Shown here piece after piece: positions 1 through 64,000 of a DNA stretch of 64,000 nucleotides (positions are counted from its first letter, which is position 1; each line of letters starts with the position of its first letter). The stretch lies in assembly GCA_963708295.1 (NCBI GenBank), contig CAVPSJ010000008.1, positions 128,001-192,000 on the forward strand, in the 5' to 3' direction. The notes under the pieces were generated by a model that was not told the origin of the DNA, ran no database searches, and was given only the letters and a program-made list of their open reading frames with translations. Made by a program: the position numbers and the translations under genes. Source of the DNA: an uncultured delta proteobacterium. Its GTDB lineage: Bacteria > Desulfobacterota > BSN033 > UBA1163.

Positions 1-573
1 TCCGCCACCCTTGAAGGGGACATAGGTAAACTTTACGCCAAAGGCCTGCTCCATCATGATGGTGATGATTTGGTCTTCCTGGGCTGTCCCTGTTCCACCC
101 ATCATGAATTTTCCCGGTTCTTTTTTTACGGCATCGAGGTATTCTTTAACCGTCTTATAAGGGGCCTCCGCATTGACCCAGAGGACAAAATAGTCAAGGG
201 CAAGGCGGGCAAGCGGTGTCATATCCTTCCAACTGAAAGGAACACCTGTTGCCAGAGGGGTTGTAAAGAGATTGGACAGGGTGATGATCACCGTATTGGG
301 GTCACCCTTTTTCCCCTTGACATACATAAACCCTTCCGCCCCTGCACCTCCTGACTTATTAATCACGATCCAAGGTGTTGGGCAAAGCTTGTACTTCGAG
401 ACAAGCGGGGAGATGAATCGAGCCATCTGGTCAGCCCCACCACCCGATCCCGCAGGGACGACGAACTCCACGGGCTTATTGGGCTGCCAGGCGTCTGCCG
501 TTCCGATCATGCCGAAAAACATCATCAATGAACAAACCGCTACCCCCATCATTCTTAATGGCACTTTTTTCAT
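1..573 (-). CDS. tctC: Tripartite tricarboxylate transporter substrate-binding protein (TctC/Bug), runs off the window edge
   Basis: Manual translation: MKKVPLRMMG...AWQPNKPVEFVVPAGSGGGADQMARFI...NKSGGAGAEG...GGTGTAQEDQ. Signal peptide and RBS (GAGGAGG) present. Paralogous to 10569-11582. Absent from the ORF track because it is truncated. Confidence 0.9.
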   Translation of the reverse strand, partial: MKKVPLRMMGVAVCSLMMFFGMIGTADAWQPNKPVEFVVPAGSGGGADQMARFISPLVSKYKLCPTPWIVINKSGGAGAEGFMYVKGKKGDPNTVIITLSNLFTTPLATGVPFSWKDMTPLARLALDYFVLWVNAEAPYKTVKEYLDAVKKEPGKFMMGGTGTAQEDQIITIMMEQAFGVKFTYVPFKGGG

Positions 574-727
574 GTCTTACCTCCTCTCAAGGGTTTTAGA
601 AGACGAATCCAAGAATTCCTTTTTGACACTTCAACAGAGACCCCTGGAATCTTCCTTTTTCAATTCTTTTTTCGCACCCCATCCCTGAACCGTGTGAGGA
701 TCAAGGATGGGTGGACCTTTTTTTCCG

Positions 728-1763
<1,036 letters not shown>

Positions 1764-2958
1764 CTATATTTCTTCTTCAAAACCAACCCAGTAAACAAGC
1801 TGCTGGGTCTTCTTATCTTTGGCCATCTGCGTGAGGATTTTAGCCATGTAGTAGAAATCCTCGAGCATGATGACATCCCCACCCAAACCGGCCATAAAAG
1901 AGGTAACCAGTGGTCTTTTATCCAGATCGTAAAGAGAGGTCCTGACTTCATGAATCAGATTTCCACCTCTCGTTGCACCACCGTAAGAAGTGCTGCTCTC
2001 CACGCAACCCACTGCTTTCACCTGAGAGAGAGCCTCCGCAATTTGCTCGGTGGGCCAGGGACGAACCCATCTCGGCCTTACCATCCCTGCCTTTACTCCC
2101 TGGCTTCGGAGATGGTTGATTGCCGACTTGCAGGTATTGGCATGAGCCCCTTGGATGAAGAATGCGATTTCCGCATCCTCCATCTTATATTTCTCCAGAT
2201 AGGGGTCATAATTTCGTCCGAAAATGCGGTTGAAATCATCGATCGCTTTTTCGATTACTTTTGGAAGTTCCAAAAAGGTCATTGCCCTCTGCGCATCCAT
2301 CGGTGCACCCTGATCGGGCCGGATTTGCGGACCGTGCGATACCGGGCATTGAGGACTGAGAGGATGAGGAGCCTTATAGGGAGGTAAAAATTCTCTCACC
2401 TGGGCCATCTCAGGTAGAATGACCTTATCCGGAATATGGGAAAGGAAGTAACCATCCTGGCATACAAACTGGGGCAGCATGATCCGCGGGTCTTCTCCCA
2501 CGCGGTAATTGATCAAGGTATTATCAAAGACCTCCTGTGGGGTTGCGGCCCAGCCCATCAACCAACCCTGATCCCTTGCAGACATGGCATCGGTATGCTC
2601 CGAACCAAAATCACCCGGAGGATCGAGGGTTCGATCCGCAATGGCCATCTGGAAGAGGATAACGGCCGCCGGCTGCCGGGCTATAGACTTCAAACGCATA
2701 GGTGACACCCACTCCGGAACTTCCGGTATAGGCACGGGCGCCGGCTGCCGAAGCGCCAAGCGCCACGGAGACCTGGGCGTGCTCGCCTTCACCATGGATA
2801 AATTCTGCATCCAGTTCGCCGTTGGCGACCATTCTGGCAAGCTCCATCATGATCGCCGTATAGGGACGGATGGGGAACGAACAGATGACCTCTACTTCTG
2901 CAAATTTTGCTCCTTGTGCTGCTGCTGCGCAGCCGCTGAGCATTTTTTCTTGAGCCAT
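1764..2958 (-). CDS. oorA: Oxalate oxidoreductase-type OFOR alpha subunit, one frameshift near 2651
   Basis: MAQEKMLSGC...CSFPIRPYT (Arg where PFOR has YPITP), EGEHAQ, GSSGVG. Second frame continues QMAIADRTLDPPGDFGSEHTD. Confidence 0.88.
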
Positions 2959-2974
2959 AATTTTTCCTCCTTCA

Positions 2975-3304
2975 TTAGAAAGGTTTTTCGAGACGAACAA
3001 CCCCATCCTCAAAGTCAAGCTCTGGGGCAGCACTCAGGGCATCCGCCGGACATTCGTGGATGCAGATCTGACAGCCTTTGCAAAACTTCCAATTCCATTC
3101 CATCTTTTCTTCCTTTTCATTGAAAGACCAGCAGGAATCGGGACAGGCGATATAACAGGTAAAACAGCGGGTGCACTTCTCATGGTCAATCACGGGACGA
3201 ACAATCCGCCAGTTTGACGTGATGAAAAGCTCCTGCTGCTTGACCGGGGCGGGCGTGATCGCCCCAAAGGGAACTTCTCTGTCTTTTGGAACTTTTATAG
3301 GCAT
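2975..3304 (-). CDS. OFOR delta subunit (2x[4Fe-4S] ferredoxin)
   Basis: TSNWRIVRPVID, CTRCFTCYIACP and CKGCQICIHECP; C-terminal PELDF as in OOR. Confidence 0.9.
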   Translation of the reverse strand: MPIKVPKDREVPFGAITPAPVKQQELFITSNWRIVRPVIDHEKCTRCFTCYIACPDSCWSFNEKEEKMEWNWKFCKGCQICIHECPADALSAAPELDFEDGVVRLEKPF

Positions 3305-3414
3305 AACCTTCTCCTTTCTATTAACTTCTTAATATAAGTGATTTATCATTCTGCATTCCGCATTCTGCAATCCGCACTCGGGATCAGCCTCCCCAGAAGT
3401 ACTCAGCCCGGGAT

Positions 3415-4023
3415 TTACGAAATTTTTGGAGTTTTCACTTCATTATAGCCACGATCCATGGCTGCAACGTCGCTCACAATCTTTGCCAGGTTCTCTTTTT
3501 TGGCCATACCCGTCACCCTCGCCATCGCTCCAAGGATGGGGGCGGCAATGCCGGCTCCAATTCCTGCCGTGTCAACCCCTCCTTCAGAACCGGAGAAGTC
3601 AACCGTCTTTATCCCGGAGATTCCATCGGCGTCCACCGTGGCAATGGCACCCAGCAGATCCGCATTCGGAATAAATTTGAGCATATAATCGATCGGCCGG
3701 TTCGTATTGATGATCAGGAGACCGCCTTCAGGCATCCCTTTGAGCACATTGATCCCTTTAACGATGGTGGGTTCAACGATCACCACCACATCCGGGTGAG
3801 CGTTCGTATAGAGATATTTCATCTCGATCTCTTCATCACTGATTCTCGCGTATTTCCGGGTCGTAACGAGCACACGATCGGGCAGGTCTTCGTAATTGTC
3901 AAAGGCCTGGACGAATTTGCCCTCCATCTTTGCAGCCTGGGCAAAGGCATTGGCGACGTCACGGGCCTCTTTGTCCATGACCACCCCTCGTGTCCAAACA
4001 GTTATTTCAGTCACTTTACCCAT
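3415..4023 (-). CDS. OFOR gamma subunit (N-terminal half of the Moorella-type OOR delta chain)
   Basis: ITVWTRGVVMDKEARD, QAFDNYEDLPDR, SGSEGGVDTAGIGAGIAAP. A possible 3' indel would extend the C-terminus slightly. Confidence 0.88.
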   Translation of the reverse strand: MGKVTEITVWTRGVVMDKEARDVANAFAQAAKMEGKFVQAFDNYEDLPDRVLVTTRKYARISDEEIEMKYLYTNAHPDVVVIVEPTIVKGINVLKGMPEGGLLIINTNRPIDYMLKFIPNADLLGAIATVDADGISGIKTVDFSGSEGGVDTAGIGAGIAAPILGAMARVTGMAKKENLAKIVSDVAAMDRGYNEVKTPKIS

Positions 4024-4099
4024 AAACGAATACCTCCTTAAAGCAATGTTGATCAATTAAACTGATTTTCCTAAACCTTAACACCAGAACATAATCCGT

Positions 4100-4820
4100 T
4101 TAATGACGGCGATGACTTTTTCCCACCTCCTTTCTTTTTTTAAAGAGTATATCTTCCACCTCCTCCAAGTGCCGACGCATGGCCTGTCGACTGGCTGCAG
4201 GATTACGCCTCTTGATGGCAGCAAGGATCTCCTGATGGCCTTGAAGGGATTTCTGTTTTCTTTCCTCCGTTTGAAGGTACCTCTCACGGGTTTGTCTCAA
4301 GAAGGTCGAAAAGGGCAAGCAGAAGACGTTCCAAAACCCTGTTTCTTGCCATCCGGGCCAGACAATGATGAAAATCGGAATCGGTTTGAATCGGGTTCAT
4401 CCCGCGGCCGACTTCCTTTTCTTGTTCTTTGAGGATCTCCTCCAGCTCGTTGATTTCTTCGGGGGCTGCATTTTCTGAAGCCAGTTGAGCCACTTCGGGC
4501 TCGATGATTTTACGGAGGGAAAAGATATCGATCAGATCATCCTTTTCATGAAAGAGGGAGGTGGCCAAGGGTTGCACCAGGGCTTCTTCACTCGAGGCGA
4601 TGACGTAAGTTCCATTTCCCTGTCGTCTCTCCACAAGGTTCATCGTTTCAAGGGAAAAGATGGCCTCCCTGACAGAGGCGCGGGATACCTTGAAGGTTTC
4701 GACTAGTTCTCTTTCTGTCGGGAGCTGGTCGCCTCGCTTTAATTTCCCCTTCTCGATAAGATGATCGATCTGTCTTACGATATCCTCATAGGCTCGCTTT
4801 TTTCTCACTGCTTTCAACAT
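4100..4820 (-). CDS. FadR/GntR-family transcriptional regulator (GlcC/LldR/PdhR-like), frameshift near 4295
   Basis: wHTH GDQLPTERELVETFKVSRASVREA; FCD domain DSDFHHCLA; tail HQEILAAIKRRNPAASRQAMRRHL in a second frame. Confidence 0.88.
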
Positions 4821-6949
4821 GAGGAAACCCCTCCTTCTCCTGAACCTCTTTGAGCGCCTCTTCAAAATGAGAAGCAGTGACCAAAAGCTTCTTTGATTTG
4901 CTTTTCTCCGGGTCTTGGATCAACCCGCCGATGGCCATCATGGTTGCACTCCTGCAGATGAAGGCGATTTGAGAACCCGCCATCCCTTCCGTGCCTTTGG
5001 CCAATTCCGCCAGGTCGACGTCGTCGGCTAAGGGCCTCTCTTTCGTGTGGACCCGAAAGATCTCCAACCGCTCTTCCTCATCGGGGATGGGAAATTTAAG
5101 AATATAATCGAGCCGTCCGGCGCGCATTAAGGCGGGATCGAGCAAATCTTCACGATTCGTCGCCCCGAGCACGATGACCTGAGAAAGATCGCTCAGGTTA
5201 TCCAACTCGTTGAAAAACTGACTGGCCATGCGTTCAACCGCCCCGCCGTCACTTCCGTAACCGCGGGTGGTCACGAGGGCATCGATTTCATCGAAGAACA
5301 GGATGCAGGGGGCCGACTGTTTCGCCTTCTTAAAGATCTGATGGAGCGCCTTTTCTGATTCTCCAAGCCATTTCGAGAAAAGGATGGGACCGCTGATGGA
5401 GATGAAATTCAAGCCCGTTTCGCCCGCCAAAGCCTTTGCCATCAGCGTCTTCCCCGTGCCTGAGGGCCCGGAGAAAAGAACCCCTCTCGGGGGGCGCACG
5501 TTTCCTTCGTCAAAAAGCTCCGGGAATTTGTGAGGCCAGTCGACGATGGAGATAAGGGTTTCTCTGATTCGCTTCAATCCGCCGATGTGATGCCACTGGA
5601 CCTTAGACCTTTCGGTGTAGAATTCACGCGTGGCCGTGGGTTCAATCTCACGGAGGGCGGTTAAGAAATCCTCCATGGTGATCTGCAGATGATCCGGGTT
5701 GAGCAGCATGGCATCGAGATGATTTTCGCCCTCGAGAGAAAGATATCTCCTTAAAGCCACCATCCCCGCCTCTTTGCATAAGGCCTCGATGTCCGCTCCG
5801 ACAAAGGCATGGGTAATTTGCGAAAGACGGTCCAGATCGACATCCGGGGCCAGAGGCATACGGCGGCTGTGAATCCTGAGAATGGCCAGGCGGCCTTCGA
5901 CGTTGGGAACCGGAAGAGCGATCTCACGGTCGAAGCGACCCGGTCGTCTGAGAGCGGGGTCGATCATCTCCGGGATGTTGGTGGCGCCGATAACGATCAC
6001 CTGTCCGCGGGAGACCACCCCATCCATCAGGGCCAGGAGCTGGGCAACCACCCTTTTTTCGACATCCCCTAAAACCTCTGCGCGCTTTGGAGCAATGGCA
6101 TCGATTTCGTCGATAAAGATGATGCTGGGCGCATTGCGGGTTGCATCTTCAAAGATCTCCCGGAGGCGGGCTTCACTTTCGCCGTAGAATTTATGGATGA
6201 TTTCCGGTCCGTTGACACGGATAAAATGGAGCTTGGTTTCGCTGGCGATGGCGCGGGCAATCAAGGTTTTCCCCGTCCCGGGAGGACCGTAGAGAAGCAC
6301 CCCCTTGGGTGCTTCGACCCCCAGTTTTTCAAAGACTTCCGCGTAGCGCAAGGGGAGTTCGACCATCTCGCGAACGAGCCTTAATTCTCTTCTGAGTCCG
6401 CCCACATCCTCGTAAGAGACATGAGAAGGTGGCTTCGACGGGGAAATCCGGGTTTTTGATGAGGAATTTGGTTTTTGAGTTAATCAAGACCCCCCCGGAG
6501 GGGGAAGTCGCTTCGACCAGGAAAAAACGGTCTTTCCCCGTCAAAAAGGGAATATTGATTTTATCCCCAATCAGGACGGGTAATCCCTGGAGGATTTTTG
6601 GAAACTGCTCCAACTCGGTTCCTTCCGGGACGACGTTTGTTAAATCGAGAGGCGTGATAAGGACCGTGGCGGCGATTTTATAGGGGATTTTTTTTATTCT
6701 TACAATTTCCCCCAGGTTTACCTCGGCATTGCTGCGGGTGATCCCGTCGATCTGAATGATTTTTTTCCCGTAATACTCGGGGAAGGTTCCGGTGATCCTG
6801 GCGACGGTCTTTTTCTCCCCGCTCATCTCGATCAGATCGCCAAGGACGCCCCCTAATGCCTTGATATCCTCTGGATCAAGGCGCGCCAATCCCTTCCCGA
6901 CGTCTTCAGCCATTGTCTCGCTTACTCTTAGATCTATCGTCGCCGACAT
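4786..6949 (-). CDS. CDC48/VCP-family double AAA+ ATPase, frameshift near 6425
   Basis: N-domain (EDVGKGLARLDP...IDGITRSNA). D1 has GPPGTGKT, IIFIDEID and RRPGRFD; D2 has GPSGTGKT, FFDEID and RAGRLD. Confidence 0.92.
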
Positions 6950-7089
6950 TCAGGAAGCCTCTATCCAGGGAGCAGGAAATCGAACCCTTTCGCCGTGAAG
7001 GAAAACGTTCTTGTGTGGCCGGGATGTTGCCCCGCTGGGACGTTGGAGAGGAAACAATGAGCTCTACCTGCGGGGCTTCATTGGTTTAG

Positions 7090-7141
7090 TGATCAGACCA
7101 TTCAACAAGTCTTTTTATCCAAAAGTCTGTACTCTTGTCAA
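7090..7141 (-). promoter_or_regulatory. Sigma70-type promoter (TTGACA at 7141-7136) with a FadR-type operator TGGTCTGATCA (7100-7090)
   Basis: Perfect -35 upstream of the CDC48-FadR-oor operon. The site resembles the FadR-subfamily TNGTNNNACNA/TGGTCNNACCA palindrome. Confidence 0.55.
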
Positions 7142-7356
7142 GACATTTTTTTGAGACTTTCCCGAATTTTCGGCTAGGGGGGGAGGAGATGATCGGTCTG
7201 TTTGCCCCGTTCGAGACTTGTCTCTACATGGGGTGAACGCGGGGTTGAATGTCCCGTGTGAGCCTTCGCGTTAGAATGGTGAAGACTTTCCCAACGGGGT
7301 TTATTTGTCTCCTTTTCTTGCTTTCTCCAAAAGAATTTCTGCACGAACAGGATGGG

Positions 7357-8238
7357 TTATTCCAGAGGAATATCAACAGGCACATTGCCTTCCCTGATCG
7401 GTGGAACGATGGGGGGTTGCCCCGTTTTCTTCAAAATCTGCCGCCCTTCTGCAGAGAGCATCAGTTTGATGAAGTGATTCGCTGAAGTGATATTCTTTGC
7501 AGTACATGGAATTGTAGCCACGTTCCGGATATTTTCACTCAGGTTTACCTTTGCAGGAAATGAAATGATATCCGTTTCATCGGCAACCGTCACCGCGGCT
7601 GACAGATAGACGATACCGGCATCGGCCTTACCGCTTTTAACCGCTTTCAAAACATCAGGAATAGTTTCTTCCTTTACGGCCCTGTCTATTATCCTTTGCG
7701 ACACATCCGGCTTGCCTTCGGCTGCCGCTGCTCTTTTGATAAATTCAATCGTCCGGTTAGTGGCCATGTCTTTTTCACCGGTTACCCGCGCAAGCTTTAC
7801 CTCGTCCTTGATCAAATCGGTCATTTGCTTCACACCAAGTGGGTTGCCTTTTTTCGTGATAATCACCAGTTCATTGGCCGAAAATACGACGTACCAGGAT
7901 GCGGCGTCCTTGCTGCCGACCTTCTTGCCGAACATATTCTTAACCACCGCCGGATCGGAAGGTGCGAAGACGTCGCAGACATCCCCTTTGAGGATTCGCT
8001 CGGCCAGCTCTCTGGACCGACCGGAGGTAAGATTCACGATGATGCCGGGGTTTTTCCCCTCAAACGCTCTTTTCATTTCGTTCATCGGGCCAGCCAATGA
8101 ATCAGCATGCCACACCTCTAAAGTCATTTTTTCCCCTCCCGCATTTTGGGCAGCCGCCGCAGTTTGGCAGTACCCGGCCAATGCTACCATCAATACCAGT
8201 AAACCCAGGGAACAGAGGACTTTCGAGAACGAAGACAT
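7357..8238 (-). CDS. Molybdate/tungstate-type (ModA/WtpA-like) substrate-binding protein, orphan
   Basis: Signal peptide; HADSLAGP, SGRSRELA, DVFAPSD, FSANELVI, GKADAGIVY. No modBC genes nearby. Confidence 0.7.
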   Translation of the reverse strand: MSSFSKVLCSLGLLVLMVALAGYCQTAAAAQNAGGEKMTLEVWHADSLAGPMNEMKRAFEGKNPGIIVNLTSGRSRELAERILKGDVCDVFAPSDPAVVKNMFGKKVGSKDAASWYVVFSANELVIITKKGNPLGVKQMTDLIKDEVKLARVTGEKDMATNRTIEFIKRAAAAEGKPDVSQRIIDRAVKEETIPDVLKAVKSGKADAGIVYLSAAVTVADETDIISFPAKVNLSENIRNVATIPCTAKNITSANHFIKLMLSAEGRQILKKTGQPPIVPPIREGNVPVDIPLE

Positions 8239-8298
8239 GAAGGAACCCTCCTTTGCTCGATGCGCGACAATCCAGGGTCTTCCCCGCTTGCCGAACGA

Positions 8299-9795
8299 CT
8301 AAAACAAGGCTCGGCGGACTCGGCCCCATGCAAGGGAAATCGCCGGCCAGAACAGCAGGAGGAGCCCGGCGGTCATAATCGCGCCGACAAGCCAGTTTGA
8401 AAAGAAAATACTCAATGCTCCCTGGGATCCCAATATGGCCTGGCGGAACGAAACTTCAGTCGGGTCTCCAAGCACTATGGCCAATATCAGAGGTGCCAAT
8501 GGATAATCCAGCTTTTTGAAGACATAACCGATAACGCCGAATGTCAGCATGACCCAGATGTTGAACATGGCATTGTTCACGGTGAAGGCGCCGATCGCAC
8601 ACACCACGACAATGACCGGGGCGATGATCGAAAAGGGGATGCGAAGGATCGCCGCGAATAGCGGCACGGTGGACAGAACGATGACCAGGCCGACGACGTT
8701 CGACAGATACATGCTGGCGATCAGGCCCCAGACAAAGTCCTTTTGCTCGATGAACAACAGCGGACCCGGCTGCAGCCCCCAGATCATCAGGCCGCCCAGC
8801 AGCACCGCTGCAGTGGCAGAGCCGGGGATGCCCAGCGCCATCATCGGCAGCAGCGCGGCGCAGCCGGACCCGTGGGCAGCAGTCTCGGGTGCAAGCACGC
8901 CTTCCAGTTCACCCTTGCCGAAATTGGCGCCATTTTTTGAAATGCGCTTAGCAAGGCCGTAGCTCATGAAGGATGCGGCTGTTGCACCGCCCGGTTTGAA
9001 ACCCATCCATGCACCGATGGCCATGCCTAAGAGCAGCGTCAGCCAGTACTTTGGTAGCTTTTTCCATGTTTGCCACACGACCTTCGGGTTGATCTTGGCG
9101 TGTACACCTTGGAATTTAAGACCCTCTTCCATGCTGACCAGGATTTCTCCGACGCCGAACAGGCCGATCACCACAACCAGGAAATCGACGCCCCGCAGCA
9201 GCTCGGACCAACCAAAGGTAAGGCGGAGCGTGCCGCTGACGTTATCCATGCCGATTTGGGCCACGCCAAAGCCGAGCATTAGGGAGGCGATGGTCTTGAA
9301 CGGGTCCTTGCCCGTGCCGATGAAACTGGCAAAGGTCAGAAAATAGACGGCAAAGAATTCCGGTGGACCGAATTTCAGCGCAAACTTTGCCACCAGCGGC
9401 GCAAGGAAGGTGATCATCAAAACGGAAAAAAGGGCGCCGAAGAACGATCCGGTGAAGGAGGCGGTGAGAGCTTCGCCGGCCCTGCCCTGCTGGGCCAGGG
9501 GGTAGCCGTCGAACGTGGTGGCCACCGAATGCGATTCACCGGGAATATTGAACAGGATCGAGGTAATGGCTCCTGCAAACAACGAGCCCCAATAGATACA
9601 CGATAACATGACGATTGCCGAGGTGGGAGACATAGTAAACGTGAGCGGCAGCAGGATGGCAACGCCGTTCGGCCCTCCCAAGCCCGGCAGCACGCCGACG
9701 ATTATTCCCAGTATAAGGCCGATCGCCATCATGCCGAGGTTATACCAGCTAAATATAAGCAAAAAACCATGGAATAGATTTGCCAGGTCCGCCAC
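8299..9795 (-). CDS. tctA: Tripartite tricarboxylate transporter large permease
   Basis: GVLPGLG, ILFNIPG, DGYPLA, GVLAPETAAH, LGIPGS, GLQPGP TctA signatures. Confidence 0.95.
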   Translation of the reverse strand: MADLANLFHGFLLIFSWYNLGMMAIGLILGIIVGVLPGLGGPNGVAILLPLTFTMSPTSAIVMLSCIYWGSLFAGAITSILFNIPGESHSVATTFDGYPLAQQGRAGEALTASFTGSFFGALFSVLMITFLAPLVAKFALKFGPPEFFAVYFLTFASFIGTGKDPFKTIASLMLGFGVAQIGMDNVSGTLRLTFGWSELLRGVDFLVVVIGLFGVGEILVSMEEGLKFQGVHAKINPKVVWQTWKKLPKYWLTLLLGMAIGAWMGFKPGGATAASFMSYGLAKRISKNGANFGKGELEGVLAPETAAHGSGCAALLPMMALGIPGSATAAVLLGGLMIWGLQPGPLLFIEQKDFVWGLIASMYLSNVVGLVIVLSTVPLFAAILRIPFSIIAPVIVVVCAIGAFTVNNAMFNIWVMLTFGVIGYVFKKLDYPLAPLILAIVLGDPTEVSFRQAILGSQGALSIFFSNWLVGAIMTAGLLLLFWPAISLAWGRVRRALF

Positions 9796-9961
9796 TTGAC
9801 AATCCTCCTAAACGGTAACGCTTTCAAAAATCGCATAGCGCATAGGGCCCTTCGATTTCACTCAGGGCAGGCGCCGCGCATGGCGTAAGAACTCAAAATA
9901 AAAGTTAAAAATTAAACCAGAGACTATTTCCATGATATCAGAGGGAATTGGTGAAAACCGC

Positions 9962-10477
9962 TTAATAACCGAACAGGGCTTCCAGCGGCCCCTTGGGCAG
10001 CGGAACCATGAACTGAATTTCAAACATCCAGAAAAGCATTATACTTATGCAGACGCTGACCAGGATGACTTTAAGCCAGCTGAACTTGGCCAGCGCCCGC
10101 ATGAAGCCCCCGATGAACACCGCGGAGGCGACATAGATGCCAATGAATTGGGTGACCAATACATAGAGAACAGCAGGTATCAGCACGTAAAGCACCATCT
10201 TGAAACGGTCCCAAGAAACGAAGAGTTCATGATTGCGGTGTTTGCCGAAAAGCGCCCTGAGTAAAATGACAACGCTTGAAATACTGATGATGGCCCCGGT
10301 GCGGAACGGAAAGTATCCAGCCTGAGGCCCTTCAGGGGCCCAACCCATCCCGATTCTCTGGCTGTCCATCATCATCACAACGCCGATGAGGAAGATGGCG
10401 ACTGCCACGATCACCTCCGCTGCCTGATAGGTCAACCGGACCGAACGAGGTCGTTCCTGCGTTTGTTTCTGTTCCAT
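9962..10477 (-). CDS. tctB: Tripartite tricarboxylate transporter small permease
   Basis: Four to five TM helices, GPQAGYFP, C-terminal VPLPKGP. Confidence 0.92.
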   Translation of the reverse strand: MEQKQTQERPRSVRLTYQAAEVIVAVAIFLIGVVMMMDSQRIGMGWAPEGPQAGYFPFRTGAIISISSVVILLRALFGKHRNHELFVSWDRFKMVLYVLIPAVLYVLVTQFIGIYVASAVFIGGFMRALAKFSWLKVILVSVCISIMLFWMFEIQFMVPLPKGPLEALFGY

Positions 10478-10568
10478 GCACTACCTCCCCTGACGAACGG
10501 AGAAACAGAGCCGGTCCGGCGGATCGGGCTACAGTACCCGGACCCGCCGGAGCCGGCGTGATTCTGAG

Positions 10569-11582
10569 CTATTTCTTCGCTGCAAACCCGGCTTCGGTCA
10601 TCAGCTGTACGTGTTTTGCCATATCTTTTTTCAGGAAGTCGACAAACTCGTCTCCGGTGGCATAGTGCCGCGTGAGCGCCATGTTCTCGGTGTATTCTTG
10701 CCACTCCGGTTTTGAAACTACCTGTTTCAGCAGATCGGCGTAGAACGCGACCTGTTCCTTGGTGGTTCCGGGTGGCAGGAAGAAGGCGCGCAGCATCTGG
10801 TATTGCACATCGATTCCCTGCGACTTGCAGGTGGGGATGTCGGACCATGCTATGTCCGCAATCTTTTTCTTATAGTCCATGGGCTTATCGGAGAAAACGC
10901 ACAAGGGGCGCGCCGTGCCGGCCCGCCACTGAGCAACGTTCTCGCTGGGGTTGTTGACATTGGAATCGATGTGTTTACCGGCCAGTTGGGTGGAAGCCTC
11001 GCCTCCGCTTTTATAGGGGATATAGATTATTTTTTTCCCGACAACTTTTTCGAGTGCAACATTGATGATCTGGTCTTCTCGCTTCGAGCCGGTGCCGCCC
11101 ATCTTGAAGGACCCCTCCGACGCCGCTTTTATGGCGTTGACATAGTCCTTCGCCGTCTTGTAGGGCGAATCTGAATGGACCCACAGGATAAAATCATCCA
11201 AAGCGATCATTGCCACGGGGTTGAAGTTTTCCCAGCCGAGCGGCAGACCCTGCGCGATCGGCAGGGTATAGATGAGGGAGAACGCAACCAGGAGTTTGTG
11301 GGGATCAGCCTTGGCCTCTTTGACCTCCATGGCGCCCTCGGCGCCGCTCGCGCCGCCCTTATTGAAGATCATAACGGGCTGTTTGATCAATTTGTGCTTC
11401 AGAATGATGCCCTGGATTGTGCGCGCCATCTGATCTGACGCACCGCCCGCGCCGGCGGGAACAATGAACTCCACCGGCTTGGTGGGTTCCCAAGCGGCGG
11501 CGCCAGAGGGTACCGTCGCGGCACCTGCCAGGACTACCGCAGCCATCAGGATACTGTACGATAACCTTCTAATCTGTCTCAT
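10569..11582 (-). CDS. tctC: Tripartite tricarboxylate transporter substrate-binding protein
   Basis: Signal peptide, WEPTKPVEFIVPAGAGGASDQMAR, YIPYKSGGE. Confidence 0.93.
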   Translation of the reverse strand: MRQIRRLSYSILMAAVVLAGAATVPSGAAAWEPTKPVEFIVPAGAGGASDQMARTIQGIILKHKLIKQPVMIFNKGGASGAEGAMEVKEAKADPHKLLVAFSLIYTLPIAQGLPLGWENFNPVAMIALDDFILWVHSDSPYKTAKDYVNAIKAASEGSFKMGGTGSKREDQIINVALEKVVGKKIIYIPYKSGGEASTQLAGKHIDSNVNNPSENVAQWRAGTARPLCVFSDKPMDYKKKIADIAWSDIPTCKSQGIDVQYQMLRAFFLPPGTTKEQVAFYADLLKQVVSKPEWQEYTENMALTRHYATGDEFVDFLKKDMAKHVQLMTEAGFAAKK

Positions 11583-11642
11583 CGTTTTTCCTCCTTCTTT
11601 TGGTTAGGTTCTTTTGGTGTATGAAACACCATCACTCCAATT

Positions 11643-12809
11643 TCAACGCGCGGCAAGGAAATCCATCGCCGCCATGACACCACCTTGTTTATAAGGCACG
11701 CCGGTCAGGGCAAACCCCATTTCCACCCCGCCCAGGGTCCCGATCAACATCAGGTCGTTGAAATCCCCCAGGTGGCCGATCCGAAAGACCCGATCCTTTA
11801 GTATTCCCAGACCGTTTCCCAGGGACATGTTGAACTTGTCAAGCACCGTCGCCCGGAATGCGTCCGCGCTGTGCCCCTCGGGCATCAGGACCGTCGTCAG
11901 GACCGGACTGTACTCTTCGGGGTTAAGACAGAGGATCGGAAGCTCCCAGGTCCGAACCGCCCGACGCGCGGCTTCGCCATGACGATGATGACGGTTGAAG
12001 ACGTTTTCGAGTTCTTCTTCCATCAGCATGCGGAGGGATTCCCTGAGGCCGTAGAGCAGATTGGTCGCCGGAGAGCTCGGGAAAAAGCCGTCCTTGTTGG
12101 CCGTGAACATCTCATCCCAGGACCAGTAGGATTTGATGAGACGGGCTTTTTTCGAAGCGGCAAGGGCCTTGGCGCTGACCGCGTTGAACCCGAGGCCGGG
12201 AGGAAGCATGAGCCCCTTCTGCGAGCAGCCGACTGTGACGTCTACCCCCCATTCGTCGTGGCGGTAGTCGATGGAGCCGAGGGAGGAGATCGTATCGATC
12301 ATGAAGAGCGCCGGATGGCCGGCCCGGTCAATGGCCTGACGCACCTCGGCGATTCGGCTCGTGACGCCAGTGGATGTTTCATTATGAACGACGGCAACCG
12401 CCTTAAAGGAGTGTTTTCGATCTTCGGTTAATTTCGATTCGACCACAGCGGGATCGACACCATGGCGCCAGTCCCCGGAAACGAAGTCAACCTCCAGCCC
12501 CAGGCGGATCGCCATATTCTTCCAGAGGGTGGCAAAGTGCCCCGTTTCGAACATCAGTACCTTGTCCCCGGGCGAGAGGGTGTTGACCAGGCTCGCCTCC
12601 CACGCGCCGGTTCCTGACGAGGCGAAGATCATGACGGGACCGGCCGTTTTGAACACGCCTTTGAGACCTTCAAACACCTCGCCGGCCAGCGCCTTGAACT
12701 CGGGTCCGCGGTGATCGATGGTCGGTTTGGCCATGGCCCGCAGGACCCGTTCAGGCACGTTCGTTGGCCCCGGAATCTGCAGGAAATGACGTCCACTCGG
12801 ATCTGACAT
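11643..12809 (-). CDS. Serine/alanine-glyoxylate aminotransferase (class V PLP enzyme)
   Basis: HFLQIPGPTNVP, SSGTGAWE, VHNETSTG, DTISS, CSQKGLMLPPGL (PLP Lys), FRIGHLG. Confidence 0.9.
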   Translation of the reverse strand: MSDPSGRHFLQIPGPTNVPERVLRAMAKPTIDHRGPEFKALAGEVFEGLKGVFKTAGPVMIFASSGTGAWEASLVNTLSPGDKVLMFETGHFATLWKNMAIRLGLEVDFVSGDWRHGVDPAVVESKLTEDRKHSFKAVAVVHNETSTGVTSRIAEVRQAIDRAGHPALFMIDTISSLGSIDYRHDEWGVDVTVGCSQKGLMLPPGLGFNAVSAKALAASKKARLIKSYWSWDEMFTANKDGFFPSSPATNLLYGLRESLRMLMEEELENVFNRHHRHGEAARRAVRTWELPILCLNPEEYSPVLTTVLMPEGHSADAFRATVLDKFNMSLGNGLGILKDRVFRIGHLGDFNDLMLIGTLGGVEMGFALTGVPYKQGGVMAAMDFLAAR

Positions 12810-12880
12810 CTCTATTCCTCCGCCTGTCTTGATAGTCTCTAAGTGGCAAAAAAAAGGGTAAGAGCTCGCTTCAGGGTCGG

Positions 12881-12913
12881 TTGTTTATACAAGAAAGAGA
12901 AATTGCATGTCAA
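12881..12913 (-). promoter_or_regulatory. Sigma70 promoter TTGACA-N18-TATAAA overlapping a GntR-like TTGTATAAACAA box
   Basis: Minus strand reads TTGACA TGCAATTTCTCTTTCTTG TATAAA, about 75 bp upstream of the aminotransferase. Confidence 0.6.
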
Positions 12914-13101
12914 GAGAAAAGACCGCAAGATAGTAACCCTCAGAAGGTGAGAAAATCCCCGAACGGTAAGCCCGCCGGTCGAAAAGTGGATATCCCATCG
13001 GAGCTGCAATGACCGATCACAGAGGGTTCTGTGCCCGTCGTCCGTGGCGACCGGTCGCGGAACTTCCGCGTAGTCCCCTGATCTCCTCCCGCCCCGCTTT
13101 T

Positions 13102-13769
13102 TCACACGCCTTCTGCGACGTCCTTCCTGCCGGCCTTTTCTCCTTTCCGGATATTCTCAAGAAGCAATTCCGCCCGGACCGGATTGAAAACCCCGCACTC
13201 GCAGCACCTGGCCATGACCGTTGCAGCTTTTTTCGGCGTCAGTCTACGCAACTTGACATAGTCGATCATCTTCCTGATCAGGTTGAATGAAACCATGCCA
13301 TGGCCGCACATCGGAGTTAAATTCCAAGATTTCCCTTTCAGGCAAGCGGTCCGTTGCCCCCCAGAAACCGAGGGAATGCTCGACGCTGTGCCGCTGGATA
13401 CCGGCCTTCCGGCAGCACTCCTGCACCTCCTCCAGGAGTCCGCTGACGTTGATGGAGATTCCCAGGTCGGCCGCGATCAGTTCCTCCACCACCTTTTGGA
13501 GGCGTATCGAGGTCAGTGAAGACGGCGGCTGCCCCTGCGCCATCTTCCTGGTTGGCGATCAATTTCTCGATTTCAATGTCGTCCTGATGGATATTCCCCT
13601 GTTTGCCGTCCCCCATATTCACGGGGTGATATTTGAGGCAGATTCGCATGAATTCCCGAAGCTTCGGGGCAGACCCTTCACGGGTGATTCCCTTTGCCGT
13701 ATGGGCGAAGATGACGTAATCGTTTCTTAAGCTTTCCGCAGACCCTTGACGATGAAGGGTGTTGGTCAT
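13102..13769 (-). CDS. Uncharacterised Cys/His metal-binding protein, copy 2 (two frameshifts, near 13500 and 13315)
   Basis: Joining three ORFs gives MTNTLHR...HSVEHSLGFWG...MCGHGMV...CCECGVFN, colinear with 18873-19520. Confidence 0.75.
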
Positions 13770-13781
13770 GGGTTACCCTCC

Positions 13782-14582
13782 TTAAATAAGGGGCGGCCCA
13801 ATCCGATATTTGTTTTTCCGTTTGCCGAAAGTCGGTATCCGGCATTTCTTCACCCACTCCACATGGGGAATCGATCCATCTGGAAGGGCCCTAGATGCCG
13901 CCCCCACGCTGATCACCGTATCGATTTCTTTCTGGACATTTTCCAATGCCCGGAGAAACTCAGGTATCCGGTCGAGTCTCGTCTTAATTTCGATGATGGC
14001 GGAGAGGACCTTCTCGTTCAGAATCTCTTCTTTCATTTTCCCGGTTTCCGTATCGACCATCAGCTGGGTGACGGGGTTTTCCTTTTCGAAGTGGGGTTTG
14101 AGCTTGCGAGAGCCATGGCCACTTTCTCGATGTCTCGAGAAGAAAGCTCCGGTTCCGGGTCTTCCCATTTCGACGACAAGCCCCACGTCTCCCTGCGGAG
14201 CCTTCCGGTGACGTCGTTGCGTTTTGATCTCGTCTGTTCCGCGCCCCATGACCCCTGTGCCCGGATGAACCGTCGTAGGATCGCTGAAGACGGCCCGGAG
14301 ACTCCTCGGCCATTCGAGTTGGGGAAGGGTGAGGGCGCCTGTCGGACAGACATCGACCTCGGCAAGATAGTTAAGTCGAAAGAGGGAGAGCACTCTCCGG
14401 ATTCCCCGGACAAACCAGGGCGAATATCCTTCACTCCGGCATACCCGGTGGCAGGTATTGCATTCCACGCACTCCTCCTGATTGACAACGGACTTGCCGT
14501 CTTCATCCAGATAGATCACGCCCATGGTGCAGACTGCGTGACAGTTCCCGCAGCCCACGCATTTCTTCTTATCGATCTCCAT
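13782..14582 (-). CDS. Uncharacterised 2x[4Fe-4S] protein, copy 2 (compensating internal indels 14100-14225)
   Basis: CVGCGNCHAVC and CVECNTCHRVC..CP. GRGTDEIK; NDVTGR and RDIEKVAMALA lie in an alternate frame. Paralogue of 19517-20293. Confidence 0.78.
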   Translation of the reverse strand: MEIDKKKCVGCGNCHAVCTMGVIYLDEDGKSVVNQEECVECNTCHRVCRSEGYSPWFVRGIRRVLSLFRLNYLAEVDVCPTGALTLPQLEWPRSLRAVFSDPTTVHPGTGVMGRGTDEIKTQRRHRKAPQGDVGLVVEMGRPGTGAFFSRHRESGHGSRKLKPHFEKENPVTQLMVDTETGKMKEEILNEKVLSAIIEIKTRLDRIPEFLRALENVQKEIDTVISVGAASRALPDGSIPHVEWVKKCRIPTFGKRKNKYRIGPPLI

Positions 14583-14607
14583 GAGTTTTCCTTACTTCAG
14601 AATAAAC

Positions 14608-14828
14608 GTTTCACCGCAGAGCCGCCGAGGGCGCAAAGAAAGAATTTTTTGTTTGTCGGGAGATACCGACAAACAAAAAGGCTTCTTTTTTTCTGTGATA
14701 TGAGTGCCAAGGGCATAAAATGGTCGATCTTATTCCCCAAGCGAAAGAGTTTCTGCTCCAATCGTCGTCTCCCGATTGGGGCAGAATAAAACTTCCCTCT
14801 GCGATCTCTGCGGCTCTGCGGTGGAAAC
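14608..14828. repeat. Palindromic intergenic element with 9-bp-period arms (CACCGCAGAG...CTCTGCGGTG) and two internal hairpins
   Basis: GTTTCACCGCAGAGCCGC / GCGGCTCTGCGGTGGAAAC ends. Internal hairpins TTTTGTTTGTCGG-GAGATA-CCGACAAACAAAA and TGCTCCAATCG...CGATTGGGGCA. Confidence 0.75.
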
Positions 14829-14878
14829 TGGTCATGGACTTAAGCCGCAATCGATTCTACCGTTCTTAGGCGGCAGGA

Positions 14879-16606
14879 TTACTTCTTCCAGGCGTATCCG
14901 GAAAGTCGATGTCCGGTCTCTATCCCGAGATCCTTAATCATGAGCGAAGCCTTTGCCCTGGCTTCCATTTTTTTATCCATGGGAATATGAAGCCCGGCGC
15001 CGAACCTCTCGCTGCACAATTGAGATAAGGTGCCCAGTGTCTTTGGGCTTCCAGTAATTGGAAGGGCAGGCCAGAAGTAGACCGGGATGCCCATTGCCAA
15101 CATGGCCATGGCTTCGGTTACCTCAGAACTTCTGTTGGCTTCCGCAAAACAGGCAAAGATCGGGTAATTTTTAAGGTCCTTTTTCCCGGCCGCTGCGATG
15201 CTCAAAAGGAAATCAGTGATCCCGCCATTCTCACTGCTTCCAAGGTCGATCACCGGAGGAATGTTTTTGCCGAGGGATGGAAGCAGTTCGGACAGCCCTT
15301 TCCCGGTTTCTTTCCCGTTCTTATCGGGATTCAGGAACCCGTACTTGGCAAGGGCGATGCTCGCTTCTCCTCCGGACAAGCAGAGAATGTCTTTCCTTAA
15401 GAGCTCTTCAACAATTGTAGCAATCTCTCTGTCCTGGGTGAACTTCACATTGCCGCTTCCCGAGAAGATCGCTATCCCTTTAATGCTCTTTCTTGTCAGA
15501 GCATCCAGGATCTTCTTCACGTTCAGATCGTCGGATGAAAAGCCCAACTGGGCAGATTCCCTGCTTTCAGGAATATCTCTCGACAAGACCTTTCGGAATT
15601 GAAAGGACTTCTTTGCCTTCTCAATAATTTCTCTGGCCATGGCATCGGGCTTCTGCTGCGGGTTCAGGCCTTCTGCCGGAACGATGGGGATCTCCCATTC
15701 CTTCGCGATCGCTGCGAGAGAGGGATTAACGAATTGGTCTCCGGCCACAATCAGGTCAACGGCACCGGTCATGAGGGGGATCTCCTGGGAACCGTAATTT
15801 GTCGCCGCGCCGAGCGAATAGGGCGGAAGCAAGGGATCCGTACAGACACCCAGAACGTTCACTTTCGCCTTCTTCGCTGCCTCAACGATTTTATACTTGA
15901 GAACGGGAGAGAAGTACCCGTACAGAAGGATGTTGGGCGCCCCCTTTTGCAGGATCCCGAGATTAACCTCCACCTTCGTGGGCGTCGAATCACCGAAGAC
16001 TGACTTTTTCAGCTTTCCGTGAATCCTCTGGGCCAGACAGGCCAGAAGTGAGACCCTGAAAGCCCAGAGAAGGATTTCTTCCACACCTGCGATTCCTCCC
16101 TCCAGCTTTCCGGAGGCTTTTAAGAGATCCTTGTTCAATCCTCTGGGAGAGACTCCCATCTCCTCCCAAAGGCGGATCAAAGCCCTTGGAAAATCTTTCT
16201 TCACCCCGTTTCCTCCATTCGCAAGGAGGTCCACTGTTTCTTTGAGAATCAGATCCGTTTCACCTTTCTTCTTCGGTTTGATTCCGCCGGACTCAACCCC
16301 TTCCTTAAAGCCGCTGACCTGGTCGAGGACGGCCATTGCCCCTTTCATGACAAGCCTTAACAGGGCCTGACTTGCCAGTATGTCTTTATCCTTGCCACAC
16401 ACTCCTGTCTTATTCGAATCCCGGAAGGGATGGCTGATACAGGGACCCTGGAGGCAGTCCCGGCAGCTCAACCCGGCTTCACAAAATCCGCATTCCGGAA
16501 GCTGACCTTCGAGACGGTCCCAGACCAGGGAAATCTCCCTGTCTGCGGCCTTTGGCAAGAAAGCTTCAATGGCGCTGTCAGCGGTCTTTTTCTGGATGAA
16601 CTCCAT
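14879..16606 (-). CDS. CooS/HCP-superfamily (Ni-CODH-like) protein lacking most C-cluster ligands
   Basis: CGFCEAGLSCRDCLQGPC...GVCG (D/B clusters), EVNLG, NILLYG, QEIPLMTGAVD, GIAIFSG, IPPVIDLGS. The CODH scaffold is recognisable but the active-site ligand positions are substituted. Confidence 0.85.
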   Translation of the reverse strand: MEFIQKKTADSAIEAFLPKAADREISLVWDRLEGQLPECGFCEAGLSCRDCLQGPCISHPFRDSNKTGVCGKDKDILASQALLRLVMKGAMAVLDQVSGFKEGVESGGIKPKKKGETDLILKETVDLLANGGNGVKKDFPRALIRLWEEMGVSPRGLNKDLLKASGKLEGGIAGVEEILLWAFRVSLLACLAQRIHGKLKKSVFGDSTPTKVEVNLGILQKGAPNILLYGYFSPVLKYKIVEAAKKAKVNVLGVCTDPLLPPYSLGAATNYGSQEIPLMTGAVDLIVAGDQFVNPSLAAIAKEWEIPIVPAEGLNPQQKPDAMAREIIEKAKKSFQFRKVLSRDIPESRESAQLGFSSDDLNVKKILDALTRKSIKGIAIFSGSGNVKFTQDREIATIVEELLRKDILCLSGGEASIALAKYGFLNPDKNGKETGKGLSELLPSLGKNIPPVIDLGSSENGGITDFLLSIAAAGKKDLKNYPIFACFAEANRSSEVTEAMAMLAMGIPVYFWPALPITGSPKTLGTLSQLCSERFGAGLHIPMDKKMEARAKASLMIKDLGIETGHRLSGYAWKK

Positions 16607-16671
16607 GGTATCTCCTTTCGTCTATAAGTCGTACCCGGTAATTTTCAGGGTTTCTTCAGGTTTGCCTGTTT

Positions 16672-17148
16672 TCATCCTTTCACGGAACTAATGGGCTCAA
16701 AGGCCTTCTTCCGATAATCCTTCCGGTCTTCCAGCTGGATGGCCTTGGTCGGGCAGACCTCTGCGCAGATCGGATAGCCCATATTCCGGCAGCGGTCGCA
16801 TTTGATTGCCACTTTCATGGAAGACGAGGGATTGATAATGCCGAAGGGGCAGACCATGACGCACATCCAGCAGGCAATGCAGGTCGGCTCATGGACAAAG
16901 ACCAGTCCCGTCTCCGGGTCCCGGCGCATCGTCCCATTGGGACAGGCCTCGATACAGGGCGGATTTTCACAGTGCCGGCACTGGAGAGCGAAGTTTTTCC
17001 CCTCCACATGGACACGGGGCACCGGCTGCGGTTGCTCCTGGATCGCCCCATAGAGCTCTTTAGACAGGGACCCGATTTCTGTCCCGCACCAAAGCTCGCA
17101 CTGATGGCATCCTGTGCATTTATTCTTGTCCACCATTAGAAGTTTCAC
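16672..17148 (-). CDS. CooF/HydN-like four-cluster ferredoxin
   Basis: CTGCHQCELWC, CRHCENPPCIEACP, CIACWMCVMVCP, KCDRC...CAEVCP. Confidence 0.9.
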   Translation of the reverse strand: MKLLMVDKNKCTGCHQCELWCGTEIGSLSKELYGAIQEQPQPVPRVHVEGKNFALQCRHCENPPCIEACPNGTMRRDPETGLVFVHEPTCIACWMCVMVCPFGIINPSSSMKVAIKCDRCRNMGYPICAEVCPTKAIQLEDRKDYRKKAFEPISSVKG

Positions 17149-17194
17149 AATATCACCCTCCGTAGCTAATTTATCTAATAATGAATTGGTCTTC

Positions 17195-17332
17195 GAAAAT
17201 TCGAAATCCGAATATCGAAATCCGAAACAAATTCAAAACCCAAATATCCCAATGATCCAAACACGGTGATCTTGTTCTTGATTCTTATGAATTTGGTTTG
17301 TTTCGAATTTCGGATTTCGATATTCGAGTTTC
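17195..17332. repeat. 7-bp-period palindromic repeat (CGAAAT[CT]/ATTTCG family)
   Basis: AAATTCGAAATCCGAATATCGAAATCCGAAACAAAT ... TTTGTTTCGAATTTCGGATTTCGATATTCGAGTTT. Confidence 0.85.
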
Positions 17333-17341
17333 ATCATGTCC

Positions 17342-18649
17342 TTAGAGTCCCGTGTCCATGATCTCCTTGTATTCCGGTTCCATGAACCGGGTTGCATTCC
17401 TCCGGATCAGAGGAAGGAGATCTATAAAATTGAGACTGGGGCTCATCAACTTCGGGATGAATTCCGAGACATCGACCCTCTTCTTCAGGAGAATGGAGAA
17501 GAGACCCGCTTTCTGGGTCTGTCCGACCAGGATCGCCCCTATGATCCGGCCATTCTTCAAGATGAGTTTCCGGTACGTATCCTTCGTTCTCTTCCGGACC
17601 TCCTGAAATTGATCGCCGGGAGCGCACTCCGTGCAGACATCCGCATGGGTAACCCCCATGGAGATCGCAGGGATTCCAATGAAGTTTCCAATGGAGTTCC
17701 GCCGGTAGGAACCTTCGTAGGAAGTCTTCTTTCCGGCCATATTCAAACCGGCGATTCCCCCCTGTTCGAAGGCGCAAACCCAGATGGCATTGATGAAGTT
17801 GGCGTCCCGGGCGATATCGAAGGTTTCTACGACATCACCCGCCGCATAGATATCCGGGGAACTGGTCATCATCTCGCTGTCCACCTTGATGCCCCCGAGA
17901 GACCCGATCTCGATTCCCGCGTTCCGGGCAAGCTCGACAGCAGGCTTGATGCCAACGGAGAGAACGACCATGTCGCATTCGATTTCTCTCGAATCCGTCA
18001 CCACGCTCCGGACACGGCCATTCCCCGTAAACTGGACGGCCTTCTCTCCGGTGATCACTTCGATGCCAAGCTCCTCGACCCTTTTTTGAACGATGGATGC
18101 CGCCTCTTCGTCGAAGACCGTGGGCAAGACGTGGCCCAGCATTTCGAGGAGGGCGACCTTGATTCCCCTTCTCCTGAAGCTGATGCTCGATTCCACGCCG
18201 ATGCTTCCGGCTCCGATCACCACAGCCTTTTTTCCCGGAAAACGATAAATCCTTTCTGCGTCTTCCATGGTCTTCAGAGTGGAAATTCCCTCCTTATCGA
18301 CACCCGGAATGGGCGGGACAATGGGTTTTCCACCTGTTGCGATAAGAAGTTTGTCGAAAGAATAGTGGTTCCCGTCTCCGGTTCGGATCGATTTGGAGGC
18401 GGGGATCACTTCTTCCACCCGCGTTCCCAGATGAGGCGTCACATGGTTCACTTCGAAAAAGTCGGCTGTTCTGAAATTCAGCAGAGGCTTTGAAAGCTCC
18501 TCTGCCACGTAGTACGGGAGAAGTACCCTTGAAAAGAGGGGAGTGGCCTCATCGCTGAACAGGTCGATGGCTGAAGTCCGGTCAATGGATCGAATGGCCT
18601 CCACAGCGCTGATGGCCGCGGCGCTCCCTCCAATAATTACATATCGCAT
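17342..18649 (-). CDS. FAD-dependent pyridine nucleotide oxidoreductase (NirB/NADH-rubredoxin oxidoreductase-like, CODH-associated type)
   Basis: IIGGSAAA, LLIATGG, VIGAGSIG, TSSPDIYAAGD; also a CTEC motif near the C-terminus. Confidence 0.9.
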   Translation of the reverse strand: MRYVIIGGSAAAISAVEAIRSIDRTSAIDLFSDEATPLFSRVLLPYYVAEELSKPLLNFRTADFFEVNHVTPHLGTRVEEVIPASKSIRTGDGNHYSFDKLLIATGGKPIVPPIPGVDKEGISTLKTMEDAERIYRFPGKKAVVIGAGSIGVESSISFRRRGIKVALLEMLGHVLPTVFDEEAASIVQKRVEELGIEVITGEKAVQFTGNGRVRSVVTDSREIECDMVVLSVGIKPAVELARNAGIEIGSLGGIKVDSEMMTSSPDIYAAGDVVETFDIARDANFINAIWVCAFEQGGIAGLNMAGKKTSYEGSYRRNSIGNFIGIPAISMGVTHADVCTECAPGDQFQEVRKRTKDTYRKLILKNGRIIGAILVGQTQKAGLFSILLKKRVDVSEFIPKLMSPSLNFIDLLPLIRRNATRFMEPEYKEIMDTGL

Positions 18650-18675
18650 CGTTTTCTCCTTCCGATGAATTAGAG

Positions 18676-18815
18676 AAAATTCGAAATTCGAATATCGAAA
18701 TCCGAAACAAATCCAAAATCCAGAATTAAGTCCTTAAGAAGTTTCATCCGTAATGGTCATTGATGTTTCGAGCATTCGAGATTGTTTCGAGTTTCGAAAT
18801 TTGTGCTTCGGATTT
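18676..18815. repeat. 7-bp-period palindromic repeat (same family as 17195)
   Basis: AAATTCGAAATTCGAATATCGAAATCCGAAACAAAT ... ATTGTTTCGAGTTTCGAAATTTGTGCTTCGGATTT. Confidence 0.85.
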
Positions 18816-18872
18816 AAGACGTTCTTGCTTCGAAAGATATCAGATCTTCGTGCTTCGAAGTCTGCATGTCAT

Positions 18873-19520
18873 TTAGTACAGGCTATGGACCATATATAAA
18901 GGAAGCAATTTACGGAACATTTCTTTTCCCCGGGTCAGGTTATAGTTGCCGCAGGTGCAGCCTCTTGCCAATTCGAAACAGGCATCTTCTACTGTCCTCC
19001 GGCCCCGTTTTACATCCCGGACCATTTTGCGCACCAGGTCAGCAGCGATCATGGCGTGGCCGCACATGGTCACGGTTTCGAGAATCTGAAAATCAGGCAT
19101 CTTCTCGGTCTGCCCCCAGGTGCCAAGGGAATACTCCAGGGAGTGAATTCTTCCCATTCCTGCCTCGTCCATGCACTGCTGGACAACATCTGTCACGCCC
19201 GAAATGATGACCGAGATACCGGGCCGGTTCTCTTTCAAATCCTTCAGCAGGGAAACGATCTTTTCCCGGTTGTCGAAGGTGCACTGGACGATCGTTCCAT
19301 CCGTCACCCGGCTCAGAATATCGTCCATGGTGGTGTTGTAGATGTTTCCGGTCTTCATGTCGCCCAGATTGATGGGGCCATGCTTGTAACAGATGCTTAA
19401 GAACTTCCGCGTGTTTGGCGCTGAGCCCTTTTTGTTTACGCCCGTAGCCGGGCAGCCCAGGACCACGAAGTCCTCTTTCAGGCTCTCCCGATCACCCCTT
19501 CGATGCAGGCTGTGTGTCAT
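18873..19520 (-). CDS. Uncharacterised Cys/His metal-binding protein, copy 1
   Basis: Intact ORF with RBS and ATGA overlap with the upstream gene. MTHSLHR, QQC...HSLEYSLG, TMCGH, GCTCG. Confidence 0.85.
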   Translation of the reverse strand: MTHSLHRRGDRESLKEDFVVLGCPATGVNKKGSAPNTRKFLSICYKHGPINLGDMKTGNIYNTTMDDILSRVTDGTIVQCTFDNREKIVSLLKDLKENRPGISVIISGVTDVVQQCMDEAGMGRIHSLEYSLGTWGQTEKMPDFQILETVTMCGHAMIAADLVRKMVRDVKRGRRTVEDACFELARGCTCGNYNLTRGKEMFRKLLPLYMVHSLY

Positions 19521-20293
19521 GATCTCTCTCCTTCTATCTCATCAGCATAGAACTTGAATGCCGGCAATCCCAAGCCCAGGTTGTTTTTGCTATTGATGGA
19601 GTACCAGAGTCCCTCCTTTTCCAGAACCGGGACGATGGGGATTTCGCCCTCCGGCGGGACCTTTGTAATCACCTCGACCGTGAGGACGGAATCAATCTCC
19701 TTTGCCACCTTCTTCAGGACTCTCAATGCCTCCGGAAGTTTCTCCAGCTTGCATTTTCCTTCGATGATGGCTGAAGTTGCCTTTTCACCCAGGACCTCAT
19801 CCCGGAGCTTTCCTGTGCTCTTGTCCGACATGAAATGGGTGACAGGGTTCTCCATGGCCAGTTGGTATCCCAGGTCCGCAGCCATCAAAGCCATCGCCAC
19901 CTTTTCGACATCCCTGAAATAAGCTCCCACGCCGGGTCTTCCCAATTCAACACCCACGCCGACTTCGCCTGGGAGAAAAGTTCCTTTCACGTCGTTTGTC
20001 TTCATCTCCTCTGTTCCGCGGCCCGGCACCTGGGACCCTGCGAATTCGATGAAGGGGTTGCTCAGGATCCCGCGAACCTCCCTCGGCCACACCTCGTCTT
20101 GCTGGTAGAGGGCTTTCACAGGACAGACATCCGCCCTGAGACATTCGCCGCAATCGGTGCACCCGTCCTGATCGATCTCGATGTAAACCCGGCCATGGAT
20201 GGTATCGTGGCGCTTAAAGGTCTGAATCCTGCCCATCGGACAATAGGGGAAACATCTCTTGCAGGCGATACATTTATCGGGGTCTGCTTTCAT
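19517..20293 (-). CDS. Uncharacterised 2x[4Fe-4S] protein, copy 1
   Basis: CIACKRCFPYCP, CTDCGECLRADVCP, then GRGTEEMKTNDV, ELGRPGVG, ENPVT, KNNLGLG. Confidence 0.88.
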   Translation of the reverse strand: MKADPDKCIACKRCFPYCPMGRIQTFKRHDTIHGRVYIEIDQDGCTDCGECLRADVCPVKALYQQDEVWPREVRGILSNPFIEFAGSQVPGRGTEEMKTNDVKGTFLPGEVGVGVELGRPGVGAYFRDVEKVAMALMAADLGYQLAMENPVTHFMSDKSTGKLRDEVLGEKATSAIIEGKCKLEKLPEALRVLKKVAKEIDSVLTVEVITKVPPEGEIPIVPVLEKEGLWYSINSKNNLGLGLPAFKFYADEIEGERS

Positions 20294-20310
20294 CGTACCT
20301 CCTCAAATCC

Positions 20311-20994
20311 TCATTGCTGCTCAAACATCGCTTTGAGCGCGTCCTCTTTGGCTTCACGGATGTGATCCCGCATCACCCGTTCACAAAGGTCCGGGTCCCT
20401 CAATCGCAAGGCCATCATGACTTTCCGGTGACCCTCCAGAGCCCTCTGCGCCCCCTCCAGATAGTGAAGGGTATCTTTCCGGTATCGCAACACATACCTT
20501 CGAATGTTTACAATCATGTCGTACAGCCGGCGCTTGTGGCCGACCAGGTTGTGCAGGGCGTCATGGAATTCCGTATTCCATTGGAATATCTCGTCGATTT
20601 TTTGCCGCTTCAGAGCGTCTTCGGCGTTTTCAATGAAACCGTTCAACTGTTTAAGGGTTTCTTCTGAGATCGATTCAGAAACGAGTCTCAGCGTGTAGCC
20701 CTCCAGGATGGCGCGGATATCGAACAATTCTTCCATCTCCTCTTTCGAATCCCTGGGGATAATAAATCCTCTTGTCTCAAGAGGCTGAATCAGCCCTTCC
20801 AGTTCCAGCTTATGAAGAGCTTCCCTCACCGGTGTACGGCTGACGCCAAGTTCTTCCGCCAGGTATTCCTCAGTGAGTCTACGGCCGGGATCGAAGGCGC
20901 CGGAGAGAATATTCGTTTTCAGATATTCGTACGTCTTCTTTCTTGCGGGAATGGAATTCTTTTTCGTGATCTGTGAAGAGGCCTGGTTGCTCAA
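20311..20994 (-). CDS. GntR-family regulator with FCD domain
   Basis: LAEELGVSRTPVREAL, NTEFHDAL, GHRKVM...MRDHI. Confidence 0.92.
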   Translation of the reverse strand: MSNQASSQITKKNSIPARKKTYEYLKTNILSGAFDPGRRLTEEYLAEELGVSRTPVREALHKLELEGLIQPLETRGFIIPRDSKEEMEELFDIRAILEGYTLRLVSESISEETLKQLNGFIENAEDALKRQKIDEIFQWNTEFHDALHNLVGHKRRLYDMIVNIRRYVLRYRKDTLHYLEGAQRALEGHRKVMMALRLRDPDLCERVMRDHIREAKEDALKAMFEQQ

Positions 20995-21278
20995 TATTGT
21001 ATCCAGAATTGGATTTGTCAGAAGAGTAAGGATTGTTTAATATGAATTGAAAATAATGTCAAGAAAAAAATGAAGCAGCTAATTACACTTGAAAATCAAA
21101 TTGTTATGGTGTTATTATATTTTCTGTTTCTGGCAGAGAATTGGGGCGACTGAGCTACAAACCGTCATATCCAGGAAATTTTGGATACAATACTCTCGGA
21201 AAGGAAGAAGCGGGTCCTTGACGGATACAGGCGGATTGGATTATTAACTTCAAATCAACGCTGAGAGGAAATCAACAG

Positions 21279-21521
21279 ATGGCATTCAGAGTAATGGTCG
21301 ACGAAAAAAAATGTACAGGATGCGAGGAGTGCGTGGAAGTCTGCACAGTTGGTGTATTTGAGATAAGAGAGAATAGGTGCGTCCCCGTAGGCAATGAAAA
21401 GTGTCTCGGTTGCGAAATCTGCGTTACGGTTTGCGAAAGACAAGCGATCACGGTCGAAGAGGTAAAGGTGAAGCTTTCCGATACGGCCAAGTCCCTGTTC
21501 AAGGATATCCCGTTCGATTAA
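21279..21521 (+). CDS. 2x[4Fe-4S] ferredoxin
   Basis: CTGCEECVEVC, CLGCEICVTVC; RBS GAGAGG. Confidence 0.9.
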   Translation: MAFRVMVDEKKCTGCEECVEVCTVGVFEIRENRCVPVGNEKCLGCEICVTVCERQAITVEEVKVKLSDTAKSLFKDIPFD

Positions 21522-21701
21522 CAGGCTGATGAAAAATACCCATCTGCAGCGTTCCCCGGTCGCCTTACCGTCTCGGCGACATTGAAATAAGTCGCTCCTT
21601 ATTCATCGCGACGCCACCCTCATTCCTCAGAATTTCGGATGCCTTGCATCTGCCTGTCTGCCGAAGCCTCGGCGCAGGCAGGGGCATTTTTGATCAGCCT
21701 G
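21522..21701. repeat. MITE/REP-like element with ~19-bp terminal inverted repeats and a nested small palindrome
   Basis: CAGGCTGATGAAAAATACCC ... GGGCATTTTTGATCAGCCTG; nested CCTGTCTGCCGAAGCCTCGGCGCAGGCAGG at about 21653-21682. Confidence 0.75.
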
Positions 21702-21825
21702 GGAAAGCAAATTTCTCTGGCTTCAGCCTCCTCATCCGGATACGATATAGACGAATTATACAACCCAAACGGAGGCCCATCAAAGAGGGTGTGAAACGGA
21801 TGAGAATTGAATGACGAGAGGGACT

Positions 21826-22243
21826 TTATTCACCTATGACATGGACCAGTATCTTTCTTTCTCTCTTCTTGTTGTCGAAATCGATGAAGACGATTTGCTG
21901 CCAGGTTCCCGAGAGCCAATTTCCCGTCGATCAGGGGGATCGTGAGTGACGGCTTCATCAAGGCCGCCCGTACATGGGAGAAACCATTGCCGTCTCCCCA
22001 GCGGCGGTCATGTTCATATGGGATATCGGATGGAGCGATCTCTTCAATCGCTTTTTGTAAATCTCTGAGCACCCCCGATTCATATTCAATGGTTGTCACG
22101 GAGCCTGTCGATCCGGGGCAGAATACGGTGACCAACCCGTTTTTGATTCCAGAACGGTCTGTCACGGCATCCACATCCTGGGTGATGTCCAGGATATCGG
22201 TGAAACCCTTTGTACGAAGACTAATTATTCCCGAATGAGTCAT
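21826..22243 (-). CDS. yjbQ: YjbQ/UPF0047 family protein, frameshift near 21905
   Basis: GSTGSVTTIEYE, YEHD...DGNGFSHVRAAL, LALG followed by frame-shifted TWQQIVFIDFD...VIGE*. Confidence 0.85.
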
Positions 22244-22369
22244 TTGTCCCTCCGCTTCTGCGTCCCTTCCCGCGAGGAGAGGGGAGTGTACGTATCCACC
22301 TCCACCTCAATCCTTTCCCGTCAGAGATCGTGTCGTTTGCGAAAATACGGCGTTCGGAAAAAGGGGGAC

Positions 22370-23119
22370 CTACTTGCTCTGGATTCTCTGAAGCACCTTC
22401 TTCCAGCTTTCGGTTTCAAGAAAGCTGCCCGAAGCATTGTCTAAGAGCTTTAGGAATACCGGGTAAGGCATGGCCAGGGTGAGAATTTCCTTCTCAAGCA
22501 TGGGTCTTGCAGAAACGTCGAACATTCCCAGGATCGCGTGGGGCTGCTCTTTTCCAGCTTCCTTCAAAGGATAGGTGAGAATCGTTCCACATCCGGACCC
22601 GAAGGGTGCAGAGACAGCGTCCGTGCGCTCCAGGGCATAGTTCGTCAATGTAAAAAGCCCTGAGAGAATATCCGGCGTTCCGAAAAAGACAACGACTTCC
22701 GGCACTGTATCCTTCTGAAACTGGTCGATCGGCTTGAAGACACAGTAGGCTGCCGGTGCTCTTCTCGGTATCAGTCTGGTGAAATATTCCTTGGCCCGTT
22801 CCGGTGTTTTGATGTATCGTTCGCCCTCCATTTCACCCGGGATCCCGCAGGAGAGAAAATATTCGATCTTGGGCCTTGGGGATGTAAAAAATCCCATATA
22901 GTAAGCCCCTCCAGGGCATCCAAAGTGTTCCTTGTCAAAATAGACGGTTGTCCCGTTCTTTCGGGCGCTCTGAAGCAGCCCCATCATACACCCGGATATT
23001 CCCTCTTTTGGCGTGAGTCCTTCAGGCTGATCGTTCGTGTAGTAAATTCCGAAGGGGGATTCCTTCAGCCCGAGAATTTCTTGAAATTGCTTCCATGTCT
23101 TTTCGGGGAGTAGATTCAT
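22370..23119 (-). CDS. DUF169 family protein
   Basis: CMMG, FGCPGGAYYMGF, GERYIKTPE, APFGSGC, GMFDVSAR. Confidence 0.75.
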   Translation of the reverse strand: MNLLPEKTWKQFQEILGLKESPFGIYYTNDQPEGLTPKEGISGCMMGLLQSARKNGTTVYFDKEHFGCPGGAYYMGFFTSPRPKIEYFLSCGIPGEMEGERYIKTPERAKEYFTRLIPRRAPAAYCVFKPIDQFQKDTVPEVVVFFGTPDILSGLFTLTNYALERTDAVSAPFGSGCGTILTYPLKEAGKEQPHAILGMFDVSARPMLEKEILTLAMPYPVFLKLLDNASGSFLETESWKKVLQRIQSK

Positions 23120-23394
23120 TGTATTAACCTCCATTTAGCTTTGTCCTTTCTTCTTAAAATACCCGAAGCTTCGGCCCAAAGTCAACACGTATTGACCTTT
23201 TACCATCTTCACTTCGGGCCGGAAGTGGGGGTTGGAAAACGCAAAGTTGATGTTCCGGTGGTTGCTGAAAAGCATTACAAGCTGGTAAATCCGGACGAAC
23301 TGACGGAAGAAGAATTGAAGGCTTACCGCAAGCGCCCTTCCGATTAAATTACTGCACTCCGAAGCTTCCCCATCGACAAGCAAAGTCCGCTCTG

Positions 23395-23592
23395 TCACCG
23401 CACAGTAGTTGTCCGAGGAGAAGTTGCCGAAACAACAACACTCAAGAAGTGCGGGTCCACGTCAAGCTTCAGGGCGTCCGCGAAGGACTCCATGACTGTT
23501 CCGAAGGCAAACAGCGACTCGACTTGACGCGTTACGCGATCTTTGTCAACACCCGTCTCGATAAGCAGTTTTACGGTCAGTTCATACTGCAT
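23395..23592 (-). CDS. Small hypothetical protein
   Basis: MQYELTVKLLIET... with a G-rich RBS; no recognisable motif. Confidence 0.4.
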   Translation of the reverse strand: MQYELTVKLLIETGVDKDRVTRQVESLFAFGTVMESFADALKLDVDPHFLSVVVSATSPRTTTVR

Positions 23593-23675
23593 GTTGGTAC
23601 CCCCCCCTGTGTGAAAATGGATTGGCGTGGATGCCATGCGATGATATCGACAAAGCATTTTCTGGTCAAAGAACT

Positions 23676-24823
23676 TCATAAATCCGCCTTTTCCATACGT
23701 TTAAGGAAGCTGGGTTTCTTGTCATGTTGTTCGCGCAGGCGGGCGATATGTCCAAGAAATTTCTCCATCTTTTTTTTCCTGACAGCTACGTCGCGAAGAT
23801 CGACGAGGAAGCGGACTGCCTGGTCATATCTCCCCGGCTGCTTTGTTGCGATAAGTCGGTCCACCTGGAGCCAAGTCTCCATTTCTCTGCTGGAAAGCCC
23901 TTCAAGGTATTTTTCGCGGCGAGCAGCTGCTTCAGCTTCACGGTGAGCTTTCTCTTGAGCGGCTTTTTCTGCCTCAGCCCTCCGGCGGTTATCCCGGAAT
24001 TCTTCTCCCAAACGGAGAAGCTCTCCGACAGTCCGTTTCCGGGGTTTCGGAATTGAAGGCATGACCATGTCCTTCTTCTGTTTCAAATACCGCCCGATGA
24101 TCTCTGCTCCGAGATGTAACTCTTCACCCAGTGAAAAGCGAACGAGGAGGGCATCCTTTTCTTGGGGTGGTAACTTGCCTACCCAGGCCAGAAGATCTTC
24201 CTGACTCGGACGCACTAGATGGATGGGTTGACTCACTCGAGCAGCCGCTTGCAGAAGATCCAGGTCGATTCGAAGAAAATCGGTAAAGCTCCTAAGAGAA
24301 CCACTTAGCCCTTCCAGACCATCCGGAACAGCGGGTTCTTCCTTTTCTTCATCCAATTCACCGTTCTGGACCGAGAGAAGCCATGCCAGATAGAGGCAAC
24401 GGTGGTCCCCTAGGGCCAGCTCCGAGCGGACCGGAATGATGGATGAGAGCCAGTTTTCCCCTTCCTCCCATTCTCCAGTCGGCTCTTCCTCGGATACAAA
24501 GCTGAGAATGACCTTGTCACCCTTTTCCCTCGCGGATGCAAGATTAGTACAACAGTAGGTCCGGACGATTTCAACTGGGAGAAGGGATGATGGTAGGCGA
24601 AGCTTAAGGACCCGGGTGCCCCAGTTGGCAAGATACAGGAAAGCATCGAAATATTTCTCCATCCACAGCTCAGGGTTCCCTTAAAGTTTCCCCACGAGTA
24701 GTCGTTGATGAAACTCGTTGACGTGATACGTGCCCTGGTCGAGTATGAACGCAATTCACCCCGTTCTTTTGCGGTCAACGGTCGGTCGATGGCCTGAAAT
24801 TCGTAGTATTGATATTCGCTCAT
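23676..24823 (-). CDS. Conserved hypothetical protein (MSEYQYYEF...DRPL family), frameshift near 24670
   Basis: MSEYQYYEFQAIDRPL...YSWGNFKG joins KYFDAFLYLANWGTR...GDHRCLYLAWL; helical C-terminus. Confidence 0.75.
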
Positions 24824-24976
24824 CCTTCTTCCTGTTAGCGGAGGATGAAAATCTGTTGCTCCCGCAGGGCCAGATCCGCTACAGATGGAATATCAAAATT
24901 CTTCTCCAAGGACATCTCCTTGGCTAGTCTTCTTAACCATTCGTCAAATATTGAATGTTTGTTGTCAGGGATTCTT

Positions 24977-25468
24977 TTATTCCTGGGCGCATTCGGAGGG
25001 GTCGCCCTTTAATTTGGACAAAGCATGGGGAAGGGCAGGGAGAATCACGCTGAGGTTCTCTCTTACGCTCTTAGGACTTCCCGGCAAATTCACAATCAGG
25101 CTCGAACCTCGAATTCCCACGATGGCTCTGGAGATCATGGCGTGAGGGGTCTTCTTGAGGCTTTCGGCTCTCATGGCCTCGGCAAAACCAGGGACCTCTT
25201 TCTCAATCACCTTCGATGTTGCATCCGGCGTGACATCCCGTGGACTCAGCCCCGTTCCTCCTGTGGTCAGAATTAAATCTGCCTTCAAATGATCGGCACT
25301 CTTCTCAAGTGATTTGATGATCTCATCCATCTCGTCCGGTATAATTTCGTAGTGGATCACTTCAGCAGGAAGGCCCTTCACCATCTCTTGGATGAGAGGA
25401 CCGCTCGAGTCTTCCCGTTCCCCTTTGGAACCGCGGTCACTGATCGTTAGAATAACTACCTTGAACAT
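24977..25468 (-). CDS. mogA: Molybdopterin adenylyltransferase (MogA/MoaB)
   Basis: LTISDR, REDSSGP, IIPDE, TTGGTGLSPRDVTP, NLPGSP. Confidence 0.92.
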   Translation of the reverse strand: MFKVVILTISDRGSKGEREDSSGPLIQEMVKGLPAEVIHYEIIPDEMDEIIKSLEKSADHLKADLILTTGGTGLSPRDVTPDATSKVIEKEVPGFAEAMRAESLKKTPHAMISRAIVGIRGSSLIVNLPGSPKSVRENLSVILPALPHALSKLKGDPSECAQE

Positions 25469-25478
25469 ATTCAACCCT

Positions 25479-25775
25479 CAAATACGAAATCCGAATATCG
25501 GGCGAAGCGTCCGCCTCGGACCAATCCGAAACAAATTCGAATGGCCTAAACTCAAAACAAGGCCATACACAACGTAATAAAATGCAGTGAAGAGCGTCAT
25601 TCCCGCCCCGATTTCCATCGGGATAAACTCGGCGGGAATCTAGCAGAGAACACTGGATTCCGGGTCAAGCCCGGAATGACAAAAAGAATAAGATTTCTAT
25701 CGTCATGTTTGGAAGATTTGAATTTAGGATTTTGATATTGTTTCGTATTTCGAATTTCGTGCTTCGGATTTTTCG
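25479..25775. repeat. 7-bp-period palindromic repeat with nested insertions; the right arm overlaps the MOSC 3' end
   Basis: Left arm ACGAAATCCGAATATCG...CCGAAACAAAT; nested GTCATTCCCGC...GCGGGAATC...TGGATTCCGG...CCGGAATGAC (about 25596-25680); right arm TTGTTTCGTATTTCGAATTTCGTGCTTCGGATTT. Confidence 0.75.
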
Positions 25776-26215
25776 ATTATAATTTCGTCTCCAACTCCTA
25801 CTTCTCCTTCAGTGACCACCTCGGCAAAAATGCCTTCTTTGGGCATCACACAATCGCCTGCCTGGTAGTAGATGGCGCAGCGGGTATGGCATTCTTTTCC
25901 TATTTGGGTGACCCGCACCAGAACAGTCTCTCCGATGCGGATTTGCGTTCCTATCGGAAGATGGACAAGATCAACCCCTTCGGTGGTGATATTTTCCGCA
26001 AAATCGCCATACCCGACCTTTAACCCTTTGGCCCTCATCTTCTCAATCGACTCGTTTGCCAATAGACTGACCTGCCGGTGCCACGGGCCGCCATGGGCAT
26101 CGTCTTTCAATCCAAAGTCTTTCACGAGAAGACACGATTTGATATTCGTCTTTTTCGTTCCCTTTTTCTCACTGATGTTGACTGCGAGGACCTTTCCTCT
26201 TTGAGACCTATCCAT
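25724..26215 (-). CDS. MOSC domain protein
   Basis: AVNISEKKG, DAHGGPWHRQVSLL, GDFAENIT, TQIGKECH..C...GDCVMPKEGIF. Confidence 0.92.
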   Translation of the reverse strand: MDRSQRGKVLAVNISEKKGTKKTNIKSCLLVKDFGLKDDAHGGPWHRQVSLLANESIEKMRAKGLKVGYGDFAENITTEGVDLVHLPIGTQIRIGETVLVRVTQIGKECHTRCAIYYQAGDCVMPKEGIFAEVVTEGEVGVGDEIIIEKSEARNSKYETISKS

Positions 26216-26263
26216 TTGATCTCCCTTTGAGCTTTCAGCCTTCAGCTTTCAGCTCCTGCTTCG

Positions 26264-26728
26264 TTACGTTCCACTCTTTCCTCCCGTCTTTTTGACGAGG
26301 TGAATATCCGATATCACCATCCCCCGATCGATAGCTTTGCACATGTCATAGATGGTGAGGCCGGCAGCGGCCACAGCCACGAATCCCTCCATCTCTACAC
26401 CCGTCTGAGCTTTAATCCTGACTTTTGCCTCTATCTCAATCCGGCTCTCCTTTTCAAAAGGGAAAAAATTGATCTCCACATGAGACAAGTTAAGCGGATG
26501 GCACATGGGAATGATTTCCGAGGTCTTTTTTGCCGCCATGATCCCAGCCACTTTGGCCACCGCCAAAACATCTCCCTTTGCAATCTTGCCGGACATAATA
26601 CTCTTAAAAGTCTTTTGGCTCATGGAGACAGATCCTCGAACCTCGGCCTCCCTCAAGGTCTCTCTCTTTTTGCTGACATCGACCATTCTTGCACGACCTG
26701 TTTTGTCGAAGTGGGTCAGTTTTGTCAT
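26264..26728 (-). CDS. moaC: Cyclic pyranopterin monophosphate synthase
   Basis: LTHFD...MVDVS, KGDVL, IPMCH, TGVEME, YDMCKA, KTGGKSG. Confidence 0.96.
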   Translation of the reverse strand: MTKLTHFDKTGRARMVDVSKKRETLREAEVRGSVSMSQKTFKSIMSGKIAKGDVLAVAKVAGIMAAKKTSEIIPMCHPLNLSHVEINFFPFEKESRIEIEAKVRIKAQTGVEMEGFVAVAAAGLTIYDMCKAIDRGMVISDIHLVKKTGGKSGT

Positions 26729-26851
26729 TCTATCCTCTCTGAGGACTTAGTCATTAAGTCATTAGGTTATTGAGTAATTACCAAAGATTCCCTTGAGTTT
26801 CTCTATCAATGAATGACCTAATTACTCAGTGACTCAATGACCGTCCCAAAA

Positions 26852-27835
26852 TTATCCTCCGATCGCTGACATATTCCTCTGGCATTTCTTGAACTGGTGG
26901 CTGTTAATTTGGTGTCTTTCCGGTTTTGATTGAAGGGCCACAAGAAGCCGCTTCCTCAGATCTCGATCGCTTCCACCCTTTCTCAAGATTTCCTTGATAT
27001 CAATCTCATCATCCGAGAAAAGGCAGGTTCTGATCTTTCCGTCCGGGGTCAGCCGAAGCCGGTTGCAATCTCCGCAGAAGTGGCTGCTCACAGGTCCGAT
27101 CAATCCGATTTCTCCAAGGGCCCCTTCAAATCGAAACCGTTTCGCTGGACCATCCCATCGATCCGTTGGAATGGGAATCAGGTTTCCGACCCTTTCGAGA
27201 TAGGTTTTTATCTGAGGGATGGTGAGGAGGTCACTTTCCCTCCACTCCTTCCCGTTGCCCGATGGCATGTACTCGATATAACGGACGGTGAGGGGGAGGC
27301 GGAAAGTCAGCCGGGCAAAGGATTCAATCTCATCGTCATTTAATCCCCGAATAGCGACCATGTTGATTTTGATCGGGGACAACCCGACTCTGATGGTTTC
27401 TTCGATTCCGGCCCATACCTTTTCATAATCATCCCTTCGAGTAATCTGACAGAACCTTTCTTTATTCAGGGAATCCAGGCTGATATTTACCCTTTTCAGG
27501 CCAGCCTCCTTGAGACCTTGAGCATACTCCTTTAGGAGAATGCCATTGGTGGTAAGACTTAAATCCTGAATCTCCGCGATCTCCGAGATATGGGCGATGA
27601 AATCGACGATTCCTTTTCTCACAAGCGGTTCCCCGCCCGTGAGTCTGACCTTGGAGATCCCTTCTTCGGCAAAGATTCGGATGACTCTCAATAGCTCTTC
27701 GTACGTGAGGATTTCCCTGTGGGGAATAAGAGGAATTCCCTCCTCGGGCATACAGTAAGTACACCGCAAGTTGCAGCGGTCTGTTATTGAAATCCGGAGG
27801 TAATTTATCTTTCGTCTAAAAGGGTCAAGAAGCAT
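26852..27835 (-). CDS. moaA: GTP 3',8-cyclase (radical SAM)
   Basis: YLRISITDRCNLRCTYCMP, LTGGEP, FCGDCNRLRLT...TCL, C-terminal IGG. Confidence 0.97.
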   Translation of the reverse strand: MLLDPFRRKINYLRISITDRCNLRCTYCMPEEGIPLIPHREILTYEELLRVIRIFAEEGISKVRLTGGEPLVRKGIVDFIAHISEIAEIQDLSLTTNGILLKEYAQGLKEAGLKRVNISLDSLNKERFCQITRRDDYEKVWAGIEETIRVGLSPIKINMVAIRGLNDDEIESFARLTFRLPLTVRYIEYMPSGNGKEWRESDLLTIPQIKTYLERVGNLIPIPTDRWDGPAKRFRFEGALGEIGLIGPVSSHFCGDCNRLRLTPDGKIRTCLFSDDEIDIKEILRKGGSDRDLRKRLLVALQSKPERHQINSHQFKKCQRNMSAIGG

Positions 27836-27984
27836 AACTCATCTCAAATTTCAGATTTAGCAAATTTACAATTTCACGTCCCCCTCACCCCCGCCCTCTC
27901 CCCTTGGGGAGAGGGGAAGGGGGAGGGGAAATAAAATGGCCAATACCCGTGTTTGAGATATTGGCCATCAAAAATCCGTTGTCC

Positions 27985-28086
27985 ATCTCCTTTCCAAACG
28001 CGGGAGGTATAACCGTTTCCAATCATACCCTGACGGCCGTCCTCCTTATCCCAAAAATTTCGGACTTAGGAAAACGGCTCGGAGAT
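27985..28086 (-). ncRNA. Moco (molybdenum cofactor) riboswitch candidate
   Basis: Minus strand ATCTCCGAG...CCTAAG...AGGG...GGAAAC...CCTCCCGCGTTTGGAAAGGAGAT. P1 is ATCTCC/GGAGAT. Lies upstream of moaA in the sense orientation. Confidence 0.85.
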
Positions 28087-28269
28087 CAAATCTAATTTAT
28101 TCTTAATTGATTTATGGAGAAAAGTCAACCCGCGAAATGGTAACTTTTGGAATTCAAAGCTTTTTGGCACGATGAAATCCGAGTTCGTTTTGCCTTGACA
28201 ACTTTTTGTGCCCTTTATATTATCTGTTGGGAGTTTGTTAAATTGAATAAGCGAAGAGGAGGAAATGGG

Positions 28270-29393
28270 ATGAAACGGATCGTTGTTGTATTGACTGCAT
28301 TGTTGATGGGGTTTCTCTGCTTCGGAGGGATGTCCTTTGGGCAGGCGATCGAGAATGAGTTTTACCTCATTACGCCGGTTTCCAAGGATGTCCACGACCC
28401 GGCCTTAAAGGCCTTTGCCGCTTATGTCAAGAAGAAGTATAACGTCGACGTGAAAACCAGCGCCATTCCCCAGGGAACACCCGTCGCCTATGGCCAGATT
28501 GTGGAGTGGAGGGGAAAACCCCAGGCCGATGTCTTCTGGGGAGGAGAGGGAACGCTTTTTGATAGTCTGGCAGATCAGGGACTTCTGGACCAGGTTCAGA
28601 TCCCCAAGCAGATGTGGGATGAGATTCCGGCGACCATTGGAAAGCCCATCGGACTTCCCTTGAAGGATGACAAGAAATTCTGGGTTGGAACGACTCTGGA
28701 GCCCTACGGACTCATCTATCAGCCGAAGTTGCTCCAGCGTCTGGGGGTCACGATTAAAGACTGGGATGACCTGCTCAACCCGAAACTGAAGGGACAGATT
28801 GCTCAATGCACGCCTGACCGGTCGAGTTCAAGCCATGCGTCCTATGAAGTCATCCTTGCCATGTACGGATGGGAAAAAGGATGGGATTGGCTGAAAAAAC
28901 TGGCGACCAACACGGGTATTTTCACGGCCCGTTCCCGTGACGTTCCCAACGTGGTGTCCAAAGGGGAGTTTGCGGTTGGGTTTGCCGTGCCGAGTTATAT
29001 GGCCTTTGCTGAGGTTTTGGGAGGATACGATGTCAAGTTTGTCTACCCGACGAACGCCTATGTCACCCCAGAGCCGATGGCGGTCCTGAAGGGAGCGCCG
29101 CATCCAAAGCAGGTCATGCCTTCATCGAGTTTCTCCTGACCGAGGAAGGGCAGAAGATCTTTATGGAGAGGGGACTTTATCCCATCACGCCAAAGTATAA
29201 GGTTCAGGGTCCTCCCGGTTCCAATGCAGAAAAAGCGGTCCAGTTTACAATGGAATCCGATCCTTCTACGACATTCAAGGTCGGAAACGTATATGACGAA
29301 AAGGTCGCCGGGCCCAAGAAGAGGATCGAGGAAGTCAACTCCTATTTCCGGAAAGAGATTGCCGAAAAACATAAGGATCTGATAAAGAAATAG
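28270..29393 (+). CDS. ABC transporter substrate-binding protein (Fe3+/AfuA/thiamine family), frameshifts near 29115 and 29250
   Basis: Signal peptide, PQADVFWGG, WDDLLNPKLKG, GEFAVG, AVLKGAPHP; tail FIEFLLTEEGQ in another frame. Confidence 0.85.
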
Positions 29394-29554
29394 CAGTCTC
29401 AGTGTCAGGCCACGGTCAGGTAAGGAGAGAATGCAAATCCCCTCATCCCTCGGCTTGCCGAGCGGGAAGGATGGGGGGATTTGAGCTATCTTAGATGAGT
29501 GGTCAGGGCATGGGTGAGCCGCAAGTGGCGACTTTGGACTGACAGGACCAATCT

Positions 29555-30637
29555 ATGAACATAAAACTCGAGGACGTTGTCAAGAGGTTTGGCACGCTGG
29601 AAGCGGTGAGCCACGTTTCCCTGGATATCAAGGATGGTGAGCTTTTTACTCTCCTCGGCCCCTCGGGCTGCGGAAAGACGACCCTCCTTCGCCTCGTCGG
29701 CGGCTTTCATAAACCGGATCAAGGAAAGATTTACTTTCGGGGACAGGGAAGTGTCTGCTCTGGCTCCCTATGAGAGAAACATAGGGATGGTTTTTCAGAA
29801 CTATGCCCTCTGGCCTCACATGACCATTGCAAACAACGTTGCCTACGGTCTCAAGCTCAAGAAAATAGCGAGCTTCAGAGATCGCCGGGAAGGTCTCCCG
29901 GACTCTGAAACTGGTCAACCTGACAGGGCTCGAAACCCGATATCCCGGGCAACTTTCGGGTGGGCAGCAACAGCGGGTCGCCCTGGCCAGGGCTCTGGTT
30001 CTCAATCCCGACGTTCTGCTTCTCGATGAGCCTTTGAGCAACCTCGACGCAAAGATCCGCATCCAGGTGCGGGCAGAAATCCGCAAACTTCAGAAGGAGC
30101 TTGGGATTACAACCATCTATGTGACCCACGATCAGGAGGAGGCTCTGACCCTTTCGGACCGAATTGCCGTCATCAATCTCGGCAAATTGCAGCAGATTGG
30201 CTCCCCGAGAGACCTCTATGAGAGACCGGAGAACCCATTCGTGGCAGACTTTATCGGGATCAACAACCTGATCCCCGGAGAGATCCAGGAGATGAATCCC
30301 ACTGAACGCTGGATGAAAGTAGAAACAAAGGTTGGCGCTTTGCTCTGTGACTACCGCGAGACGGTTCAAGCCAGGGGATAAATGCATGGTCAGTGTCCGT
30401 CCGGAGACGGCATCGATCGGTACCTCACAGGAGGTCCAGAAGGAGTTTAATCGGATTGCCGGCAATGTCAGTTTTGCCTATTACATCGGGAATACGATCC
30501 GTTATGACGTGGAAATTGATAGCGCGCTGCTCTTCAAGGTGGATGTTGAGAACCCGTGGGAACACCAGGTCTTTTCCATCGGAGATAAGGTCTGTATCCA
30601 TTTTCCGATAAAGATGACCCTCGGGATCCCGGCCTGA
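29555..30637 (+). CDS. ABC ATPase (FbpC/PotA type), several frameshifts
   Basis: [47 protein letters not shown] and a TOBE tail, spread over 4-5 frame segments. Confidence 0.85.
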
Positions 30638-30703
30638 TGAGAAGAACCTTCTCACGCAGACGCTGGAGAGAGAATCGAGAATCTCCGCGACCTTCAGCGG
30701 TGA

Positions 30704-32442
30704 ATGGGAAATTTGTACATGAAATCAGAGAACGATTTGACGATCGCGATGCCTCAGGTACGCGTCTGGCCCCGGGTGAAGATCGGCGGGTTTGCGGGTT
30801 ATGCAGCGATCTGGGCCTTCTTTGGTCTTTTTCTGATTTATCCCCTGATTCGCCTGTTCTATGATGCCTTCACGACCGATAGGGGCACACTCACCCTGAT
30901 CAATTTCTACGATTTTTTTACGGATTCTTTTTATCTTCACTGTCTCGTCAATTCCCTTCTGCTCGGGGCAGGAACAGTCATTACCACGTCGATCCTCGGC
31001 ATCTTCATCGCGTTTCTTCTCCTTCGCTACGAGTTTCCCGGGAGGAACCTTTTTTCCTTTCTGACCATCATTCCTATGATCATGCCCCCCCTGGTTGGAG
31101 TCATGGGATTCGTTTTCATCCTGGGCAGGGCCGGTACGGTCAACGTCCTTTTAATGGATTACCTCGGATTTGACAAAACCCGTCAATTTCATGTACGGCG
31201 TTCATGGGGTCCTGCTTGTGGAAACGCTTCACCTCTTTCCTCTGATGACCCTGAGCATCGTCGATGCCATGGGAAAGATTTCACCCTCCCTCGACGAAGC
31301 CGCAGAGAGCGTGGGGTCGCGGGGGCTCCGGAAGTTCTGGGATATCACCTTTCCCCTTGACCACCCCTGGATATGTTTCTGGCGCCCTCCTCGTATTCAT
31401 CTGGACCTTCGCCGACTTTGCCACTCCGCTGGTCGTCGGGATTGATAACCTGCTGGCCTCCCAGGCCTACCTCAACATCGTCCAGTTTGTGGACCGAAGG
31501 CTCTTCAAGATGGGCATCGTCATTTCAGCCATCATGGTGATTCTGGCCATCGTATTTTTGACTCATTGCTAAAGAAATACGTGTCGATCAAGGACTACAG
31601 CTCTCTCTCGTATTCGGTCATCGAACGAAAAAAGATCTCCCCCTGGGCCGAGGTGGGGGTGATCGCATTTCTGGTGATGACCCTGATCTTTGCCTTTATT
31701 CCTTATCTGGGTATTGCGCTCGACTCTTTTGGCAGGGGTTGGGCTCTCACACCCATTCCGGTGAAATATACTCTTCAGTACTTCGAAAGAGTTTCCATCG
31801 AAACGCCTAAATTTATATTGAACAGCCTTCTTTATGCAACGATCTCCGTCTTCATCTGCATCGCCGTTGGTGTTCCCGTGGCCTGGGTGATGGCGCGGAC
31901 CAAGGTCCCGGGGACGAGACCTCTTGGATTCACTGACGACGCTCATCCTGGCTCTTCCGGGAACCGGAATCGGGATCGCCTACATGAGGGCTTTCAGAGA
32001 TCCCATGCCATTTATGAATACGGCTTTGATCGGCATGTGGATCGTGATTCCGATTGTTCTGGGAGTGAGACGGCTTCCCTATACGGTGCGGGGGACCTTT
32101 GCCTCGCTTCTGATCGTTCACCGGTCTTTTGAAGAGGCTGCCGAGAGTGTCGGGGCCAGGAAGACGACAACCTTCAAAGATGTCACCCTGCCTTTGATCT
32201 GGAAAGGGGTCTTGGTAGGATCTCTCTATTCTTTTATCCTCGCGCTTCAGGAGGCCTCGGCCACGCTTCTCTTAGTGGTTCCAGGACATGAGATGATGAC
32301 CGTCGGAATTTTTAACTTCTACATCGGGGGCTCTGTGAACGAAGCGGCCGCCCTGGGCCTCATTTTGATCATCCTCGGAGCAGTCTGTCTTTTCGCCATC
32401 AACAAGATTGCCGGGAATAAAATGGGGGGAGTGTTCGGGTAA
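30704..32442 (+). CDS. ABC permease (FbpB type, two repeats), several frameshifts
   Basis: Two EAA loops (SLDEAAESVG; SFEEAAESVGA), FADFATP, in consecutive ORF fragments. Confidence 0.85.
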
Positions 32443-32443
32443 A

Positions 32444-33463
32444 ATGGGATTAGGCACCATCGTCATTTTGCTCGCCCTTTTCTTTGCCTACTCCAATGGC
32501 TTTCATGACGCAGCGAATGTTGTTTCAACGATGATCATGACAAGGGCGGTTTCTCCAAGAAGAGCCCTTCTCATCGCGGCCGCCTGCGAATTAATCGCCC
32601 CTCTTTTCTTAGGGGGAGCTGTGGCGAAAACCATAGGAGAAGATATCATCCGGTTTCCTGCTTACGACCCCGCATCGATCCCCACCTCCGCGGCTTTCCT
32701 CGTAGCCGCGCTCGCTGGGGCCATCCTGTGGAACCTCATCACCTGGTTCTTTGGTTTTCCCTCAAGTTCTTCGCATGCGTTGATTGGAGGAATGGTCGGA
32801 GCCGGGCTGATCGCTTTCGGGCCTGACAAAATTGTGTGGAGAGGGCTCCTTTATGTCGCCGCTTCCCTTGTGATTTCCCCTTTGCTGGGGTTAACCTTCG
32901 GCGCGCTTTTCTTAAAAATGACTCTCTACCTCTTCCGAAACGCTACCCCCCGGGCAAATGCCTTTTTCAACAAGATGCAGATTCCTTCCTCGATTGCCCT
33001 CGCCATCAGCCACGGCTCCAACGATGTCCAGAAATCGATTGGCCTGATCGCCATTTCGCTGGTCATCCTTGGACTCTCCACCGGGTTTCGTGCTCCCTTC
33101 TGGGTCGTTGCGAGCTGCGGGGCGGCGACAGCCTTGGGAACAGCGACGGGGGGGTGGCGAATCATGAAGACGATGGGTTCAAAAATTTATCGCCTGAGGT
33201 CCGTCCATGCTTTCTGCGCTCAAACTTCCTCGGCAGCCGTCATTCTGGGGGCAGCGTGGTTGGGTGGTCCGGTATCGACGACCCATGTGGTTTCTTCCAG
33301 CATCATGGGCGTCGGAGCGGGTCAACGGATTTCAGCGGTCCGGTGGGGAGTGGCGAAGAATATCATCCTGGCTTGGGTTATCACTATCCCTGCCTCCGCG
33401 GTGATGGCGGGATTGAGTTTCTATCTCATCCAGGAGATTCTCTTTCATGTCATGAAAGGATAG
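32444..33463 (+). CDS. Inorganic phosphate transporter (PiT family)
   Basis: NGFHDAAN, PSSSSHALIG, HGSNDVQK, PVSTTH. Confidence 0.93.
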   Translation: MGLGTIVILLALFFAYSNGFHDAANVVSTMIMTRAVSPRRALLIAAACELIAPLFLGGAVAKTIGEDIIRFPAYDPASIPTSAAFLVAALAGAILWNLITWFFGFPSSSSHALIGGMVGAGLIAFGPDKIVWRGLLYVAASLVISPLLGLTFGALFLKMTLYLFRNATPRANAFFNKMQIPSSIALAISHGSNDVQKSIGLIAISLVILGLSTGFRAPFWVVASCGAATALGTATGGWRIMKTMGSKIYRLRSVHAFCAQTSSAAVILGAAWLGGPVSTTHVVSSSIMGVGAGQRISAVRWGVAKNIILAWVITIPASAVMAGLSFYLIQEILFHVMKG

Positions 33464-33481
33464 AAGAAAGGTTGGTGAAGG

Positions 33482-34270
33482 ATGTTTAGGGGATTCCTCT
33501 TTGATCTCGACGGGACCATCTATCGAAGCGAACAACTCATCCCGGGGGCAGAGGGCGTCATCCGGCTGCTTCGAGAAAAAGGAAGGAAGGTGGTTTTCCT
33601 TTCCAATAAGCCTATTCAGACCAGAGAGGATTATGCCTTGAAGCTGACCCAGCTCGGCATTCCGACTCAGCCTGAAGAGGTGATTAACTCAACCTTTGTG
33701 ATGGTCAATTATCTTAAGAAGGTTGCCCCTCTGGCCAGACTCTTCGTCGTAGGGGAGACTCCTTTTGTTGAAGAGCTGAAAAGGGCGGGTTTTCAAATCA
33801 CCGACGTGCCAAAAGAGATTGAATATGTGATCGTGGCTTTTGATCGGACATTTGATTATGGAAAACTGAACATTGCCTTCCAGGCCATCAAACTGGGAGC
33901 CCATTTTGTTGCTACCAACCCCGACCGGACATGTCCGGTCGAAGGAGGAGAAATTCCGGATTGCGCGGGGATGATCGCGGCCATTGAGGCGGTGACGGAG
34001 AAAAAAGTGGAGGTCATCGTCGGCAAACCTTCTCCCATGATGGTTCAAGCTGCACTGGATGTGCTTCGATTGCAGCCGGCCGATTGTATTCTGATCGGGG
34101 ATCGGATCGAAACGGACATCAAAATGGGGAAGGATTCGGGGATCAGCACAGGAATTGTTCTTACCGGCGTCACCAACGAAGAGATGCTCAAGAAATTCAA
34201 ACACGGCCCGCTTCAGCCCGATTTTGTTTTTCAGAGCATTGCCGACGTCGAAAACTTATTGATAGGGTGA
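33482..34270 (+). CDS. HAD-IIA phosphatase (NagD family)
   Basis: FDLDGT, LSN, ATNPD, GKP, IGDRIETDI. Confidence 0.92.
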   Translation: MFRGFLFDLDGTIYRSEQLIPGAEGVIRLLREKGRKVVFLSNKPIQTREDYALKLTQLGIPTQPEEVINSTFVMVNYLKKVAPLARLFVVGETPFVEELKRAGFQITDVPKEIEYVIVAFDRTFDYGKLNIAFQAIKLGAHFVATNPDRTCPVEGGEIPDCAGMIAAIEAVTEKKVEVIVGKPSPMMVQAALDVLRLQPADCILIGDRIETDIKMGKDSGISTGIVLTGVTNEEMLKKFKHGPLQPDFVFQSIADVENLLIG

Positions 34271-34590
34271 CACGGAGATACGGGGACGCGGGGACCCGGG
34301 GACACTGAGACGCGGAGAACCGGTGATGGGGAGATGGGGAAATTCGGAAACAATAAAATGAAGAAGAGGGAGATGCAGTCATAAGAGTCCAGTAATCTGT
34401 TCCGTGAGCATTTGTTTGATCCCGCAGACACTTTCAACCTGCCACCAATTTCTTCCTGAAATGTTGATTGTTCATTTTAGTTCCATAATACAAGATTTCA
34501 AACGGCAATTGGTAATGTGCTAATAACATTCCTTTCTTCCCAAGTTATTTTACCCCAAAAGACTCTCCAAAAACACTCCCAAAACACTCC

Positions 34591-34642
34591 TTGACAACTT
34601 AATAATAATGAAGTATCTTGCATGAGATTGATTTCATGAAAT
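34591..34642 (+). promoter_or_regulatory. Sigma70 promoter TTGACA-N17-TATCTT with a downstream palindrome ATTTCATGAAAT
   Basis: -35 at 34591, -10 at 34614, perfect 12-bp palindrome at 34631-34642. Confidence 0.6.
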
Positions 34643-34687
34643 AAAGTTTACTAGTGCATGCTGCAAACCTCGTAAGGGAGAAAGGAG

Positions 34688-35026
34688 TTGGTTGTGAAAC
34701 ATCTATCTAAATTACTTCGTATTTCACTCTTTATTGCTCTATTGGTTTTGCCAATGACCGCTTGTATGGAAGGTTCGTATGTTCTAAGTTTGACGGTTGA
34801 GACACCTCAGGATAAGGCGACTGTTAGTACGCCTACGGTCACGGTAAGTGGCACAGTCACTAAGACGGCTGAGGTGAAGATTAATGACGTGGTAGTGCCG
34901 TCTAAAGGTAGCAAATTCTCCACCGATATCAAGTTGACCGAAGGGAGCAATGTTATTACGGTTGTCGCTAAATCGGGTAAGGACACGGAAACGAAGACGC
35001 TGACTATTACCTACAAACCAAGTTAG
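34688..35026 (+). CDS. Small lipoprotein with an Ig-like (glucodextranase domain B-like) fold
   Basis: Lipobox MTAC; VTVSGTV...VKIND...LTEGSNVITVVA beta-rich pattern. Confidence 0.7.
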   Translation: MVVKHLSKLLRISLFIALLVLPMTACMEGSYVLSLTVETPQDKATVSTPTVTVSGTVTKTAEVKINDVVVPSKGSKFSTDIKLTEGSNVITVVAKSGKDTETKTLTITYKPS

Positions 35027-35187
35027 CAGTCTGGCTAAGAACAGGAATCAAATTCCAAAACTGGGAGCAATTGACGGAGGAGAAGACCTAAAATTGCCTA
35101 CAATAAATTTGTTTACTTAGATTATTAGGCACTACAGGGTCCAGAGATATACAAATATTTCTGGAGGTTAAAAACCTTGATAGTCGG

Positions 35188-35222
35188 GCCGCTATCTGTA
35201 CGTGGAGGATAGCGGCTTTTTT
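35188..35222 (+). terminator. Intrinsic terminator-like hairpin
   Basis: GCCGCTATC-loop-GATAGCGGC followed by a T tract. Confidence 0.55.
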
Positions 35223-35281
35223 ATGCAATGAACTAGAGCGGTCTTTCAAAACTTCGATTCAGAATTAAGGGAGGAATCAAC

Positions 35282-35608
35282 ATGGCAACATGGACATTTC
35301 TTACGAATCATGCAATTGTACTTTTCTTTCTGGCTAAACATCCATTAATCACTGGACGAGAGTTGTCAGGATTAATAGGGATTACGGAAAGGTCAGTAAG
35401 AAATATTATTTCTGATCTCGAATCAGAGGGGTATATCCAAAAGTCCAAAGAGGGAAGGCAAGCAAGGTATAAAACCAATCCGCATTTACCTCTTCGGCAC
35501 CGCACTCAGAAGGATAAGGCAATAAAAATTCTCCTCGAAGCATTAGACGGCGAACAAATACGAAAAGGAGCCAAGAAACGGGAAGCATCGTCGAAGGCAG
35601 TTCTATAA
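35282..35608 (+). CDS. Winged-HTH transcriptional regulator (WTFLTNH family)
   Basis: WTFLTNHA, RELSGLIGITERSVRNIISDLESEGYI, GRQARY...PLRH. Confidence 0.85.
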   Translation: MATWTFLTNHAIVLFFLAKHPLITGRELSGLIGITERSVRNIISDLESEGYIQKSKEGRQARYKTNPHLPLRHRTQKDKAIKILLEALDGEQIRKGAKKREASSKAVL

Positions 35609-35836
35609 AAAAAGGGACTCCAACTTTCTGTGTCTCCTGTTTCATCGCCTCCGTCGATGTATTCAGGTCAAGTAACGATCCACCCCCTTGTTTCAATATT
35701 TCAAACGATAATCTTGATTACTCAGTATGAGCCACCATTGCGGCTTTGTAGGTGCTATACGTAACATAATCTGCTTTTCCTTGTGATATTAGTTAGTTAA
35801 TGGCTGTTTTCCTTTATCACTTTTTTTCTATCCCTG

Positions 35837-36772
35837 TCAAGATAATTCGTTTTCAGCGCCTCCGAGTAACTCCATGCTCTCCTGTTCGTCGTCATCCTCT
35901 TGTTGCGCCTGCGTTCTTTGCAGAACCACCTGCATGGCCTTGTAGTAGTCTCGTTGGACCTTGAGGTTGGCTACGCGGCAGTAGCGCTGCGTGGTGGTAA
36001 TCTGGCCATGTCCCAGAAGGTCCTGAATGGTCGCAAGGTCGGCATCGGCATTGAGAAGCTGTGTGGCCATGGTGTGGCGAAGCCGATGACACGAGACGTT
36101 GAGTCCACTTTGTCGCCCATAGTATTCGATCCTCTTCTGAATGCCTCGGACCGATATCGGTTTGCCTCTCATCGGTCCCTTCTGCACCAGAAACAATCCT
36201 CTGGCTTTCGAGGACCGTTTCGCCAGATACACCGAAAGAGCGGATTGGGCATCTTCACTCATGTAGACCACCCGATCCTTCGCCCCTTTTCCATGGAAGA
36301 CAAAGATCTGTCTTCTCCCGTACTCTACCGCATCAACCGTCAGCTCAGCCACCTCCTGGACCCGAAGGCCGCAGCGGAGCATCAACATGAACATGGCCCG
36401 GTCTCTCAGATCCGTGATGCCATCAAAGAGGCCCCTGACCTGGTCATCCTTCAGGTGCCGGGGCAGTGGCTTGGGCAGACGGAGCGAGATCCGGGTGACA
36501 GGGTTGATGATCGATCTGCCTTCCTCATTTGTGAGATAGTCGAAGAAGAGACGAATCGTTTGCAGGTGGCACGTGATCGTCTTGGGCGTTCGTCTCTTTC
36601 GGAGCAGATGATCGACATAGGCTCCGATCTCCTTACGAGTCACATCAGAGAGAGGCACGGTAAGCCATCGGATGAACTGATCGAGGATGTTGACATAGCT
36701 CTTGACCGTGTGGGCCGAGTAGTTTTTTCTCTTCAAGGCTCTCCGGTACCCAATCAGCTCAGTAGGTTCCAT
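35837..36772 (-). CDS. Tyrosine recombinase (XerC/D-like), second of pair
   Basis: N-terminal SAM-like domain; RCGLR, GKGAK, HRLRH, LLGH, TQRY give a complete R-K-H-R-H-Y set. Confidence 0.93.
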   Translation of the reverse strand: MEPTELIGYRRALKRKNYSAHTVKSYVNILDQFIRWLTVPLSDVTRKEIGAYVDHLLRKRRTPKTITCHLQTIRLFFDYLTNEEGRSIINPVTRISLRLPKPLPRHLKDDQVRGLFDGITDLRDRAMFMLMLRCGLRVQEVAELTVDAVEYGRRQIFVFHGKGAKDRVVYMSEDAQSALSVYLAKRSSKARGLFLVQKGPMRGKPISVRGIQKRIEYYGRQSGLNVSCHRLRHTMATQLLNADADLATIQDLLGHGQITTTQRYCRVANLKVQRDYYKAMQVVLQRTQAQQEDDDEQESMELLGGAENELS

Positions 36773-37772
36773 CGATCCCTCCTTTCTCGATAATGGCCAT
36801 GGCCCGGAAGTACTCTTGTTCACGGGTTCTGTCCGTGAGCCGGGCGTATCGGCGGGTGACCTCGATGTCCTGATGACCCAGTAGCTGCTGGAGACATTCC
36901 AGGCGCATCCCCGCGTTGAGAAGCTCGGAGGCAAACGTGTGACGCAGACAATGGACCGTGTAGCCTTTCTGTTCAAACCCTGCTTTCTTGAGGTATTTTA
37001 CGAAAAGGTATCTGCCGGTACTGTAACAGAGATGCCCATTGCTCTGGCCGTAAAAGACGAATTCCTTGTTCTTGTCCCTTTGCCTCAGCCAAAGCTTGAT
37101 GGCAAACAGCGCATCGTCACTCAGATACACCACCCTCCCCATGCTGTTCTTCTCTCCCTCGTACAGATCAACCTTTCTACCTTTGATGTCCAGATCGTTT
37201 AACCTTAGTCCCAAGGCCTCGCCGATCCGGATGCCTGTCCGTAAAAGCAGAAGGATCAGAGCCCGGTCCCGGATCTCCTCAATCACCGAGAGAAGTTTTC
37301 TCACATCGACGGGGTTCATCGCCCGAGGCAGGACCTCCGGCAGCTTCAGCTTGATGCCTCGCTTGAGAACGGATCCTGGGATGATATCCTGCTCCATCAG
37401 AAAATGCACAAATGCAAGGATGCAAGCCACCCTCGTCCGCACCGTGGAGATGCGTAATCCCCGGTCCTGCTCCTGCTCGATGAAACCTTCCAGGTCCCTC
37501 CGTTCGAGTTTCTCGATTTCTCTCTTGCCTAACTTCCCATAAAAGTCCAGGAAGAGCCTGACGGAGTTAAAGGAACCGGACAGCGTACTCCGTTTGTGGT
37601 TCAGACGCCACTTGTGGCGCATGTAGCGCTCCAAGTGTTCCTTGGCGGGAAGCTCTAACCAAGAGAGCTTCTGGAGGATGCGGTCGATTGGCGTGGGTGA
37701 AAGAGGCTGTTCACGTACAACTTCATCTTCACACTTGATTGACTCATTGCTGATCAACTGTCCCTGGGTCAT
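36759..37772 (-). CDS. Tyrosine recombinase (XerC/D-like), first of pair
   Basis: RTGIR, GEKNS, HCLRH, LLGH, TRRY; RBS AAAGGAGG; overlaps the second gene by 14 bp. Confidence 0.93.
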   Translation of the reverse strand: MTQGQLISNESIKCEDEVVREQPLSPTPIDRILQKLSWLELPAKEHLERYMRHKWRLNHKRSTLSGSFNSVRLFLDFYGKLGKREIEKLERRDLEGFIEQEQDRGLRISTVRTRVACILAFVHFLMEQDIIPGSVLKRGIKLKLPEVLPRAMNPVDVRKLLSVIEEIRDRALILLLLRTGIRIGEALGLRLNDLDIKGRKVDLYEGEKNSMGRVVYLSDDALFAIKLWLRQRDKNKEFVFYGQSNGHLCYSTGRYLFVKYLKKAGFEQKGYTVHCLRHTFASELLNAGMRLECLQQLLGHQDIEVTRRYARLTDRTREQEYFRAMAIIEKGGIDGTY

Positions 37773-37983
37773 TTCTCTTCCTCCTTTTCTTTTGCAAGAA
37801 AAAGCAGAATAGATCATGACCCTTAGCACTTCTAACGGTCAATCCATTTTGTTACGTATAGGTAGGTGTAACCTGCAACCCACTTTTTCACCTCTTCCTA
37901 CCTGTAACTTTCTCTTCCCTAATTTGTGAAATGAGTGTATATTGCAAGCGGGTGAGGTGTGAAGATAATATTGAAACCAAACT

Positions 37984-38062
37984 GTCCAACTAATCGCTCA
38001 AGCGGACTCGCTGCGTCTATGCTGCGCTTCACCTGCGCTCGCCGCTTGGGGTGGTATTGGAT
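37984..38062 (+). other. Integron attC-like site
   Basis: GTCCAAC-TAATCGC-TCAAGCGGACTCGC...GCGCTCGCCGCTTGG-GGTGGT-ATTGGAT: R'', L'', L' and an R' with G>A, forming an imperfect hairpin. Confidence 0.7.
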
Positions 38063-38087
38063 CACACACGATGAAGGGGGGTCATAA

Positions 38088-38651
38088 ATGAGCAGCTACC
38101 GTGTACATTACAAAAAAGGTGATGTCGAGATTGAAGTCGAGTCTACTGACAAGGACTACGTTGGCCAAATGTTGCAGAAATTCCTCCCGCCGCAGGCGCC
38201 TAAGATTCCGGCGGGCAAACCCGCAAAGCAAAAAGGTAAACCCCCCAAAATTGGCCGTCGACATCCCCAAGGCAAGGAAGCCGTAGCGAATGAAGAAGAA
38301 ACCATGATCGATTACGCTGCAGTTGCGAACGCCGTTCATGAGTCGGACAAGACCGAGGATATTCAAAAGAACATCCTGAACAAACGGGACAATCTTGGTC
38401 GCATTCTGCTGTCATTCCACTTCGCTCATGAGGCAGGAAATGAATATCTTACAACCGGCGATGTTGAGAAGATTACCGATCAACTTAGGATTAAAATTTC
38501 TCAACCTAATGTATCGGGCTGCGTGGCCAAAAACCGCAAATACTTCTCAGCGGCGAGAGCGCGACGAAGGGGGGCAGTAGTGCCTTACAAATTGAACAGG
38601 GCAGGGGAGCAGGCTTACGAGAAACTCATAGCCGGCGGGAAGGTGAAATAG
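38088..38651 (+). CDS. Hypothetical protein with a predicted C-terminal winged-helix domain (cassette gene 1)
   Basis: KKGDVEIEVES N-terminal module, Pro/Lys linker, LTTGDVEKI...NVSGCV...YKLNRAGE wHTH-like tail. Confidence 0.75.
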   Translation: MSSYRVHYKKGDVEIEVESTDKDYVGQMLQKFLPPQAPKIPAGKPAKQKGKPPKIGRRHPQGKEAVANEEETMIDYAAVANAVHESDKTEDIQKNILNKRDNLGRILLSFHFAHEAGNEYLTTGDVEKITDQLRIKISQPNVSGCVAKNRKYFSAARARRRGAVVPYKLNRAGEQAYEKLIAGGKVK

Positions 38652-38652
38652 C

Positions 38653-39441
38653 ATGCCGTCCATAGACAAGAACACTCTTCTCGCTGCAATATGCCCACCT
38701 CTTGACCAACGTCTGGCCGACCAGATGGTTGATGAGTTCATATCATTAGAACGGCGCTACGTGCTTCGTGATTGGGAGCCGGCTACTCTTGACGGAGGTC
38801 AATTCGCGGAAGCGTCAGCAAGGCTACTATACCATCAGGACTCGAGAACCTTGAACCGCCGTAAGGGCGTAAATGAATGCCTCACCTATGTGGAAGACCC
38901 CGCCAATTCAAATCCTCATGCATTTCCGGAGCGAAAAGCAGCCCTCCATATTGACAGGATTATTCGTACCATCTACAAGTTCCGTTCAGATCGTGGTGCA
39001 GTACATATAGACCCCGATTATACGGCGAACCATCTGGACTCCAAGCTTGTACTTGAGAACTGCCGCTGGGTTATATCGGAATTCCTACGGGTGTTTTGGA
39101 CTGCAGACCGGCGCCAGGTTGCAGCTGCAATCCGGCAGATTATTCAGTATGACGTACCAGTAATCGGCGTTTATGACGGATGTCCGCTTGTTCAAAGGGT
39201 CGATTGCTCGGCAGAAGAGGAAATCCTCATCCTACTTCATCACGCCGGGGAAGAGGGGTTGAGCCGCACCGAAATCGGTCGCGCCGTACTGAGAGGGGCG
39301 CCTGCTGTCACAAAAGCTCTGACCATACTCATTTCACCGAGACGCCGCGAGGTCGTGAAGTTACAAAATGGGAACTATCGGCTGACGGATATCGGTATAC
39401 GCCGCGTTCTGACTGAGCTTGCCGATAAACTCGTAATTTGA
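38653..39441 (+). CDS. Hypothetical protein with a HEPN-like R-x6-H motif and C-terminal winged helix (cassette gene 2)
   Basis: GGQFAE...IYKFRSDRGAVH...ANHLDS; EEILILLHHAGEEGLSRTEIG...YRLTDIG. Starts 1 bp after the gene 1 stop. Confidence 0.75.
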   Translation: MPSIDKNTLLAAICPPLDQRLADQMVDEFISLERRYVLRDWEPATLDGGQFAEASARLLYHQDSRTLNRRKGVNECLTYVEDPANSNPHAFPERKAALHIDRIIRTIYKFRSDRGAVHIDPDYTANHLDSKLVLENCRWVISEFLRVFWTADRRQVAAAIRQIIQYDVPVIGVYDGCPLVQRVDCSAEEEILILLHHAGEEGLSRTEIGRAVLRGAPAVTKALTILISPRRREVVKLQNGNYRLTDIGIRRVLTELADKLVI

Positions 39442-39449
39442 GCGAGAAA

Positions 39450-39513
39450 GTCAAACAAACGGCTGCACCCGCTCCGCCGATAAACCCGGCTCCCGGTGAC
39501 CTTTTCGTTACCC
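39450..39513 (+). other. Integron attC-like site (degenerate)
   Basis: GTCAAAC-AAACGGC-TGCACC...CCGATAAACCCGG...GGTGA-CCTTTTC-GTTACCC, starting 9 bp after the gene 2 stop. Confidence 0.6.
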
Positions 39514-39686
39514 TCTCTTTCAACTCGTAATCTTTGATTCCTGATTATGGTTGTCCGTAATGACTTGTAGGTGTTATATCTATAAGAAGAGATGTTTGTT
39601 GATGTCCCTCCCCTTACCCTTTCTCCCAATCTTCTTATCTTCCCATCTCCGCGTCACCGTGTCTCGCCGTCACCGCGTCTATTATC

Positions 39687-39996
39687 TCACCGCGTCAATG
39701 CATCTCTTAAGATCTGGATAGGATGGAGGACTTTCAATCCAGTGAGGTGACGGATTTGCAGGCGACAGCCTTCGCAGTCGGACAGGATAATTTCGGGTTT
39801 GAGACGGTCGATCGCCTCCTTCAAATCCCTTCCGATCTCCTGAGAGATCTCATATTTTTCTTTCTTAAATCCATAGGTACCGCCCAGCCCGCAGCAATCC
39901 GCTTCGATGTTGTCCAGTTGAAGGCCCGGGATAGAGCGGAGGATTTCAACGGCAGGGAGGCCAATTCCCAGGGCTCTCAAATGACATGGGGCAAAA
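39687..39996 (-). pseudogene. Duplicated 3' fragment of glpC
   Basis: 39699-39996 aligns to 41624-41921 (298 bp, offset 1925) with scattered substitutions; the 5' part is missing. Confidence 0.88.
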
Positions 39997-40205
39997 AAGA
40001 AGGGGACGTAGGTTCTGAGACAACTTGGGGAAGAAGCACGAGCCCCAGCCGTTGACAAGAAAGATTCGGTTCCTTCGTCTGGGAAAGAAAAAATGGGGCA
40101 GCCAATTGAGTGTATTGTAATGGAAACACTCCTTTGTTTCGCAGTCTGTGTCAACCAGAATGGCTACTTTATTTTTGACGTGAGACGGTCAGCAGAGCAG
40201 ACAGG

Positions 40206-40640
40206 TTATTTCTTGTTCTCTTGGGAAGATAAGTATTTGATAATCGCTTTCTTATATTTTTCAAAGTCCCTTAAATCCCGGTGAAGAATTGAGACAACAA
40301 TCGTAGGATCGATGGTTTCATATTGATGGACAACGACATTTCTAAATATTGCCATCTTCTCTAATGTTCCGCATAAATTCCTACCAATCACCTTGTTTTC
40401 CATCAAAATCTTAAAAGTATCAGCATAGCCAGTTGGCAGCCTCATTTCCTGGTCAGAAATAATGTGATTCGCAATGTCGACACAAGCCTCGATAAGAATA
40501 TGCAATGTCCTCTCAACGATCCTCTGAGTTTTCCAATCGATTTTATATCGATTCAGAGAAATTCTGGAGAAATCCCCAATCTGTTTAAGATAGGTATCTA
40601 TCTGGACAAGCTTCCTCCCTATCAAGAGCTTATCAACCAA
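40206..40640 (-). CDS. HepT-like (DUF86) HEPN ribonuclease toxin
   Basis: VERTLHILIEACVDIANHII; FRNVVVHQY (RX4HXY). Confidence 0.9.
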   Translation of the reverse strand: MVDKLLIGRKLVQIDTYLKQIGDFSRISLNRYKIDWKTQRIVERTLHILIEACVDIANHIISDQEMRLPTGYADTFKILMENKVIGRNLCGTLEKMAIFRNVVVHQYETIDPTIVVSILHRDLRDFEKYKKAIIKYLSSQENKK

Positions 40641-41049
40641 TGCCGTACCTCCTATGCAGGATCTCTCTTTCTTTTATGGTAAAATCAAAAAATTCTCTCA
40701 GTATTCGAGATTCGTATTTGTGTCTCAGAAAAGGGTCTTTATCAATCAAGATTTTTCTTTTCTGCAAAATCCTTCCAGCGAGGCTAATGGGCGCGGAATT
40801 CAGGACGACCAAGTCGATCTCATCGGTACCGAGAATTCGTGAAATTTCACTGAATAACGAAAGGAAGTCTAATCTCTTTATATTCCTCACGTATATCCCC
40901 AGATCGACATCACTCAAGATTCTCCTTTTGTCTCTTGCCATGCCCCCAAAAAGGTAAGCGAAGATAATATTGGGGTCATCCATGAAAAGATCGGCTAAGA
41001 GATCGAGATGTTTGTGGATGTCTTCCGGTATCCTTTTAAAACGTATCAT
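40633..41049 (-). CDS. MntA-like minimal nucleotidyltransferase antitoxin
   Basis: FAYLFGG...SDVDLGI, EIDLVVLNSAP; overlaps the HEPN gene. Confidence 0.9.
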   Translation of the reverse strand: MIRFKRIPEDIHKHLDLLADLFMDDPNIIFAYLFGGMARDKRRILSDVDLGIYVRNIKRLDFLSLFSEISRILGTDEIDLVVLNSAPISLAGRILQKRKILIDKDPFLRHKYESRILREFFDFTIKEREILHRRYGIG

Positions 41050-41133
41050 GGTTAAACCATGTCAAAGAAGGGAGCAAAGTCTAATCAGAATTGTCTTAGC
41101 AATTACCTGCTGGCATATTAACATGACTCAACC

Positions 41134-41352
41134 CTATGTGCGTTTAAGAATCTCAAAAGGTCTTCGGTGTCCATGCTCGACCATCTGTCTTAGCATCTCT
41201 CTCGATTTCCGTTTCATCATTTTGAGGCGCTCTTCAAAGGTCAAAGAAGCGAGGTAATTCAGTTCAAACTCAAGCTCCTTTTCCTCATCGGACTGGGATA
41301 ATTTAAGGATCGATCCATGGCTTCCCATAGGTTCAAAGTAGACTTTTTCCAT
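41134..41352 (-). CDS. Small hypothetical protein (antitoxin-like)
   Basis: DEEKELEFELNYLASLTFEERLKMM helical pattern; lies upstream of the MNT gene. Confidence 0.55.
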   Translation of the reverse strand: MEKVYFEPMGSHGSILKLSQSDEEKELEFELNYLASLTFEERLKMMKRKSREMLRQMVEHGHRRPFEILKRT

Positions 41353-41614
41353 GTCTAAGTCAAGCCTAATACGGGGTCTTATGCTGACGGAATTAGATTG
41401 AGTTACCAGTGAGGCCATAGTTAAGAAAACGTAATTACACTGCTTCGGTAAATTCCCATCCCTTTCCTAACCTCCCCCTTGAAGGGGGAGGAACATAATG
41501 TTTTCCCTCCCCTTCAGGGGGAGGGAAAGGGTGGGGGTGGGTTAATCAGATGTCTACTCAATTATGGACGACTAGTGAGTCTATAGAGAAAGGGAACATT
41601 GAGGAATATGAGGC

Positions 41615-42814
41615 CTACAGAAGTGCATCTCTTAGAATCTGGATGGGATGCAAAACCTTCAGGCCGGTCAGGTGGCGGATTTGCAGGCGACAGCCTTCGC
41701 AGTCGGACAGGATGATGTCGGGTTTGAGACGGTCGATCGCCTCTGCCAAATCCCTTCCGATCTCCTGGGAGATCTCATATTTTTCTTTCTTAAATCCATA
41801 GGTACCGCCCAGCCCGCAGCAGTCCGCTTCGATGTTGTCCAGTTGAAGACCCGGGATAGAGCGGAGGATTTCAACGGCAGGGAGGCCAATTCCCAGGGCT
41901 CTCAAATGACATGGGGCAAAATAGGCCGTTCTTAGCGAAAGTTGTTTAAAATTTATGTTGAGGTTATTCAATTCCTTTAGGTTTGTGAGAAACTCGAACA
42001 CGTCGAAAGTGTGGGCGGCGACTTCCTCCGCTCCGGGAATGGAGAGGAGTTGGCTGTATTCATGCTTGATCATGTAACCGCAACTGGTTCCGGAAAAGAG
42101 AATGTCCAAGCCCGAATGGACGGCCTTCAGAAAAGAGGGGACGTTCCGAAGGGCCATTTCTTTTGCCGTCTTGAAATCTCCATTCCCGAGCATGGGAATG
42201 CCGCAGCAACTCTGCGGGGGAAGGACGACTTCGAACCCATTGGCCTCCAAGACTTGAACCGTTGCTTTTCCGACGTCGACTTCATTGGTATTGGTATAGC
42301 AGCCGTAAAAATAGCCAACCCTTTTGCTCCCTTTTGAACGGTGTTTTTTAAACCATCTTCTGAAGGTCGAAGATTCGTATCCTGGGAGTTCTCTCCTCCG
42401 ATCTATCCTCAGGAGGATCTCTACGAACCTTTTGATGAGACGGTTTTTTAAGAGAGGATTGAGAAGGAAAGAGGAGAGGGATCCAAAACGTCCAAAAAGA
42501 TAGGAATGAGTGAGAAGCCAGTCCCGAAAGGGTCTTCCTTTTTCATCCAGATATTTTGCCTTGGCGATGAGATTTAGCTCGGAGATATTTACCCCCGAAG
42601 CGCAGACCATGTCACAGAGATGGCATCCGATGCAAAGATCAATCCGTTTATCCACAGAGGGTTCATCCGACCTTCGAAACCGTTCCATCCCGGGCCCCGC
42701 TTGCTTCGGGCCTGGAAATTCTGGGGTGACTCGCGCGACAGGGCAGACCGCCGCGCAGGTCGCGCAGCGGATGCAAACATCGGAGTTATTCTTGGGCCAA
42801 CTTTGTTTTTTCAT
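41615..42814 (-). CDS. glpC: Anaerobic glycerol-3-phosphate dehydrogenase subunit C
   Basis: CIRCATCAAVCP, FPGPKQAGP, CIGCHLCDMVC, two CCG domains. Confidence 0.93.
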   Translation of the reverse strand: MKKQSWPKNNSDVCIRCATCAAVCPVARVTPEFPGPKQAGPGMERFRRSDEPSVDKRIDLCIGCHLCDMVCASGVNISELNLIAKAKYLDEKGRPFRDWLLTHSYLFGRFGSLSSFLLNPLLKNRLIKRFVEILLRIDRRRELPGYESSTFRRWFKKHRSKGSKRVGYFYGCYTNTNEVDVGKATVQVLEANGFEVVLPPQSCCGIPMLGNGDFKTAKEMALRNVPSFLKAVHSGLDILFSGTSCGYMIKHEYSQLLSIPGAEEVAAHTFDVFEFLTNLKELNNLNINFKQLSLRTAYFAPCHLRALGIGLPAVEILRSIPGLQLDNIEADCCGLGGTYGFKKEKYEISQEIGRDLAEAIDRLKPDIILSDCEGCRLQIRHLTGLKVLHPIQILRDALL

Positions 42815-42852
42815 CGCATGATCTAACTTTGGCATCGGCAAAAATGTTATCC

Positions 42853-43062
42853 AAAAATTCGAAATCCGAATATCGAAGCCCGAAGTTGTTTAAACCCTAA
42901 ACACTAAACTCTAAATCCTAAACAAATCCAAAATATAAAACCCAAAGGGTAATTTTCACTTCTCAACCATTGAACGAAATACTTTGTAAGTCGTGGCGTT
43001 TTGAGTTTTCTCATTCGAGCATTTGAGTTTATTTAGAGTTTAGGATTTTGAGTTTAGGATTT
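42853..43062. repeat. 7-bp-period palindromic repeat: a CGA-type half followed by a complete TAA-type variant
   Basis: AAATTCGAAATCCGAATATCGAAGCCCGAA, then AAACCCTAAACACTAAACTCTAAATCCTAAACAAAT ... TTTATTTAGAGTTTAGGATTTTGAGTTTAGGATTT. Confidence 0.75.
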
Positions 43063-43101
43063 ATGGCCTCGTCAAGAGAAAGTTGTTGATTGGGTAAAGC
43101 T

Positions 43102-44331
43102 TCATTTGAGGGCACCTAAGGCATACTTTGCTGCCGTATATCCTGTTGCTATTTCTATCCCTTCTCTCGATTTCTCATCGATGCACTGATGATGGGCTAA
43201 GAGCGAGCCTGCAACCCATATATTTTCCAGAATTACATTTCCCCCTTCGTCAACGGGTTGAAGAGAGGCGTTGGTTAAAATGCCCGCTCGATGAATCGGA
43301 TGCGGAGGATCGCTGAAGAAGAGGTTTCCGAACCAACCTTCTCGCGAGGGGGGCTGATGGACCGGAAGGTTGAAGGTGGGCTCAAAAATCCTTTCGGCGT
43401 CTGCCCTCAGACCTCCCCCCGTGAAACGTCCTGTTGCAAGGATAAAACGATCCGAAGAGAAAGAGGTGATCACAGGGGGACGAAGCACTTCAATGCCCTG
43501 ACATCTTTTCTCTGTTACGGTTGTTCTCACAACGGGATAACCCAGAAGAAACGTGACGCCTTTCTCGATCAACCACCCTTTAAATCGATCAAAGATCCTC
43601 TTTCCCGGAACCGACGGAGGAAGGATAGGGATTTCGAAAACCCGTGCGCCCGTGATCTCCTCCAAGTCTTCCTTAACCCGAATCGGATCGCCCATTCCCA
43701 GGAGTGCCGGGAATCCAATTCGGGTTTCACCCCGGAGTTGTTTCTTAATCTCCCTCCCGACATTCTGTCTAAAGGATTGCTTTTCCATCGACCTGGCCAG
43801 GGCGGTGGCAGTTCGTTCACGATCGGATAGATCAGGGAAGGGAAGGCTGATCCCGTGGCACTTCAGCCGGTCAGCGACATAATGGGGATAAAAATCCTTG
43901 AAGCCCTCAAACCCCACAATGAGCGTGCGCTTTTCATCGAACGAAGCTGCCTCCATCATGGTCGTGGGGATGAGATACGTGGGTCGAAGTGTGCCTGCAC
44001 CCGTCGGGAGAAGACAATTCATCTGGTCGACGGCATGGAAAGAATAAGAAGGCGGGAACAGAGAAACAAAAGAGGAGAGGGCCTGATCAATTCTTGCTAA
44101 GCCTACTTTAGAATAAGGGTGGTCGGCTTGATCTTTGATCCACTGGGAAAGGCCGTCTTTCATCTTTGTTCCAGTGGGACATTGGCCTAGGAGATCGATC
44201 GTATTTGCGAAGAGGCAGAGAGAACCCATCCCCTTTCCAATGATGAGGACTTTTTGGCCAGCCTCTGCAGCCGTTTTGGCTGCCATCAACCCTGAGAGAC
44301 CCATCCCAATCACAATCAGATCGTAGTGCAT
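43102..44331 (-). CDS. glpB: Anaerobic glycerol-3-phosphate dehydrogenase subunit B
   Basis: DLIVIGMGLSG, LPTGAGTLRPT, EIPILPPSVPG, LATGRFTGGGL. Confidence 0.92.
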   Translation of the reverse strand: MHYDLIVIGMGLSGLMAAKTAAEAGQKVLIIGKGMGSLCLFANTIDLLGQCPTGTKMKDGLSQWIKDQADHPYSKVGLARIDQALSSFVSLFPPSYSFHAVDQMNCLLPTGAGTLRPTYLIPTTMMEAASFDEKRTLIVGFEGFKDFYPHYVADRLKCHGISLPFPDLSDRERTATALARSMEKQSFRQNVGREIKKQLRGETRIGFPALLGMGDPIRVKEDLEEITGARVFEIPILPPSVPGKRIFDRFKGWLIEKGVTFLLGYPVVRTTVTEKRCQGIEVLRPPVITSFSSDRFILATGRFTGGGLRADAERIFEPTFNLPVHQPPSREGWFGNLFFSDPPHPIHRAGILTNASLQPVDEGGNVILENIWVAGSLLAHHQCIDEKSREGIEIATGYTAAKYALGALK

Positions 44332-44379
44332 GAAATTGCTTTCTTCTTGTATTTGTTCCAATGAGCCGTGCGAATGTTG

Positions 44380-44525
44380 AAAAATCCGAAATCCGAATAT
44401 CGAAATCCGAAACAAATCCAAAATTCCAATGTCAAATTTTCAAAACACAGCTTCATCCTTTTTTGGAATTTTGGATTTTGGTCATTTGACATTGTTTCGA
44501 GCTTCGAATTTCATGCTTCGAATTT
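44380..44525. repeat. 7-bp-period palindromic repeat (same family as 17195)
   Basis: AAATCCGAAATCCGAATATCGAAATCCGAAACAAAT ... ATTGTTTCGAGCTTCGAATTTCATGCTTCGAATTT. Confidence 0.85.
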
Positions 44526-44556
44526 ATGCCTTCCCTACACAATTTAGTATAAACGG

Positions 44557-46071
44557 TCAAAGGTTAAAGATTCCTTTATAAATGGATTCAATCAATTCTT
44601 CTTCCTGGAGTGCTGCCCCCCAGAGAATCGGGCGGATTCCTCTCCATCGCTCCTCAAGGAATCCCTTTAATATTCCGCTGGAATCTTCTCCTGTCTTCGT
44701 GAAAGGTTGCAGTGCCCCGAGAAGGCGATAGACGCAGAACCCTCCCTGGCACGTCCCCTTGGCGAGGCGCGTCCGGTGGAGGATGTCTTGAAGGTTCTTC
44801 AGTTTCGCTTTTTTCAAGAATTCCTCAACTTCTTTCCGTTGCACCAGTTCACAATCGCACAGGACCTCTCCTCTGTCCGCCAGGAATTGTCGAAGCCTCT
44901 CTTTTGGCCCGGCAGGGCTGTTTGCACCGGGCAGAGGATTGAGATGGGTCGAGCAGGACACCTTTCTCCCGAGTTTTTCACAGATCAGGTCAGACGCTTT
45001 TTCTGACATCAGACGATAGGTCATCAATTTTCCGCCCGTGATGGTCACCAGGTTTTTTATTCCGTCTCTTTTTCCATGGTCAATGAGCGCAAACCCCCGG
45101 CTGATCGCCCGATCATTCCCTTTTTCTTCAGGCTGGAATAAGGGCCTGATCCCTGCATAGGCCCGAAGGAATCTGGCCCCTTCGATGGCAGGAATCATCT
45201 TTGACGTCTCCCGGATCAAGAGGAAGACCTCGCGGGGAGTGACTTCAAATCGCTCAATCTCTTCCAAACGAATGGATGTTGTTCCGAGGATGGACACGGT
45301 TTCATTCGGAACGACGATGTCTCCGTCCGAGGGGGGACGGCAACGATTGATGACACGGCGTGCGAACCTCTGGTTGGTGATCAACAGAGATCCTTTAGAG
45401 AGAGCCAATCCGATGTGAAGGCCGGCTAGCTTAAGGATCTGGTTTGCCCAGGCACCCGTGGCATTGATGATAAACTCGGCTCCGATTGAAAACTCGTCGC
45501 CGGTGGCAAGATCTTTTGCTTCAACGCCCGCTATTTTATCCCCTTCGATCAGCATCGAAGTGACTTCGGTATGGAGGAAGGATTTTGCGCCGTGGCTCTC
45601 GGCATCTTCGGCGTTTTCCAAAATCAGCTTGAAAGGATCGATTGCCCCATCGGGGACCTTCACCGCACTCAGAAGATCGGGATGGAGTTCGGGCTCCCAT
45701 GCCAGGGTTTCATCTCGTGAACAAAGGGTATTCGGGATCCCCGCTTCTTCGCAGGCTCGAAAGAATCGATCTCGGAAGGGTAAGCTATCGTCGGGGAGAG
45801 ACACGAAAAGACCATCTGTTTCTTCGATGCAGTGGGGGGCGATCTTTCGGAGAATCTTGTTTTCGGAAATACATTCCCGGGCAGCTTCTGGATCGGAGAC
45901 AGCATATCTTCCGCCGCTATGAAGAAGCCCGTGGTTCCGACCCGAAGCGCCGGAGGCAAAATCGCCCTTCTCGACCAAAACCGAAGAGATCCCTCTCAGC
46001 GCCAGATCCCTTAAAATTCCAACCCCGGTGGCACCGCCTCCAATGATCAATACTTCTGTTCTTAGCTTCAC
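44557..46071 (-). CDS. glpA: Anaerobic glycerol-3-phosphate dehydrogenase subunit A
   Basis: IIGGGATG, GASGRNHGLLHSGGRYAV, TITGGKLMTYR, C-terminal CDCE...GTCQGGFC. Confidence 0.95.
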   Translation of the reverse strand: MKLRTEVLIIGGGATGVGILRDLALRGISSVLVEKGDFASGASGRNHGLLHSGGRYAVSDPEAARECISENKILRKIAPHCIEETDGLFVSLPDDSLPFRDRFFRACEEAGIPNTLCSRDETLAWEPELHPDLLSAVKVPDGAIDPFKLILENAEDAESHGAKSFLHTEVTSMLIEGDKIAGVEAKDLATGDEFSIGAEFIINATGAWANQILKLAGLHIGLALSKGSLLITNQRFARRVINRCRPPSDGDIVVPNETVSILGTTSIRLEEIERFEVTPREVFLLIRETSKMIPAIEGARFLRAYAGIRPLFQPEEKGNDRAISRGFALIDHGKRDGIKNLVTITGGKLMTYRLMSEKASDLICEKLGRKVSCSTHLNPLPGANSPAGPKERLRQFLADRGEVLCDCELVQRKEVEEFLKKAKLKNLQDILHRTRLAKGTCQGGFCVYRLLGALQPFTKTGEDSSGILKGFLEERWRGIRPILWGAALQEEELIESIYKGIFNL

Positions 46072-46267
46072 TCAAGTCCCGCTGTCTTAAATTCAGCCCA
46101 CCTTTGTCATTCTCTAACGAGATTGGTGGGATTTGTCAAGGGAAGTGAGAATTGTCTTTCCCGATGCCCGTGTCCCTGACGTAATGCGGCAATACGCGGC
46201 AATACAGAACCAATACAAAACTTGACTTTTCAAAAGATTCAAATAAAATGGCGAATAGAGGCTTACG

Positions 46268-47392
46268 ATGGACGAAATCTTAAAAAGCAAACATCATTTC
46301 CTCGACCTAGTTCAAGTCGCTTTTATCCTCACCGATGGTCACTCCAACATCCTTTACGCCAACAAGTATACCAAACGTCTCTTCGGGTACGAGAGGGAAG
46401 AGATAGAAGGTAAACGGATGAGGGTCCTTTTCCTGGAAGAAGATCTTGCCTACTTTCTCCCCAACATTATCTACCTCTCACTTTACAAGAATGGGTTTGA
46501 AGGGGAGGCCCTTTTGAGGCAAAAAGGCGGAACAAAGGTTTTTGCTCACCTTTACACGACCGCTTTCAAGGAAGGGGGGGAGGTTTTTATTTCCTTTTCT
46601 TTCCAGGAGATTCAACGACTGAAGAAGCTGGAGAGAGAAAGACTGGAGATGGAGCGTTGGGCAAGCCTTGGCATGATGGTGGAAGAGATTGCCCATCAGG
46701 TTCGAAATCCGATCGTTGCCATTGGAGGATATTCGCAACGTCTTCTCCACACACTCCAGTCCTCGCCCAAGGGGAAAACCTATCTCAATCAAATTCTACG
46801 GGAGTCGAAGAGGCTCGAAAATCTGGTCCAGCGGTTAGAGGAGTATGTTCTGTTCCCGAGGCCTGCTTATCGGAGGGAGAGGATTGAAAGGGTGCTGGAG
46901 GCTGTCCTCCAGACCTCTTCGAGAGAAGCGGCAGAACAAGGGGTCTTCTTCAATCTGGAGACAGGCGCCTTGGAGGGGAGAGGGGATTTCTATATTGACA
47001 AAGATCTCATCGCCAAAGCCCTCTTTTACGTTTTGGAAAACAGCATTGAGGCTGTCAGACAGATACCGATGGGGAAAAAGGGTAGGGTCGTGAAGGTATC
47101 CCTCTTCAGAGATGGGGGAGACATCGGGATTTCAATCTCAGACAGGGGGGAGGGGATTCCCAGGAAAAACCTTGACCGAATTTTTGAACCTTTTTTTTCC
47201 ACCCGGCCTGGACGGGTGGGGTTGGGGTTAACCTTTGCTAAGAGGGTGGTGGAGGAACAGGGGGGAAGGATTCGGGTCGAGAGTCGTTTAAAGAAAGGGA
47301 CAACGATCACACTCACTTTCGCAAAGGATCGGCGTAGGATGTTACGTCGGGAAAAACTTTCCCCGGAGGGCGCGGGGACAGATAACAATTGA
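46268..47392 (+). CDS. Cytoplasmic PAS sensor histidine kinase
   Basis: PAS domain (ILYANK...FGY), EIAHQVRNP, ENSIEA, DRGEG, FEPFFST, GLGL. Confidence 0.9.
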   Translation: MDEILKSKHHFLDLVQVAFILTDGHSNILYANKYTKRLFGYEREEIEGKRMRVLFLEEDLAYFLPNIIYLSLYKNGFEGEALLRQKGGTKVFAHLYTTAFKEGGEVFISFSFQEIQRLKKLERERLEMERWASLGMMVEEIAHQVRNPIVAIGGYSQRLLHTLQSSPKGKTYLNQILRESKRLENLVQRLEEYVLFPRPAYRRERIERVLEAVLQTSSREAAEQGVFFNLETGALEGRGDFYIDKDLIAKALFYVLENSIEAVRQIPMGKKGRVVKVSLFRDGGDIGISISDRGEGIPRKNLDRIFEPFFSTRPGRVGLGLTFAKRVVEEQGGRIRVESRLKKGTTITLTFAKDRRRMLRREKLSPEGAGTDNN

Positions 47393-47701
47393 GCGACACC
47401 CCACCGTCTCGAACCTATCGTTCCTCCGATTGTTGTCGAATGGTCACACCCCTCCAATCCGCCCGCCGCATAAGTACTTCCTCCGTTCCGTCTTCCTGTC
47501 AAAAAAAAACATAAAAAAGGCATCTTGAACTTTAGGGTTTAGGTTCGATGGAACTTTTTCTTTACAAAAAAGGAGTCGGTGTTGACATCCCCGTCCAGCA
47601 GGTTAAAATAGGGGGGAATTTCGGAACCTGTAAGGCGGAGTTCGTGAATGATGGTTAGGCCAGAGGGTTCGTTAAACTCCCAAGTGTCTCACAGGACGGA
47701 T

Positions 47702-48199
47702 ATGGAAAAGGGATTGATGGAAGTCAAAGTGATGGGTATCGTGGTGGATCCCAAGGCGTCAAACCCCGTCGTCGTCTTGGTGGATCTTTCGGGGCAGAAG
47801 GCTCTGCCGATATGGATTGGAGTATTCGAAGCAGAAGCCATTTCAAGAGGCCTCGAGGATGCGATGACACTTCGCCCCATGACACACGACCTCATGAAGC
47901 AGATTTTGGATACCTTTCAGGTAACAGTCACTCGGGTCGTCATCCATGACCTGAAGGAAAATACGTTTTATGCGAACCTTTACCTGGACGCGGGAGGAAC
48001 TGAGCTGGTGGTGGATAGCCGTCCCAGCGATGCCATCGCCCTGGCGGTAAGGGTGAAGGCTCCTATTTTTGTCGCGGACTCGGTGATTGAGGCAACGAAG
48101 CAAATGGGGGTTCTCGCCTCCAACCTTTTGGAAGGTGATGAACTTAAGACCATCATCGAGAATATGAAACCCGAAGACTTCGGAAAGTATAAAATGTAG
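47702..48199 (+). CDS. Bifunctional nuclease family protein (DUF151)
   Basis: LPIWIG..EA.AI, RPMTHDL, DSRPSDAIALA. Confidence 0.92.
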   Translation: MEKGLMEVKVMGIVVDPKASNPVVVLVDLSGQKALPIWIGVFEAEAISRGLEDAMTLRPMTHDLMKQILDTFQVTVTRVVIHDLKENTFYANLYLDAGGTELVVDSRPSDAIALAVRVKAPIFVADSVIEATKQMGVLASNLLEGDELKTIIENMKPEDFGKYKM

Positions 48200-48607
48200 A
48201 GCAACTCATTTTTTTTATACAGCCTCCGTTGACCTAACCTCATGAAGCACAAAGCCTAGATCTTTCCTCGAGACCTTTCCCTAACCCATAATCGAAACTC
48301 AGAACCTTAGACGATATCCCTGCCATTCTAAAATTTTTTCATCCTCTCGCATTTTCGATAATCCTTGGATCCTGGAAGCAGATTAAGCCGACGATGACAG
48401 ATGATGGACCTCCTTTGTAGCATGACATAATTTTTCTAATTATGACAATTTGTCGTTTCTCGCCTGGTTATCATTGGTATTTGGCCTTTCCTGAAGAAGC
48501 AGATCCAATTTAAGAATCAAGTAGTTATCAAATTTGACCTACCCAAGAACTTGTCGGCATATATCTTGCTTAAATAAGCGAAAATCAAAACAAATGGAGG
48601 CAACTCA

Positions 48608-48802
48608 ATGTCTTTGATGGAAAAAGATGTGGTTTTGACCACGGATGAGGCTATTGAATATCTGAAGATCTCCAAACCCACTTTTTTGAAATATATTCGC
48701 TCCGGGAGGATCAGGGCGATTAAGGCTGGAAAGGGATGGAGAATCCTCCAATCAGAATTAAATCGATTCTTAAGAGGAGAGGTGTCCCATGAGATCCAAT
48801 AA
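48608..48802 (+). CDS. Excisionase-type (HTH_17) DNA-binding protein
   Basis: LTTDEAIEYLKIS..T...IRSGRIRAIKAGKGWRI. Confidence 0.85.
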   Translation: MSLMEKDVVLTTDEAIEYLKISKPTFLKYIRSGRIRAIKAGKGWRILQSELNRFLRGEVSHEIQ

Positions 48803-49066
48803 AACATTCTCGTTGGAAGTCTCCTTCTTTGCAGTCAGCAATGGCAAGGAATTAGGGACAGAGTGGCCCCTCTTTGTGATTTTGGAGAAACAGGGAACCC
48901 GGTCGCACTCATCGCTGTGAATATTCTTAACGGAATGAGGCCGATGGATATTCCTTCCCAAGTACTTTTGGACCATCGGTTACCAGCGGGTCTGAAGACG
49001 GCCAAACCATTGGAGATCCATATCAATCCCCAAGCCTTGGGTCTGACCCGCCAGGGGATTGAGTGA
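48792..49066 (+). pseudogene. Probable remnant of an ABC-type sensory substrate-binding protein
   Basis: DFGETG...AVNILNGMRPMDIP...IHIN..ALGLT resembles the C-terminus of ABC_sub_bind proteins; too short to be intact. Confidence 0.45.
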
Positions 49067-52000
49067 GGAATGAGATGCTAGGAAGGATCGACAAGAGCCT
49101 GAGATTGAAATGGATGTTCTTTTCCATCCTTTTATCCACCCTCCCGCTGGTCATTGCGAGTTATAGCATTATCCAAATCCATCAAAAAAATTTGAGGCAA
49201 TCGGTCATTACGACTGAAAAAGACAAGGCCGATATGGTTGCTGGGAGAACACGATCCTATTTTGAAAAGATTAGGAGCAATCTGTGTTCCCTTTCTATTG
49301 ATGAGCATTTTAGACAGGGAGGAGCCCCCGAGCATATTGAAAGACTTTTGAAGGACTTTCTTTATCAGAATGATTCTCTTTCGGAGTTGTGCCTTCTGGA
49401 CGAAAAAGGGAAGGAAAGGATCAAGGTCTCAAAATATAACGTATTTAAACCATCGGATCTGAGAGATCAATCAAGAACCGATATGTTTCAAACTGCATCC
49501 AACCTGCGAACCTATTACGGGGACCTTAAACTGATCAACGAGGTTGTGCCCTCCATGGTGATTGCCGTTCCCATCCAGGGATACCAAAGGCGGCCCGCGA
49601 GTGTCTTGAGTGCTGAGATGGACCTCAGGTACTTGTGGAACGTCATTGCACAGACGCGGATTGGGGAAAAGGGGATCACTTACGTGGTGGATAGAGAGGG
49701 ATATCTGATTGCTCACCCGGATACGGAGCATGTGGCAACAAGGACGAAGATAAACTTGAGGCATCTGCCGATGGTTGCCCGGGCCATTGCAGGAGAAGAG
49801 GGGAATTTAGAGTTTGAGGATTCCGCGGGGGAGAGGTATCTGGTGGTGTTTAAACCCATCAAAGAGTTGGGCTGGGGTGTCATTGCGCAGGTTCCTGTGG
49901 AAGAGGCTTATGAACCTGTTCAACAGGTGGCTAAAAGCGCTCTCAAATGGGTTTTCATCGCGCTTGCGGTGGCCCTCATCATTAGTTTCTTGGCGACAAG
50001 AAAATATTCTCATCCCATTAAACAATTGGCACAGGAAATGGGAGAGGTCGCGAAAGGAAATTTGGATGTTTATGTCAAGCCGGCGACGAAAGATGAGCTG
50101 GGAGCCCTGACGGAATCCTTCAACAAGATGACCCAGGACCTGAAGGGATCACGAGAGGCCTTAAAAGAGACGGAGGAGAGATATCGGAGGGTTTTCGAAG
50201 ATTCGAAGGACATGTTGTTTATGACCTCCGTTGATGGAAAGATCGCCGAAGTCAATCAAGCCGGAGTAAATTTGCTTGGTTACGGAAGCAAGGAAGAGCT
50301 GACACAGGCCTACGCCAGGGACACCTATTTTGACCCTGAGGACCAGAAGAGATTGGTGAAGAGGGTAAGAGAAGAAGGGTTTGTAAAAGATTTCGAAGTG
50401 AAACTAAGGAGGAAAGATGGATCTCCGATTGATGTCCTGGCAACAGTCAATGCGAGAAGAGAGGATTCGGGGAGAATTGAAGGCTATGAGGGAACCCTCA
50501 AAGACATCTCTGACCGTAGAAAGATGGAAGAGGAGTTGGTTCAAAGAACGCGGGAACTCGAAGCCTTGAATGAGATGGGGGCTTTGATCAATCAGACGTT
50601 AGAGACAGACAAGGTCTTACCGATTGCTTTAGAGAAGGCAGTGAATCTGACCGGATACGAGATGGGGGGCATCCATCTCGTAAACGAAGTAGAACGAACC
50701 TTTGAGTTGAAGCATCATTATAAGCACTCCTCCCGCTTGGCTGAAATGGCGAAAGTCCTTAAATATGGAGAGGGGGTTGCCGGAAGGGCTGTTCTTTTGA
50801 AACAACCGGTTCTCTTCTCCGTTGAGGATCACCCGGCCTCTCAATTAACCCCTGTTTTAAAAGAGGAAGGAGTTCAAACCGTCCTGGCCTTCCCTCTCCT
50901 GGGCAAAGGGAAAGTCGTCGGTGCGATCACCTTGTTAAGCCGTATCTGCCGTGATCTCAGCCAAAGAGAGGTTCATCTCTTGGAAAGCATCGGGAATCAG
51001 GTTGGGTTTGCTCTCGTGAACGCGAAACTTTTTTCCGACGTGGCCAGAGCCAAATCAGAATGGGAGACGACCTTTGATTCGGTGACCGATCTCCTTACCA
51101 TCCGAGACAAGGATTATCGGATCCTCCTGGCCAATAAAGCGGCGCTCGATCGGTTCGGGTTGAAACCGGAAGAGTTGGTTGGAAAGAAGTGTTATGAGGT
51201 TTTCCGTCATAGCGATAAACCTTGCGCAGGGTGTTATGTCTCTGAAACGATAATGACGAAGAGCCCCGTGTCCGTAGAACTGGAGAGTCAGTATCTCAAA
51301 GGCATCTTTCGATTTAATACGTTTCCTATCTTTGGCCAGGCAGGGGACTTGATCGGTGTCGTCGAAATGGCCAAGGAGATTACCGAAGAGAAACGACTGG
51401 AGACAGAAAAAGATGTGGTAAATAATGTCAATAAGATTCTTGCTTCCAGCCTCGATGTAAAGCAGATGATCCAGGCCGTTCATTCTGAATTGAAAAGGGT
51501 ATTGGAGTGTGAAAGAATGGGAGTTACCCTTTTCGATGATGAGAAAAAAGGGTTTCATTTTTTCCTGTTGTCAAAAGAGTTTGAGTCCGCAAGATTGGTT
51601 CCAGGCATCGTCTATCCTCAAAAAGGGGCTCGTTTTGACAAAGTGGTTGAAACAGGTTTGCCTCTCATTGTTCCGGACACTGCAGGAAGTGATTGTTGGA
51701 CTGACCAAGAATTGCTCAAAGAGGGGATTCATTCCTGTTTGCTTTTCCCGTTGGAATATAAAGGGAGGATCATCGGCACGATGAACTTCGGCAGCAGAAA
51801 AGTGAATCACTTTTCAGAAGCCTCGTTCGATCTGCTGCGACAGATCGCTTCCGGGGTCGCCATCTCCGTTCAAAACGCCCTGCTTTTTGAAGAGATAAGA
51901 AAGAGACTTGATGAATCGACCATTCTCTATGAGATTACAAAGATTTCTTCCCTGGCCTCATTAAATATGGACCAGATGTTAACGGAGATTGCGGAGAATC

Positions 52001-53880
52001 TGAGCCACCTTTTGAAGATTGAATATCTTGTGATCTTCCTGATCGAAGAAAATACAAGAAGGTTGAAGCCTTATACTTCCTCGGAAAGCCGTCGTCATCA
52101 TATCGAGTTTATCGAAGGTCTCGGGCTGAGCATCGGTGTAGGCATTTCTGGCTGGGTGGCTCAAGAAGGTGAGCCTCTTCTCGTGAATAATGTGAAAGAA
52201 GATAGAAGGTATGTCTGTGGCGATGAGGCGATCTGCTCCGAAATGTGTGTTCCTCTAAGGGTGGGGTCTCATGTCATTGGAGTGATCGATGTACAAAGCA
52301 GTGAAGAAAATGCTTTTTCCGAGGACGACCTGCGCTTGCTCAACGTCGTCGGAGGGCAAATCGCTACGGTCATCGAAAATATCCGTCTACGGGATGAGAT
52401 TAGGGAGTCAGAAGAGAAATACAGAACGGTCGTTGAGACCGCCCTGGATGGCGTCTGCGCCTTGGGGGGGGATTACCGGCTTAAGTTTGTTAATCAGAAG
52501 TTCTCGGAAATTCTGGGTTATACAAGGGGGGAATTGCTCAACACGGATTTCCGGGATTTTCTGGATGAAGAAAGCCGTAGGGTCGTGGCTGAACGGGAGG
52601 AGGAACAAAAGAAGGGAATGGAATTATCTCCCCACTTTGAGGCAAGGATCATTCGTAAAGATGGTGGGATGAGGGTTGCGGAAATCAGTGCCCGGATGAT
52701 AAGCGATTCGAAAGGGGAGGTGAACACCATCGTCATCCTGAAAGACGTCACCGAAAGGAAAAAGATGGAGGAAGAGTTGTTCCGGGCTGAAAAACTCGGG
52801 GCCATCGCCGAAATGGCAAGTGGCGTCGCCCATGATTTCAACAACGCCTTAGCGGCCATTCTCGGAAATACTCAACTCTTGCTTTATTCCGCGCAAGAGG
52901 GGGAGGCAAAGGAAACCCTGAAGACGATCGAGAAGGTGGCGAAGGACAGCAGCCAGACGGTCCGGCGACTTCAGGACTTTACGAAGAAGAGAGTTCGTCA
53001 GGAACTTTCCAGCGTGGATGTGAACTCCGTCATGAAGGATTCGATTGAGATTACGAAACCGAAGTGGAAGGATGAGGCCCAAAGCAAAGGGGTTTCTATC
53101 GAAATCGTCTCAACGTTTGAAGAAATCCCCCCTGTATCGGGAAATGACTCTGAACTGAGGGGTGTGTTCACCAACATGATCCTGAATGCCATCGAGGCGA
53201 TGCCAGAGGGGGGAAAGATCGAAATCTCCACGTTTAAGAAGAAGAAGGATGTGATCATCCAGATTTCGGATACAGGCGTCGGGATCGCTGAGGAGGCAAA
53301 AAAGAAGATTTTTGAACCGTTTTTTACGACGAAGCCCTTCACGAATACGGGGTTGGGGTTAAGTATGTCCTACGGGATCATCAAAAGGTTTGGAGGAGAG
53401 ATCGAGGTCGTGAGCGAACCGGGGTACGGAGCAACTTTCACCATCATTTTGCCGTCTGGAGAAGCTGAAAAAGACGAAGCCGTATCACCGCAAGGGATCA
53501 AACAAGGAAAGCAAGCCCGTATCCTCGTGATCGATGACGAGGAGGTTGTCCGGAGCGTCCTTTCTCGCACGCTCGTCAACGTCAACCATCAGGTGACGCT
53601 GGCGGCGAATGGGGAAAAGGGTGTTCAGATCTTTAAAGAGGGAAAATTTGATATGGTTCTCACCGACTTGGGAATGCCCGGGATGTCGGGTTGGGAGGTA
53701 TGCCGGACGATTAAACAGATAAGCCCTGACACGCCCGTAGGAATGATTACAGGATGGGGGGCGGAGATGGACCAAGGCAAAATGGAGGAGTACGGTCTTG
53801 ATTTTCTTCTCCCCAAGCCCTTCGATTTGAACCAAATATTGAACGTGGTGGCCGAAACGATGGAATCCAGGAAGGGATGA
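49063..53880 (+). CDS. Large hybrid sensor histidine kinase (Cache-HAMP-PAS-GAF-PAS-GAF-GAF-PAS-HisKA-HATPase-REC)
   Basis: Two TM segments, YLIAHPD Cache motif, DELGALTESFNKM HAMP, GVAHDFNN, DTGVG, FFTTK, REC ILVIDDE...TDLGMPGMSG. Confidence 0.92.
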   Translation: MRNEMLGRIDKSLRLKWMFFSILLSTLPLVIASYSIIQIHQKNLRQSVITTEKDKADMVAGRTRSYFEKIRSNLCSLSIDEHFRQGGAPEHIERLLKDFLYQNDSLSELCLLDEKGKERIKVSKYNVFKPSDLRDQSRTDMFQTASNLRTYYGDLKLINEVVPSMVIAVPIQGYQRRPASVLSAEMDLRYLWNVIAQTRIGEKGITYVVDREGYLIAHPDTEHVATRTKINLRHLPMVARAIAGEEGNLEFEDSAGERYLVVFKPIKELGWGVIAQVPVEEAYEPVQQVAKSALKWVFIALAVALIISFLATRKYSHPIKQLAQEMGEVAKGNLDVYVKPATKDELGALTESFNKMTQDLKGSREALKETEERYRRVFEDSKDMLFMTSVDGKIAEVNQAGVNLLGYGSKEELTQAYARDTYFDPEDQKRLVKRVREEGFVKDFEVKLRRKDGSPIDVLATVNARREDSGRIEGYEGTLKDISDRRKMEEELVQRTRELEALNEMGALINQTLETDKVLPIALEKAVNLTGYEMGGIHLVNEVERTFELKHHYKHSSRLAEMAKVLKYGEGVAGRAVLLKQPVLFSVEDHPASQLTPVLKEEGVQTVLAFPLLGKGKVVGAITLLSRICRDLSQREVHLLESIGNQVGFALVNAKLFSDVARAKSEWETTFDSVTDLLTIRDKDYRILLANKAALDRFGLKPEELVGKKCYEVFRHSDKPCAGCYVSETIMTKSPVSVELESQYLKGIFRFNTFPIFGQAGDLIGVVEMAKEITEEKRLETEKDVVNNVNKILASSLDVKQMIQAVHSELKRVLECERMGVTLFDDEKKGFHFFLLSKEFESARLVPGIVYPQKGARFDKVVETGLPLIVPDTAGSDCWTDQELLKEGIHSCLLFPLEYKGRIIGTMNFGSRKVNHFSEASFDLLRQIASGVAISVQNALLFEEIRKRLDESTILYEITKISSLASLNMDQMLTEIAENLSHLLKIEYLVIFLIEENTRRLKPYTSSESRRHHIEFIEGLGLSIGVGISGWVAQEGEPLLVNNVKEDRRYVCGDEAICSEMCVPLRVGSHVIGVIDVQSSEENAFSEDDLRLLNVVGGQIATVIENIRLRDEIRESEEKYRTVVETALDGVCALGGDYRLKFVNQKFSEILGYTRGELLNTDFRDFLDEESRRVVAEREEEQKKGMELSPHFEARIIRKDGGMRVAEISARMISDSKGEVNTIVILKDVTERKKMEEELFRAEKLGAIAEMASGVAHDFNNALAAILGNTQLLLYSAQEGEAKETLKTIEKVAKDSSQTVRRLQDFTKKRVRQELSSVDVNSVMKDSIEITKPKWKDEAQSKGVSIEIVSTFEEIPPVSGNDSELRGVFTNMILNAIEAMPEGGKIEISTFKKKKDVIIQISDTGVGIAEEAKKKIFEPFFTTKPFTNTGLGLSMSYGIIKRFGGEIEVVSEPGYGATFTIILPSGEAEKDEAVSPQGIKQGKQARILVIDDEEVVRSVLSRTLVNVNHQVTLAANGEKGVQIFKEGKFDMVLTDLGMPGMSGWEVCRTIKQISPDTPVGMITGWGAEMDQGKMEEYGLDFLLPKPFDLNQILNVVAETMESRKG

Positions 53881-54239
53881 TTCCAGTATTCGCGATTTCT
53901 TCCCGAGTGATCTCAGCAGCCTTTTATCCTTGATTCGGCGGATGACCTCAAACATACGCCCCTGGGAAGCCCCTCCATCATAACGTCGTCTCATCGATAA
54001 GACGTCCTTCCTCAGAATCTTTCCTGTTCAAACTTCGACAGCCCGAACCCGATTCTTTGAAATCAGGTTTACCGCAGGGCGAGATTGGTTAAATTCTCCA
54101 CCGCCTCAGCAGTTGCGGTGAGAACCCATCTTGGGTAGGCATGTCCGCCCCTTAAGAGAAAAAGGTGGGGAGGGTCGAGGGAGCTGAAGAGTTGATACAT
54201 TCGACAGCGCTAAACCCGATTTTTAAATCGGGGAAGGAC

Positions 54240-54358
54240 GCCGCTTCCATCGACAAGCCTTTCGACAAGCTCAAGGCCGTGAATCTATCGAACGGCTCAC
54301 GGTCCTGAGTCTACCGAAGGGTTCACCATCCCTTAAGCCATTCCGAGCGAAGTCGAGA
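54240..54358. repeat. REP-like TCGACAAGCTC.../...GAGCGAAGTCGA cluster (nested)
   Basis: TCGACAAGC twice, CCTGAGTCTACCGAAGG, CCGAGCGAAGTCGAG; a related unit occurs at about 9848 (CCCTTCGATTTCACTCAGGG). Confidence 0.55.
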
Positions 54359-54450
54359 GACAGACCGGAGAATCGGATGGGTTGATTTTTGCCTGGTTTT
54401 ATAATAAATAAATCCATATCCATCGACACCCATGAAAGGAGGGTTTATTT

Positions 54451-55620
54451 ATGAAAAGAGGGGGTTTTCTTTCTGGTATTCTGGTTTTTTTATTTCTTTT
54501 TCTCGGTCTTTCCGCTTACGGACAGGATATTCCTATCGGATTCTTCGCGCCCATCACCGGACCAGCAGCCGCTGACGGCGCAAGCGCCAAGCATGCCGTA
54601 GAATTGGGCTTGAAAGAGGTAAACGACGGGGGCGGGATTAACGGAAGAAAAGTGAATTTAATCATCTATGACGACCGGTTGAACCCACAGGAAGCCGTTG
54701 CCATTGCAAACAAGCTGATCGAGAAGGACAAAGTCGTTGGCGTGGTCAGCGGTGCCTACAGCGGGCCGACCCGAGTCACCGCCCCTATTTTTCAGAAGGC
54801 CGGAATGCCCATGGTCGCGGGTTATGCGGTTCATCCGGACGTCACCTGGGATCCGAAGGAAAAGAAGCCGAACGATTTTTGTTTTCGCAACGGTTTCCTC
54901 GGCGAGATCGAGGGAGCGGCAGCTGCTGAATTTGCAGTCAAGAATTTAAAGGCCAAGAAAATAGCTCTCATTTTTATGGACAATGACTTCGGGAGAGCCA
55001 TCTCTTCGGGCTTTGCCGAAAGAGCGGAAAAACTGGGTGCAAAGGTCCTCACCAAGCAGATGTATAAATTCCCGGGAGAAAAAGATTTTCGTCCTTTTCT
55101 CACTCGAATCAAGGAAGGAAACCCGGATGTCATCTTCGCGGCAGGATATTACAACGAAGCCGCCTCGATTGTAAGGCAGGCCAAAGAGCTCGGAATCAAG
55201 AGTCAGATCCTGGGTGAGGAAGGTTTTGATTCCCCCAAGTTCCTGGAAATCGCCGGGCCAGCCGCAGAAGGTGTGATCATTGCGACCAATCTTGACCGGG
55301 ATGACCCTCGGCCGCTGGTTCAAACCTTCCTGAAGAATTACCGAACCGCCTATAATGAAGATGCGGACATGGTCGGCGCCTCCAGCTATGATGCTTTTAT
55401 GATTCTTGTTAACGCAATCCGAAAAGCCGGGACAGACCCCAAGGCCATTCAGAAGGCCTTGCTCGAAACCAAAGACTATAATGGTCTGACAGGAAAGATC
55501 AGCCGCTTTGTCCAGGGCGAAGTAGTCAAACCAGTCCAGATTCAGGTGGTTAAAGGCGGAAAGTTCCGTCGGCTTGGCGTGGTCGATAACCCAGAGGTGA
55601 TTACCCCGCCTACAAAATAG
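54451..55620 (+). CDS. livK: Branched-chain amino acid-type ABC substrate-binding protein
   Basis: IGFFAPITGPAA, NDGGGINGRK, YDD, NDFG, YDAF, GLTG. Confidence 0.88.
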   Translation: MKRGGFLSGILVFLFLFLGLSAYGQDIPIGFFAPITGPAAADGASAKHAVELGLKEVNDGGGINGRKVNLIIYDDRLNPQEAVAIANKLIEKDKVVGVVSGAYSGPTRVTAPIFQKAGMPMVAGYAVHPDVTWDPKEKKPNDFCFRNGFLGEIEGAAAAEFAVKNLKAKKIALIFMDNDFGRAISSGFAERAEKLGAKVLTKQMYKFPGEKDFRPFLTRIKEGNPDVIFAAGYYNEAASIVRQAKELGIKSQILGEEGFDSPKFLEIAGPAAEGVIIATNLDRDDPRPLVQTFLKNYRTAYNEDADMVGASSYDAFMILVNAIRKAGTDPKAIQKALLETKDYNGLTGKISRFVQGEVVKPVQIQVVKGGKFRRLGVVDNPEVITPPTK

Positions 55621-55745
55621 GCAAGTAGTGATCAGTAATCAGTGCATTAGTTCAGATCATCCCTTCCCCTTTCTCATCTTAGAAGGGAAGGGGATGATCT
55701 TGTGTTCTGATGACTGTTAACTGATCACTGATTACTGGATTTAAG

Positions 55746-56603
55746 ATGCTCTGGCAACAACTCGCTAACGGAATTGCCATAGGCAGCGTCTATGCTCTGA
55801 TTTCTCTCGGGCTGACGATGGTCTATGGAATTCTGCGAATTCTTCACGTTGCCCATGCCGGCATTTACGCCCTGGGGGCTTATGTCGGTCTCCTCTCTTT
55901 TCGGCTCGTTGGCAACTTCTGGCTCTCTCTCATCATCGGTATGGCAGGAGCCGCCGTTGCCGGATTTCTTGTAGAACGGTTTTTATACACGCCGCTCCTC
56001 CATCTGCCAAGAATTGCTCCTCTCATCGTGTCGATCGGCCTCTTCACCGCCATGGAGGAAGCCTTTCGCATTGTCGCGGGACCCCATACGCTGGCGTACA
56101 ACGCCCGTGTCGGGCTGGGTGATCTTTCGGTCGGCAGCTTCCATCTGACAGAAACCCAGATTCTTATCCTCTTTCTTACGTTGGCGATCTTAATTTTTCT
56201 CTGGGCCTTCCTCGCCAAGACCCGCACCGGATTGGCGATGCGGGCCTGCGCCCAGGACCCTGAAACGACCTCGGCATTCGGTGTGAACGTGAGCGCGGTC
56301 ATTGCTGTGAACTTCCTGATCGGTTCGGCTATGGCCGGTGCGGCAGGAGTTCTGATCGGGGTCTACGATAACCAGGTGTGGCCCACCATGGGCAGCATCC
56401 CGGCCTATAAGGCCCTGGCCATTGTTGTTCTCGGGGGGCTTGGAAATATTCCAGGAACGGTGCTTGCATCGATCGTGGTCGGATTGGCGGAGACGTTCTT
56501 CATAGGGGTCTTGGCCGTTCCTTTCCCGAGGGATGCCGTCGCTTTCGTGGCCATGATTATCGTTTTAATGTTTAAGCCCTATGGACTGTTGGGAAAGGCA
56601 TAG
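55746..56603 (+). CDS. livH: Liv-type ABC permease
   Basis: GSVYALISLGLTMVYG, TRTGLAMRA, VLGGLGNIPG. Confidence 0.92.
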   Translation: MLWQQLANGIAIGSVYALISLGLTMVYGILRILHVAHAGIYALGAYVGLLSFRLVGNFWLSLIIGMAGAAVAGFLVERFLYTPLLHLPRIAPLIVSIGLFTAMEEAFRIVAGPHTLAYNARVGLGDLSVGSFHLTETQILILFLTLAILIFLWAFLAKTRTGLAMRACAQDPETTSAFGVNVSAVIAVNFLIGSAMAGAAGVLIGVYDNQVWPTMGSIPAYKALAIVVLGGLGNIPGTVLASIVVGLAETFFIGVLAVPFPRDAVAFVAMIIVLMFKPYGLLGKA

Positions 56604-56696
56604 CCCCGGGGATGGGTCATCTTAATGCCAGGACATCAGACAAAAGCTTTCTTGATACCCGGGTTGCCTTGATTTCCTGATGCCCTCAAGAGTTTT

Positions 56697-57590
56697 ATGA
56701 TCAGCGGATATCTTCTCACCATTCTCATCACCATCGTCATCTATGCCATGTTGGCCCATAGTCTCAACATCATCACTGGTCATGCAGGACAAATCTCCCT
56801 CGGTCACGCCTCTTTCTTCGGCATCGGCGCCTATACATCGGCCATGCTCTATACGGAGGCCGGGTTCCCGTTTTGGATCTCCGTTCCCATGGCTGCGGTT
56901 GCGGCGGGGATCGTTGGAGCCTTGCTGGGAATCCCTTGTTTACGCGTCCGCGACGACTTTTTGGCTATCACGACGATGGGCATTAATTTTGTTGTGGAAG
57001 CCATTTTCCTCTATCTTCCGTTCTTCGGCGGTGCGATGGGTATTGGAGGAATCAACCTTCCCAGATGGTTTGGACGTGAGATGACCAAGCCCGAGTATTT
57101 CATTCTCATTCTTGTCGTCTTCGGCCTTCTGCTCGTGCTGGATCGTCGAATGGGACGTTCATGGATTGGATTGGCCTGGGCCTCGATCCGAGAAGATGAA
57201 CAGGCTGCGGGGGCAATGGGAGTGGATGTGGTCCGTTTTAAAGTGTTGGCCTTTATTCTTGGCAGTGCCATTGCCGGGCTGGCCGGAGGATTTTATGCCC
57301 ACTTTTTAACCTTCATCATGCCCCAGAATTTCGGGTTCGGTCAATCCATCGTCATTCTTTCGATGGTGGTCTTCGGCGGAATCGGGAGCCGCTGGGGTCC
57401 GATCGTCGGAGCCATCATTCTGGGGATTCTGCCGGAGGTCTCCAGACCCATCATGGAGTACCGGATCTTGATCTACGGAATTCTTCTCCTGGGCATGATG
57501 CGTTTCCAGCCCGGCGGCCTCTTGGGTCCTGAATCGATTCTTCCGAGAATTCTCCGGCGTTCTGTCTATGGCCTGCGCGGCCAGGAGTAG
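56697..57590 (+). CDS. livM: Liv-type ABC permease
   Basis: GHAGQISLGHASFFGIGAY, IREDEQAA, VFGGIGS. Confidence 0.92.
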   Translation: MISGYLLTILITIVIYAMLAHSLNIITGHAGQISLGHASFFGIGAYTSAMLYTEAGFPFWISVPMAAVAAGIVGALLGIPCLRVRDDFLAITTMGINFVVEAIFLYLPFFGGAMGIGGINLPRWFGREMTKPEYFILILVVFGLLLVLDRRMGRSWIGLAWASIREDEQAAGAMGVDVVRFKVLAFILGSAIAGLAGGFYAHFLTFIMPQNFGFGQSIVILSMVVFGGIGSRWGPIVGAIILGILPEVSRPIMEYRILIYGILLLGMMRFQPGGLLGPESILPRILRRSVYGLRGQE

Positions 57591-57596
57591 AAATCC

Positions 57597-58343
57597 ATGT
57601 CTCTATTGGAAGTGAGGGCTCTGAGTAAGGAATTCGGCGGCCTGCGTGCCCTGGAGGGGGTAAGTTTTGCTGCTGAGGAAGGCGAGATCCTGGGGATCAT
57701 CGGCCCCAATGGAGCAGGCAAGACGACCCTCTTCAATCTTATTTCAGGCGTCTACGCCCCTTCAAGCGGAGAAATGATCTTTCAAGGTGAGTCGATTCTT
57801 CGTCTGAAGCCACACCAGATCAGTCGCCTGGGCATCGGTCGAACTTTTCAAATTGTCCGCCCCTTCCAGAATTTGGATGTTGAGACCAATGTCCTGGTAG
57901 CCCTTGGACATCGTTACTATCCTTCTCTCTGGAAATCCAGTGCGCCCTATAGGCAACCCGGGATCCTCGAGGAGGTTCAGGCCCTCATCGAGAGAGCCGG
58001 CCTCCGGCCCTATACGAACCAGTTGGCCAAAAATCTTCCCCTCGGTTTTAAGAAGCGTCTCGAAATTGCCCGTGCCCTCGCACTCGGCCCGCGTCTCCTC
58101 CTGCTGGATGAACCCTCTGCCGGTTTGCGTTTTGAAGAATCCACGCAGCTCATGGAGCTGATTCGTCAGGTGCTGGAACAAGGCATTGGCGTCCTCCTGA
58201 TCGAGCATAACATGCAGGTTGTCATGGACCTTTGCAAGCGGATCGTGGTTCTGGATCACGGCTCAAAGATTGCGGAAGGCTCTCCCGAGGAGATTCGCTC
58301 AAACCCCCTGGTCATCCAGGCCTATCTGGGAAAGGAGACATAA
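57597..58343 (+). CDS. livG: Liv-type ABC ATPase
   Basis: GPNGAGKTT, RTFQ, LLDEP, IEHNM, AYLG. Confidence 0.93.
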   Translation: MSLLEVRALSKEFGGLRALEGVSFAAEEGEILGIIGPNGAGKTTLFNLISGVYAPSSGEMIFQGESILRLKPHQISRLGIGRTFQIVRPFQNLDVETNVLVALGHRYYPSLWKSSAPYRQPGILEEVQALIERAGLRPYTNQLAKNLPLGFKKRLEIARALALGPRLLLLDEPSAGLRFEESTQLMELIRQVLEQGIGVLLIEHNMQVVMDLCKRIVVLDHGSKIAEGSPEEIRSNPLVIQAYLGKET

Positions 58344-59051
58344 ATGCTGGAAGCCCGTGAGATGGAGGTTTCTTACGGCGAGTTTTTGGCCCTGAGGGGG
58401 ATAAACTTCACCGTCAAGGAAGGAGAGCTGGTGACCATCATCGGAGCCAACGGTGCGGGCAAAAGCACGATCCTTCGGGCGGTGATGGGTCTGGTGAGGT
58501 GCCGGAAAGGAGCAATCTTCTTCCGAGGCGAAAATATTACGCTGAGTCCTCCTCATCGCCGGGCTCGTTTGGGCATCGGTCTTGTCCCAGAAGGAAGAAA
58601 AATTTTTCCCGACCTAACCGTGGCTGAAAACCTCATCATGGGAGCCTACGTTCAGGAGGACAGGAAGGCGATCCCGTCCCGTATGGAAGAGGCTTTTGGC
58701 CTTTTTCCCGTTTTAAAAGAGAGACGGAGTCAGGTCGGCAAAACGTTGAGCGGCGGAGAACAACAGATGCTGGCCATCGCGCGGGCCTTGATGTCCGGGC
58801 CCCGGGTGATTCTGATGGATGAGGTGTCCTTAGGGTTGATGCCCATTTATGTCGAGGAAACCTTTAAAGTCATCCAAAACCTACACCAGCAAGGAGTGAC
58901 CATTCTGCTCGTGGAGCAAAACGCCCGCAAAGCCCTTGCTGCGGCGGATCGGGGGTACGTGCTCGAAACGGGCGAGATTGTCCTGAGTGATCGGGCTGAG
59001 AAATTGGCCCTGAATCCCCGAGTCAAGAAAGCCTACCTGGGCGGAGCGTGA
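58344..59051 (+). CDS. livF: Liv-type ABC ATPase
   Basis: GANGAGKS, VPEGR, LSGGEQQM, VEQN. Confidence 0.93.
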   Translation: MLEAREMEVSYGEFLALRGINFTVKEGELVTIIGANGAGKSTILRAVMGLVRCRKGAIFFRGENITLSPPHRRARLGIGLVPEGRKIFPDLTVAENLIMGAYVQEDRKAIPSRMEEAFGLFPVLKERRSQVGKTLSGGEQQMLAIARALMSGPRVILMDEVSLGLMPIYVEETFKVIQNLHQQGVTILLVEQNARKALAAADRGYVLETGEIVLSDRAEKLALNPRVKKAYLGGA

Positions 59052-59101
59052 GACACGGAGGGGTTATCATGGGAAGTTGTTAGGAACGACGAGGTGAGAA
59101 C

Positions 59102-60820
59102 ATGGAGAAGAAAAAAGCAAAAGTAAAGGTCAGGGAGAAGGCGGAGACACTGACGGGCATTCAGGTCGGGATCAAGGCGCCTCGAGGATCGAAAATCACC
59201 TGCAAGACCTGGCAGACGGAGGCCGCTTTAAGAATGTTGATGAATAACCTCGATTCAGAAGTGGCTGAAAAACCGGCCGAACTCATCGTCTACGGGGGGT
59301 CCGGCAAAGCGGCCAGAAACTGGGAGGCGTACCATTCGATAGTTGAATGTCTGAGGAATTTAGAAAAGGATGAAACGTTGCTCGTCCAATCGGGCAAACC
59401 CGTTGGGATCTTTAAAACCCACGCGGATGCCCCCCGGGTTTTGATTTCAAACGCGATGTTGGTTCCCCATTGGGCCAACTGGGAGAAGTTCAGGGAGTTG
59501 GAAGAGTTGGGGCTTACGATGTACGGCCAGATGACGGCGGGAAGCTGGATCTATATCGGAACCCAGGGGATCCTTCAGGGGACGTATGAAACCTTTGGCT
59601 CGGCGGCGAAGAAACACTTTGGAGGGTCACTCAGAGGGAGACTCATCCTTTCAGCGGGCCTTGGAGGAATGGGGGGAGCTCAGCCTCTGGCGGCCACGCT
59701 GAACGAAGGGGTTTTTTTAGGCGTGGAGGTTGATCCGGCAAGGATGAAACGCCGCCTCGAGACAGGATATCTGGATGTGATAGTGGATCGTTTGGAAGAT
59801 GCCCTTATCCTGGCTTTAGGGGCGAAAGAGAAGGGGATGCCAAAATCCATCGGCCTCGTAGGGAATGCCGCAGAGGTTCATCCGGAGATCGTGAAGCGGG
59901 GCATTATTCCCGACCTGGTCACAGACCAGACATCAGCCCATGATGCGTTAAACGGGTACGTTCCTGCCGGGATCACTCTTGATGAGGCCATTAAACTTCG
60001 AAGGAAAGAACCGCAGACCTATATCCGTCGAGCGATGGAGTCCATGGCCGTTCATGTTCAGGCGATGCTGGAATTGCAAAAGAAGGGATCGGTTGTCTTT
60101 GATTACGGTAACAATATTCGGGCCCAGGCATTCCAGGCGGGAGTAAAAGAGGCATTTCATTATCCCGGATTTGTTCCTGCCTTTATCCGGCCTCTCTTCT
60201 GCGAAGGCAAGGGACCCTTCCGCTGGGCTGCCCTGTCGGGAGATCCGGAGGATATCTATCGAACGGATGATGCGATCCTGAAGGAGTTTCCCGACGATGT
60301 CTCTCTCGCGAGATGGATTCGATTGGCAAGGGAGAAGGTAAGATTCCAGGGACTCCCGGCCAGGATCTGCTGGCTGGGATACGGCCAGAGGGCGAGGATC
60401 GGAAAAGTCTTCAACACGATGGTTACCAAGGGGAAACTCAAGGCACCGATTGTGATCGGAAGAGACCATCTCGACAGCGGTTCGGTCGCTTCTCCCTATC
60501 GTGAGACAGAGGGGATGAGGGACGGAAGCGATGCCATTGCAGACTGGCCTATTTTGAATGCCCTTCTCAACGTGGCTTCCGGAGCGACTTGGGTGTCTGT
60601 TCACCACGGCGGGGGCGTGGGGATCGGTTACTCCATCCATGCCGGGATGGTGGTTGTCGCCGATGGAACAAAGGATGCGGAAAGAAGGCTGCTGCGGGTT
60701 TTGACGACAGATCCCGGGACCGGCGTGATGCGTCATGCAGACGCGGGATATGAAGAAGCGATTCAAACCGCGAAAGAGAAGGGGATTAAAATCCCGGGGG
60801 TGACGATCTACCAACGGTAG
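59102..60820 (+). CDS. hutU: Urocanate hydratase
   Basis: [48 protein letters not shown]. Confidence 0.97.
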
Positions 60821-61315
60821 TTCATATCCCGGGTTCTATGGGCAAAAAGCAACAGGCGATGGAGGCATCTCCAAATCCGTGATAGAAGCTTTTCCTTTTT
60901 ATAACTGACCAGAGTTGGCCGCGACTCCATGACGGAATAGGCGGTCAGGATCCGAAGATCTAGGGCGGAAACCTTTTATCAGCCAGCCACTACGGTAAAC
61001 ACCCATAAAGAGATTGTATTTGTAAGAAGCTCGATTGCCCATAACTCTAAAAGACCGCACCCTAAAGCTAAGGAGCCTGAGTGCCTGTTCCGCCTGTATC
61101 GTCCCTTCATGAATGGTTGCAACACAGTCTCCTGAGGGAGAGGGAACACGGTTTTCAAGGGGGAGAGGGGAACATTCCATGGTTGTCGCGGGAAAAGAGA
61201 TGCTCCTATAGGAAATAAACGATTTGATTTCCTCGAGGGTATGTGATAATAGTTTCAAGTATTTTGTGGAATCCGAAAAGGTTCCCAGATTAATCCTTTG
61301 AAGGAGGGGATGGAT

Positions 61316-62281
61316 ATGAAGAAGAGTTTAGTCGCAGGGGTGATGGTTCTTGCATTTTTAGCGGCGGGTTCTGCATTCGGTGCCGAACCGATCAAGCTGG
61401 GGATGTCTACCTGGCTCGGGTACGCGCCCTTATATCTGGCCAAAGAAAAAGGGTTTTTTAGTAAGCGGGGAGTGGAAGTGGAAGTGGTCGTCATCGAAAG
61501 CCCTGCAGATCGAAGAGCGGCATTTGCTGCGGACAAGATTCAGGGAATGGCGACGACCGTGGACACGCACGTGATGACCACAGCCGCTGAAAACCCGATT
61601 CCGGTAAAACAGGTCCTGGCCCTCGACGATTCCCATGGGGGCGACGGCATGGTGGCAAAAAAGGAGATTAAGACGATCAAAGACCTGAAGGGGAAGACCG
61701 TCGCTGCTCAGCTCGGCGCAGGGGCAAGCTATTTCTGGCTGAACTATGTCCTGGCACAGAATGGGATGAAGCTTAGCGATCTCAAGGCCATCGATATGAA
61801 GGCAGGCGATGCGGGCTCGGCCTTTGTGGCCGGCAAGGTGGACGCCGCCGTGACGTGGGAACCCTGGCTCTCGAAGGCCAAGGAGACCCCCTTCGGCCAC
61901 GTCCTGCTTTCAAGCGATAAGACCCCCGGGATTATCGTGGACTCCCTGGCTTTCAAGCCCGAATTCTTGAAGAAACGCGGGGCGGATGTGAAGAAGATTG
62001 TCGCCGGATGGTATGAGGCGGTCAAGTTTGCTTCCGAGAATCCAAAGGAAGCGGATGCGATCATGGCAAAATTTACAGGCCAGAAGCCCGAGGAATTCAC
62101 AAAAGATAAGACAGGGGTCCGGTTCTATGGCGTAAACGAAAATAAAGATTACTTTGGAACGCCACAAAAGCCCGGCCTCCTCTATACCGTGACCCAACGC
62201 GCGGCAGATTTCTGGTTTGAATTGAAGTTGATCAAGACCAAACCAAAGGCAGCCGATTTGATCGATGGGTCATTCCTTTAG
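61316..62281 (+). CDS. NitT/TauT-family ABC substrate-binding protein
   Basis: WLGYAPLYLAKEKGFF, DDSHGGDG, DAAVTWEPW. Confidence 0.9.
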   Translation: MKKSLVAGVMVLAFLAAGSAFGAEPIKLGMSTWLGYAPLYLAKEKGFFSKRGVEVEVVVIESPADRRAAFAADKIQGMATTVDTHVMTTAAENPIPVKQVLALDDSHGGDGMVAKKEIKTIKDLKGKTVAAQLGAGASYFWLNYVLAQNGMKLSDLKAIDMKAGDAGSAFVAGKVDAAVTWEPWLSKAKETPFGHVLLSSDKTPGIIVDSLAFKPEFLKKRGADVKKIVAGWYEAVKFASENPKEADAIMAKFTGQKPEEFTKDKTGVRFYGVNENKDYFGTPQKPGLLYTVTQRAADFWFELKLIKTKPKAADLIDGSFL

Positions 62282-62284
62282 CCG

Positions 62285-63112
62285 ATGGATGAAAAAAAAG
62301 AAAAAGAACTGGAGAGGGCTCCCCGGGGACTCAGGGATTTTTTGAGCCCGAGGGAGCCCCTCCCGAAAAGCCTCTATCTCATCCTTGCCCTCAGCAGTTT
62401 TGCCTTCTTCCTTCTCCTGTGGTCGATTCTCACCTACGGAAGATTTGTCGACGCCTTGTTTCTTCCCTCTCCGGGAAGGGTTTTCCAGGCGGGTGTGGAC
62501 CTCTTCCTGGAATTCGAGTTCGCGACCGACATCCTCAACAGTGTTTACCGGGTGATGATGGGATTTTTCATCGCAGCGATTATCGGCGTTCCCATCGGTT
62601 TGATTATGGGGACCTTCAAAGCGGCAGAGGCCTTGACCGAACCCGTGGTGGGGTTCATTCGATATATGCCTGCCTCTGCCTTTATCCCTCTGTTCATCCT
62701 CTGGCTGGGAATCGGCGATGTTGAAAAGATTGCCATTATCTTTGTCGGGAGCTTTTTCCAGCTCGTCCTGATGGTGGCGGTCGTCGCCAAGAACGTGCAT
62801 AAGGACTTGTTGGAGACGGCCTATACGCTGGGAGCAAGGCGGTTTCAAGTGATCCGGAAGGTCCTTCTTCCGGCCAGTCTCCCGGGGATTGTCGACACGC
62901 TGAGAATCATCGTCGGATGGGCTTGGACGTATATCATCGTCGCTGAACTGGTCGCCTCTGCTTCGGGGATCGGCTATATGATCATCAGCTCCCAGAGGAT
63001 GCTCCGTACAGGAAATATCATCTTCGGGATTCTTACGATCGGAATGCTGGGTCTCCTCACGGACTTTTTCTCGAAATGGGTTTATAATAGATTATTTCCG
63101 TGGGTGGAATGA
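62285..63112 (+). CDS. NitT/TauT-family ABC permease
   Basis: LPSP, RYMPASAFIPL, AYTLGA, VAELV. Confidence 0.92.
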   Translation: MDEKKEKELERAPRGLRDFLSPREPLPKSLYLILALSSFAFFLLLWSILTYGRFVDALFLPSPGRVFQAGVDLFLEFEFATDILNSVYRVMMGFFIAAIIGVPIGLIMGTFKAAEALTEPVVGFIRYMPASAFIPLFILWLGIGDVEKIAIIFVGSFFQLVLMVAVVAKNVHKDLLETAYTLGARRFQVIRKVLLPASLPGIVDTLRIIVGWAWTYIIVAELVASASGIGYMIISSQRMLRTGNIIFGILTIGMLGLLTDFFSKWVYNRLFPWVE

Positions 63113-63122
63113 GAAGGTAAAG

Positions 63123-63920
63123 GTGGAAGAAGGGGCCAAACTCCACGTCCATAACGTTTCCAAGATCTACCGCTCGGATGGTCAGGAAGTGATGGCCATT
63201 GATGAGATCGATCTCAAGATAAGGAACAAGGAGTTTGCAACGATCCTGGGCCCCTCGGGCTGCGGAAAGTCCACGCTCCTTCGCATTGTGGCTGGGCTGA
63301 TCAAGCCGACGCGAGGAGTGGTCAGACTGGATGGGAATGTGATCGGCGGACCGGGGCAGGATCGCGGGATGGTCTTTCAGAGCTATACCCTCTTTCCCTG
63401 GCTCACGGTGAAAGAGAATATTCAGTTCGGGCTCGAGATCTCAGGGATGTCAAAAACGCAACAGGAACAGGTCGGTCAAGAGTTCGTGGAGAAAGTTGGC
63501 CTGAAAGGGTTTGAACGGACTTACCCGAAAGGGCTTTCCGGAGGGATGAAGCAGAGGGTTGCCATCGCAAGAGCTCTGGCCAACAATCCTGCCATTTTGC
63601 TGCTGGATGAGCCCTTCGGGGCCTTGGATGCTCAGACGCGGTCACTCATGCAGGAGCTTCTCACCCAGGTCTGGGAGGAACTTCATAAGACCATCCTTTT
63701 TGTTACCCACGATGTGGAGGAGGCCATCTTCCTTTCGGATCGGGTCTTTGTCATGACCGCCAGACCGGGGAAGATCAAGGCCGAGATTGACATCCCTTTG
63801 GAGCGGCCCAGAAGTTACGAGCTCAAGTCCACGGAGGCTTTCCTCAACCTAAAAAAACGGGCTCTCGCCCTCATCCGGGAGGAAGCGATCAAAGCGACGC
63901 TGGGGAAAGAGTCCATCTGA
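63123..63920 (+). CDS. NitT/TauT-family ABC ATPase
   Basis: GPSGCGKST, LSGGMKQR, DEPFGALD, VTHDVEEA. Confidence 0.94.
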   Translation: MEEGAKLHVHNVSKIYRSDGQEVMAIDEIDLKIRNKEFATILGPSGCGKSTLLRIVAGLIKPTRGVVRLDGNVIGGPGQDRGMVFQSYTLFPWLTVKENIQFGLEISGMSKTQQEQVGQEFVEKVGLKGFERTYPKGLSGGMKQRVAIARALANNPAILLLDEPFGALDAQTRSLMQELLTQVWEELHKTILFVTHDVEEAIFLSDRVFVMTARPGKIKAEIDIPLERPRSYELKSTEAFLNLKKRALALIREEAIKATLGKESI

Positions 63921-64000
63921 TTCGGCCAGGTTGGGAGGGTTATTCGCAGCCCTTGTCCCAGAGCAGAAGAGAGAGGAGAAGATGAGTTGAACGCAGAGAA

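Follow-up and report, generated by a model that had tools for sequence, protein, structure and literature searches.

A carbon monoxide dehydrogenase-like protein without the C-cluster ligands, encoded in a conserved operon with iron-sulfur and flavoprotein genes

To detect CO metabolism in genomes and metagenomes, genes for Ni-containing carbon monoxide dehydrogenase (CODH) are used as markers. In CODH dimers, a D-cluster bridges the two subunits, and in the canonical enzyme a B-cluster lies between the D-cluster and the Ni-Fe-S C-cluster, whose ligands in CODH-II of C. hydrogenoformans we take to be H261, C295, C333, C446, C476, and C526. Gene clusters that combine CooS with the polyferredoxin CooF and an FAD/NAD(P) oxidoreductase (FNOR) have been proposed to encode a CO:NAD(P)+ oxidoreductase (PMC6344411). 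In AorABC and WorABCSL, a four-cluster subunit wires the catalytic subunit to a flavoprotein or to NAD (PMC12318220; 10.1101/2023.01.23.525143).

Some CODH scaffolds are apparently repurposed, with their acid/base residues replaced. The clade B protein RfCODH is reported as a CODH scaffold put to another use (PMC13592312), ChCODH-V of clade D was reported to lack CO/CO2 activity, and the non-canonical clades C and D have been proposed to play auxiliary or regulatory roles (PMC13056359). Tyr stands at the His93 position in clades C, D, and G of Inoue et al. (PMC6344411). The survey in PMC8776680 accepted only sequences in which four B-cluster Cys and three C-terminal C-cluster Cys are unmutated, and sequences mutated at these C-cluster Cys were removed both there and in PMC13056359. 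Because CODH surveys discard such mutants, a whole branch of the superfamily seems to have gone unexamined. Literature searches, including passages of PMC3328121, yielded no account of C-cluster-less CODH homologues; the supplementary tables of PMC6344411 and PMC8776680 could list excluded sequences.

Here we describe one such homologue, encoded in a 64,000-nucleotide stretch of bacterial DNA (the window). The gene (P0001; 14879..16606, minus strand) starts with ATG, has no internal stop, and encodes a protein of 575 amino acids, hereafter CODH-like, that combines a CooS fold and the B- and D-cluster motifs with replacement of all C-cluster ligands. An earlier reading of the same DNA, made from the sequence only, had called this ORF, with no strand given, intact and free of indels. 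Indeed, neither frameshift nor stop was found; relative to the 636-aa chain of CODH-II, however, the protein is short by about 60 residues, and the alignments contain gaps. The Prismane family (PF03063) matched with a score of 170 bits (cut-off 27). In the PDB, the 36 sequence matches at E ≤ 0.001 were CODH chains without exception, the top ones being 6elq (4.9e-56) and CODH-II (1su6, 4.9e-55). The AF2 model was predicted with high confidence (pLDDT 90.1, pTM 0.92), and its best Foldseek match was again CODH-II (3i39, TMq 0.92, E 1e-40), with 6b6w_B reaching a TMq of 0.89.

TIGR01702 was the sole NCBIfam match at E ≤ 0.01, with no match to the models of the hybrid cluster protein (HCP), and its score of 201.8 bits did not reach the curated equivalog cut-off of 478. 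The name "hypothetical protein" that NCBI records give to family members is in line with this score. The expectation that standard annotation would call the protein a CODH holds for JGI names of family members ("carbon-monoxide dehydrogenase catalytic subunit") but not for NCBI. Naming of the JGI kind could lead to overcalling of CO-utilization potential in Syntrophales-type bacteria.

To map the cluster residues, we used the phmmer alignment to the CODH-II chain, counted residue by residue, and checked the codons. The D-cluster pair Cys39/Cys42 and the B-cluster residues Cys48, Cys51, Cys56, and Cys70 are encoded by codons 39–70 (16397..16492, minus strand). All four B-cluster Cys are present. 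In the D-cluster motif, C39 corresponds to C39 of CODH-II, G42 is replaced by C42, and C47 by S47, giving CGFC, a CxxC-type motif. In contrast, all six C-cluster ligand positions have changed: H261 is replaced by Y231, C295 by T256, C333 by F292, C446 by S384, C476 by E414, and C526 by S458, and a single Cys, C255, survives at the neighboring C294 position. The acid/base Lys is also gone (K563 to S494), and in the alignment with CODH-IV both His of the AAAHVDH motif fall on V93 and Q96. The replaced ligand and acid/base positions (Y231, C255-T256, F292, S384, E414, S458, and S494) span 15125..15916 on the minus strand. PDB titles name CODH mutants at C295, K563, H93, and H96. Every substitution listed for the C-cluster, the Lys, and the His relay in the sequence-only reading was present as described. 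As to the reported lack of cooC, a Pfam scan of 58 distinct ORFs of the window gave no CbiA/ParA-type match. These alignments support the conclusion that CODH-like could not hold a canonical Ni-Fe-S C-cluster.

Thus, CODH-like shares with canonical CooS (CODH-II and CODH-IV of C. hydrogenoformans and the D. vulgaris protein) the three-domain fold, the B-cluster Cys motif, and an adjacent gene for a CooF-type polyferredoxin, but it is only 25–28% identical to them and lacks the six C-cluster ligands, Lys563, and His93/96. HCP belongs to the same Pfam superfamily. The hybrid cluster of HCP has O-ligands, which the Glu at one former Cys ligand position recalls; however, no HCP chain occurred among the 36 PDB matches.

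The CxxC D-cluster is assigned in PMC6344411 to type III, the type of D. vulgaris CooS, which is also the type of CODH-like. Group G-1 is similar: its D-cluster is likewise of type III, Thr occupies the first Cys position, and its gene context is of the FNOR/CooF kind. The Tyr that clades C, D, and G have at the His93 position is found in 83 of the 121 members of our family set. However, all 24 structural groups in Table 2 of that paper keep at least the three C-terminal C-cluster Cys, whereas the corresponding positions here are Ser, Glu/Asp/Gly, and variable. With S384, E414, and S458 at these positions, CODH-like falls outside clades A–H as delimited in Inoue 2019/2022.

We then analyzed conservation in the family. 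At E ≤ 1e-10, 722 homologues were detected, and the 120 listed are all 570–580 aa long. Conservation was read from 121 family members with 59–99% identity. The same motif pattern in 121 members indicates more than chance. Residues 26–75 are the most conserved block (mean column identity 0.94–0.95). The B-cluster Cys and the D-cluster C39 are present in 121/121 members; C42 is found in 114, and the other seven have G42 together with C47, so that C42 and G42/C47 are, judged from the alignment, a covarying switch of D-cluster type. Retention of both clusters, claimed from the single sequence, therefore extends to the family, with the D-cluster pair in two covarying forms.

The CODH-like gene is under purifying selection and is not decaying. 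Its median dN/dS was 0.16 (range 0.13–0.23 in 12 pairs with dS < 2); relaxed selection was looked for among the orthologues, a comparison proposed from the sequence, and neither a dN/dS near 1 in close pairs nor frequent stops were seen. Intact ORFs of 564–578 aa were found in 23 of 24 genomic copies. That a former cooS is drifting to loss is therefore the least probable of the explanations considered. The gene does have the highest dN/dS of its operon, and two of 25 loci are broken (a stop at residue 333 in L011 and a fragmented gene in L031), but both broken copies come from one MAG series, so sequencing error is as likely as decay. The number and uniform length of the homologues, the invariant B-cluster Cys, and the confidently predicted fold speak against decay as well.

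At the former C-cluster positions, the 121 members show a different picture. Position 231 (His261) is Tyr in 55, His in 23, Ser in 16, and Pro in 16, with others in the remainder; position 256 (C295) is Thr in 90 or Ser in 30; position 292 (C333) is Phe in 89, Trp in 12, or Tyr in 11; position 384 (C446) is Ser in 119; position 414 (C476) is Glu in 98, Gly in 15, or Asp in 8; and position 458 (C526) is variable or gapped. The acid/base position 494 (K563) is Ser in 95, Thr in 17, and Ala in 8. Four Cys outside the B/D motifs are conserved (C409 in 121/121, C255 in 120, C531 in 119, and C486 in 107). Given the conservation of S384, E/D414 (106/121), C255, C409, C486, and C531, the pocket could still do something.

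A rather unlikely alternative to the electron-relay reading given below, although the most probable of the rivals, is that an active site has been remodeled in or near the old C-cluster pocket and would receive electrons via the B- and D-clusters from the CooF-like and FNOR proteins. Such a site might be cofactor-free or mono-metal (C255, S384, and E414) or might hold a new cluster (C255, C409, C486, and C531). Apart from the conserved residues above, conservation persists in the sequence blocks that surround the old ligand loops, and the gene occupies the catalytic-subunit place of CooS-CooF-FNOR clusters, beside the polyferredoxin gene. RfCODH (PMC13592312) and ChCODH-V (PMC13056359) are published precedents for CODH scaffolds put to other uses. 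However, positions 231 and 458 vary (with deletions at the latter), 414 is Gly in 15 members, and the bulky aromatic residue at 292 in 112/121 gives the impression of occupying the cluster cavity. Secondary structure prediction places C409 and C486 in strands and C531 in a helix, which would suit core packing rather than a ligand loop, and the 480-aa relatives from the same module (see below) also lack these residues.

The gene order on the minus strand is GntR, Fer4_258, g215, FNOR, CooF-like, CODH-like, aminotransferase, and TctCBA. At the head of the row is a GntR/FCD-family regulator gene (20311..20994), followed by Fer4_258 (19517..20293), whose product has an N-terminal 2x[4Fe-4S] ferredoxin domain and a C-terminal part of about 190 aa. 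It overlaps by 4 nt with g215 (18873..19520), encoding a 215-aa protein without known family or fold. The FNOR gene (17342..18649; 435 aa, PadH-like) follows; its product matched AorC of the AorABC aldehyde oxidoreductase over the full length (8c0z_E, 166.7 bits). Next, and immediately before CODH-like, comes the gene for the CooF-like polyferredoxin (16672..17148; 158 aa, four [4Fe-4S]-type Cys motifs), whose best solved relatives are WorS (9mqx_E, 81.7 bits) and AorA (8c0z_C, 75.4 bits). Downstream, a paralogous pair of Fer4 (266 aa) and g215-like genes (13244..14582), the latter split across different frames, separates the CODH-like gene from a class-V aminotransferase gene (11643..12809). 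The aminotransferase is closest to serine-glyoxylate aminotransferase (6pk1, 344 bits); its score with the BhcA model was 419 bits, below the cut-off of 650. Genes for a TctC, TctB, and TctA tripartite tricarboxylate-type (TTT) transporter (8299..11582) complete the row.

This arrangement was examined in 25 related loci (L007–L031). CooF-like lies directly upstream of CODH-like in all 23 loci with upstream flank, FNOR is present in 20 of 21, Fer4_258 and g215 are present in all 18 loci with at least 4.5 kb upstream, and the aminotransferase gene adjoins in 15 of the 25. In addition, presence of g215 and CODH-like is concordant in 10/11 same-family genomes, the eleventh being cut by a contig end. 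The operon has the same side-by-side gene trio as the CooS-CooF-FNOR clusters described in PMC6344411, but its CODH member lacks the C-cluster ligands and Fer4_258 and g215 are added. It also adds the aminotransferase and the TTT transporter in most loci with downstream flank, and these two point to organic-acid metabolism. Both the FAD/NAD subunit type and the four-cluster iron-sulfur subunit type of AorABC (8c0z) and WorABCSL (9mqx) occur in the operon, with CODH-like instead of a tungstopterin subunit beside the polyferredoxin gene; no AFOR_N or AFOR_C match was detected in the 58 window ORFs scanned.

For the g215 protein, Pfam and NCBIfam gave no match below E 0.01, the PDB none by protein or profile search, and Foldseek none at E ≤ 0.001; the best Z in VIA-align wide was 4.5. 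Atlas yielded only unnamed clusters, and all names in the homologue search were "hypothetical protein". Eight residues of g215 (H6, C44, C116, H126, C153, H155, C188, and C190) are conserved and recur in the paralogue. For the C-terminal part of Fer4_258, no Pfam family beyond the ferredoxin domain was found among 27 members, and Atlas yielded only Fer4-named clusters. PDB matches lay in the ferredoxin domain, except for short zero-stretch alignments of residues 174–198 with designed PPR repeat proteins.

Selection was also estimated for the other genes of the operon. The dN/dS values were 0.049 for CooF-like, 0.055 for g215 (the second lowest), 0.075 for Fer4_258, 0.105 for the aminotransferase, 0.117 for GntR, and 0.135 for FNOR, with CODH-like as the fastest-evolving gene. 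This faster evolution relative to its partners and the regulator gene at the head of the operon would fit a redox sensor or regulator, whose B- and D-clusters report the redox or iron-sulfur state and modulate the partners or GntR instead of carrying a catalytic flux of electrons, and the auxiliary or regulatory roles proposed for clades C and D in PMC13056359 point the same way. We nevertheless consider such a role improbable: the gene stands within the row of structural genes, between polyferredoxin and aminotransferase, in all loci; Pfam detected no DNA-binding or signaling domain in the protein; and a 575-aa three-domain scaffold maintained at a dN/dS of 0.16 would be costly for this purpose.

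The sequence-only reading had also offered CODH-like as a partner for a catalytic CooS. The genome itself contains a canonical CooS/AcsA with all C-cluster motifs, as well as a separate HCP gene, and D-cluster-bridged dimers, the norm among CODHs, would in principle permit a heterodimer with, or chaperoning of, a canonical CODH. This is very improbable, because CODH-like has conserved partners of its own and the canonical CooS/AcsA is encoded on a different contig (C15), away from the operon, beside a corrinoid-protein gene in an acetyl-CoA-pathway setting. In a search with the CODH-like protein, a second CODH-type match next to the gene was found in 0/25 loci. Moreover, 18 of 55 genomes of the order carry the orthologue, with a partial copy in one more, and canonical-type matches are distributed differently. 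Among the five 97–98% complete genomes with the orthologue, none has a CooS above the TIGR01702 cut-off; their other matches are weak (22–33 bits) and come from frames of 769–776 aa. We considered and rejected the idea that orthologue-bearing genomes have no CODH at all: absence cannot be claimed because the one such gene inspected (772 aa, genome G037) is of the Cdh type with all ligands present.

Considering the loss of the C-cluster residues and the operon shared with electron-carrier genes, CODH-like very probably has a function other than CO oxidation. A role as an electron-transfer scaffold is plausible: it fits the invariance of the B/D Cys as well as the fixed operon, in which a polyferredoxin and an AorC-like flavoprotein are also encoded. 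The best reading is that selection kept the iron-sulfur relay of the scaffold. We suggest, with a probability of roughly 0.5, that CODH-like does not act on CO but forms the electron-relay or scaffold part of an uncharacterized NAD(P)-linked iron-sulfur oxidoreductase; without a C-cluster, it would not interconvert CO and CO2.

We envisage a multi-subunit NAD(P)-linked enzyme encoded by the same operon, in which CODH-like would relay electrons and have a structural role. Each subunit would carry a [4Fe-4S] B-cluster, and, if the protein is a homodimer as we assume, the D-cluster would bridge the dimer. Electron exchange with NAD(P)(H) may take place at the AorC-like flavoprotein, which may be wired to CODH-like through the CooF/AorA-like four-cluster polyferredoxin, while the Fer4_258 and g215 pair would face the substrate. 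This substrate, probably a small organic or amino acid, would enter through TctABC, be processed by the serine-glyoxylate-type aminotransferase, and be the signal that the GntR/FCD regulator recognizes. A pure "wire" role would need a docking site for a partner, since a B-D-B' chain without C lacks an obvious terminus.

Further observations count against the relay reading. One is the conservation of the pocket positions named above, and another is the fastest evolution of CODH-like in its operon. In addition, Fer4/g215 pairs are not always neighbors of a CODH-like gene: such a gene adjoins in 5 of 10 contexts, the orthologous operon L040 counted, and locus L044 ends at a contig edge. A 745-aa frame in L040 appeared to be a CooF-CODH-like fusion; however, its upstream 170 residues are out-of-frame read-through and not CooF, and this candidate was rejected.

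Divergent relatives were found in other Thermodesulfobacteriota. Three loci (L036, L039, and L045) contain CooF-like, CODH-like, FNOR-like, Fer4, and g215 genes together. Their CODH-like proteins of 480–489 aa are very divergent; the B-cluster Cys are kept, and both the D-cluster and the C-cluster ligands are absent. Representatives without C and D number 22 and are 443–553 aa long. A wider reading, which we hold tentatively and at somewhat less than even odds, is that the CODH scaffold without its Ni-Fe-S cluster is a core subunit of an unrecognized family of NAD(P)-linked iron-sulfur oxidoreductases acting on imported organic or amino acids. Its components would be the AorA/CooF-like wire, the AorC-like flavoprotein, CODH-like, Fer4_258, and g215. 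At least two divergent versions would exist across Thermodesulfobacteriota, one with a 575-aa protein (B and D) and one with a protein of about 480 aa (B only), and catalysis might reside in the g215/Fer4 pair or in a remodeled CODH pocket.

With 722 homologues and presence in 18/55 genomes of the order, this is a branch that has been overlooked. It combines purifying selection with a five-gene module that includes two proteins of unknown fold, and it is a natural experiment in what the CODH scaffold offers without the catalytic cluster. The module may also be an entry point to an uncharacterized redox enzyme system in syntrophic, anaerobic bacteria.

As a hint of expression, RNA-library contigs from four studies partially cover the CODH-like gene, with 1–6 differences per 150–260 nt; the hint is weak because DNA carry-over is possible, and absence, strand, and level are not readable from such contigs, which leave parts of the stretch uncovered. 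With regard to phylogeny, FastTree placed the 121-member family and the other C-cluster-less lineages apart, and IQ-TREE allowed them on one side of a branch with a support of 23; in the trees, the family does not group with the type III, Thr-bearing representatives (P0209 and P0218). Finally, in two distant loci (L037 and L038), the Fer4/g215 pairs are adjoined by AOR genes.

The CODH-like gene (14879..16606, minus strand) is a single open frame with an ATG start, encoding 575 amino acids without internal stops. Its product matches the Pfam Prismane/CODH family (PF03063) with 170 bits, but with the NCBIfam equivalog model of the anaerobic CODH catalytic subunit it reaches only 201.8 bits, well short of the cut-off of 478. 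All 36 PDB sequence matches at E ≤ 0.001 are CODH chains, headed by 6elq (4.9e-56) and CODH-II of C. hydrogenoformans (1su6, 4.9e-55), and no hybrid cluster protein (HCP) chain is among them. An AlphaFold2 model based on a 92-row alignment (mean pLDDT 90.1, pTM 0.92) superposes on CODH-II (3i39) with a TMq of 0.92 and an E-value of 1e-40; DvCODH, CODH-IV and AcsA follow close behind.

Ligand positions were located by residue-by-residue count in a phmmer alignment to the 636-aa CODH-II chain, and codons were checked. The numbers of the two proteins coincide at the N-terminus because the first 91 residues align gap-free. The CODH-II residues which we take to be cluster ligands are those of the CODH-II literature, and PDB titles naming the mutants C295D, K563A/H, H93A and H96D agree with this assignment. 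The four B-cluster cysteines (C48, C51, C56 and C70) are kept. In the D-cluster region C39 is kept, G42 is replaced by Cys and C47 by Ser, so that the motif reads CGFC. At the C-cluster positions, H261 corresponds to Y231, C294–C295 to C255–T256, C333 to F292, C446 to S384, C476 to E414 and C526 to S458. K563 corresponds to S494, and the two His residues of the AAAHVDH motif of CODH-IV are aligned to V93 and Q96. Thus, all motif statements of the sequence-only reading, which described a CODH homologue with B and D clusters and a lost C-cluster, hold in the alignments to CODH-II and CODH-IV. It had also claimed the absence of indels; the reading frame is indeed intact, but the protein is approximately 60 residues shorter than CODH-II. 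It is very probable (about 0.9) that this protein is not a CO dehydrogenase but a conserved CODH-fold protein which keeps the B and D clusters only.

Searching 5.8 billion proteins, with 7999 candidates scored, revealed 722 homologues at E ≤ 1e-10. The 120 homologues listed are all 570–580 aa long and 59–99% identical; where named, their sources are Thermodesulfobacteriota or "Deltaproteobacteria" MAGs. Such proteins are labelled "carbon-monoxide dehydrogenase catalytic subunit" by JGI and "hypothetical protein" by NCBI. In a representative library at 50% identity the family forms one cluster (793 bits), whose next full-length relative scores 258 bits with 36% identity.

Residues were counted in 121 family sequences including the query. 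Each of the four B-cluster cysteines and C39 are present in 121/121, and C42 in 114/121, the remaining seven having Gly42 with Cys47. Since Cys42 and Gly42/Cys47 covary, switching between two D-cluster motif types, the D site itself is arguably selected. Residues 26–75, which comprise the B/D region, are the most conserved block (mean column identity 0.94–0.95). A protein of this kind might serve as a redox sensor, which we regard as improbable. The C-cluster positions are occupied by Tyr (55), His (23), Ser (16), Pro (16) and others at H261, Thr (90) or Ser (30) at C295, Phe (89), Trp (12) or Tyr (11) at C333, Ser (119) at C446, and Glu (98), Gly (15) or Asp (8) at C476; C526 is variable or gapped, and the K563 position carries Ser (95), Thr (17) or Ala (8). 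The main rival explanation is that this pocket has been rebuilt as a different active site. In its favor, C255, which corresponds to C294, is present in 120/121 sequences, S384 is also near-invariant, Glu or Asp at 414 is mostly conserved (106/121), and three cysteines are specific to the family (C409 in 121 sequences, C531 in 119 and C486 in 107). We consider such a rebuilt site possible, if rather doubtful.

That the gene is simply decaying appears extremely unlikely. Intact frames of 564–578 aa were found in 23 of 24 genomic copies, and the dN/dS ratios (Nei-Gojobori, 12 pairs with dS<2) have a median of 0.16 (range 0.106–0.233). The values of its operon neighbors, described below, are 0.135 (FNOR), 0.117 (GntR), 0.105 (aminotransferase), 0.075 (Fer4_258), 0.055 (g215) and 0.049 (CooF-like). 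The CODH-like gene is therefore under purifying selection, yet it is the least constrained gene of the operon. Two copies are broken among the related loci L007–L031: the L011 frame ends after residue 333, and L031 gives fragmentary matches. As both records come from one MAG series, sequencing error is as likely a cause as decay.

All genes of the operon lie on the minus strand. In transcription order, it begins with a GntR/FCD regulator (20311-20994), followed by Fer4_258 (19517-20293), which has a 2x[4Fe-4S] domain and approximately 190 aa without known family, and g215 (18873-19520), a 215-aa protein without family whose gene overlaps Fer4_258 by 4 nt. After a 223-nt gap comes FNOR, an FAD/NAD(P) oxidoreductase (17342-18649), then, after 193 nt, a CooF-like polyferredoxin with four Cys motifs (16672-17148), and after 65 nt the CODH-like gene. 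A paralogous Fer4 plus split g215-like pair (13244-14582) separates the latter from a class-V aminotransferase (11643-12809), and TctC, TctB and TctA (8299-11582) close the row. In RNA libraries of four studies, contigs matching parts of the CODH-like gene differ from it at few sites (e.g., 2 in 224 nt, 1 in 153, 2 in 207, 1 in 151 and 2 in 187). This is a hint of expression but no proof of transcription, and DNA carry-over is possible.

The paralogous Fer4 encodes 266 aa, and its g215-like partner is split between the frames 13338-13769 and 13244-13543, with three pieces matching the g215 profile. The split is either a frameshift or an assembly error; the pair is intact in related locus L020. 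Each long intergenic gap of the operon contains one copy of an A/T-rich 48-nt repeat (17195-17242 and 18675-18722, 94% identical), and an inverted partner at 17297-17331 makes a hairpin possible. With ≤3 mismatches allowed, the genome has 28 copies of its 29-nt core (13 forward, 15 reverse) and none of the reversed control, so the repeat is a dispersed REP-like element. RNA-library contigs accumulate there, with loose ends.

FNOR matches 8c0z chain E, a potential subunit of aldehyde oxidoreductase (AorC), over its full length (166.7 bits). The best solved relatives of the CooF-like protein are 9mqx_E (81.7 bits), which we take as the Fe-S subunit WorS because 9mqx is the WorABCSL structure (PMC12318220), and 8c0z_C (AorA, 75.4 bits). 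In the WorABCSL tungsten enzyme, the catalytic subunit is reported to be connected through a four-cluster subunit to a flavoprotein or bifurcating module (PMC12318220), and AorABC is described as having the same wiring (10.1101/2023.01.23.525143). For the aminotransferase, the nearest match is serine-glyoxylate aminotransferase (6pk1, 344 bits). Sequence, profile and structure searches detected no relative of known function or fold for g215 (AlphaFold2 model pLDDT 83.4). Comparison with a 36%-identical paralogue showed conserved H6, C44, C116, H126, C153, H155, C188 and C190; judging from sequence, the C-terminal CGH...CxCG pattern could possibly form a small Fe-S site.

All 27 related loci are in MAGs labelled Syntrophales, Syntrophaceae, Smithellaceae, Syntrophorhabdus or "Deltaproteobacteria". 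Two of them (L032 and L033) are cut by a contig end, which leaves no more than the first 48 and 21 residues, and the other 25 (L007–L031) were examined by tblastn with the window proteins. The CooF-like gene lies directly upstream of the CODH-like gene in 23/23 loci with upstream flank (L009 and L012 lack it), FNOR occurs in 20/21 loci with ≥2 kb of upstream sequence (L011 has no match covering ≥50%), and Fer4_258 plus g215 in 18/18 loci in which this sequence is ≥4.5 kb long. In 15 loci the aminotransferase is adjacent downstream, and most have the Tct genes and GntR. Identity to the window proteins is 69–89% for the neighbors and 50–66% for the CODH-like protein. Orthologs of the latter (>670 bits) were detected in 18 of 55 genomes of the order, plus one partial copy, and in 4 of 15 genomes of the genus. 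By analogy with CooS-CooF-FNOR clusters and AorABC-type wiring, the CODH-like protein may be an electron-relay or scaffold subunit of an operon-encoded NAD(P)-linked Fe-S oxidoreductase, with catalysis located elsewhere, in g215/Fer4_258; among the readings considered this is the most likely, and we give it an even chance.

The sequence-only reading had alternatively proposed a partner of a catalytic CooS, which now seems very unlikely. Two further Prismane loci are present in the assembly to which the window belongs (4.95 Mb, 20 contigs, 91% complete). Contig C15 (27136-28846) carries a canonical CooS/AcsA whose ligand motifs are complete, in two frames of 471 and 243 aa, and contig C4 (455682-457237) an HCP gene with one TAA near the N-terminus; either break could be an assembly error. 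The CooS/AcsA adjoins a 315-aa ORF resembling, by eye, the corrinoid Fe-S protein small subunit. None of five ortholog-bearing genomes (97–98% complete) has a TIGR01702 match over the cut-off. These genomes are not CODH-free, since in at least one (G037) there is a Cdh-type gene of 772 aa whose ligand set is complete.

Of 401 genomes sampled from the phylum, 47 gave matches to the g215 profile, and the number of copies per genome reached seven. Ten such contexts (L036–L045) were fetched, and their ORFs labelled by BLAST and Pfam. Three (L036, L039 and L045) have the order CooF-like, CODH-like of 480–489 aa, FNOR-like, Fer4, g215; L038 has AOR, Fer4, g215, a PdxA-like gene, CooF-like and CODH-like; and L040 is an orthologous operon from another family of the phylum. 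The other five contain Fer4 genes, g215-like genes or, in L042, L043 and L044, both, and no CODH-like gene was found in their fetched spans, L044 ending at a contig edge beside a partial FNOR. Neighbors there include TRAP or TTT transporters, PdxA-like dehydrogenases, AOR, a GlcD/CCG-type oxidase, a split TPP enzyme and a family-III CoA-transferase. The short CODH-like proteins are 24–25% identical to that of the window and keep the four B-cluster cysteines; Asp stands in place of C39, and Cys is absent from all C-cluster positions. The representative library holds 22 further C-less, D-less CODH-family representatives (443–553 aa). Phylogenetic analysis placed the window family as a well-supported clade (100) with a long stem (1.05 in FastTree, 0.79 in IQ-TREE) outside the canonical CooS block. 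The Fer4 plus g215 pairs are an expanded family with tandem arrays, whose members appear to be organic-acid modules that differ in substrate.

The CODH/HCP superfamily and "pseudo-enzyme" scaffolds are already known. In the scheme of Inoue et al. (2019), all 24 structural groups have the three C-terminal C-cluster cysteines, and a CGFC motif is a type III D-cluster (PMC6344411). Like our family, group G-1 of that study has a D-cluster of type III, a Thr in the first Cys position, a Tyr in the His position and an FNOR/CooF context, whereas it keeps the other four cysteines, the His and the Lys (PMC6344411). By their own account, the later survey of Inoue et al. (2022; PMC8776680) and that of Böhm and Land (2026; PMC13056359) filtered out sequences mutated or gapped at cluster residues; the latter cites ChCODH-V as lacking CO/CO2 activity (PMC13056359), and the clade B paper argues for a repurposed CODH scaffold (PMC13592312). 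No description of a C-cluster-less CODH lineage was found in the text of the literature searched, including Techtmann 2012 (PMC3328121). A selected, module-bound CODH lineage wholly without the catalytic cluster is undescribed in the papers that could be searched.

The operon is flanked by molybdopterin-cofactor genes (MoaA, MoaC, MOSC and MoaB/Mog-like) and two molybdate/tungstate-type binding proteins (24977-27835, minus; 28147-29139, plus; 7357-8238, minus). In L013 and L022, too, the cofactor genes lie upstream. In the window no AOR-type gene was found; in L037 and L038, AOR genes adjoin Fer4/g215 pairs. The GntR gene is closely preceded upstream by DUF169 (22370-23134, minus) and YjbQ/UPF0047 (21830-22243, minus) genes. 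DUF169 is upstream in 5/25 related loci (L007, L010, L013, L019 and L022) and a YjbQ-like gene in 4/25 (L007, L022, L024 and L030). Two adjacent phage-integrase-family genes of 379 and 356 aa, with slightly overlapping frames (35837-37829, minus), possibly mark the edge of a mobile element. At its low end, the window has 2-oxoacid:ferredoxin oxidoreductase subunit genes (domains TPP_enzyme_C, POR_N/PFOR_II and POR) and a second GntR/FCD regulator (1062-4056 and 4284-4865, both minus).

Follow-up and report, generated by a model that had tools for sequence, protein, structure and literature searches.

A probable IS-sized, site-specific mobile element whose only genes encode two Xer-like tyrosine recombinases

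Two overlapping tyrosine recombinase genes lie between short inverted repeats in a 64,000-nucleotide stretch of DNA from an uncultured delta proteobacterium (this whole stretch is referred to as the window). Do these genes and repeats make up a complete mobile element, and where does it insert? The genes occupy a discrete unit of 2,107 bp, measured between the outer ends of IR-L and IR-R, which is very probably an IS-sized, site-specific mobile element with two Xer-like tyrosine recombinases as its sole genes (Table 1). The IS-sized 'recombinase duo' transposon of the original prediction is thus supported, by multicopy spread, matched 7-mers at the junctions and empty sites.

Table 1. Features of the element and its surroundings (window coordinates)
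Feature	Position	Strand	Basis or remark
Whole 5.4-kb insertion holding the element	34303..39686	.	Absent at orthologous locus of relatives
Candidate cassette 1, duplicated with the element at C5	34450..35754	+	Left bound CTTCCTG (34452-34458), right bound GTAGGTG
Candidate cassette 1 ORFs	34688-35026 and 35282-35608		Small lipoprotein-like; winged-helix
U repeat, target motif, 3' end of left-hand gene block	35685..35754	+	E 5e-13
Left 7-bp crossover core GTAGGTG	35748..35754	+	Last 7 bases of U repeat
Element proper	35755..37861	-	Homology with C12 (100%), C5 (94-96%) and other-genome copies stops at the inverted repeats
IR-L, gene-B-distal end, CTATACGTAACATAAT	35755..35770	+	Inverted-pair search
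Conserved core of IR-L, CTATACGTAACA	35755-35766	+	Retained in other genomes
Subterminal inverted repeat 2, left arm	35767..35783	+	Adjoins IR-L
Recombinase B, 311 aa	35837..36772	-	Xer-like, full R-K-H-R-H-Y
Recombinase A, 337 aa	36759..37772	-	Xer-like, R-H-R-H-Y, displaced hairpin Lys
Subterminal inverted repeat 2, right arm	37795..37811	+	34 bp with promoter-like site between arm and IR-R
Promoter-like TTGACC-18-CATGAT, reads into gene A	37842..37813	-	9/12 matches
IR-R, gene-A-proximal end	37846..37861	+	Inverted match to IR-L 15/16
Right 7-bp core GTAGGTG	37862..37868	+	Follows 5/5 right ends in the genome; flanks beyond differ
Degenerate D half-repeat remnant (TAACCTGC ... CTTCCTA), right flank	37869..37900	+	Inferred by comparison with canonical D at C12, C11 and C17
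Right-hand gene block ORFs	38088-38651 and 38653-39441		
Second U repeat, closes right-hand gene block	39504..39573	+	E 1.6e-13

The ends of the element are the 16-bp terminal inverted repeats that had been predicted, confirmed both by direct reading and by an inverted-pair search. The repeat is unexceptional on its own, being one of 53 inverted pairs within 2.8 kb, and is taken as real because homology between copies stops exactly at it. The 7-bp direct repeat GTAGGTG said to abut each end is present on both sides. A second, subterminal inverted repeat of 17 nt, missed in the original prediction, has arms that match at 88% of positions here and at 17/17 in two other copies (L019 and L020). 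Genes A and B are both on the minus strand and overlap by 14 nt, and no further sizeable gene lies between the terminal repeats. In structure the unit resembles an insertion sequence, with a length below 2.5 kb, mobility genes only, terminal inverted repeats and direct repeats at the junctions. Its enzymes are of another kind: both proteins are Phage_integrase tyrosine recombinases rather than DDE, DEDD, HUH or serine transposases. No catalogued insertion-sequence family is known to use a tyrosine recombinase.

A and B are 29% identical to one another. Each matches Pfam Phage_integrase (E 1e-35 for A, 8e-37 for B) and has an N-terminal SAM-like domain, and NCBIfam and Pfam group both with XerA, XerC and XerD. 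They do not qualify as the dimer-resolution proteins XerC and XerD, since both fall under the equivalog cut-offs (TIGR02224, 138 and 192 bits versus 335; TIGR02225, 121 and 166 versus 330) and the element is multicopy. In B the catalytic set R, K, H, R, H, Y is kept in 25/25 homologues. In A the set R, H, R, H, Y is kept in 24/24; the position aligned by HMMER with the β-hairpin Lys of XerD and XerA is occupied by Met (or I/R/V/Q), and a conserved Lys lies three residues upstream of the canonical position. Of the two overlapping, catalytically complete XerC/D-like genes originally described, the overlap and the completeness of B therefore stand, whereas A lacks the canonical hairpin Lys. B would be the conventional catalyst, and the missing Lys suggests that the role of A may be specialised or in part regulatory. 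In a predicted structure, A has one core-binding domain and two extra N-terminal helices. The ATG of gene A is preceded by AAGGAGG. The TTGACC...CATGAT promoter proposed just inside the right repeat is present, and its TTGACC is retained in most gene-A-proximal ends of other copies, but the match is weak on its own because the region contains four such sites versus 1.7 ± 1.1 in shuffles.

A search for other copies, as originally suggested, identified three full copies (window, C12 and C5) and three fragments in this genome. The C12 copy (C12:1-2116) is identical to the window copy (100% over 2,116 bp) and has a different right flank; only 2 nt of its left flank, next to IR-L, are readable, as the contig begins there. 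The C5 copy is 94-96% identical to that in the window. Homologues of A are found at 31 loci in other genomes (47-90% identity), with A and B adjacent and intact in 22 of them. The hosts are Thermodesulfobacteriota or 'delta' MAGs, one Aminicenantes MAG and one Manganitrophaceae chromosome. Variants of 3.3-3.4 kb carry a third gene without an integrase domain.

Both junctions are readable in 20 elements from several genomes, and 19 of these have a matching 7-mer on the two sides: GTAGGTG in 17, GTAGATG in one (L036) and CTTCCTG in one (L029). Because the 7-mer is identical on both sides and co-varies, it marks a crossover core and not a fixed element end. The rare unlike 7-mers (CATCCTG, AGACTTG and AGTAGTG) all keep TG beside the inverted repeat. 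Homologous pairs in other genomes thus keep the inverted-repeat core together with the direct repeats, as anticipated. Xer-like recombinase genes flanked by inverted repeats could alternatively form a fixed chromosomal pair or an invertible switch bounded by the repeats, with no mobility in either case. This is most improbable given that copies occur in many unrelated flanks, that two sites hold 100% identical copies and that the scores of A and B are far under the XerC and XerD cut-offs. Moreover, the 7-mers are direct and not inverted, so exchange between them would excise the intervening DNA rather than invert it.

The 7-mer is not an arbitrary target but a crossover core within a multicopy repeat. 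GTAGGTG forms the 3' end of a newly recognized repeat of ~70 bp, U, which has 72 matches in this genome and 13-119 in each of 14/14 genus genomes searched, and is lineage-specific. U abuts the element at 12 of the 21 readable U-side junctions (nhmmer, E<0.01). There are only 269 occurrences of GTAGGTG genome-wide, 53 U matches extend to it, and ~50 sites of the repeat family in the genome are unoccupied. The consensus of 36 U sites, 34 of them unoccupied, has the weak dyad GAtTT-GTAGGTG-AAaTC at its core. The imperfect palindrome said to be rebuilt by removal of the element is literally there; what recurs at unoccupied sites, however, is this dyad, in a register centred on the 7-mer. The target arms (GAtTT / AAaTC) and the element arms (TATAG / CTATA) are alike at only two positions per arm. 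An Rfam search of the repeat array on contig C17 returned no families, and a literature search with the repeat sequence returned only irrelevant papers on mouse Cre lines. Readings of U as a reverse-strand small ORF and of D as a promoter were dropped as inconsistent on inspection by eye.

Empty sites are found for larger blocks that include the element. Relatives join window position ~34302 straight to ~39687, which removes the 5.4-kb insertion; on one side of the insertion is a HAD-hydrolase gene and on the other the duplicated 3' end of a CCG/Fer4 gene. A left flank of 1.3 kb is common to the copies at C5 and in the window, which indicates that this pair moved as a 3.4-kb composite, and the C5 locus is empty in six relatives. 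The left boundary of the composite is CTTCCTG and not an inverted repeat. A degenerate inverted end to the left of the C5 composite (CACCTCTATATAGAAC) was set aside, having no match in the window copy. The left-flank block also has homologues in G001 and G009, which stop at GTAGATG and GTAGATA with the element absent; in G009 an IS110-like gene is located where the block ends. The predicted empty sites are therefore represented by the 5.4-kb block, the C5 composite and the unoccupied sites of the repeat family, but no orthologous one was found for the 2.1-kb unit alone, and the flanks of a copy in G010 are not syntenic in 14 relatives.

The search for circle junctions yielded one metagenome contig of 2,246 bp (L083), in which the right end, ACAGGAA and the left end are arranged head to tail. 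This arrangement has the form expected of an excised circle and may be a circle or a tandem, which look the same in the 457 of 2,246 bases read. The same pattern is found in 0/68 genomes of the class, which argues against chromosomal tandems, and in none of the viral contigs. Logan contigs from four runs (X1-X4), in which rare forms are dropped, contain neither a circle junction nor a skip joint over the element. Summed contig depth of the element is 10- to 100-fold higher than that of its flanks in three of the four metagenome contig sets and about 4-8-fold higher in X4; these sets also show other left flanks. The best 120 protein relatives are 84-90% identical and lie mostly on contigs of 1.2-3 kb, the pattern that a collapsed repeat would give. 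Metagenomes from sediment, soil and wetland are rich in the element, and the only annotation of its proteins there is XerC or XerD.

These features suggest a mechanism in which A and B would bind and pair both element ends, and staggered cleavage 7 bp apart would produce an excised circle. The circle junction would be a lox-like site, TGTTACGTATAG - 7 bp - CTATACGTAACA, able to recombine with a chromosomal core of identical or near-identical 7 bp. After integration each junction would carry a single 7-mer, whose asymmetry would dictate the direction of insertion. Transcription of A followed by B would start from the promoter-like site just inside the right end. The TG retained next to the inverted repeat in unlike 7-mers suggests that the need for homology falls mainly on a single exchange point, as in CTnDOT.

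A possible extension of this explanation, and not a replacement for it, is that the element supplies the recombinases for an integron-like system of cassettes. A and B would then excise and reinsert cassettes, and the 2.1-kb element would be a self-encoding cassette. The proposed boundaries are U / 7-mer / D repeats, and the proposed cores are double-stranded GTAGGTG and, 62 bp downstream, CTTCCTG. Candidate cassette 1 is bounded by the two 7-mers that the elements use as cores, with CTTCCTG on both sides of L029 and GTAGGTG flanking most other elements, and the arms of the two cores are alike (xAxTT - 7 - AAxTC). The same segment occurs in four contexts (window, C5, G009 and G001), and in genomes of the same genus the blocks, at 83-97% identity, are dispersed and stand in a different order. 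Between 2 and 50 kb of C17 there are 17 repeat-profile matches, 13 of which include the U half, all in a single orientation, and most C17 repeats sit just 3' of unrelated same-strand genes. The genome contains no integron integrase over the cut-off and few other tyrosine recombinases. On the other hand, U is present in 14/14 genus genomes and the A gene in only 5/14 (E<=1e-60), a weak objection because MAGs often lose repeats. No cassette circle was seen, and in one pair of paralogues (on C17 and C4) similarity is lost close to the stop codon rather than at the 7-mer or U. Folding of 50 U copies compared with shuffles gives mean z values of -0.10 (top strand) and -0.26 (bottom strand), with no hairpin signal, so U is not attC-like. 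Homologous recombination acting on 150-bp repeats is another possible cause of reshuffled blocks, and a segment with two different bounding 7-mers is not movable by a single homology-dependent exchange. We therefore put forward only tentatively a cassette-shuffling system, not previously described, composed of U-ended blocks, lox-like 7-bp cores and a mobile Xer-like pair that is itself a cassette. If true, this would act as an integron that has neither IntI nor folded attC sites, and would mean that integron-style capture of genes had been arrived at independently a second time.

The site-specific mobile element has all of its parts readable from sequence: arms, 7-bp core, target dyad and two small proteins. 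It is a compact model for the sharing of a reaction by two different tyrosine recombinases and a candidate small site-specific integration tool, and the XerC/XerD labels on its proteins are a mis-annotation worth correcting. The known multi-recombinase elements RIT, Tn554, SE and GInt are larger. Their ends and mechanisms are only partly resolved in the available text of the literature searched.

The element is unlikely to be a reduced member of one of these four families. According to the accessible text of PMC10214605, it has in common with them overlapping recombinase genes, imperfect inverted repeats, a travelling short spacer and few targets. It has two genes versus three or four, and the additional gene of the longer variants has no integrase domain. 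A and B are 311-337 aa in length, and there is no large TnpB or IntB-type partner and no TnpC or Srap-like gene. Their NCBIfam and Pfam grouping is with the Xer proteins, and the best plasmid relatives are just 27-36% identical. No described family fitting the element was found in the literature searched, in agreement with the original prediction; it is set apart from RIT, Tn554 and SE by their descriptions.

In SE and Tn554 the terminal inverted repeats are imperfect and 13-19 bp long, a 6-7-bp spacer separates the ends once they are joined, and targets are few (PMC10214605, accessible text). The likeness extends to two tyrosine recombinases and to rare unlike junction 7-mers, as if one were target-derived. 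Besides TnpA, Tn554 encodes a large TnpB and also TnpC. The 2.1-kb element codes only for proteins of 337 aa and 311 aa, with no small third gene; its junction 7-mers, unlike those of SE/Tn554, match in 19/20 elements. SE and GInt have four core genes that include a non-catalytic recombinase-like protein, and here there are two, both RHRHY.

RIT elements are multicopy, with flanking inverted repeats and overlapping tyrosine recombinase genes as sole content (PMC3414803, accessible text), and in these respects the element is alike. RIT elements have three recombinases in about 3.5 kb, versus two genes in 2.1 kb. RitA has two core-binding domains (PMC8138268, accessible text), whereas the model of A predicts one with two extra helices, and no Rit model is among the NCBIfam and Pfam matches of A and B. 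The ends and target of RIT were unresolved as of 2012 in the accessible text of PMC3414803, and here they are explicit. A BIM consists of one recombinase and a conserved SMC-like protein (same text), and the element differs in having two recombinases. Two Sinorhizobium cases do not bear on family membership: an overlapping recombinase pair cut by ISRm3 is 24-29% identical to A and B, and a plasmid recombinase beside an IS91-family gene is 24-30% identical.

The deduced 12-7-12 junction, with inverted arms and an asymmetric spacer, resembles Cre/loxP and XerC/XerD-dif, and an actual head-to-tail junction of this simple kind is seen in L083. The element arm ends in CGTATAG, and loxP arms end much like this. 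Unlike in Cre/loxP and Xer-dif, the recombinases lie between their own half-sites, move and are multicopy. Integrons offer a likeness in same-orientation boundary repeats 3' of unrelated genes, with a tyrosine recombinase inserting there; insertion elements such as IS1111-attC also target integron-type sites. The differences are that U is not a hairpin, that there are two recombinases, that the recombinase module is itself mobile and that IntI is absent (TIGR02249, 78 and 112 bits for A and B versus a cut-off of 265; no protein over the cut-off in the genome). CTnDOT and Tn916 use a 7-bp crossover region and occasionally give non-identical junctions with a conserved dinucleotide beside one arm, a pattern matched here by the 7-bp crossover and the TG retained in unlike junctions. 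They are large conjugative elements with one integrase that contains an arm-binding domain, and the present element is unlike them also in that most of its junction pairs are identical.

The element is a discrete, mobile unit. Its interior (35755-37861) carries only two tyrosine recombinase genes, A and B, both on the minus strand, with no other sizeable content. The genes overlap by 14 nt and AAGGAGG lies upstream of each. The termini are formed by inverted repeats, IR-L (gene-B-distal) and IR-R (gene-A-proximal), accompanied by a subterminal inverted repeat. The 34-bp gap between the right subterminal arm and IR-R contains the promoter-like TTGACC-18-CATGAT of the original prediction; the site is present, but its 9/12 match is weak alone, since four such sites occur in the region versus 1.7 +/- 1.1 in shuffles.

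Coordinates of the element, its copies and neighbouring features (window positions unless a contig is named)
Feature	Position	Strand	Remarks
Recombinase A	36759..37772	-	337 aa
Recombinase B	35837..36772	-	311 aa
IR-L	35755-35770		CTATACGTAACATAAT; outer side abutted by GTAGGTG
IR-R	37846-37861		15/16 inverted copy of CTATACGTAACATAAT; outer side abutted by GTAGGTG
Subterminal repeat, left arm	35767-35783		touches IR-L
Subterminal repeat, right arm	37795-37811		34 bp inside IR-R
Full copy 1	window		in source genome
Full copy 2	C12:1-2116		100% identical; begins 2 nt before IR-L, at contig edge
Full copy 3	C5:100071-102192		94-96% identical
Fragment	C17:30878-31556		right end + half of A
Fragment	C11:217487-217672		right end alone
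Fragment	C17:393510-393856		left end + C-terminus of B
Third gene of longer variants	L022:7996-9216; L029:7930-9108
Inverted element pair	G010:C2:1516477-1518586; 1522784-1524890		4.2 kb apart
U left of element	35685-35754
Partial first block of U	34482-34509		ATTTCAAACGGCAAT; E 0.008
Solo sites	C15:113636-113655; C20:144765-144790; C3:3138-3160	C20 and C3: -	CTATACGTAATT; GTATACGTGACA; CTATACGTATTA
Second block	38088-39441		ORFs
Closing U	39504-39573
Palindromic terminators	34270-34340; 39620-39690; C5:98680-98712; C5:102240-102290
Duplicated CCG/Fer4 3' ends	39699-39999; 41624-41924		93% identity
Toxin-antitoxin pair	40206-41049
Other short repeats	41400-41576; 42862-42990		75-97% identity
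1.5-kb unit	C17:5466-7017; C5:18272-19703

The source genome (4.9 Mb in 20 contigs, the window lying in C8) holds three full copies and three fragments, and GTAGGTG directly follows all five of its right ends, with differing sequence further out. When one genome per species was scanned, A homologues (47-90% identity) turned up at 31 loci, among them single loci in an Aminicenantes MAG and a Manganitrophaceae chromosome; relatives retrieved by protein search have record titles of Thermodesulfobacteriota or ‘delta proteobacterium’ MAGs. At 22 of the 31 loci both genes are intact and lie side by side, the remainder being contig-end cuts or shorter frames. Family members of 3.3-3.4 kb contain, inside the inverted repeats, a conserved third gene of ~400 aa that matches no Pfam or NCBIfam family. 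A is matched at E<=1e-20 by 7,070 of 8,000 candidate proteins; the top 120 have 84-90% identity, come mostly from contigs of 1.2-3 kb and carry the names XerD, XerC or integrase. No relative above 36% identity was found in PLSDB plasmids.

Each protein contains a Pfam Phage_integrase domain and an N-terminal SAM-like domain, and the two are 29% identical. Their nearest NCBIfam models are archaeal XerA, XerC, XerD and integron integrase, with all scores far under the curated cut-offs (XerA: A 153 and B 193 bits vs 220; XerC: A 138 and B 192 bits vs 335), and the closest solved structures are XerA, XerC-like and XerD. The residues R, K, H, R, H and Y of B are all retained in the 25 homologues examined. 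For A, R, H, R, H and Y are invariant (24 homologues), and the HMMER alignment places Met, or in homologues also I, R, V or Q, at the hairpin-lysine position of XerD/XerA; a conserved lysine is found instead three residues upstream. This displacement suggests that A and B play unequal roles. An AlphaFold model built for A from a 14-row alignment (mean pLDDT 76) leaves residues 1-23 disordered, puts two additional helices (28-56) ahead of an ordinary core-binding domain and contains no beta-rich arm-binding domain.

Copies in other genomes retain the repeat core CTATACGTAACA at each end. Both junctions are readable in 20 elements, some from one genome and two (C5 and window) with a common left flank, and 19 have the same 7-mer on both sides: GTAGGTG in 17, GTAGATG in L036 and CTTCCTG in L029. 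The sole mismatch is L041 (AGTAGTG vs GTAGGTG). The 7-mer at one junction varies with that at the other and is therefore the exchanged core, not an invariant piece of the element. Its polarity relative to the genes is reversed in a 54%-identity subfamily (L039-L042). Non-matching 7-mers at the U side or left end (CATCCTG, AGACTTG, AGTAGTG) keep TG next to the repeat, as do the final two bases before IR-L at the contig edge of the C12 copy, a hint that the demand for homology is greatest at one of the exchange points. In CTnDOT, homology is important chiefly at one exchange point. The fingerprint and footprint behaviour of SE elements, as described in PMC10214605, resembles this retention of TG in unlike 7-mers.

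GTAGGTG forms the final 7 bases of a ~70-bp repeat, U (TTTCAAxCCGTAATCATCAAC, ~30 variable bases, TT-GTAGGTG). In ~20 copies U is followed 3' by a second conserved half, D (xACTCGCCAAATTTTACTATCAACCTGCTCCAAAAATCTCGAAAAGGAAATTTCATTTAGTT-CTTCCTG-AAAT). The window element is flanked by U at the left and by a degenerate D at the right; since canonical D reads GTAGGT, 24 nt, then AACCTGC, the right flank resembles a D that has lost an internal stretch. Canonical or near-canonical D follows the C12, C11 and C17 right ends, and 12 of the 21 U-side junctions that can be read in other genomes have U directly beside the element. A sequence-only U model gave 72 matches in the source genome, 13-119 in each same-genus genome (14/14 positive), 0-37 in ten other genera of the family and 0-4 per genome in 16 genomes outside it; the Aminicenantes genome has two, both beside the element, and the Manganitrophaceae genome two, one abutting it. 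The source genome contains 269 GTAGGTG (~603 expected), and 53 of its U matches extend to the 7-mer. U shows no folding beyond shuffles and no Rfam family matches it.

The palindrome originally predicted to be rebuilt by removing the element, TTGTAGGT-GTA-ACCTGCAA, is literally present, but the recurring symmetry is centred on the 7-mer instead. In 36 U sites matching at >=6/7 7-mer positions (34 unoccupied), the sequence on either side of the 7-mer is weakly dyad-symmetric, GAtTT / GTAGGTG / xAaTC, with A-T at -4/-3 and +3/+4 in common with the element arms (TATAG / 7 / CTATA). Three solo sites on C15, C20 and C3 consist of a U or U-like end, GTAGGTG and a 10-12-nt IR-L-like remnant, with no recombinase genes nearby; they may be footprints of lost copies. 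A partial U near the 5' end of cassette 1 is oriented like the full U at the cassette's 3' end. The relative G010 has two element copies in inverted orientation with a U outside each, an arrangement that could allow inversion or mobilisation of the intervening segment.

Empty sites, expected in relatives under the original prediction, are present there for both the window insert and the C5 locus. Relatives join ~34302 to ~39687 with 6-28 bp (G003, G004, G010), ~66 bp (G007) or ~90 bp (G002) between, so the insert is 5.4 kb. It comprises, in order, cassette 1 (34450-35754), the element and a second block with its closing U, and lies between a HAD-hydrolase gene and the end of a CCG/Fer4 gene. 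The C5 copy has 3.4 kb in common with the window (34450-37868, 95.6%), and its locus, again a palindromic terminator, is empty in six relatives (G003, G011, G012, G013, G001, G007). Intergenic terminators here are long palindromes whose heptad-like units (such as GGGGACxCGG and GCATAGGG) vary between species, and each of the two inserts occupies the loop of one. No orthologous empty site was found for the 2.1-kb unit by itself. Cassette 1 stands alone in G009 and G001, ending at GTAGATA and GTAGATG, respectively, with no element beyond, and its left boundary, identical in the window, C5 and G009, falls at CTTCCTG. In G009 (L068, contig C189), an ORF begins directly after the same 7-mer position and opens with a putative IS110-family transposase motif, so a second kind of site-specific element may use this boundary.

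Beyond the insert, the last ~300 bp of the CCG/Fer4 (GlpC-like) gene are duplicated, as expected from an insertion bringing a replacement 3' end; a HepT-like/nucleotidyltransferase toxin-antitoxin pair and a small ORF lie between the duplicates. Two more families of short repeats in this part, with dozens of copies genome-wide, have no relation to U or D.

What the sequences show directly is where the ends lie, that the 7-mer co-varies at the two junctions, that U is preferred and that there are multiple recent copies. We propose that A and B would act together to pair the ends and release a circle bearing a 12-7-12 lox-like site, which would integrate into a chromosomal core having the same 7 bp, orientation being set by the asymmetric core. 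The joined pattern, IR-R core - N7 - IR-L core, matched three metagenome contigs. In L083 (457 of 2,246 bases read) the gene-A-proximal end meets the gene-B-distal end head to tail via ACAGGAA, as from an excised circle or a tandem; L081 and L082 represent a single arrangement, with an element inserted beside a 24-nt solo end that abuts a U. The pattern was absent from viral contigs and from all 68 genomes of the class searched, indicating that chromosomal tandems are not common. Logan contigs from four runs have a far greater summed depth within the element than in its flanks and also reveal other left flanks, namely a different-subtype U with GTAGGTG and one AGACTTG junction; they contained no circle or skip joint.

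The U repeats also bear on whether the duo serves a cassette system. At C17:2-50 kb, 17 repeat-profile matches share one orientation, 13 with the U half, and most sit immediately downstream of unrelated genes on the same strand (response regulators, cupin, radical-SAM enzymes, histidine kinase, acyltransferases and others). Other genomes of the genus do not keep these blocks in synteny; there they occur singly, elsewhere and reordered, at 83-97% identity. Homology stops 6 nt beyond the 7-mer in one block pair and near the stop codon in another. No integron integrase scored over cut-off in the source genome, and other tyrosine recombinases are few. The scattered, reordered blocks, the one-orientation array and the scarcity of other recombinases support the cassette reading without proving it. 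Against it, the A gene was found in only 5 of 14 genus genomes (7/40 relatives; E<=1e-60), whereas U occurs in all 14, but MAGs often lose repeats and these absences are therefore weak evidence. A multicopy 1.5-kb unit, with three copies in G010, encodes two small ORFs and a B12-binding-domain ORF (84-90% identity across the genus); its boundaries lie away from U sites, and it is thus a separate mobile unit.

In full-text searches covering the main texts of non-subscription papers, no account emerged of a two-recombinase element with these dimensions or of the associated repeats. A classification of simple tyrosine recombinases into Xer, Rit, TnpA and integron-like groups describes no duo element in the part consulted (PMC8138268). 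BIM elements combine one recombinase with an SMC-like protein, and RIT elements are ~3.5-kb trios whose ends are unresolved (PMC3414803); SE, GInt and Tn554 depend on three or four genes (PMC10214605). The duo has two recombinases in 2.1 kb. We regard it as a tyrosine-recombinase transposable element of minimal, insertion-sequence-like form with a defined multicopy target.

Follow-up and report, generated by a model that had tools for sequence, protein, structure and literature searches.

Two intact genes, read from the + strand and separated by a single base pair, fill the space between two attC-like sites in the DNA analysed here, a stretch of 64,000 nucleotides from an uncultured delta proteobacterium ('the window' denotes this whole stretch). 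The left site ends 25 nt before gene 1 and the right site begins 8 nt after the stop codon of gene 2, which bears out the description, in an earlier note on this DNA, of a coupled pair with almost no leader. The two-gene form spans 1.35 kb; the GC content of the genes is 0.50 and 0.52, against 0.51 for the window. The module is real and intact, and sits in a decayed cassette. Promoter-like sites of the quality of the candidate in Table 1 number six in the region and 1.9 in shuffles.

Table 1. Positions of the two genes and of the features around them in the window.
Feature	Position	Strand	Description
7-bp direct repeat	35748-35754 and 37862-37868		Flanks the recombinase element
Two-tyrosine-recombinase element	35755..37861	-	Context only; ORFs 36759-37829 and 35837-36976; 12-bp perfect terminal inverted repeats
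Sigma-70-like promoter candidate	37942..37969	+	Weak; outside the cassette and directed into it; consensus match 9/12
Left attC site, degenerate	37984..38062	+	End of preceding cassette; A replaces G of the GTT triplet
Gene 1	38088..38651	+	187 aa; beta-hairpin and helix 4-32, low-confidence linker 36-70, wHTH ~98-185
Gene 2	38653..39441	+	262 aa; HEPN ~14-150 (E53-x3-R57, R111-x6-H118), wHTH ~184-257
Right attC site, strongly degenerate	39450..39513	+	Closes the cassette

The surroundings hold several further features. The variable region, 5.3 kb in all, lies between imperfect 56-nt inverted repeats (71%; 34285-34340 and 39624-39679) that may represent a common interspersed repeat. At 35137-35197, upstream of the gene for a wHTH regulator (35282-35608), there is an nhaA-I RNA motif (Rfam RF03057) whose score of 49.2 bits exceeds the gathering score. 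Between the two copies of a 300-nt direct duplication (93%; 39699-39998 and 41624-41923), which corresponds to the 3' end of a gene for a cysteine-rich domain, lie a toxin-antitoxin pair of the HepT/MntA kind (40206-41049) and, after it, a small ORF (41134-41418).

The cassette setting

Both attC-like sites depart from the canonical form. The left one reads ATTGGAT and lacks the G of GTT, described as the conserved attC triplet (10.1101/030866); in the right one the R'' box is altered, the L box has one mismatch and nothing pairs past GTT. A strict box scan detected neither site, Rfam gave no relevant match at either, BLAST searches against plasmids returned chance-level matches only, and the folding energies are no better than those of shuffles (bottom-strand z -1.21 and -0.24).

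A two-arm profile was built from 22 reference sites, 20 from six plasmid records and two from a related cyanobacterial locus (L031, see below); these come from related arrays and from the neighbourhood of integrases that are annotated or evident, and only 9 of the 27 sites of the Gemmatirosa array were retained. Across the 64-kb window, the left site ranks first (18.7 bits) and the right site second (12.5 bits). The references, each scored with its own source record left out, give 17.6-48.9 bits, and 21 of the 22 are detected. Among 300 shuffled windows, five reach at least 18.7 bits and hits of at least 12.5 bits total 45; none of the 300 contains a same-strand pair within 2 kb. With a covariance model, the left site is the window's top match at 16.4 bits (E 0.067) and the right site scores only 0.7 bits; the reference loci, training sites included, score 23.7-90.8 bits on the correct strand. 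At least 27 attC sites make up the Gemmatirosa array, itself an integron (L086, 15001-29772; NZ_CP007129.1, Gemmatirosa kalamazoonensis), in a record that carries no annotation in the collection used.

As a pair, the two sites exceed chance, yet they are degenerate. What stands of the 'attC hairpins' in the earlier note is the presence of two attC-like sites; their hairpin folding does not rise above that of shuffled DNA. In the closest genome relative (L001, Syntrophales; 72% identity in gene 2), a decayed attC-like site with the same A-for-G change lies 19 nt before gene 1 and scores 16.0 bits. A cassette origin is well supported. The arrangement resembles a CALIN in that two same-strand attC-like sites bracket ORFs with no integrase, and it lacks the intact R/L boxes and GTT/AAC triplets of a functional cassette. 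Since the sites are degenerate, the locus is a stranded cassette relic, and further recombination would be unlikely.

The recombinase element upstream

The 2.1-kb element to the left of the cassette holds just two tyrosine recombinases, the only ones in the window. It is bounded by its own repeats (Table 1); among 56 twelve-base inverted-repeat pairs in the window, only this one has such a flanking direct repeat. Both recombinases fall far below the TIGR02249 integron-integrase cut-off, and alignment with four annotated integron integrases confirmed the earlier observation that the IntI-specific insertion is missing from both, so that no integron integrase is found in the window. Their own repeats and the missing insertion rule out these proteins as the cassette's integrase. 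They make up an element of their own, whose insertion point is about 120 bp upstream of the left attC site, and the divergent, intI-like layout is presumably a coincidence. A third copy of the 7-bp repeat, with bases resembling the element's left end after it, occurs at 39565-39585, just beyond the right attC site; this could be due to chance, or could represent a second target site that would let the element carry the cassette.

Structures and properties of the two proteins

The structure model of gene 2 has a mean pLDDT of 92.4 and comprises two domains. For residues 14-150, the top three VIA matches are all HEPN domains, namely 2hsb (Z 11.7, rmsd 3.2, 124 residues aligned), 3o10 (Z 10.8) and 1ufb (Z 10.5), and the Atlas points towards the HEPN family Ymh (score 0.78). 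The best of these Z values is moderate, being lower than the level of about 13 that is safe for helical bundles in VIA; therefore, the motif carries weight. Foldseek gave no match at E 0.001 among the families listed in PDB and BFVD. The HEPN fold proposed in the earlier note is supported.

The active site of HEPN proteins has been described as an acidic residue in helix 2, within Ex3[KR], and an R-x6-H motif ending helix 3, with a polar residue after the R (PMC3710099). The motif positions of gene 2 agree with this description as far as the accessible part of that source gives it; in the model, E53-x3-R57 lies within helix 41-64, and R111-x6-H118 follows helix 94-113. The sequences GQFAE and R-SDRGAV-H, singled out in the earlier note, contain these residues: E53, R111 and H118 are each conserved in 126 of 127 aligned proteins (20-82% identity), and R111 is followed by S or N in 124/127. 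Conservation across the positions of the HEPN motif test is 126/127, 126/127, 126/127 and 103/127. D129 and W139 are conserved in all 127 aligned proteins; the closest genome relative (L001, 8001-8789) has Tyr at the otherwise invariant D129. On the basis of its motif, gene 2 is predicted to encode an RNase.

The second domain of gene 2, residues 184-257, matches MarR-type wHTH domains in structure comparison, and a profile search gave a match to MepR/MarR wHTH proteins (E 3e-5). In the model of gene 1 (mean pLDDT 77.8), a beta-hairpin and a helix are followed by a disordered linker and then by a wHTH domain; the top VIA matches of gene 1 are likewise wHTH proteins (Z 9.2, rmsd 3.6, 82 aligned). 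Both proteins thus end in a wHTH, as the earlier note had it. The wHTH of gene 1 has a net charge of +10, and gene 1 probably binds DNA by means of this basic domain. A search with gene 1 returned 33 proteins, the window's own included; a separate search for longer, fused forms gave none, which is weak evidence.

Size and annotation of the family

Searches with gene 2 recovered 803 homologues among 2028 candidates; clustering gives 825 representatives at 50% identity (E <=0.001), a number that includes fragments and wHTH-only matches. Relatives at 90-93% identity exist. Neither gene matches Pfam, NCBIfam or PADLOC (a lone Pfam row at E 0.12 is noise), and none of the 127 aligned HEPN proteins convincingly matches a HEPN or defence model; these libraries therefore miss the HEPN-wHTH family. 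When 30 partner and neighbour proteins were submitted to PADLOC, only one WYL gene and one weak AbiEi row were obtained. The plasmids gave a single distant archaeal match, which has no partner upstream of it, and no match to any of four partner queries; phages gave no match.

The literature searched, which takes in few subscription journals, yielded no experimental study of a wHTH + HEPN-wHTH pair, and the accessible parts of PMC6929052 and PMC10440598 describe nothing that matches. The pair was called unannotated in the earlier note; this is true as regards Pfam, NCBIfam and PADLOC, but there is a predicted class of matching architecture, the poly-wHTH systems discussed below.

Related loci and partner genes

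A scan of GTDB genomes provided 108 relatives, of which the best 80 were retained; the scan required one of two conserved peptide patterns and is therefore biased towards the nearer subfamily. L030 (Cupriavidus), L015 (Rhodopseudomonas) and L014 (Pedobacter) belong to hosts that are in culture. A coupled partner, taken as an upstream ORF of at least 100 aa, is present at 70 of the 80 loci, and lies within 20 nt of the HEPN gene in 61 of these 70. The other ten comprise five contig ends, three broken partners (L010, L039 and L059), one distant partner (L019, 162 nt away) and one locus (L037, 8001-8786) with a full-length HEPN gene and no detectable partner. In L039 and L059 the HEPN gene is truncated as well; in L010 it is full-length, with a frameshifted partner. 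A partner or its remnant is thus retained at 74 of the 75 assessable genome loci.

Partner proteins diverge faster than the HEPN proteins that they accompany. They fall into seven BLAST groups with 44, 11, 3 (plus gene 1), 4, 4, 3 and 1 members. Profile comparison links the group of gene 1 to two others, with probabilities of 85% and 92%, and the smaller groups are not unifiable by profile. A wHTH is indicated by the model in gene 1, by profiles in three groups (54-92% probability), and by eye only in the three smallest. All 223 locus pairs compared, of which 150 are a sample of the largest group, show lower identity between the partners than between the HEPN proteins. Four N-terminal types were distinguished by eye, only gene 1 having been modelled: a beta-hairpin plus helix, a helical hairpin, a double zinc ribbon and a second wHTH. 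The signal for tandem wHTH copies in the 11 zinc-ribbon partners is weak, with E 0.5-3.4 for the second domain.

On a quick tree of 77 HEPN proteins from many phyla (four short ones were omitted), partner type changes seven times, against a minimum of six and a shuffled mean of 25.8. Since kin share partner labels, this result reflects clustering, not co-evolution; it is consistent with a pair that moves as a unit.

Extra partner-like genes occur at five of the 80 loci (L002, L003, L004, L006 and L069). The richest array of the 80 is that of L004 (4240-7232), with three small wHTH-like genes before the HEPN gene and a partner-like fragment after it. Where the partner is complete in the ten loci from Nostoc and relatives (L071-L080), it measures 434-440 aa and contains a double zinc ribbon. 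Seven of these loci have a divergent WYL-domain gene upstream, and nine have two conserved unknown genes downstream. One ParA motif was found across the 80 loci, 4 kb from the pair.

Genomic neighbourhoods

Only one of the 80 related loci lies in a clear attC array. This is L031, from a cyanobacterium, where the pair has an inverted orientation within the array and the IntI is frameshifted; two of its five scored attC sites belonged to the training set. The decayed site of L001 adds a similar case, L030 has one attC site about 3 kb away, and one match that had been expected to be an integron proved otherwise. A general integron association of the family is ruled out by this count. The cassette described in the earlier note is thus sustained as the origin of the locus, and its setting is incidental to the family.

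Neighbouring genes were classified by hand from simple ORF calls, with 11 redundant loci dropped and two scans at 1e-6 and 1e-8. Defence or mobile genes make up 20 of 118 nearest neighbours and 6 of 95 genes more than 5 kb away (p 0.02); for defence genes alone, the numbers are 12/118 and 4/95, which is not significant (p 0.12). Many loci adjoin housekeeping genes such as lepA, groEL, thiC and dnaK. The pair sits directly beside lepA (L015, L029, L038), groEL (L047, L067) or thiC (L011, L032) in different genera, and these repeat locations suggest favoured insertion spots.

Proposed mode of action

The reading that we favour, with rather better than even confidence, is that of a wHTH + HEPN-wHTH module that would act against phages or plasmids, with an RNase gated by its wHTH partner. 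As is general for HEPN RNases, the active site would form in a dimer. The module came in as an integron cassette and now lies stranded between attC sites that have decayed. Gene 2 would encode a latent RNase, and gene 1, bound to DNA through its basic wHTH, would either keep the RNase off or position it. Invading DNA or a phage product might then disturb or recruit the wHTH proteins and so release RNA cleavage, which would lead to growth arrest. Gating could take the form of restraint, for which the type IX retron offers a parallel, or of recruitment of the RNase to foreign DNA.

A defence role is favoured by the HEPN domains as the top three structural matches, the placement of the motif, the near-obligate pairing, the faster divergence of the partner, the clustering of partner types on the HEPN tree, the extra partner-like genes at five loci, and the defence-or-mobile neighbours. 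The predicted poly-wHTH systems and the WH-restrained HEPN RNase of the type IX retron, both discussed below, speak for it as well. Against it stand the Z values below 13, the lack of a Foldseek match, the p of 0.12 for defence genes alone, the housekeeping neighbours and the partnerless L037, together with the near absence from plasmids (one archaeal match) and the absence from phages.

A more far-reaching version, which we put forward only tentatively, is a widespread immune class in which invading DNA is recognised or coated by fast-evolving, interchangeable wHTH proteins; these would switch on the HEPN-wHTH RNase by assembling it there, with no antitoxin release. If true, two small proteins would achieve DNA-sensing abortive infection without an ATPase, a reverse transcriptase or a second messenger, and an integron would have sampled such a system here.

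The strongest competitor, although unlikely, is a type II toxin-antitoxin system that serves addiction or the stress response, with gene 1 as a labile antitoxin and autorepressor and gene 2 as a constitutively active RNase. The antitoxin-first order, the tight coupling and the partner or remnant at 74 of 75 assessable loci would all be expected of such a system, as would stand-alone insertion beside housekeeping genes and the basic wHTH of gene 1; in the type IX retron, moreover, the WH protein alone is described as neutralising the HEPN. The distances from attC site to start codon, 25 nt in the window and 19 nt in L001, are by contrast too short for a separate promoter, which toxin-antitoxin cassettes are said to carry, and no palindrome with arms of at least 5 bp is listed for 37861-38090. 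The HEPN gene is full-length in L037, which has no partner, and in L010, where the partner is frameshifted, although either case may be an assembly error, and arrays of several wHTH genes are unexpected for a simple pair. A classical addiction role is less likely than defence.

Still less probable is the model of the preprint on poly-wHTH systems (bioRxiv 10.64898/2026.10.19.760177), in which the wHTH proteins are the working part that coats or represses foreign DNA and the HEPN RNase is a back-up. The wHTH domains in both proteins and the fast divergence of the partners fit this model, and wHTH-only systems are reported in the accessible part of the preprint; the loci studied here were chosen through the HEPN gene, and therefore wHTH-only systems could not appear among them. 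The HEPN gene is the conserved member, however, with near-invariant residues of catalytic type, and 75 of the 80 loci have no extra partner-like gene. That the copy in the window is a relic which has fallen silent and no longer serves a function is very improbable: both attC sites are decayed with no integrase nearby, an element has inserted about 120 bp upstream and the closest genome relative has Tyr at D129, but both ORFs are intact with every conserved residue kept, relatives at 90-93% identity exist, and a promoter-like site is directed into the cassette.

The gated defence module remains the preferred reading, and the two-gene form offers a small test case for the question of whether the wHTH acts as antitoxin, sensor or effector.

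Comparison with known systems

In having attC sites without an integrase, the locus resembles CALIN and SALIN relics (10.1101/030866, 10.1101/2022.09.11.507474), for which the accessible text proposes degenerate sites as a step towards stable fixation. It differs from a CALIN in that the right site is too decayed for the covariance model, and it may thus fail to be reported as one by IntegronFinder. A cassette relic of this kind represents one route for the spread and fixation of such modules. Taranis (Abi_C) and Esos (bioRxiv 10.1101/2024.07.02.601686) are also small HEPN genes in mostly promoterless cassettes; as described in the part of that preprint available, they are single genes, in contrast to the pair found here. 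Neither gene 2 nor its 126 aligned relatives match Abi_C (Pfam).

HEPN-MNT systems (HepT/MntA) share the HEPN fold with an R-x-H motif and the two-gene operon, but their partner is a nucleotidyltransferase. Membership was rejected, as the partner here is a wHTH protein and the true HepT/MntA pair of the window is separate (40206-41049). In the type IX retron Retron-Kva2, a winged-helix protein restrains a HEPN RNase and the outcome is abortive infection (bioRxiv 10.64898/2026.07.14.738597). The likeness lies in the combination of HEPN RNase and winged-helix partner. The retron differs, according to the accessible text, in that its HEPN lacks Rx4-6H, its WH protein is made up of three domains, and a reverse transcriptase and msDNA are required. 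This assignment, too, was discarded: no reverse transcriptase ORF lies beside the pair, the R-x6-H motif is present, and PADLOC gave no match.

The closest counterpart is a computational prediction, the poly-wHTH (PRA-wHTH) systems of Li, Burroughs and Aravind (October 2026; bioRxiv 10.64898/2026.10.19.760177). Within the literature searched, in which subscription journals are mostly not included, the term occurs only in this preprint. In the accessible text, the genes of previously uncharacterised, rapidly evolving wHTH proteins precede those of alternative effectors, among which HEPN is the most common; some systems carry more than one wHTH copy, and the N-terminal extensions number at least four. 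PRA-wHTH is the wHTH found with ParA-Tox-RelA. The present family agrees in its wide taxonomic spread and its fast-evolving wHTH gene directly upstream of a HEPN effector (70/80 loci; 223/223 pairs), perhaps in its N-terminal extensions, of which four types were told apart by eye, and also in having several wHTH genes in some loci, although this last likeness applies to the family and not to the locus in the window, which has a single wHTH partner gene. Two further differences concern the description itself: its accessible text mentions no wHTH fused to HEPN, as is present in gene 2, and the word 'integron' does not occur in the paper. Compared by description rather than by sequence, the wHTH + HEPN-wHTH family is, in our judgement, likely to be the same as the poly-wHTH systems. 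The locus is probably a new member of this recently predicted class, and very probably the minimal form of such systems. The family is large and extends across many phyla, and its sole description found is a single paragraph of prediction.
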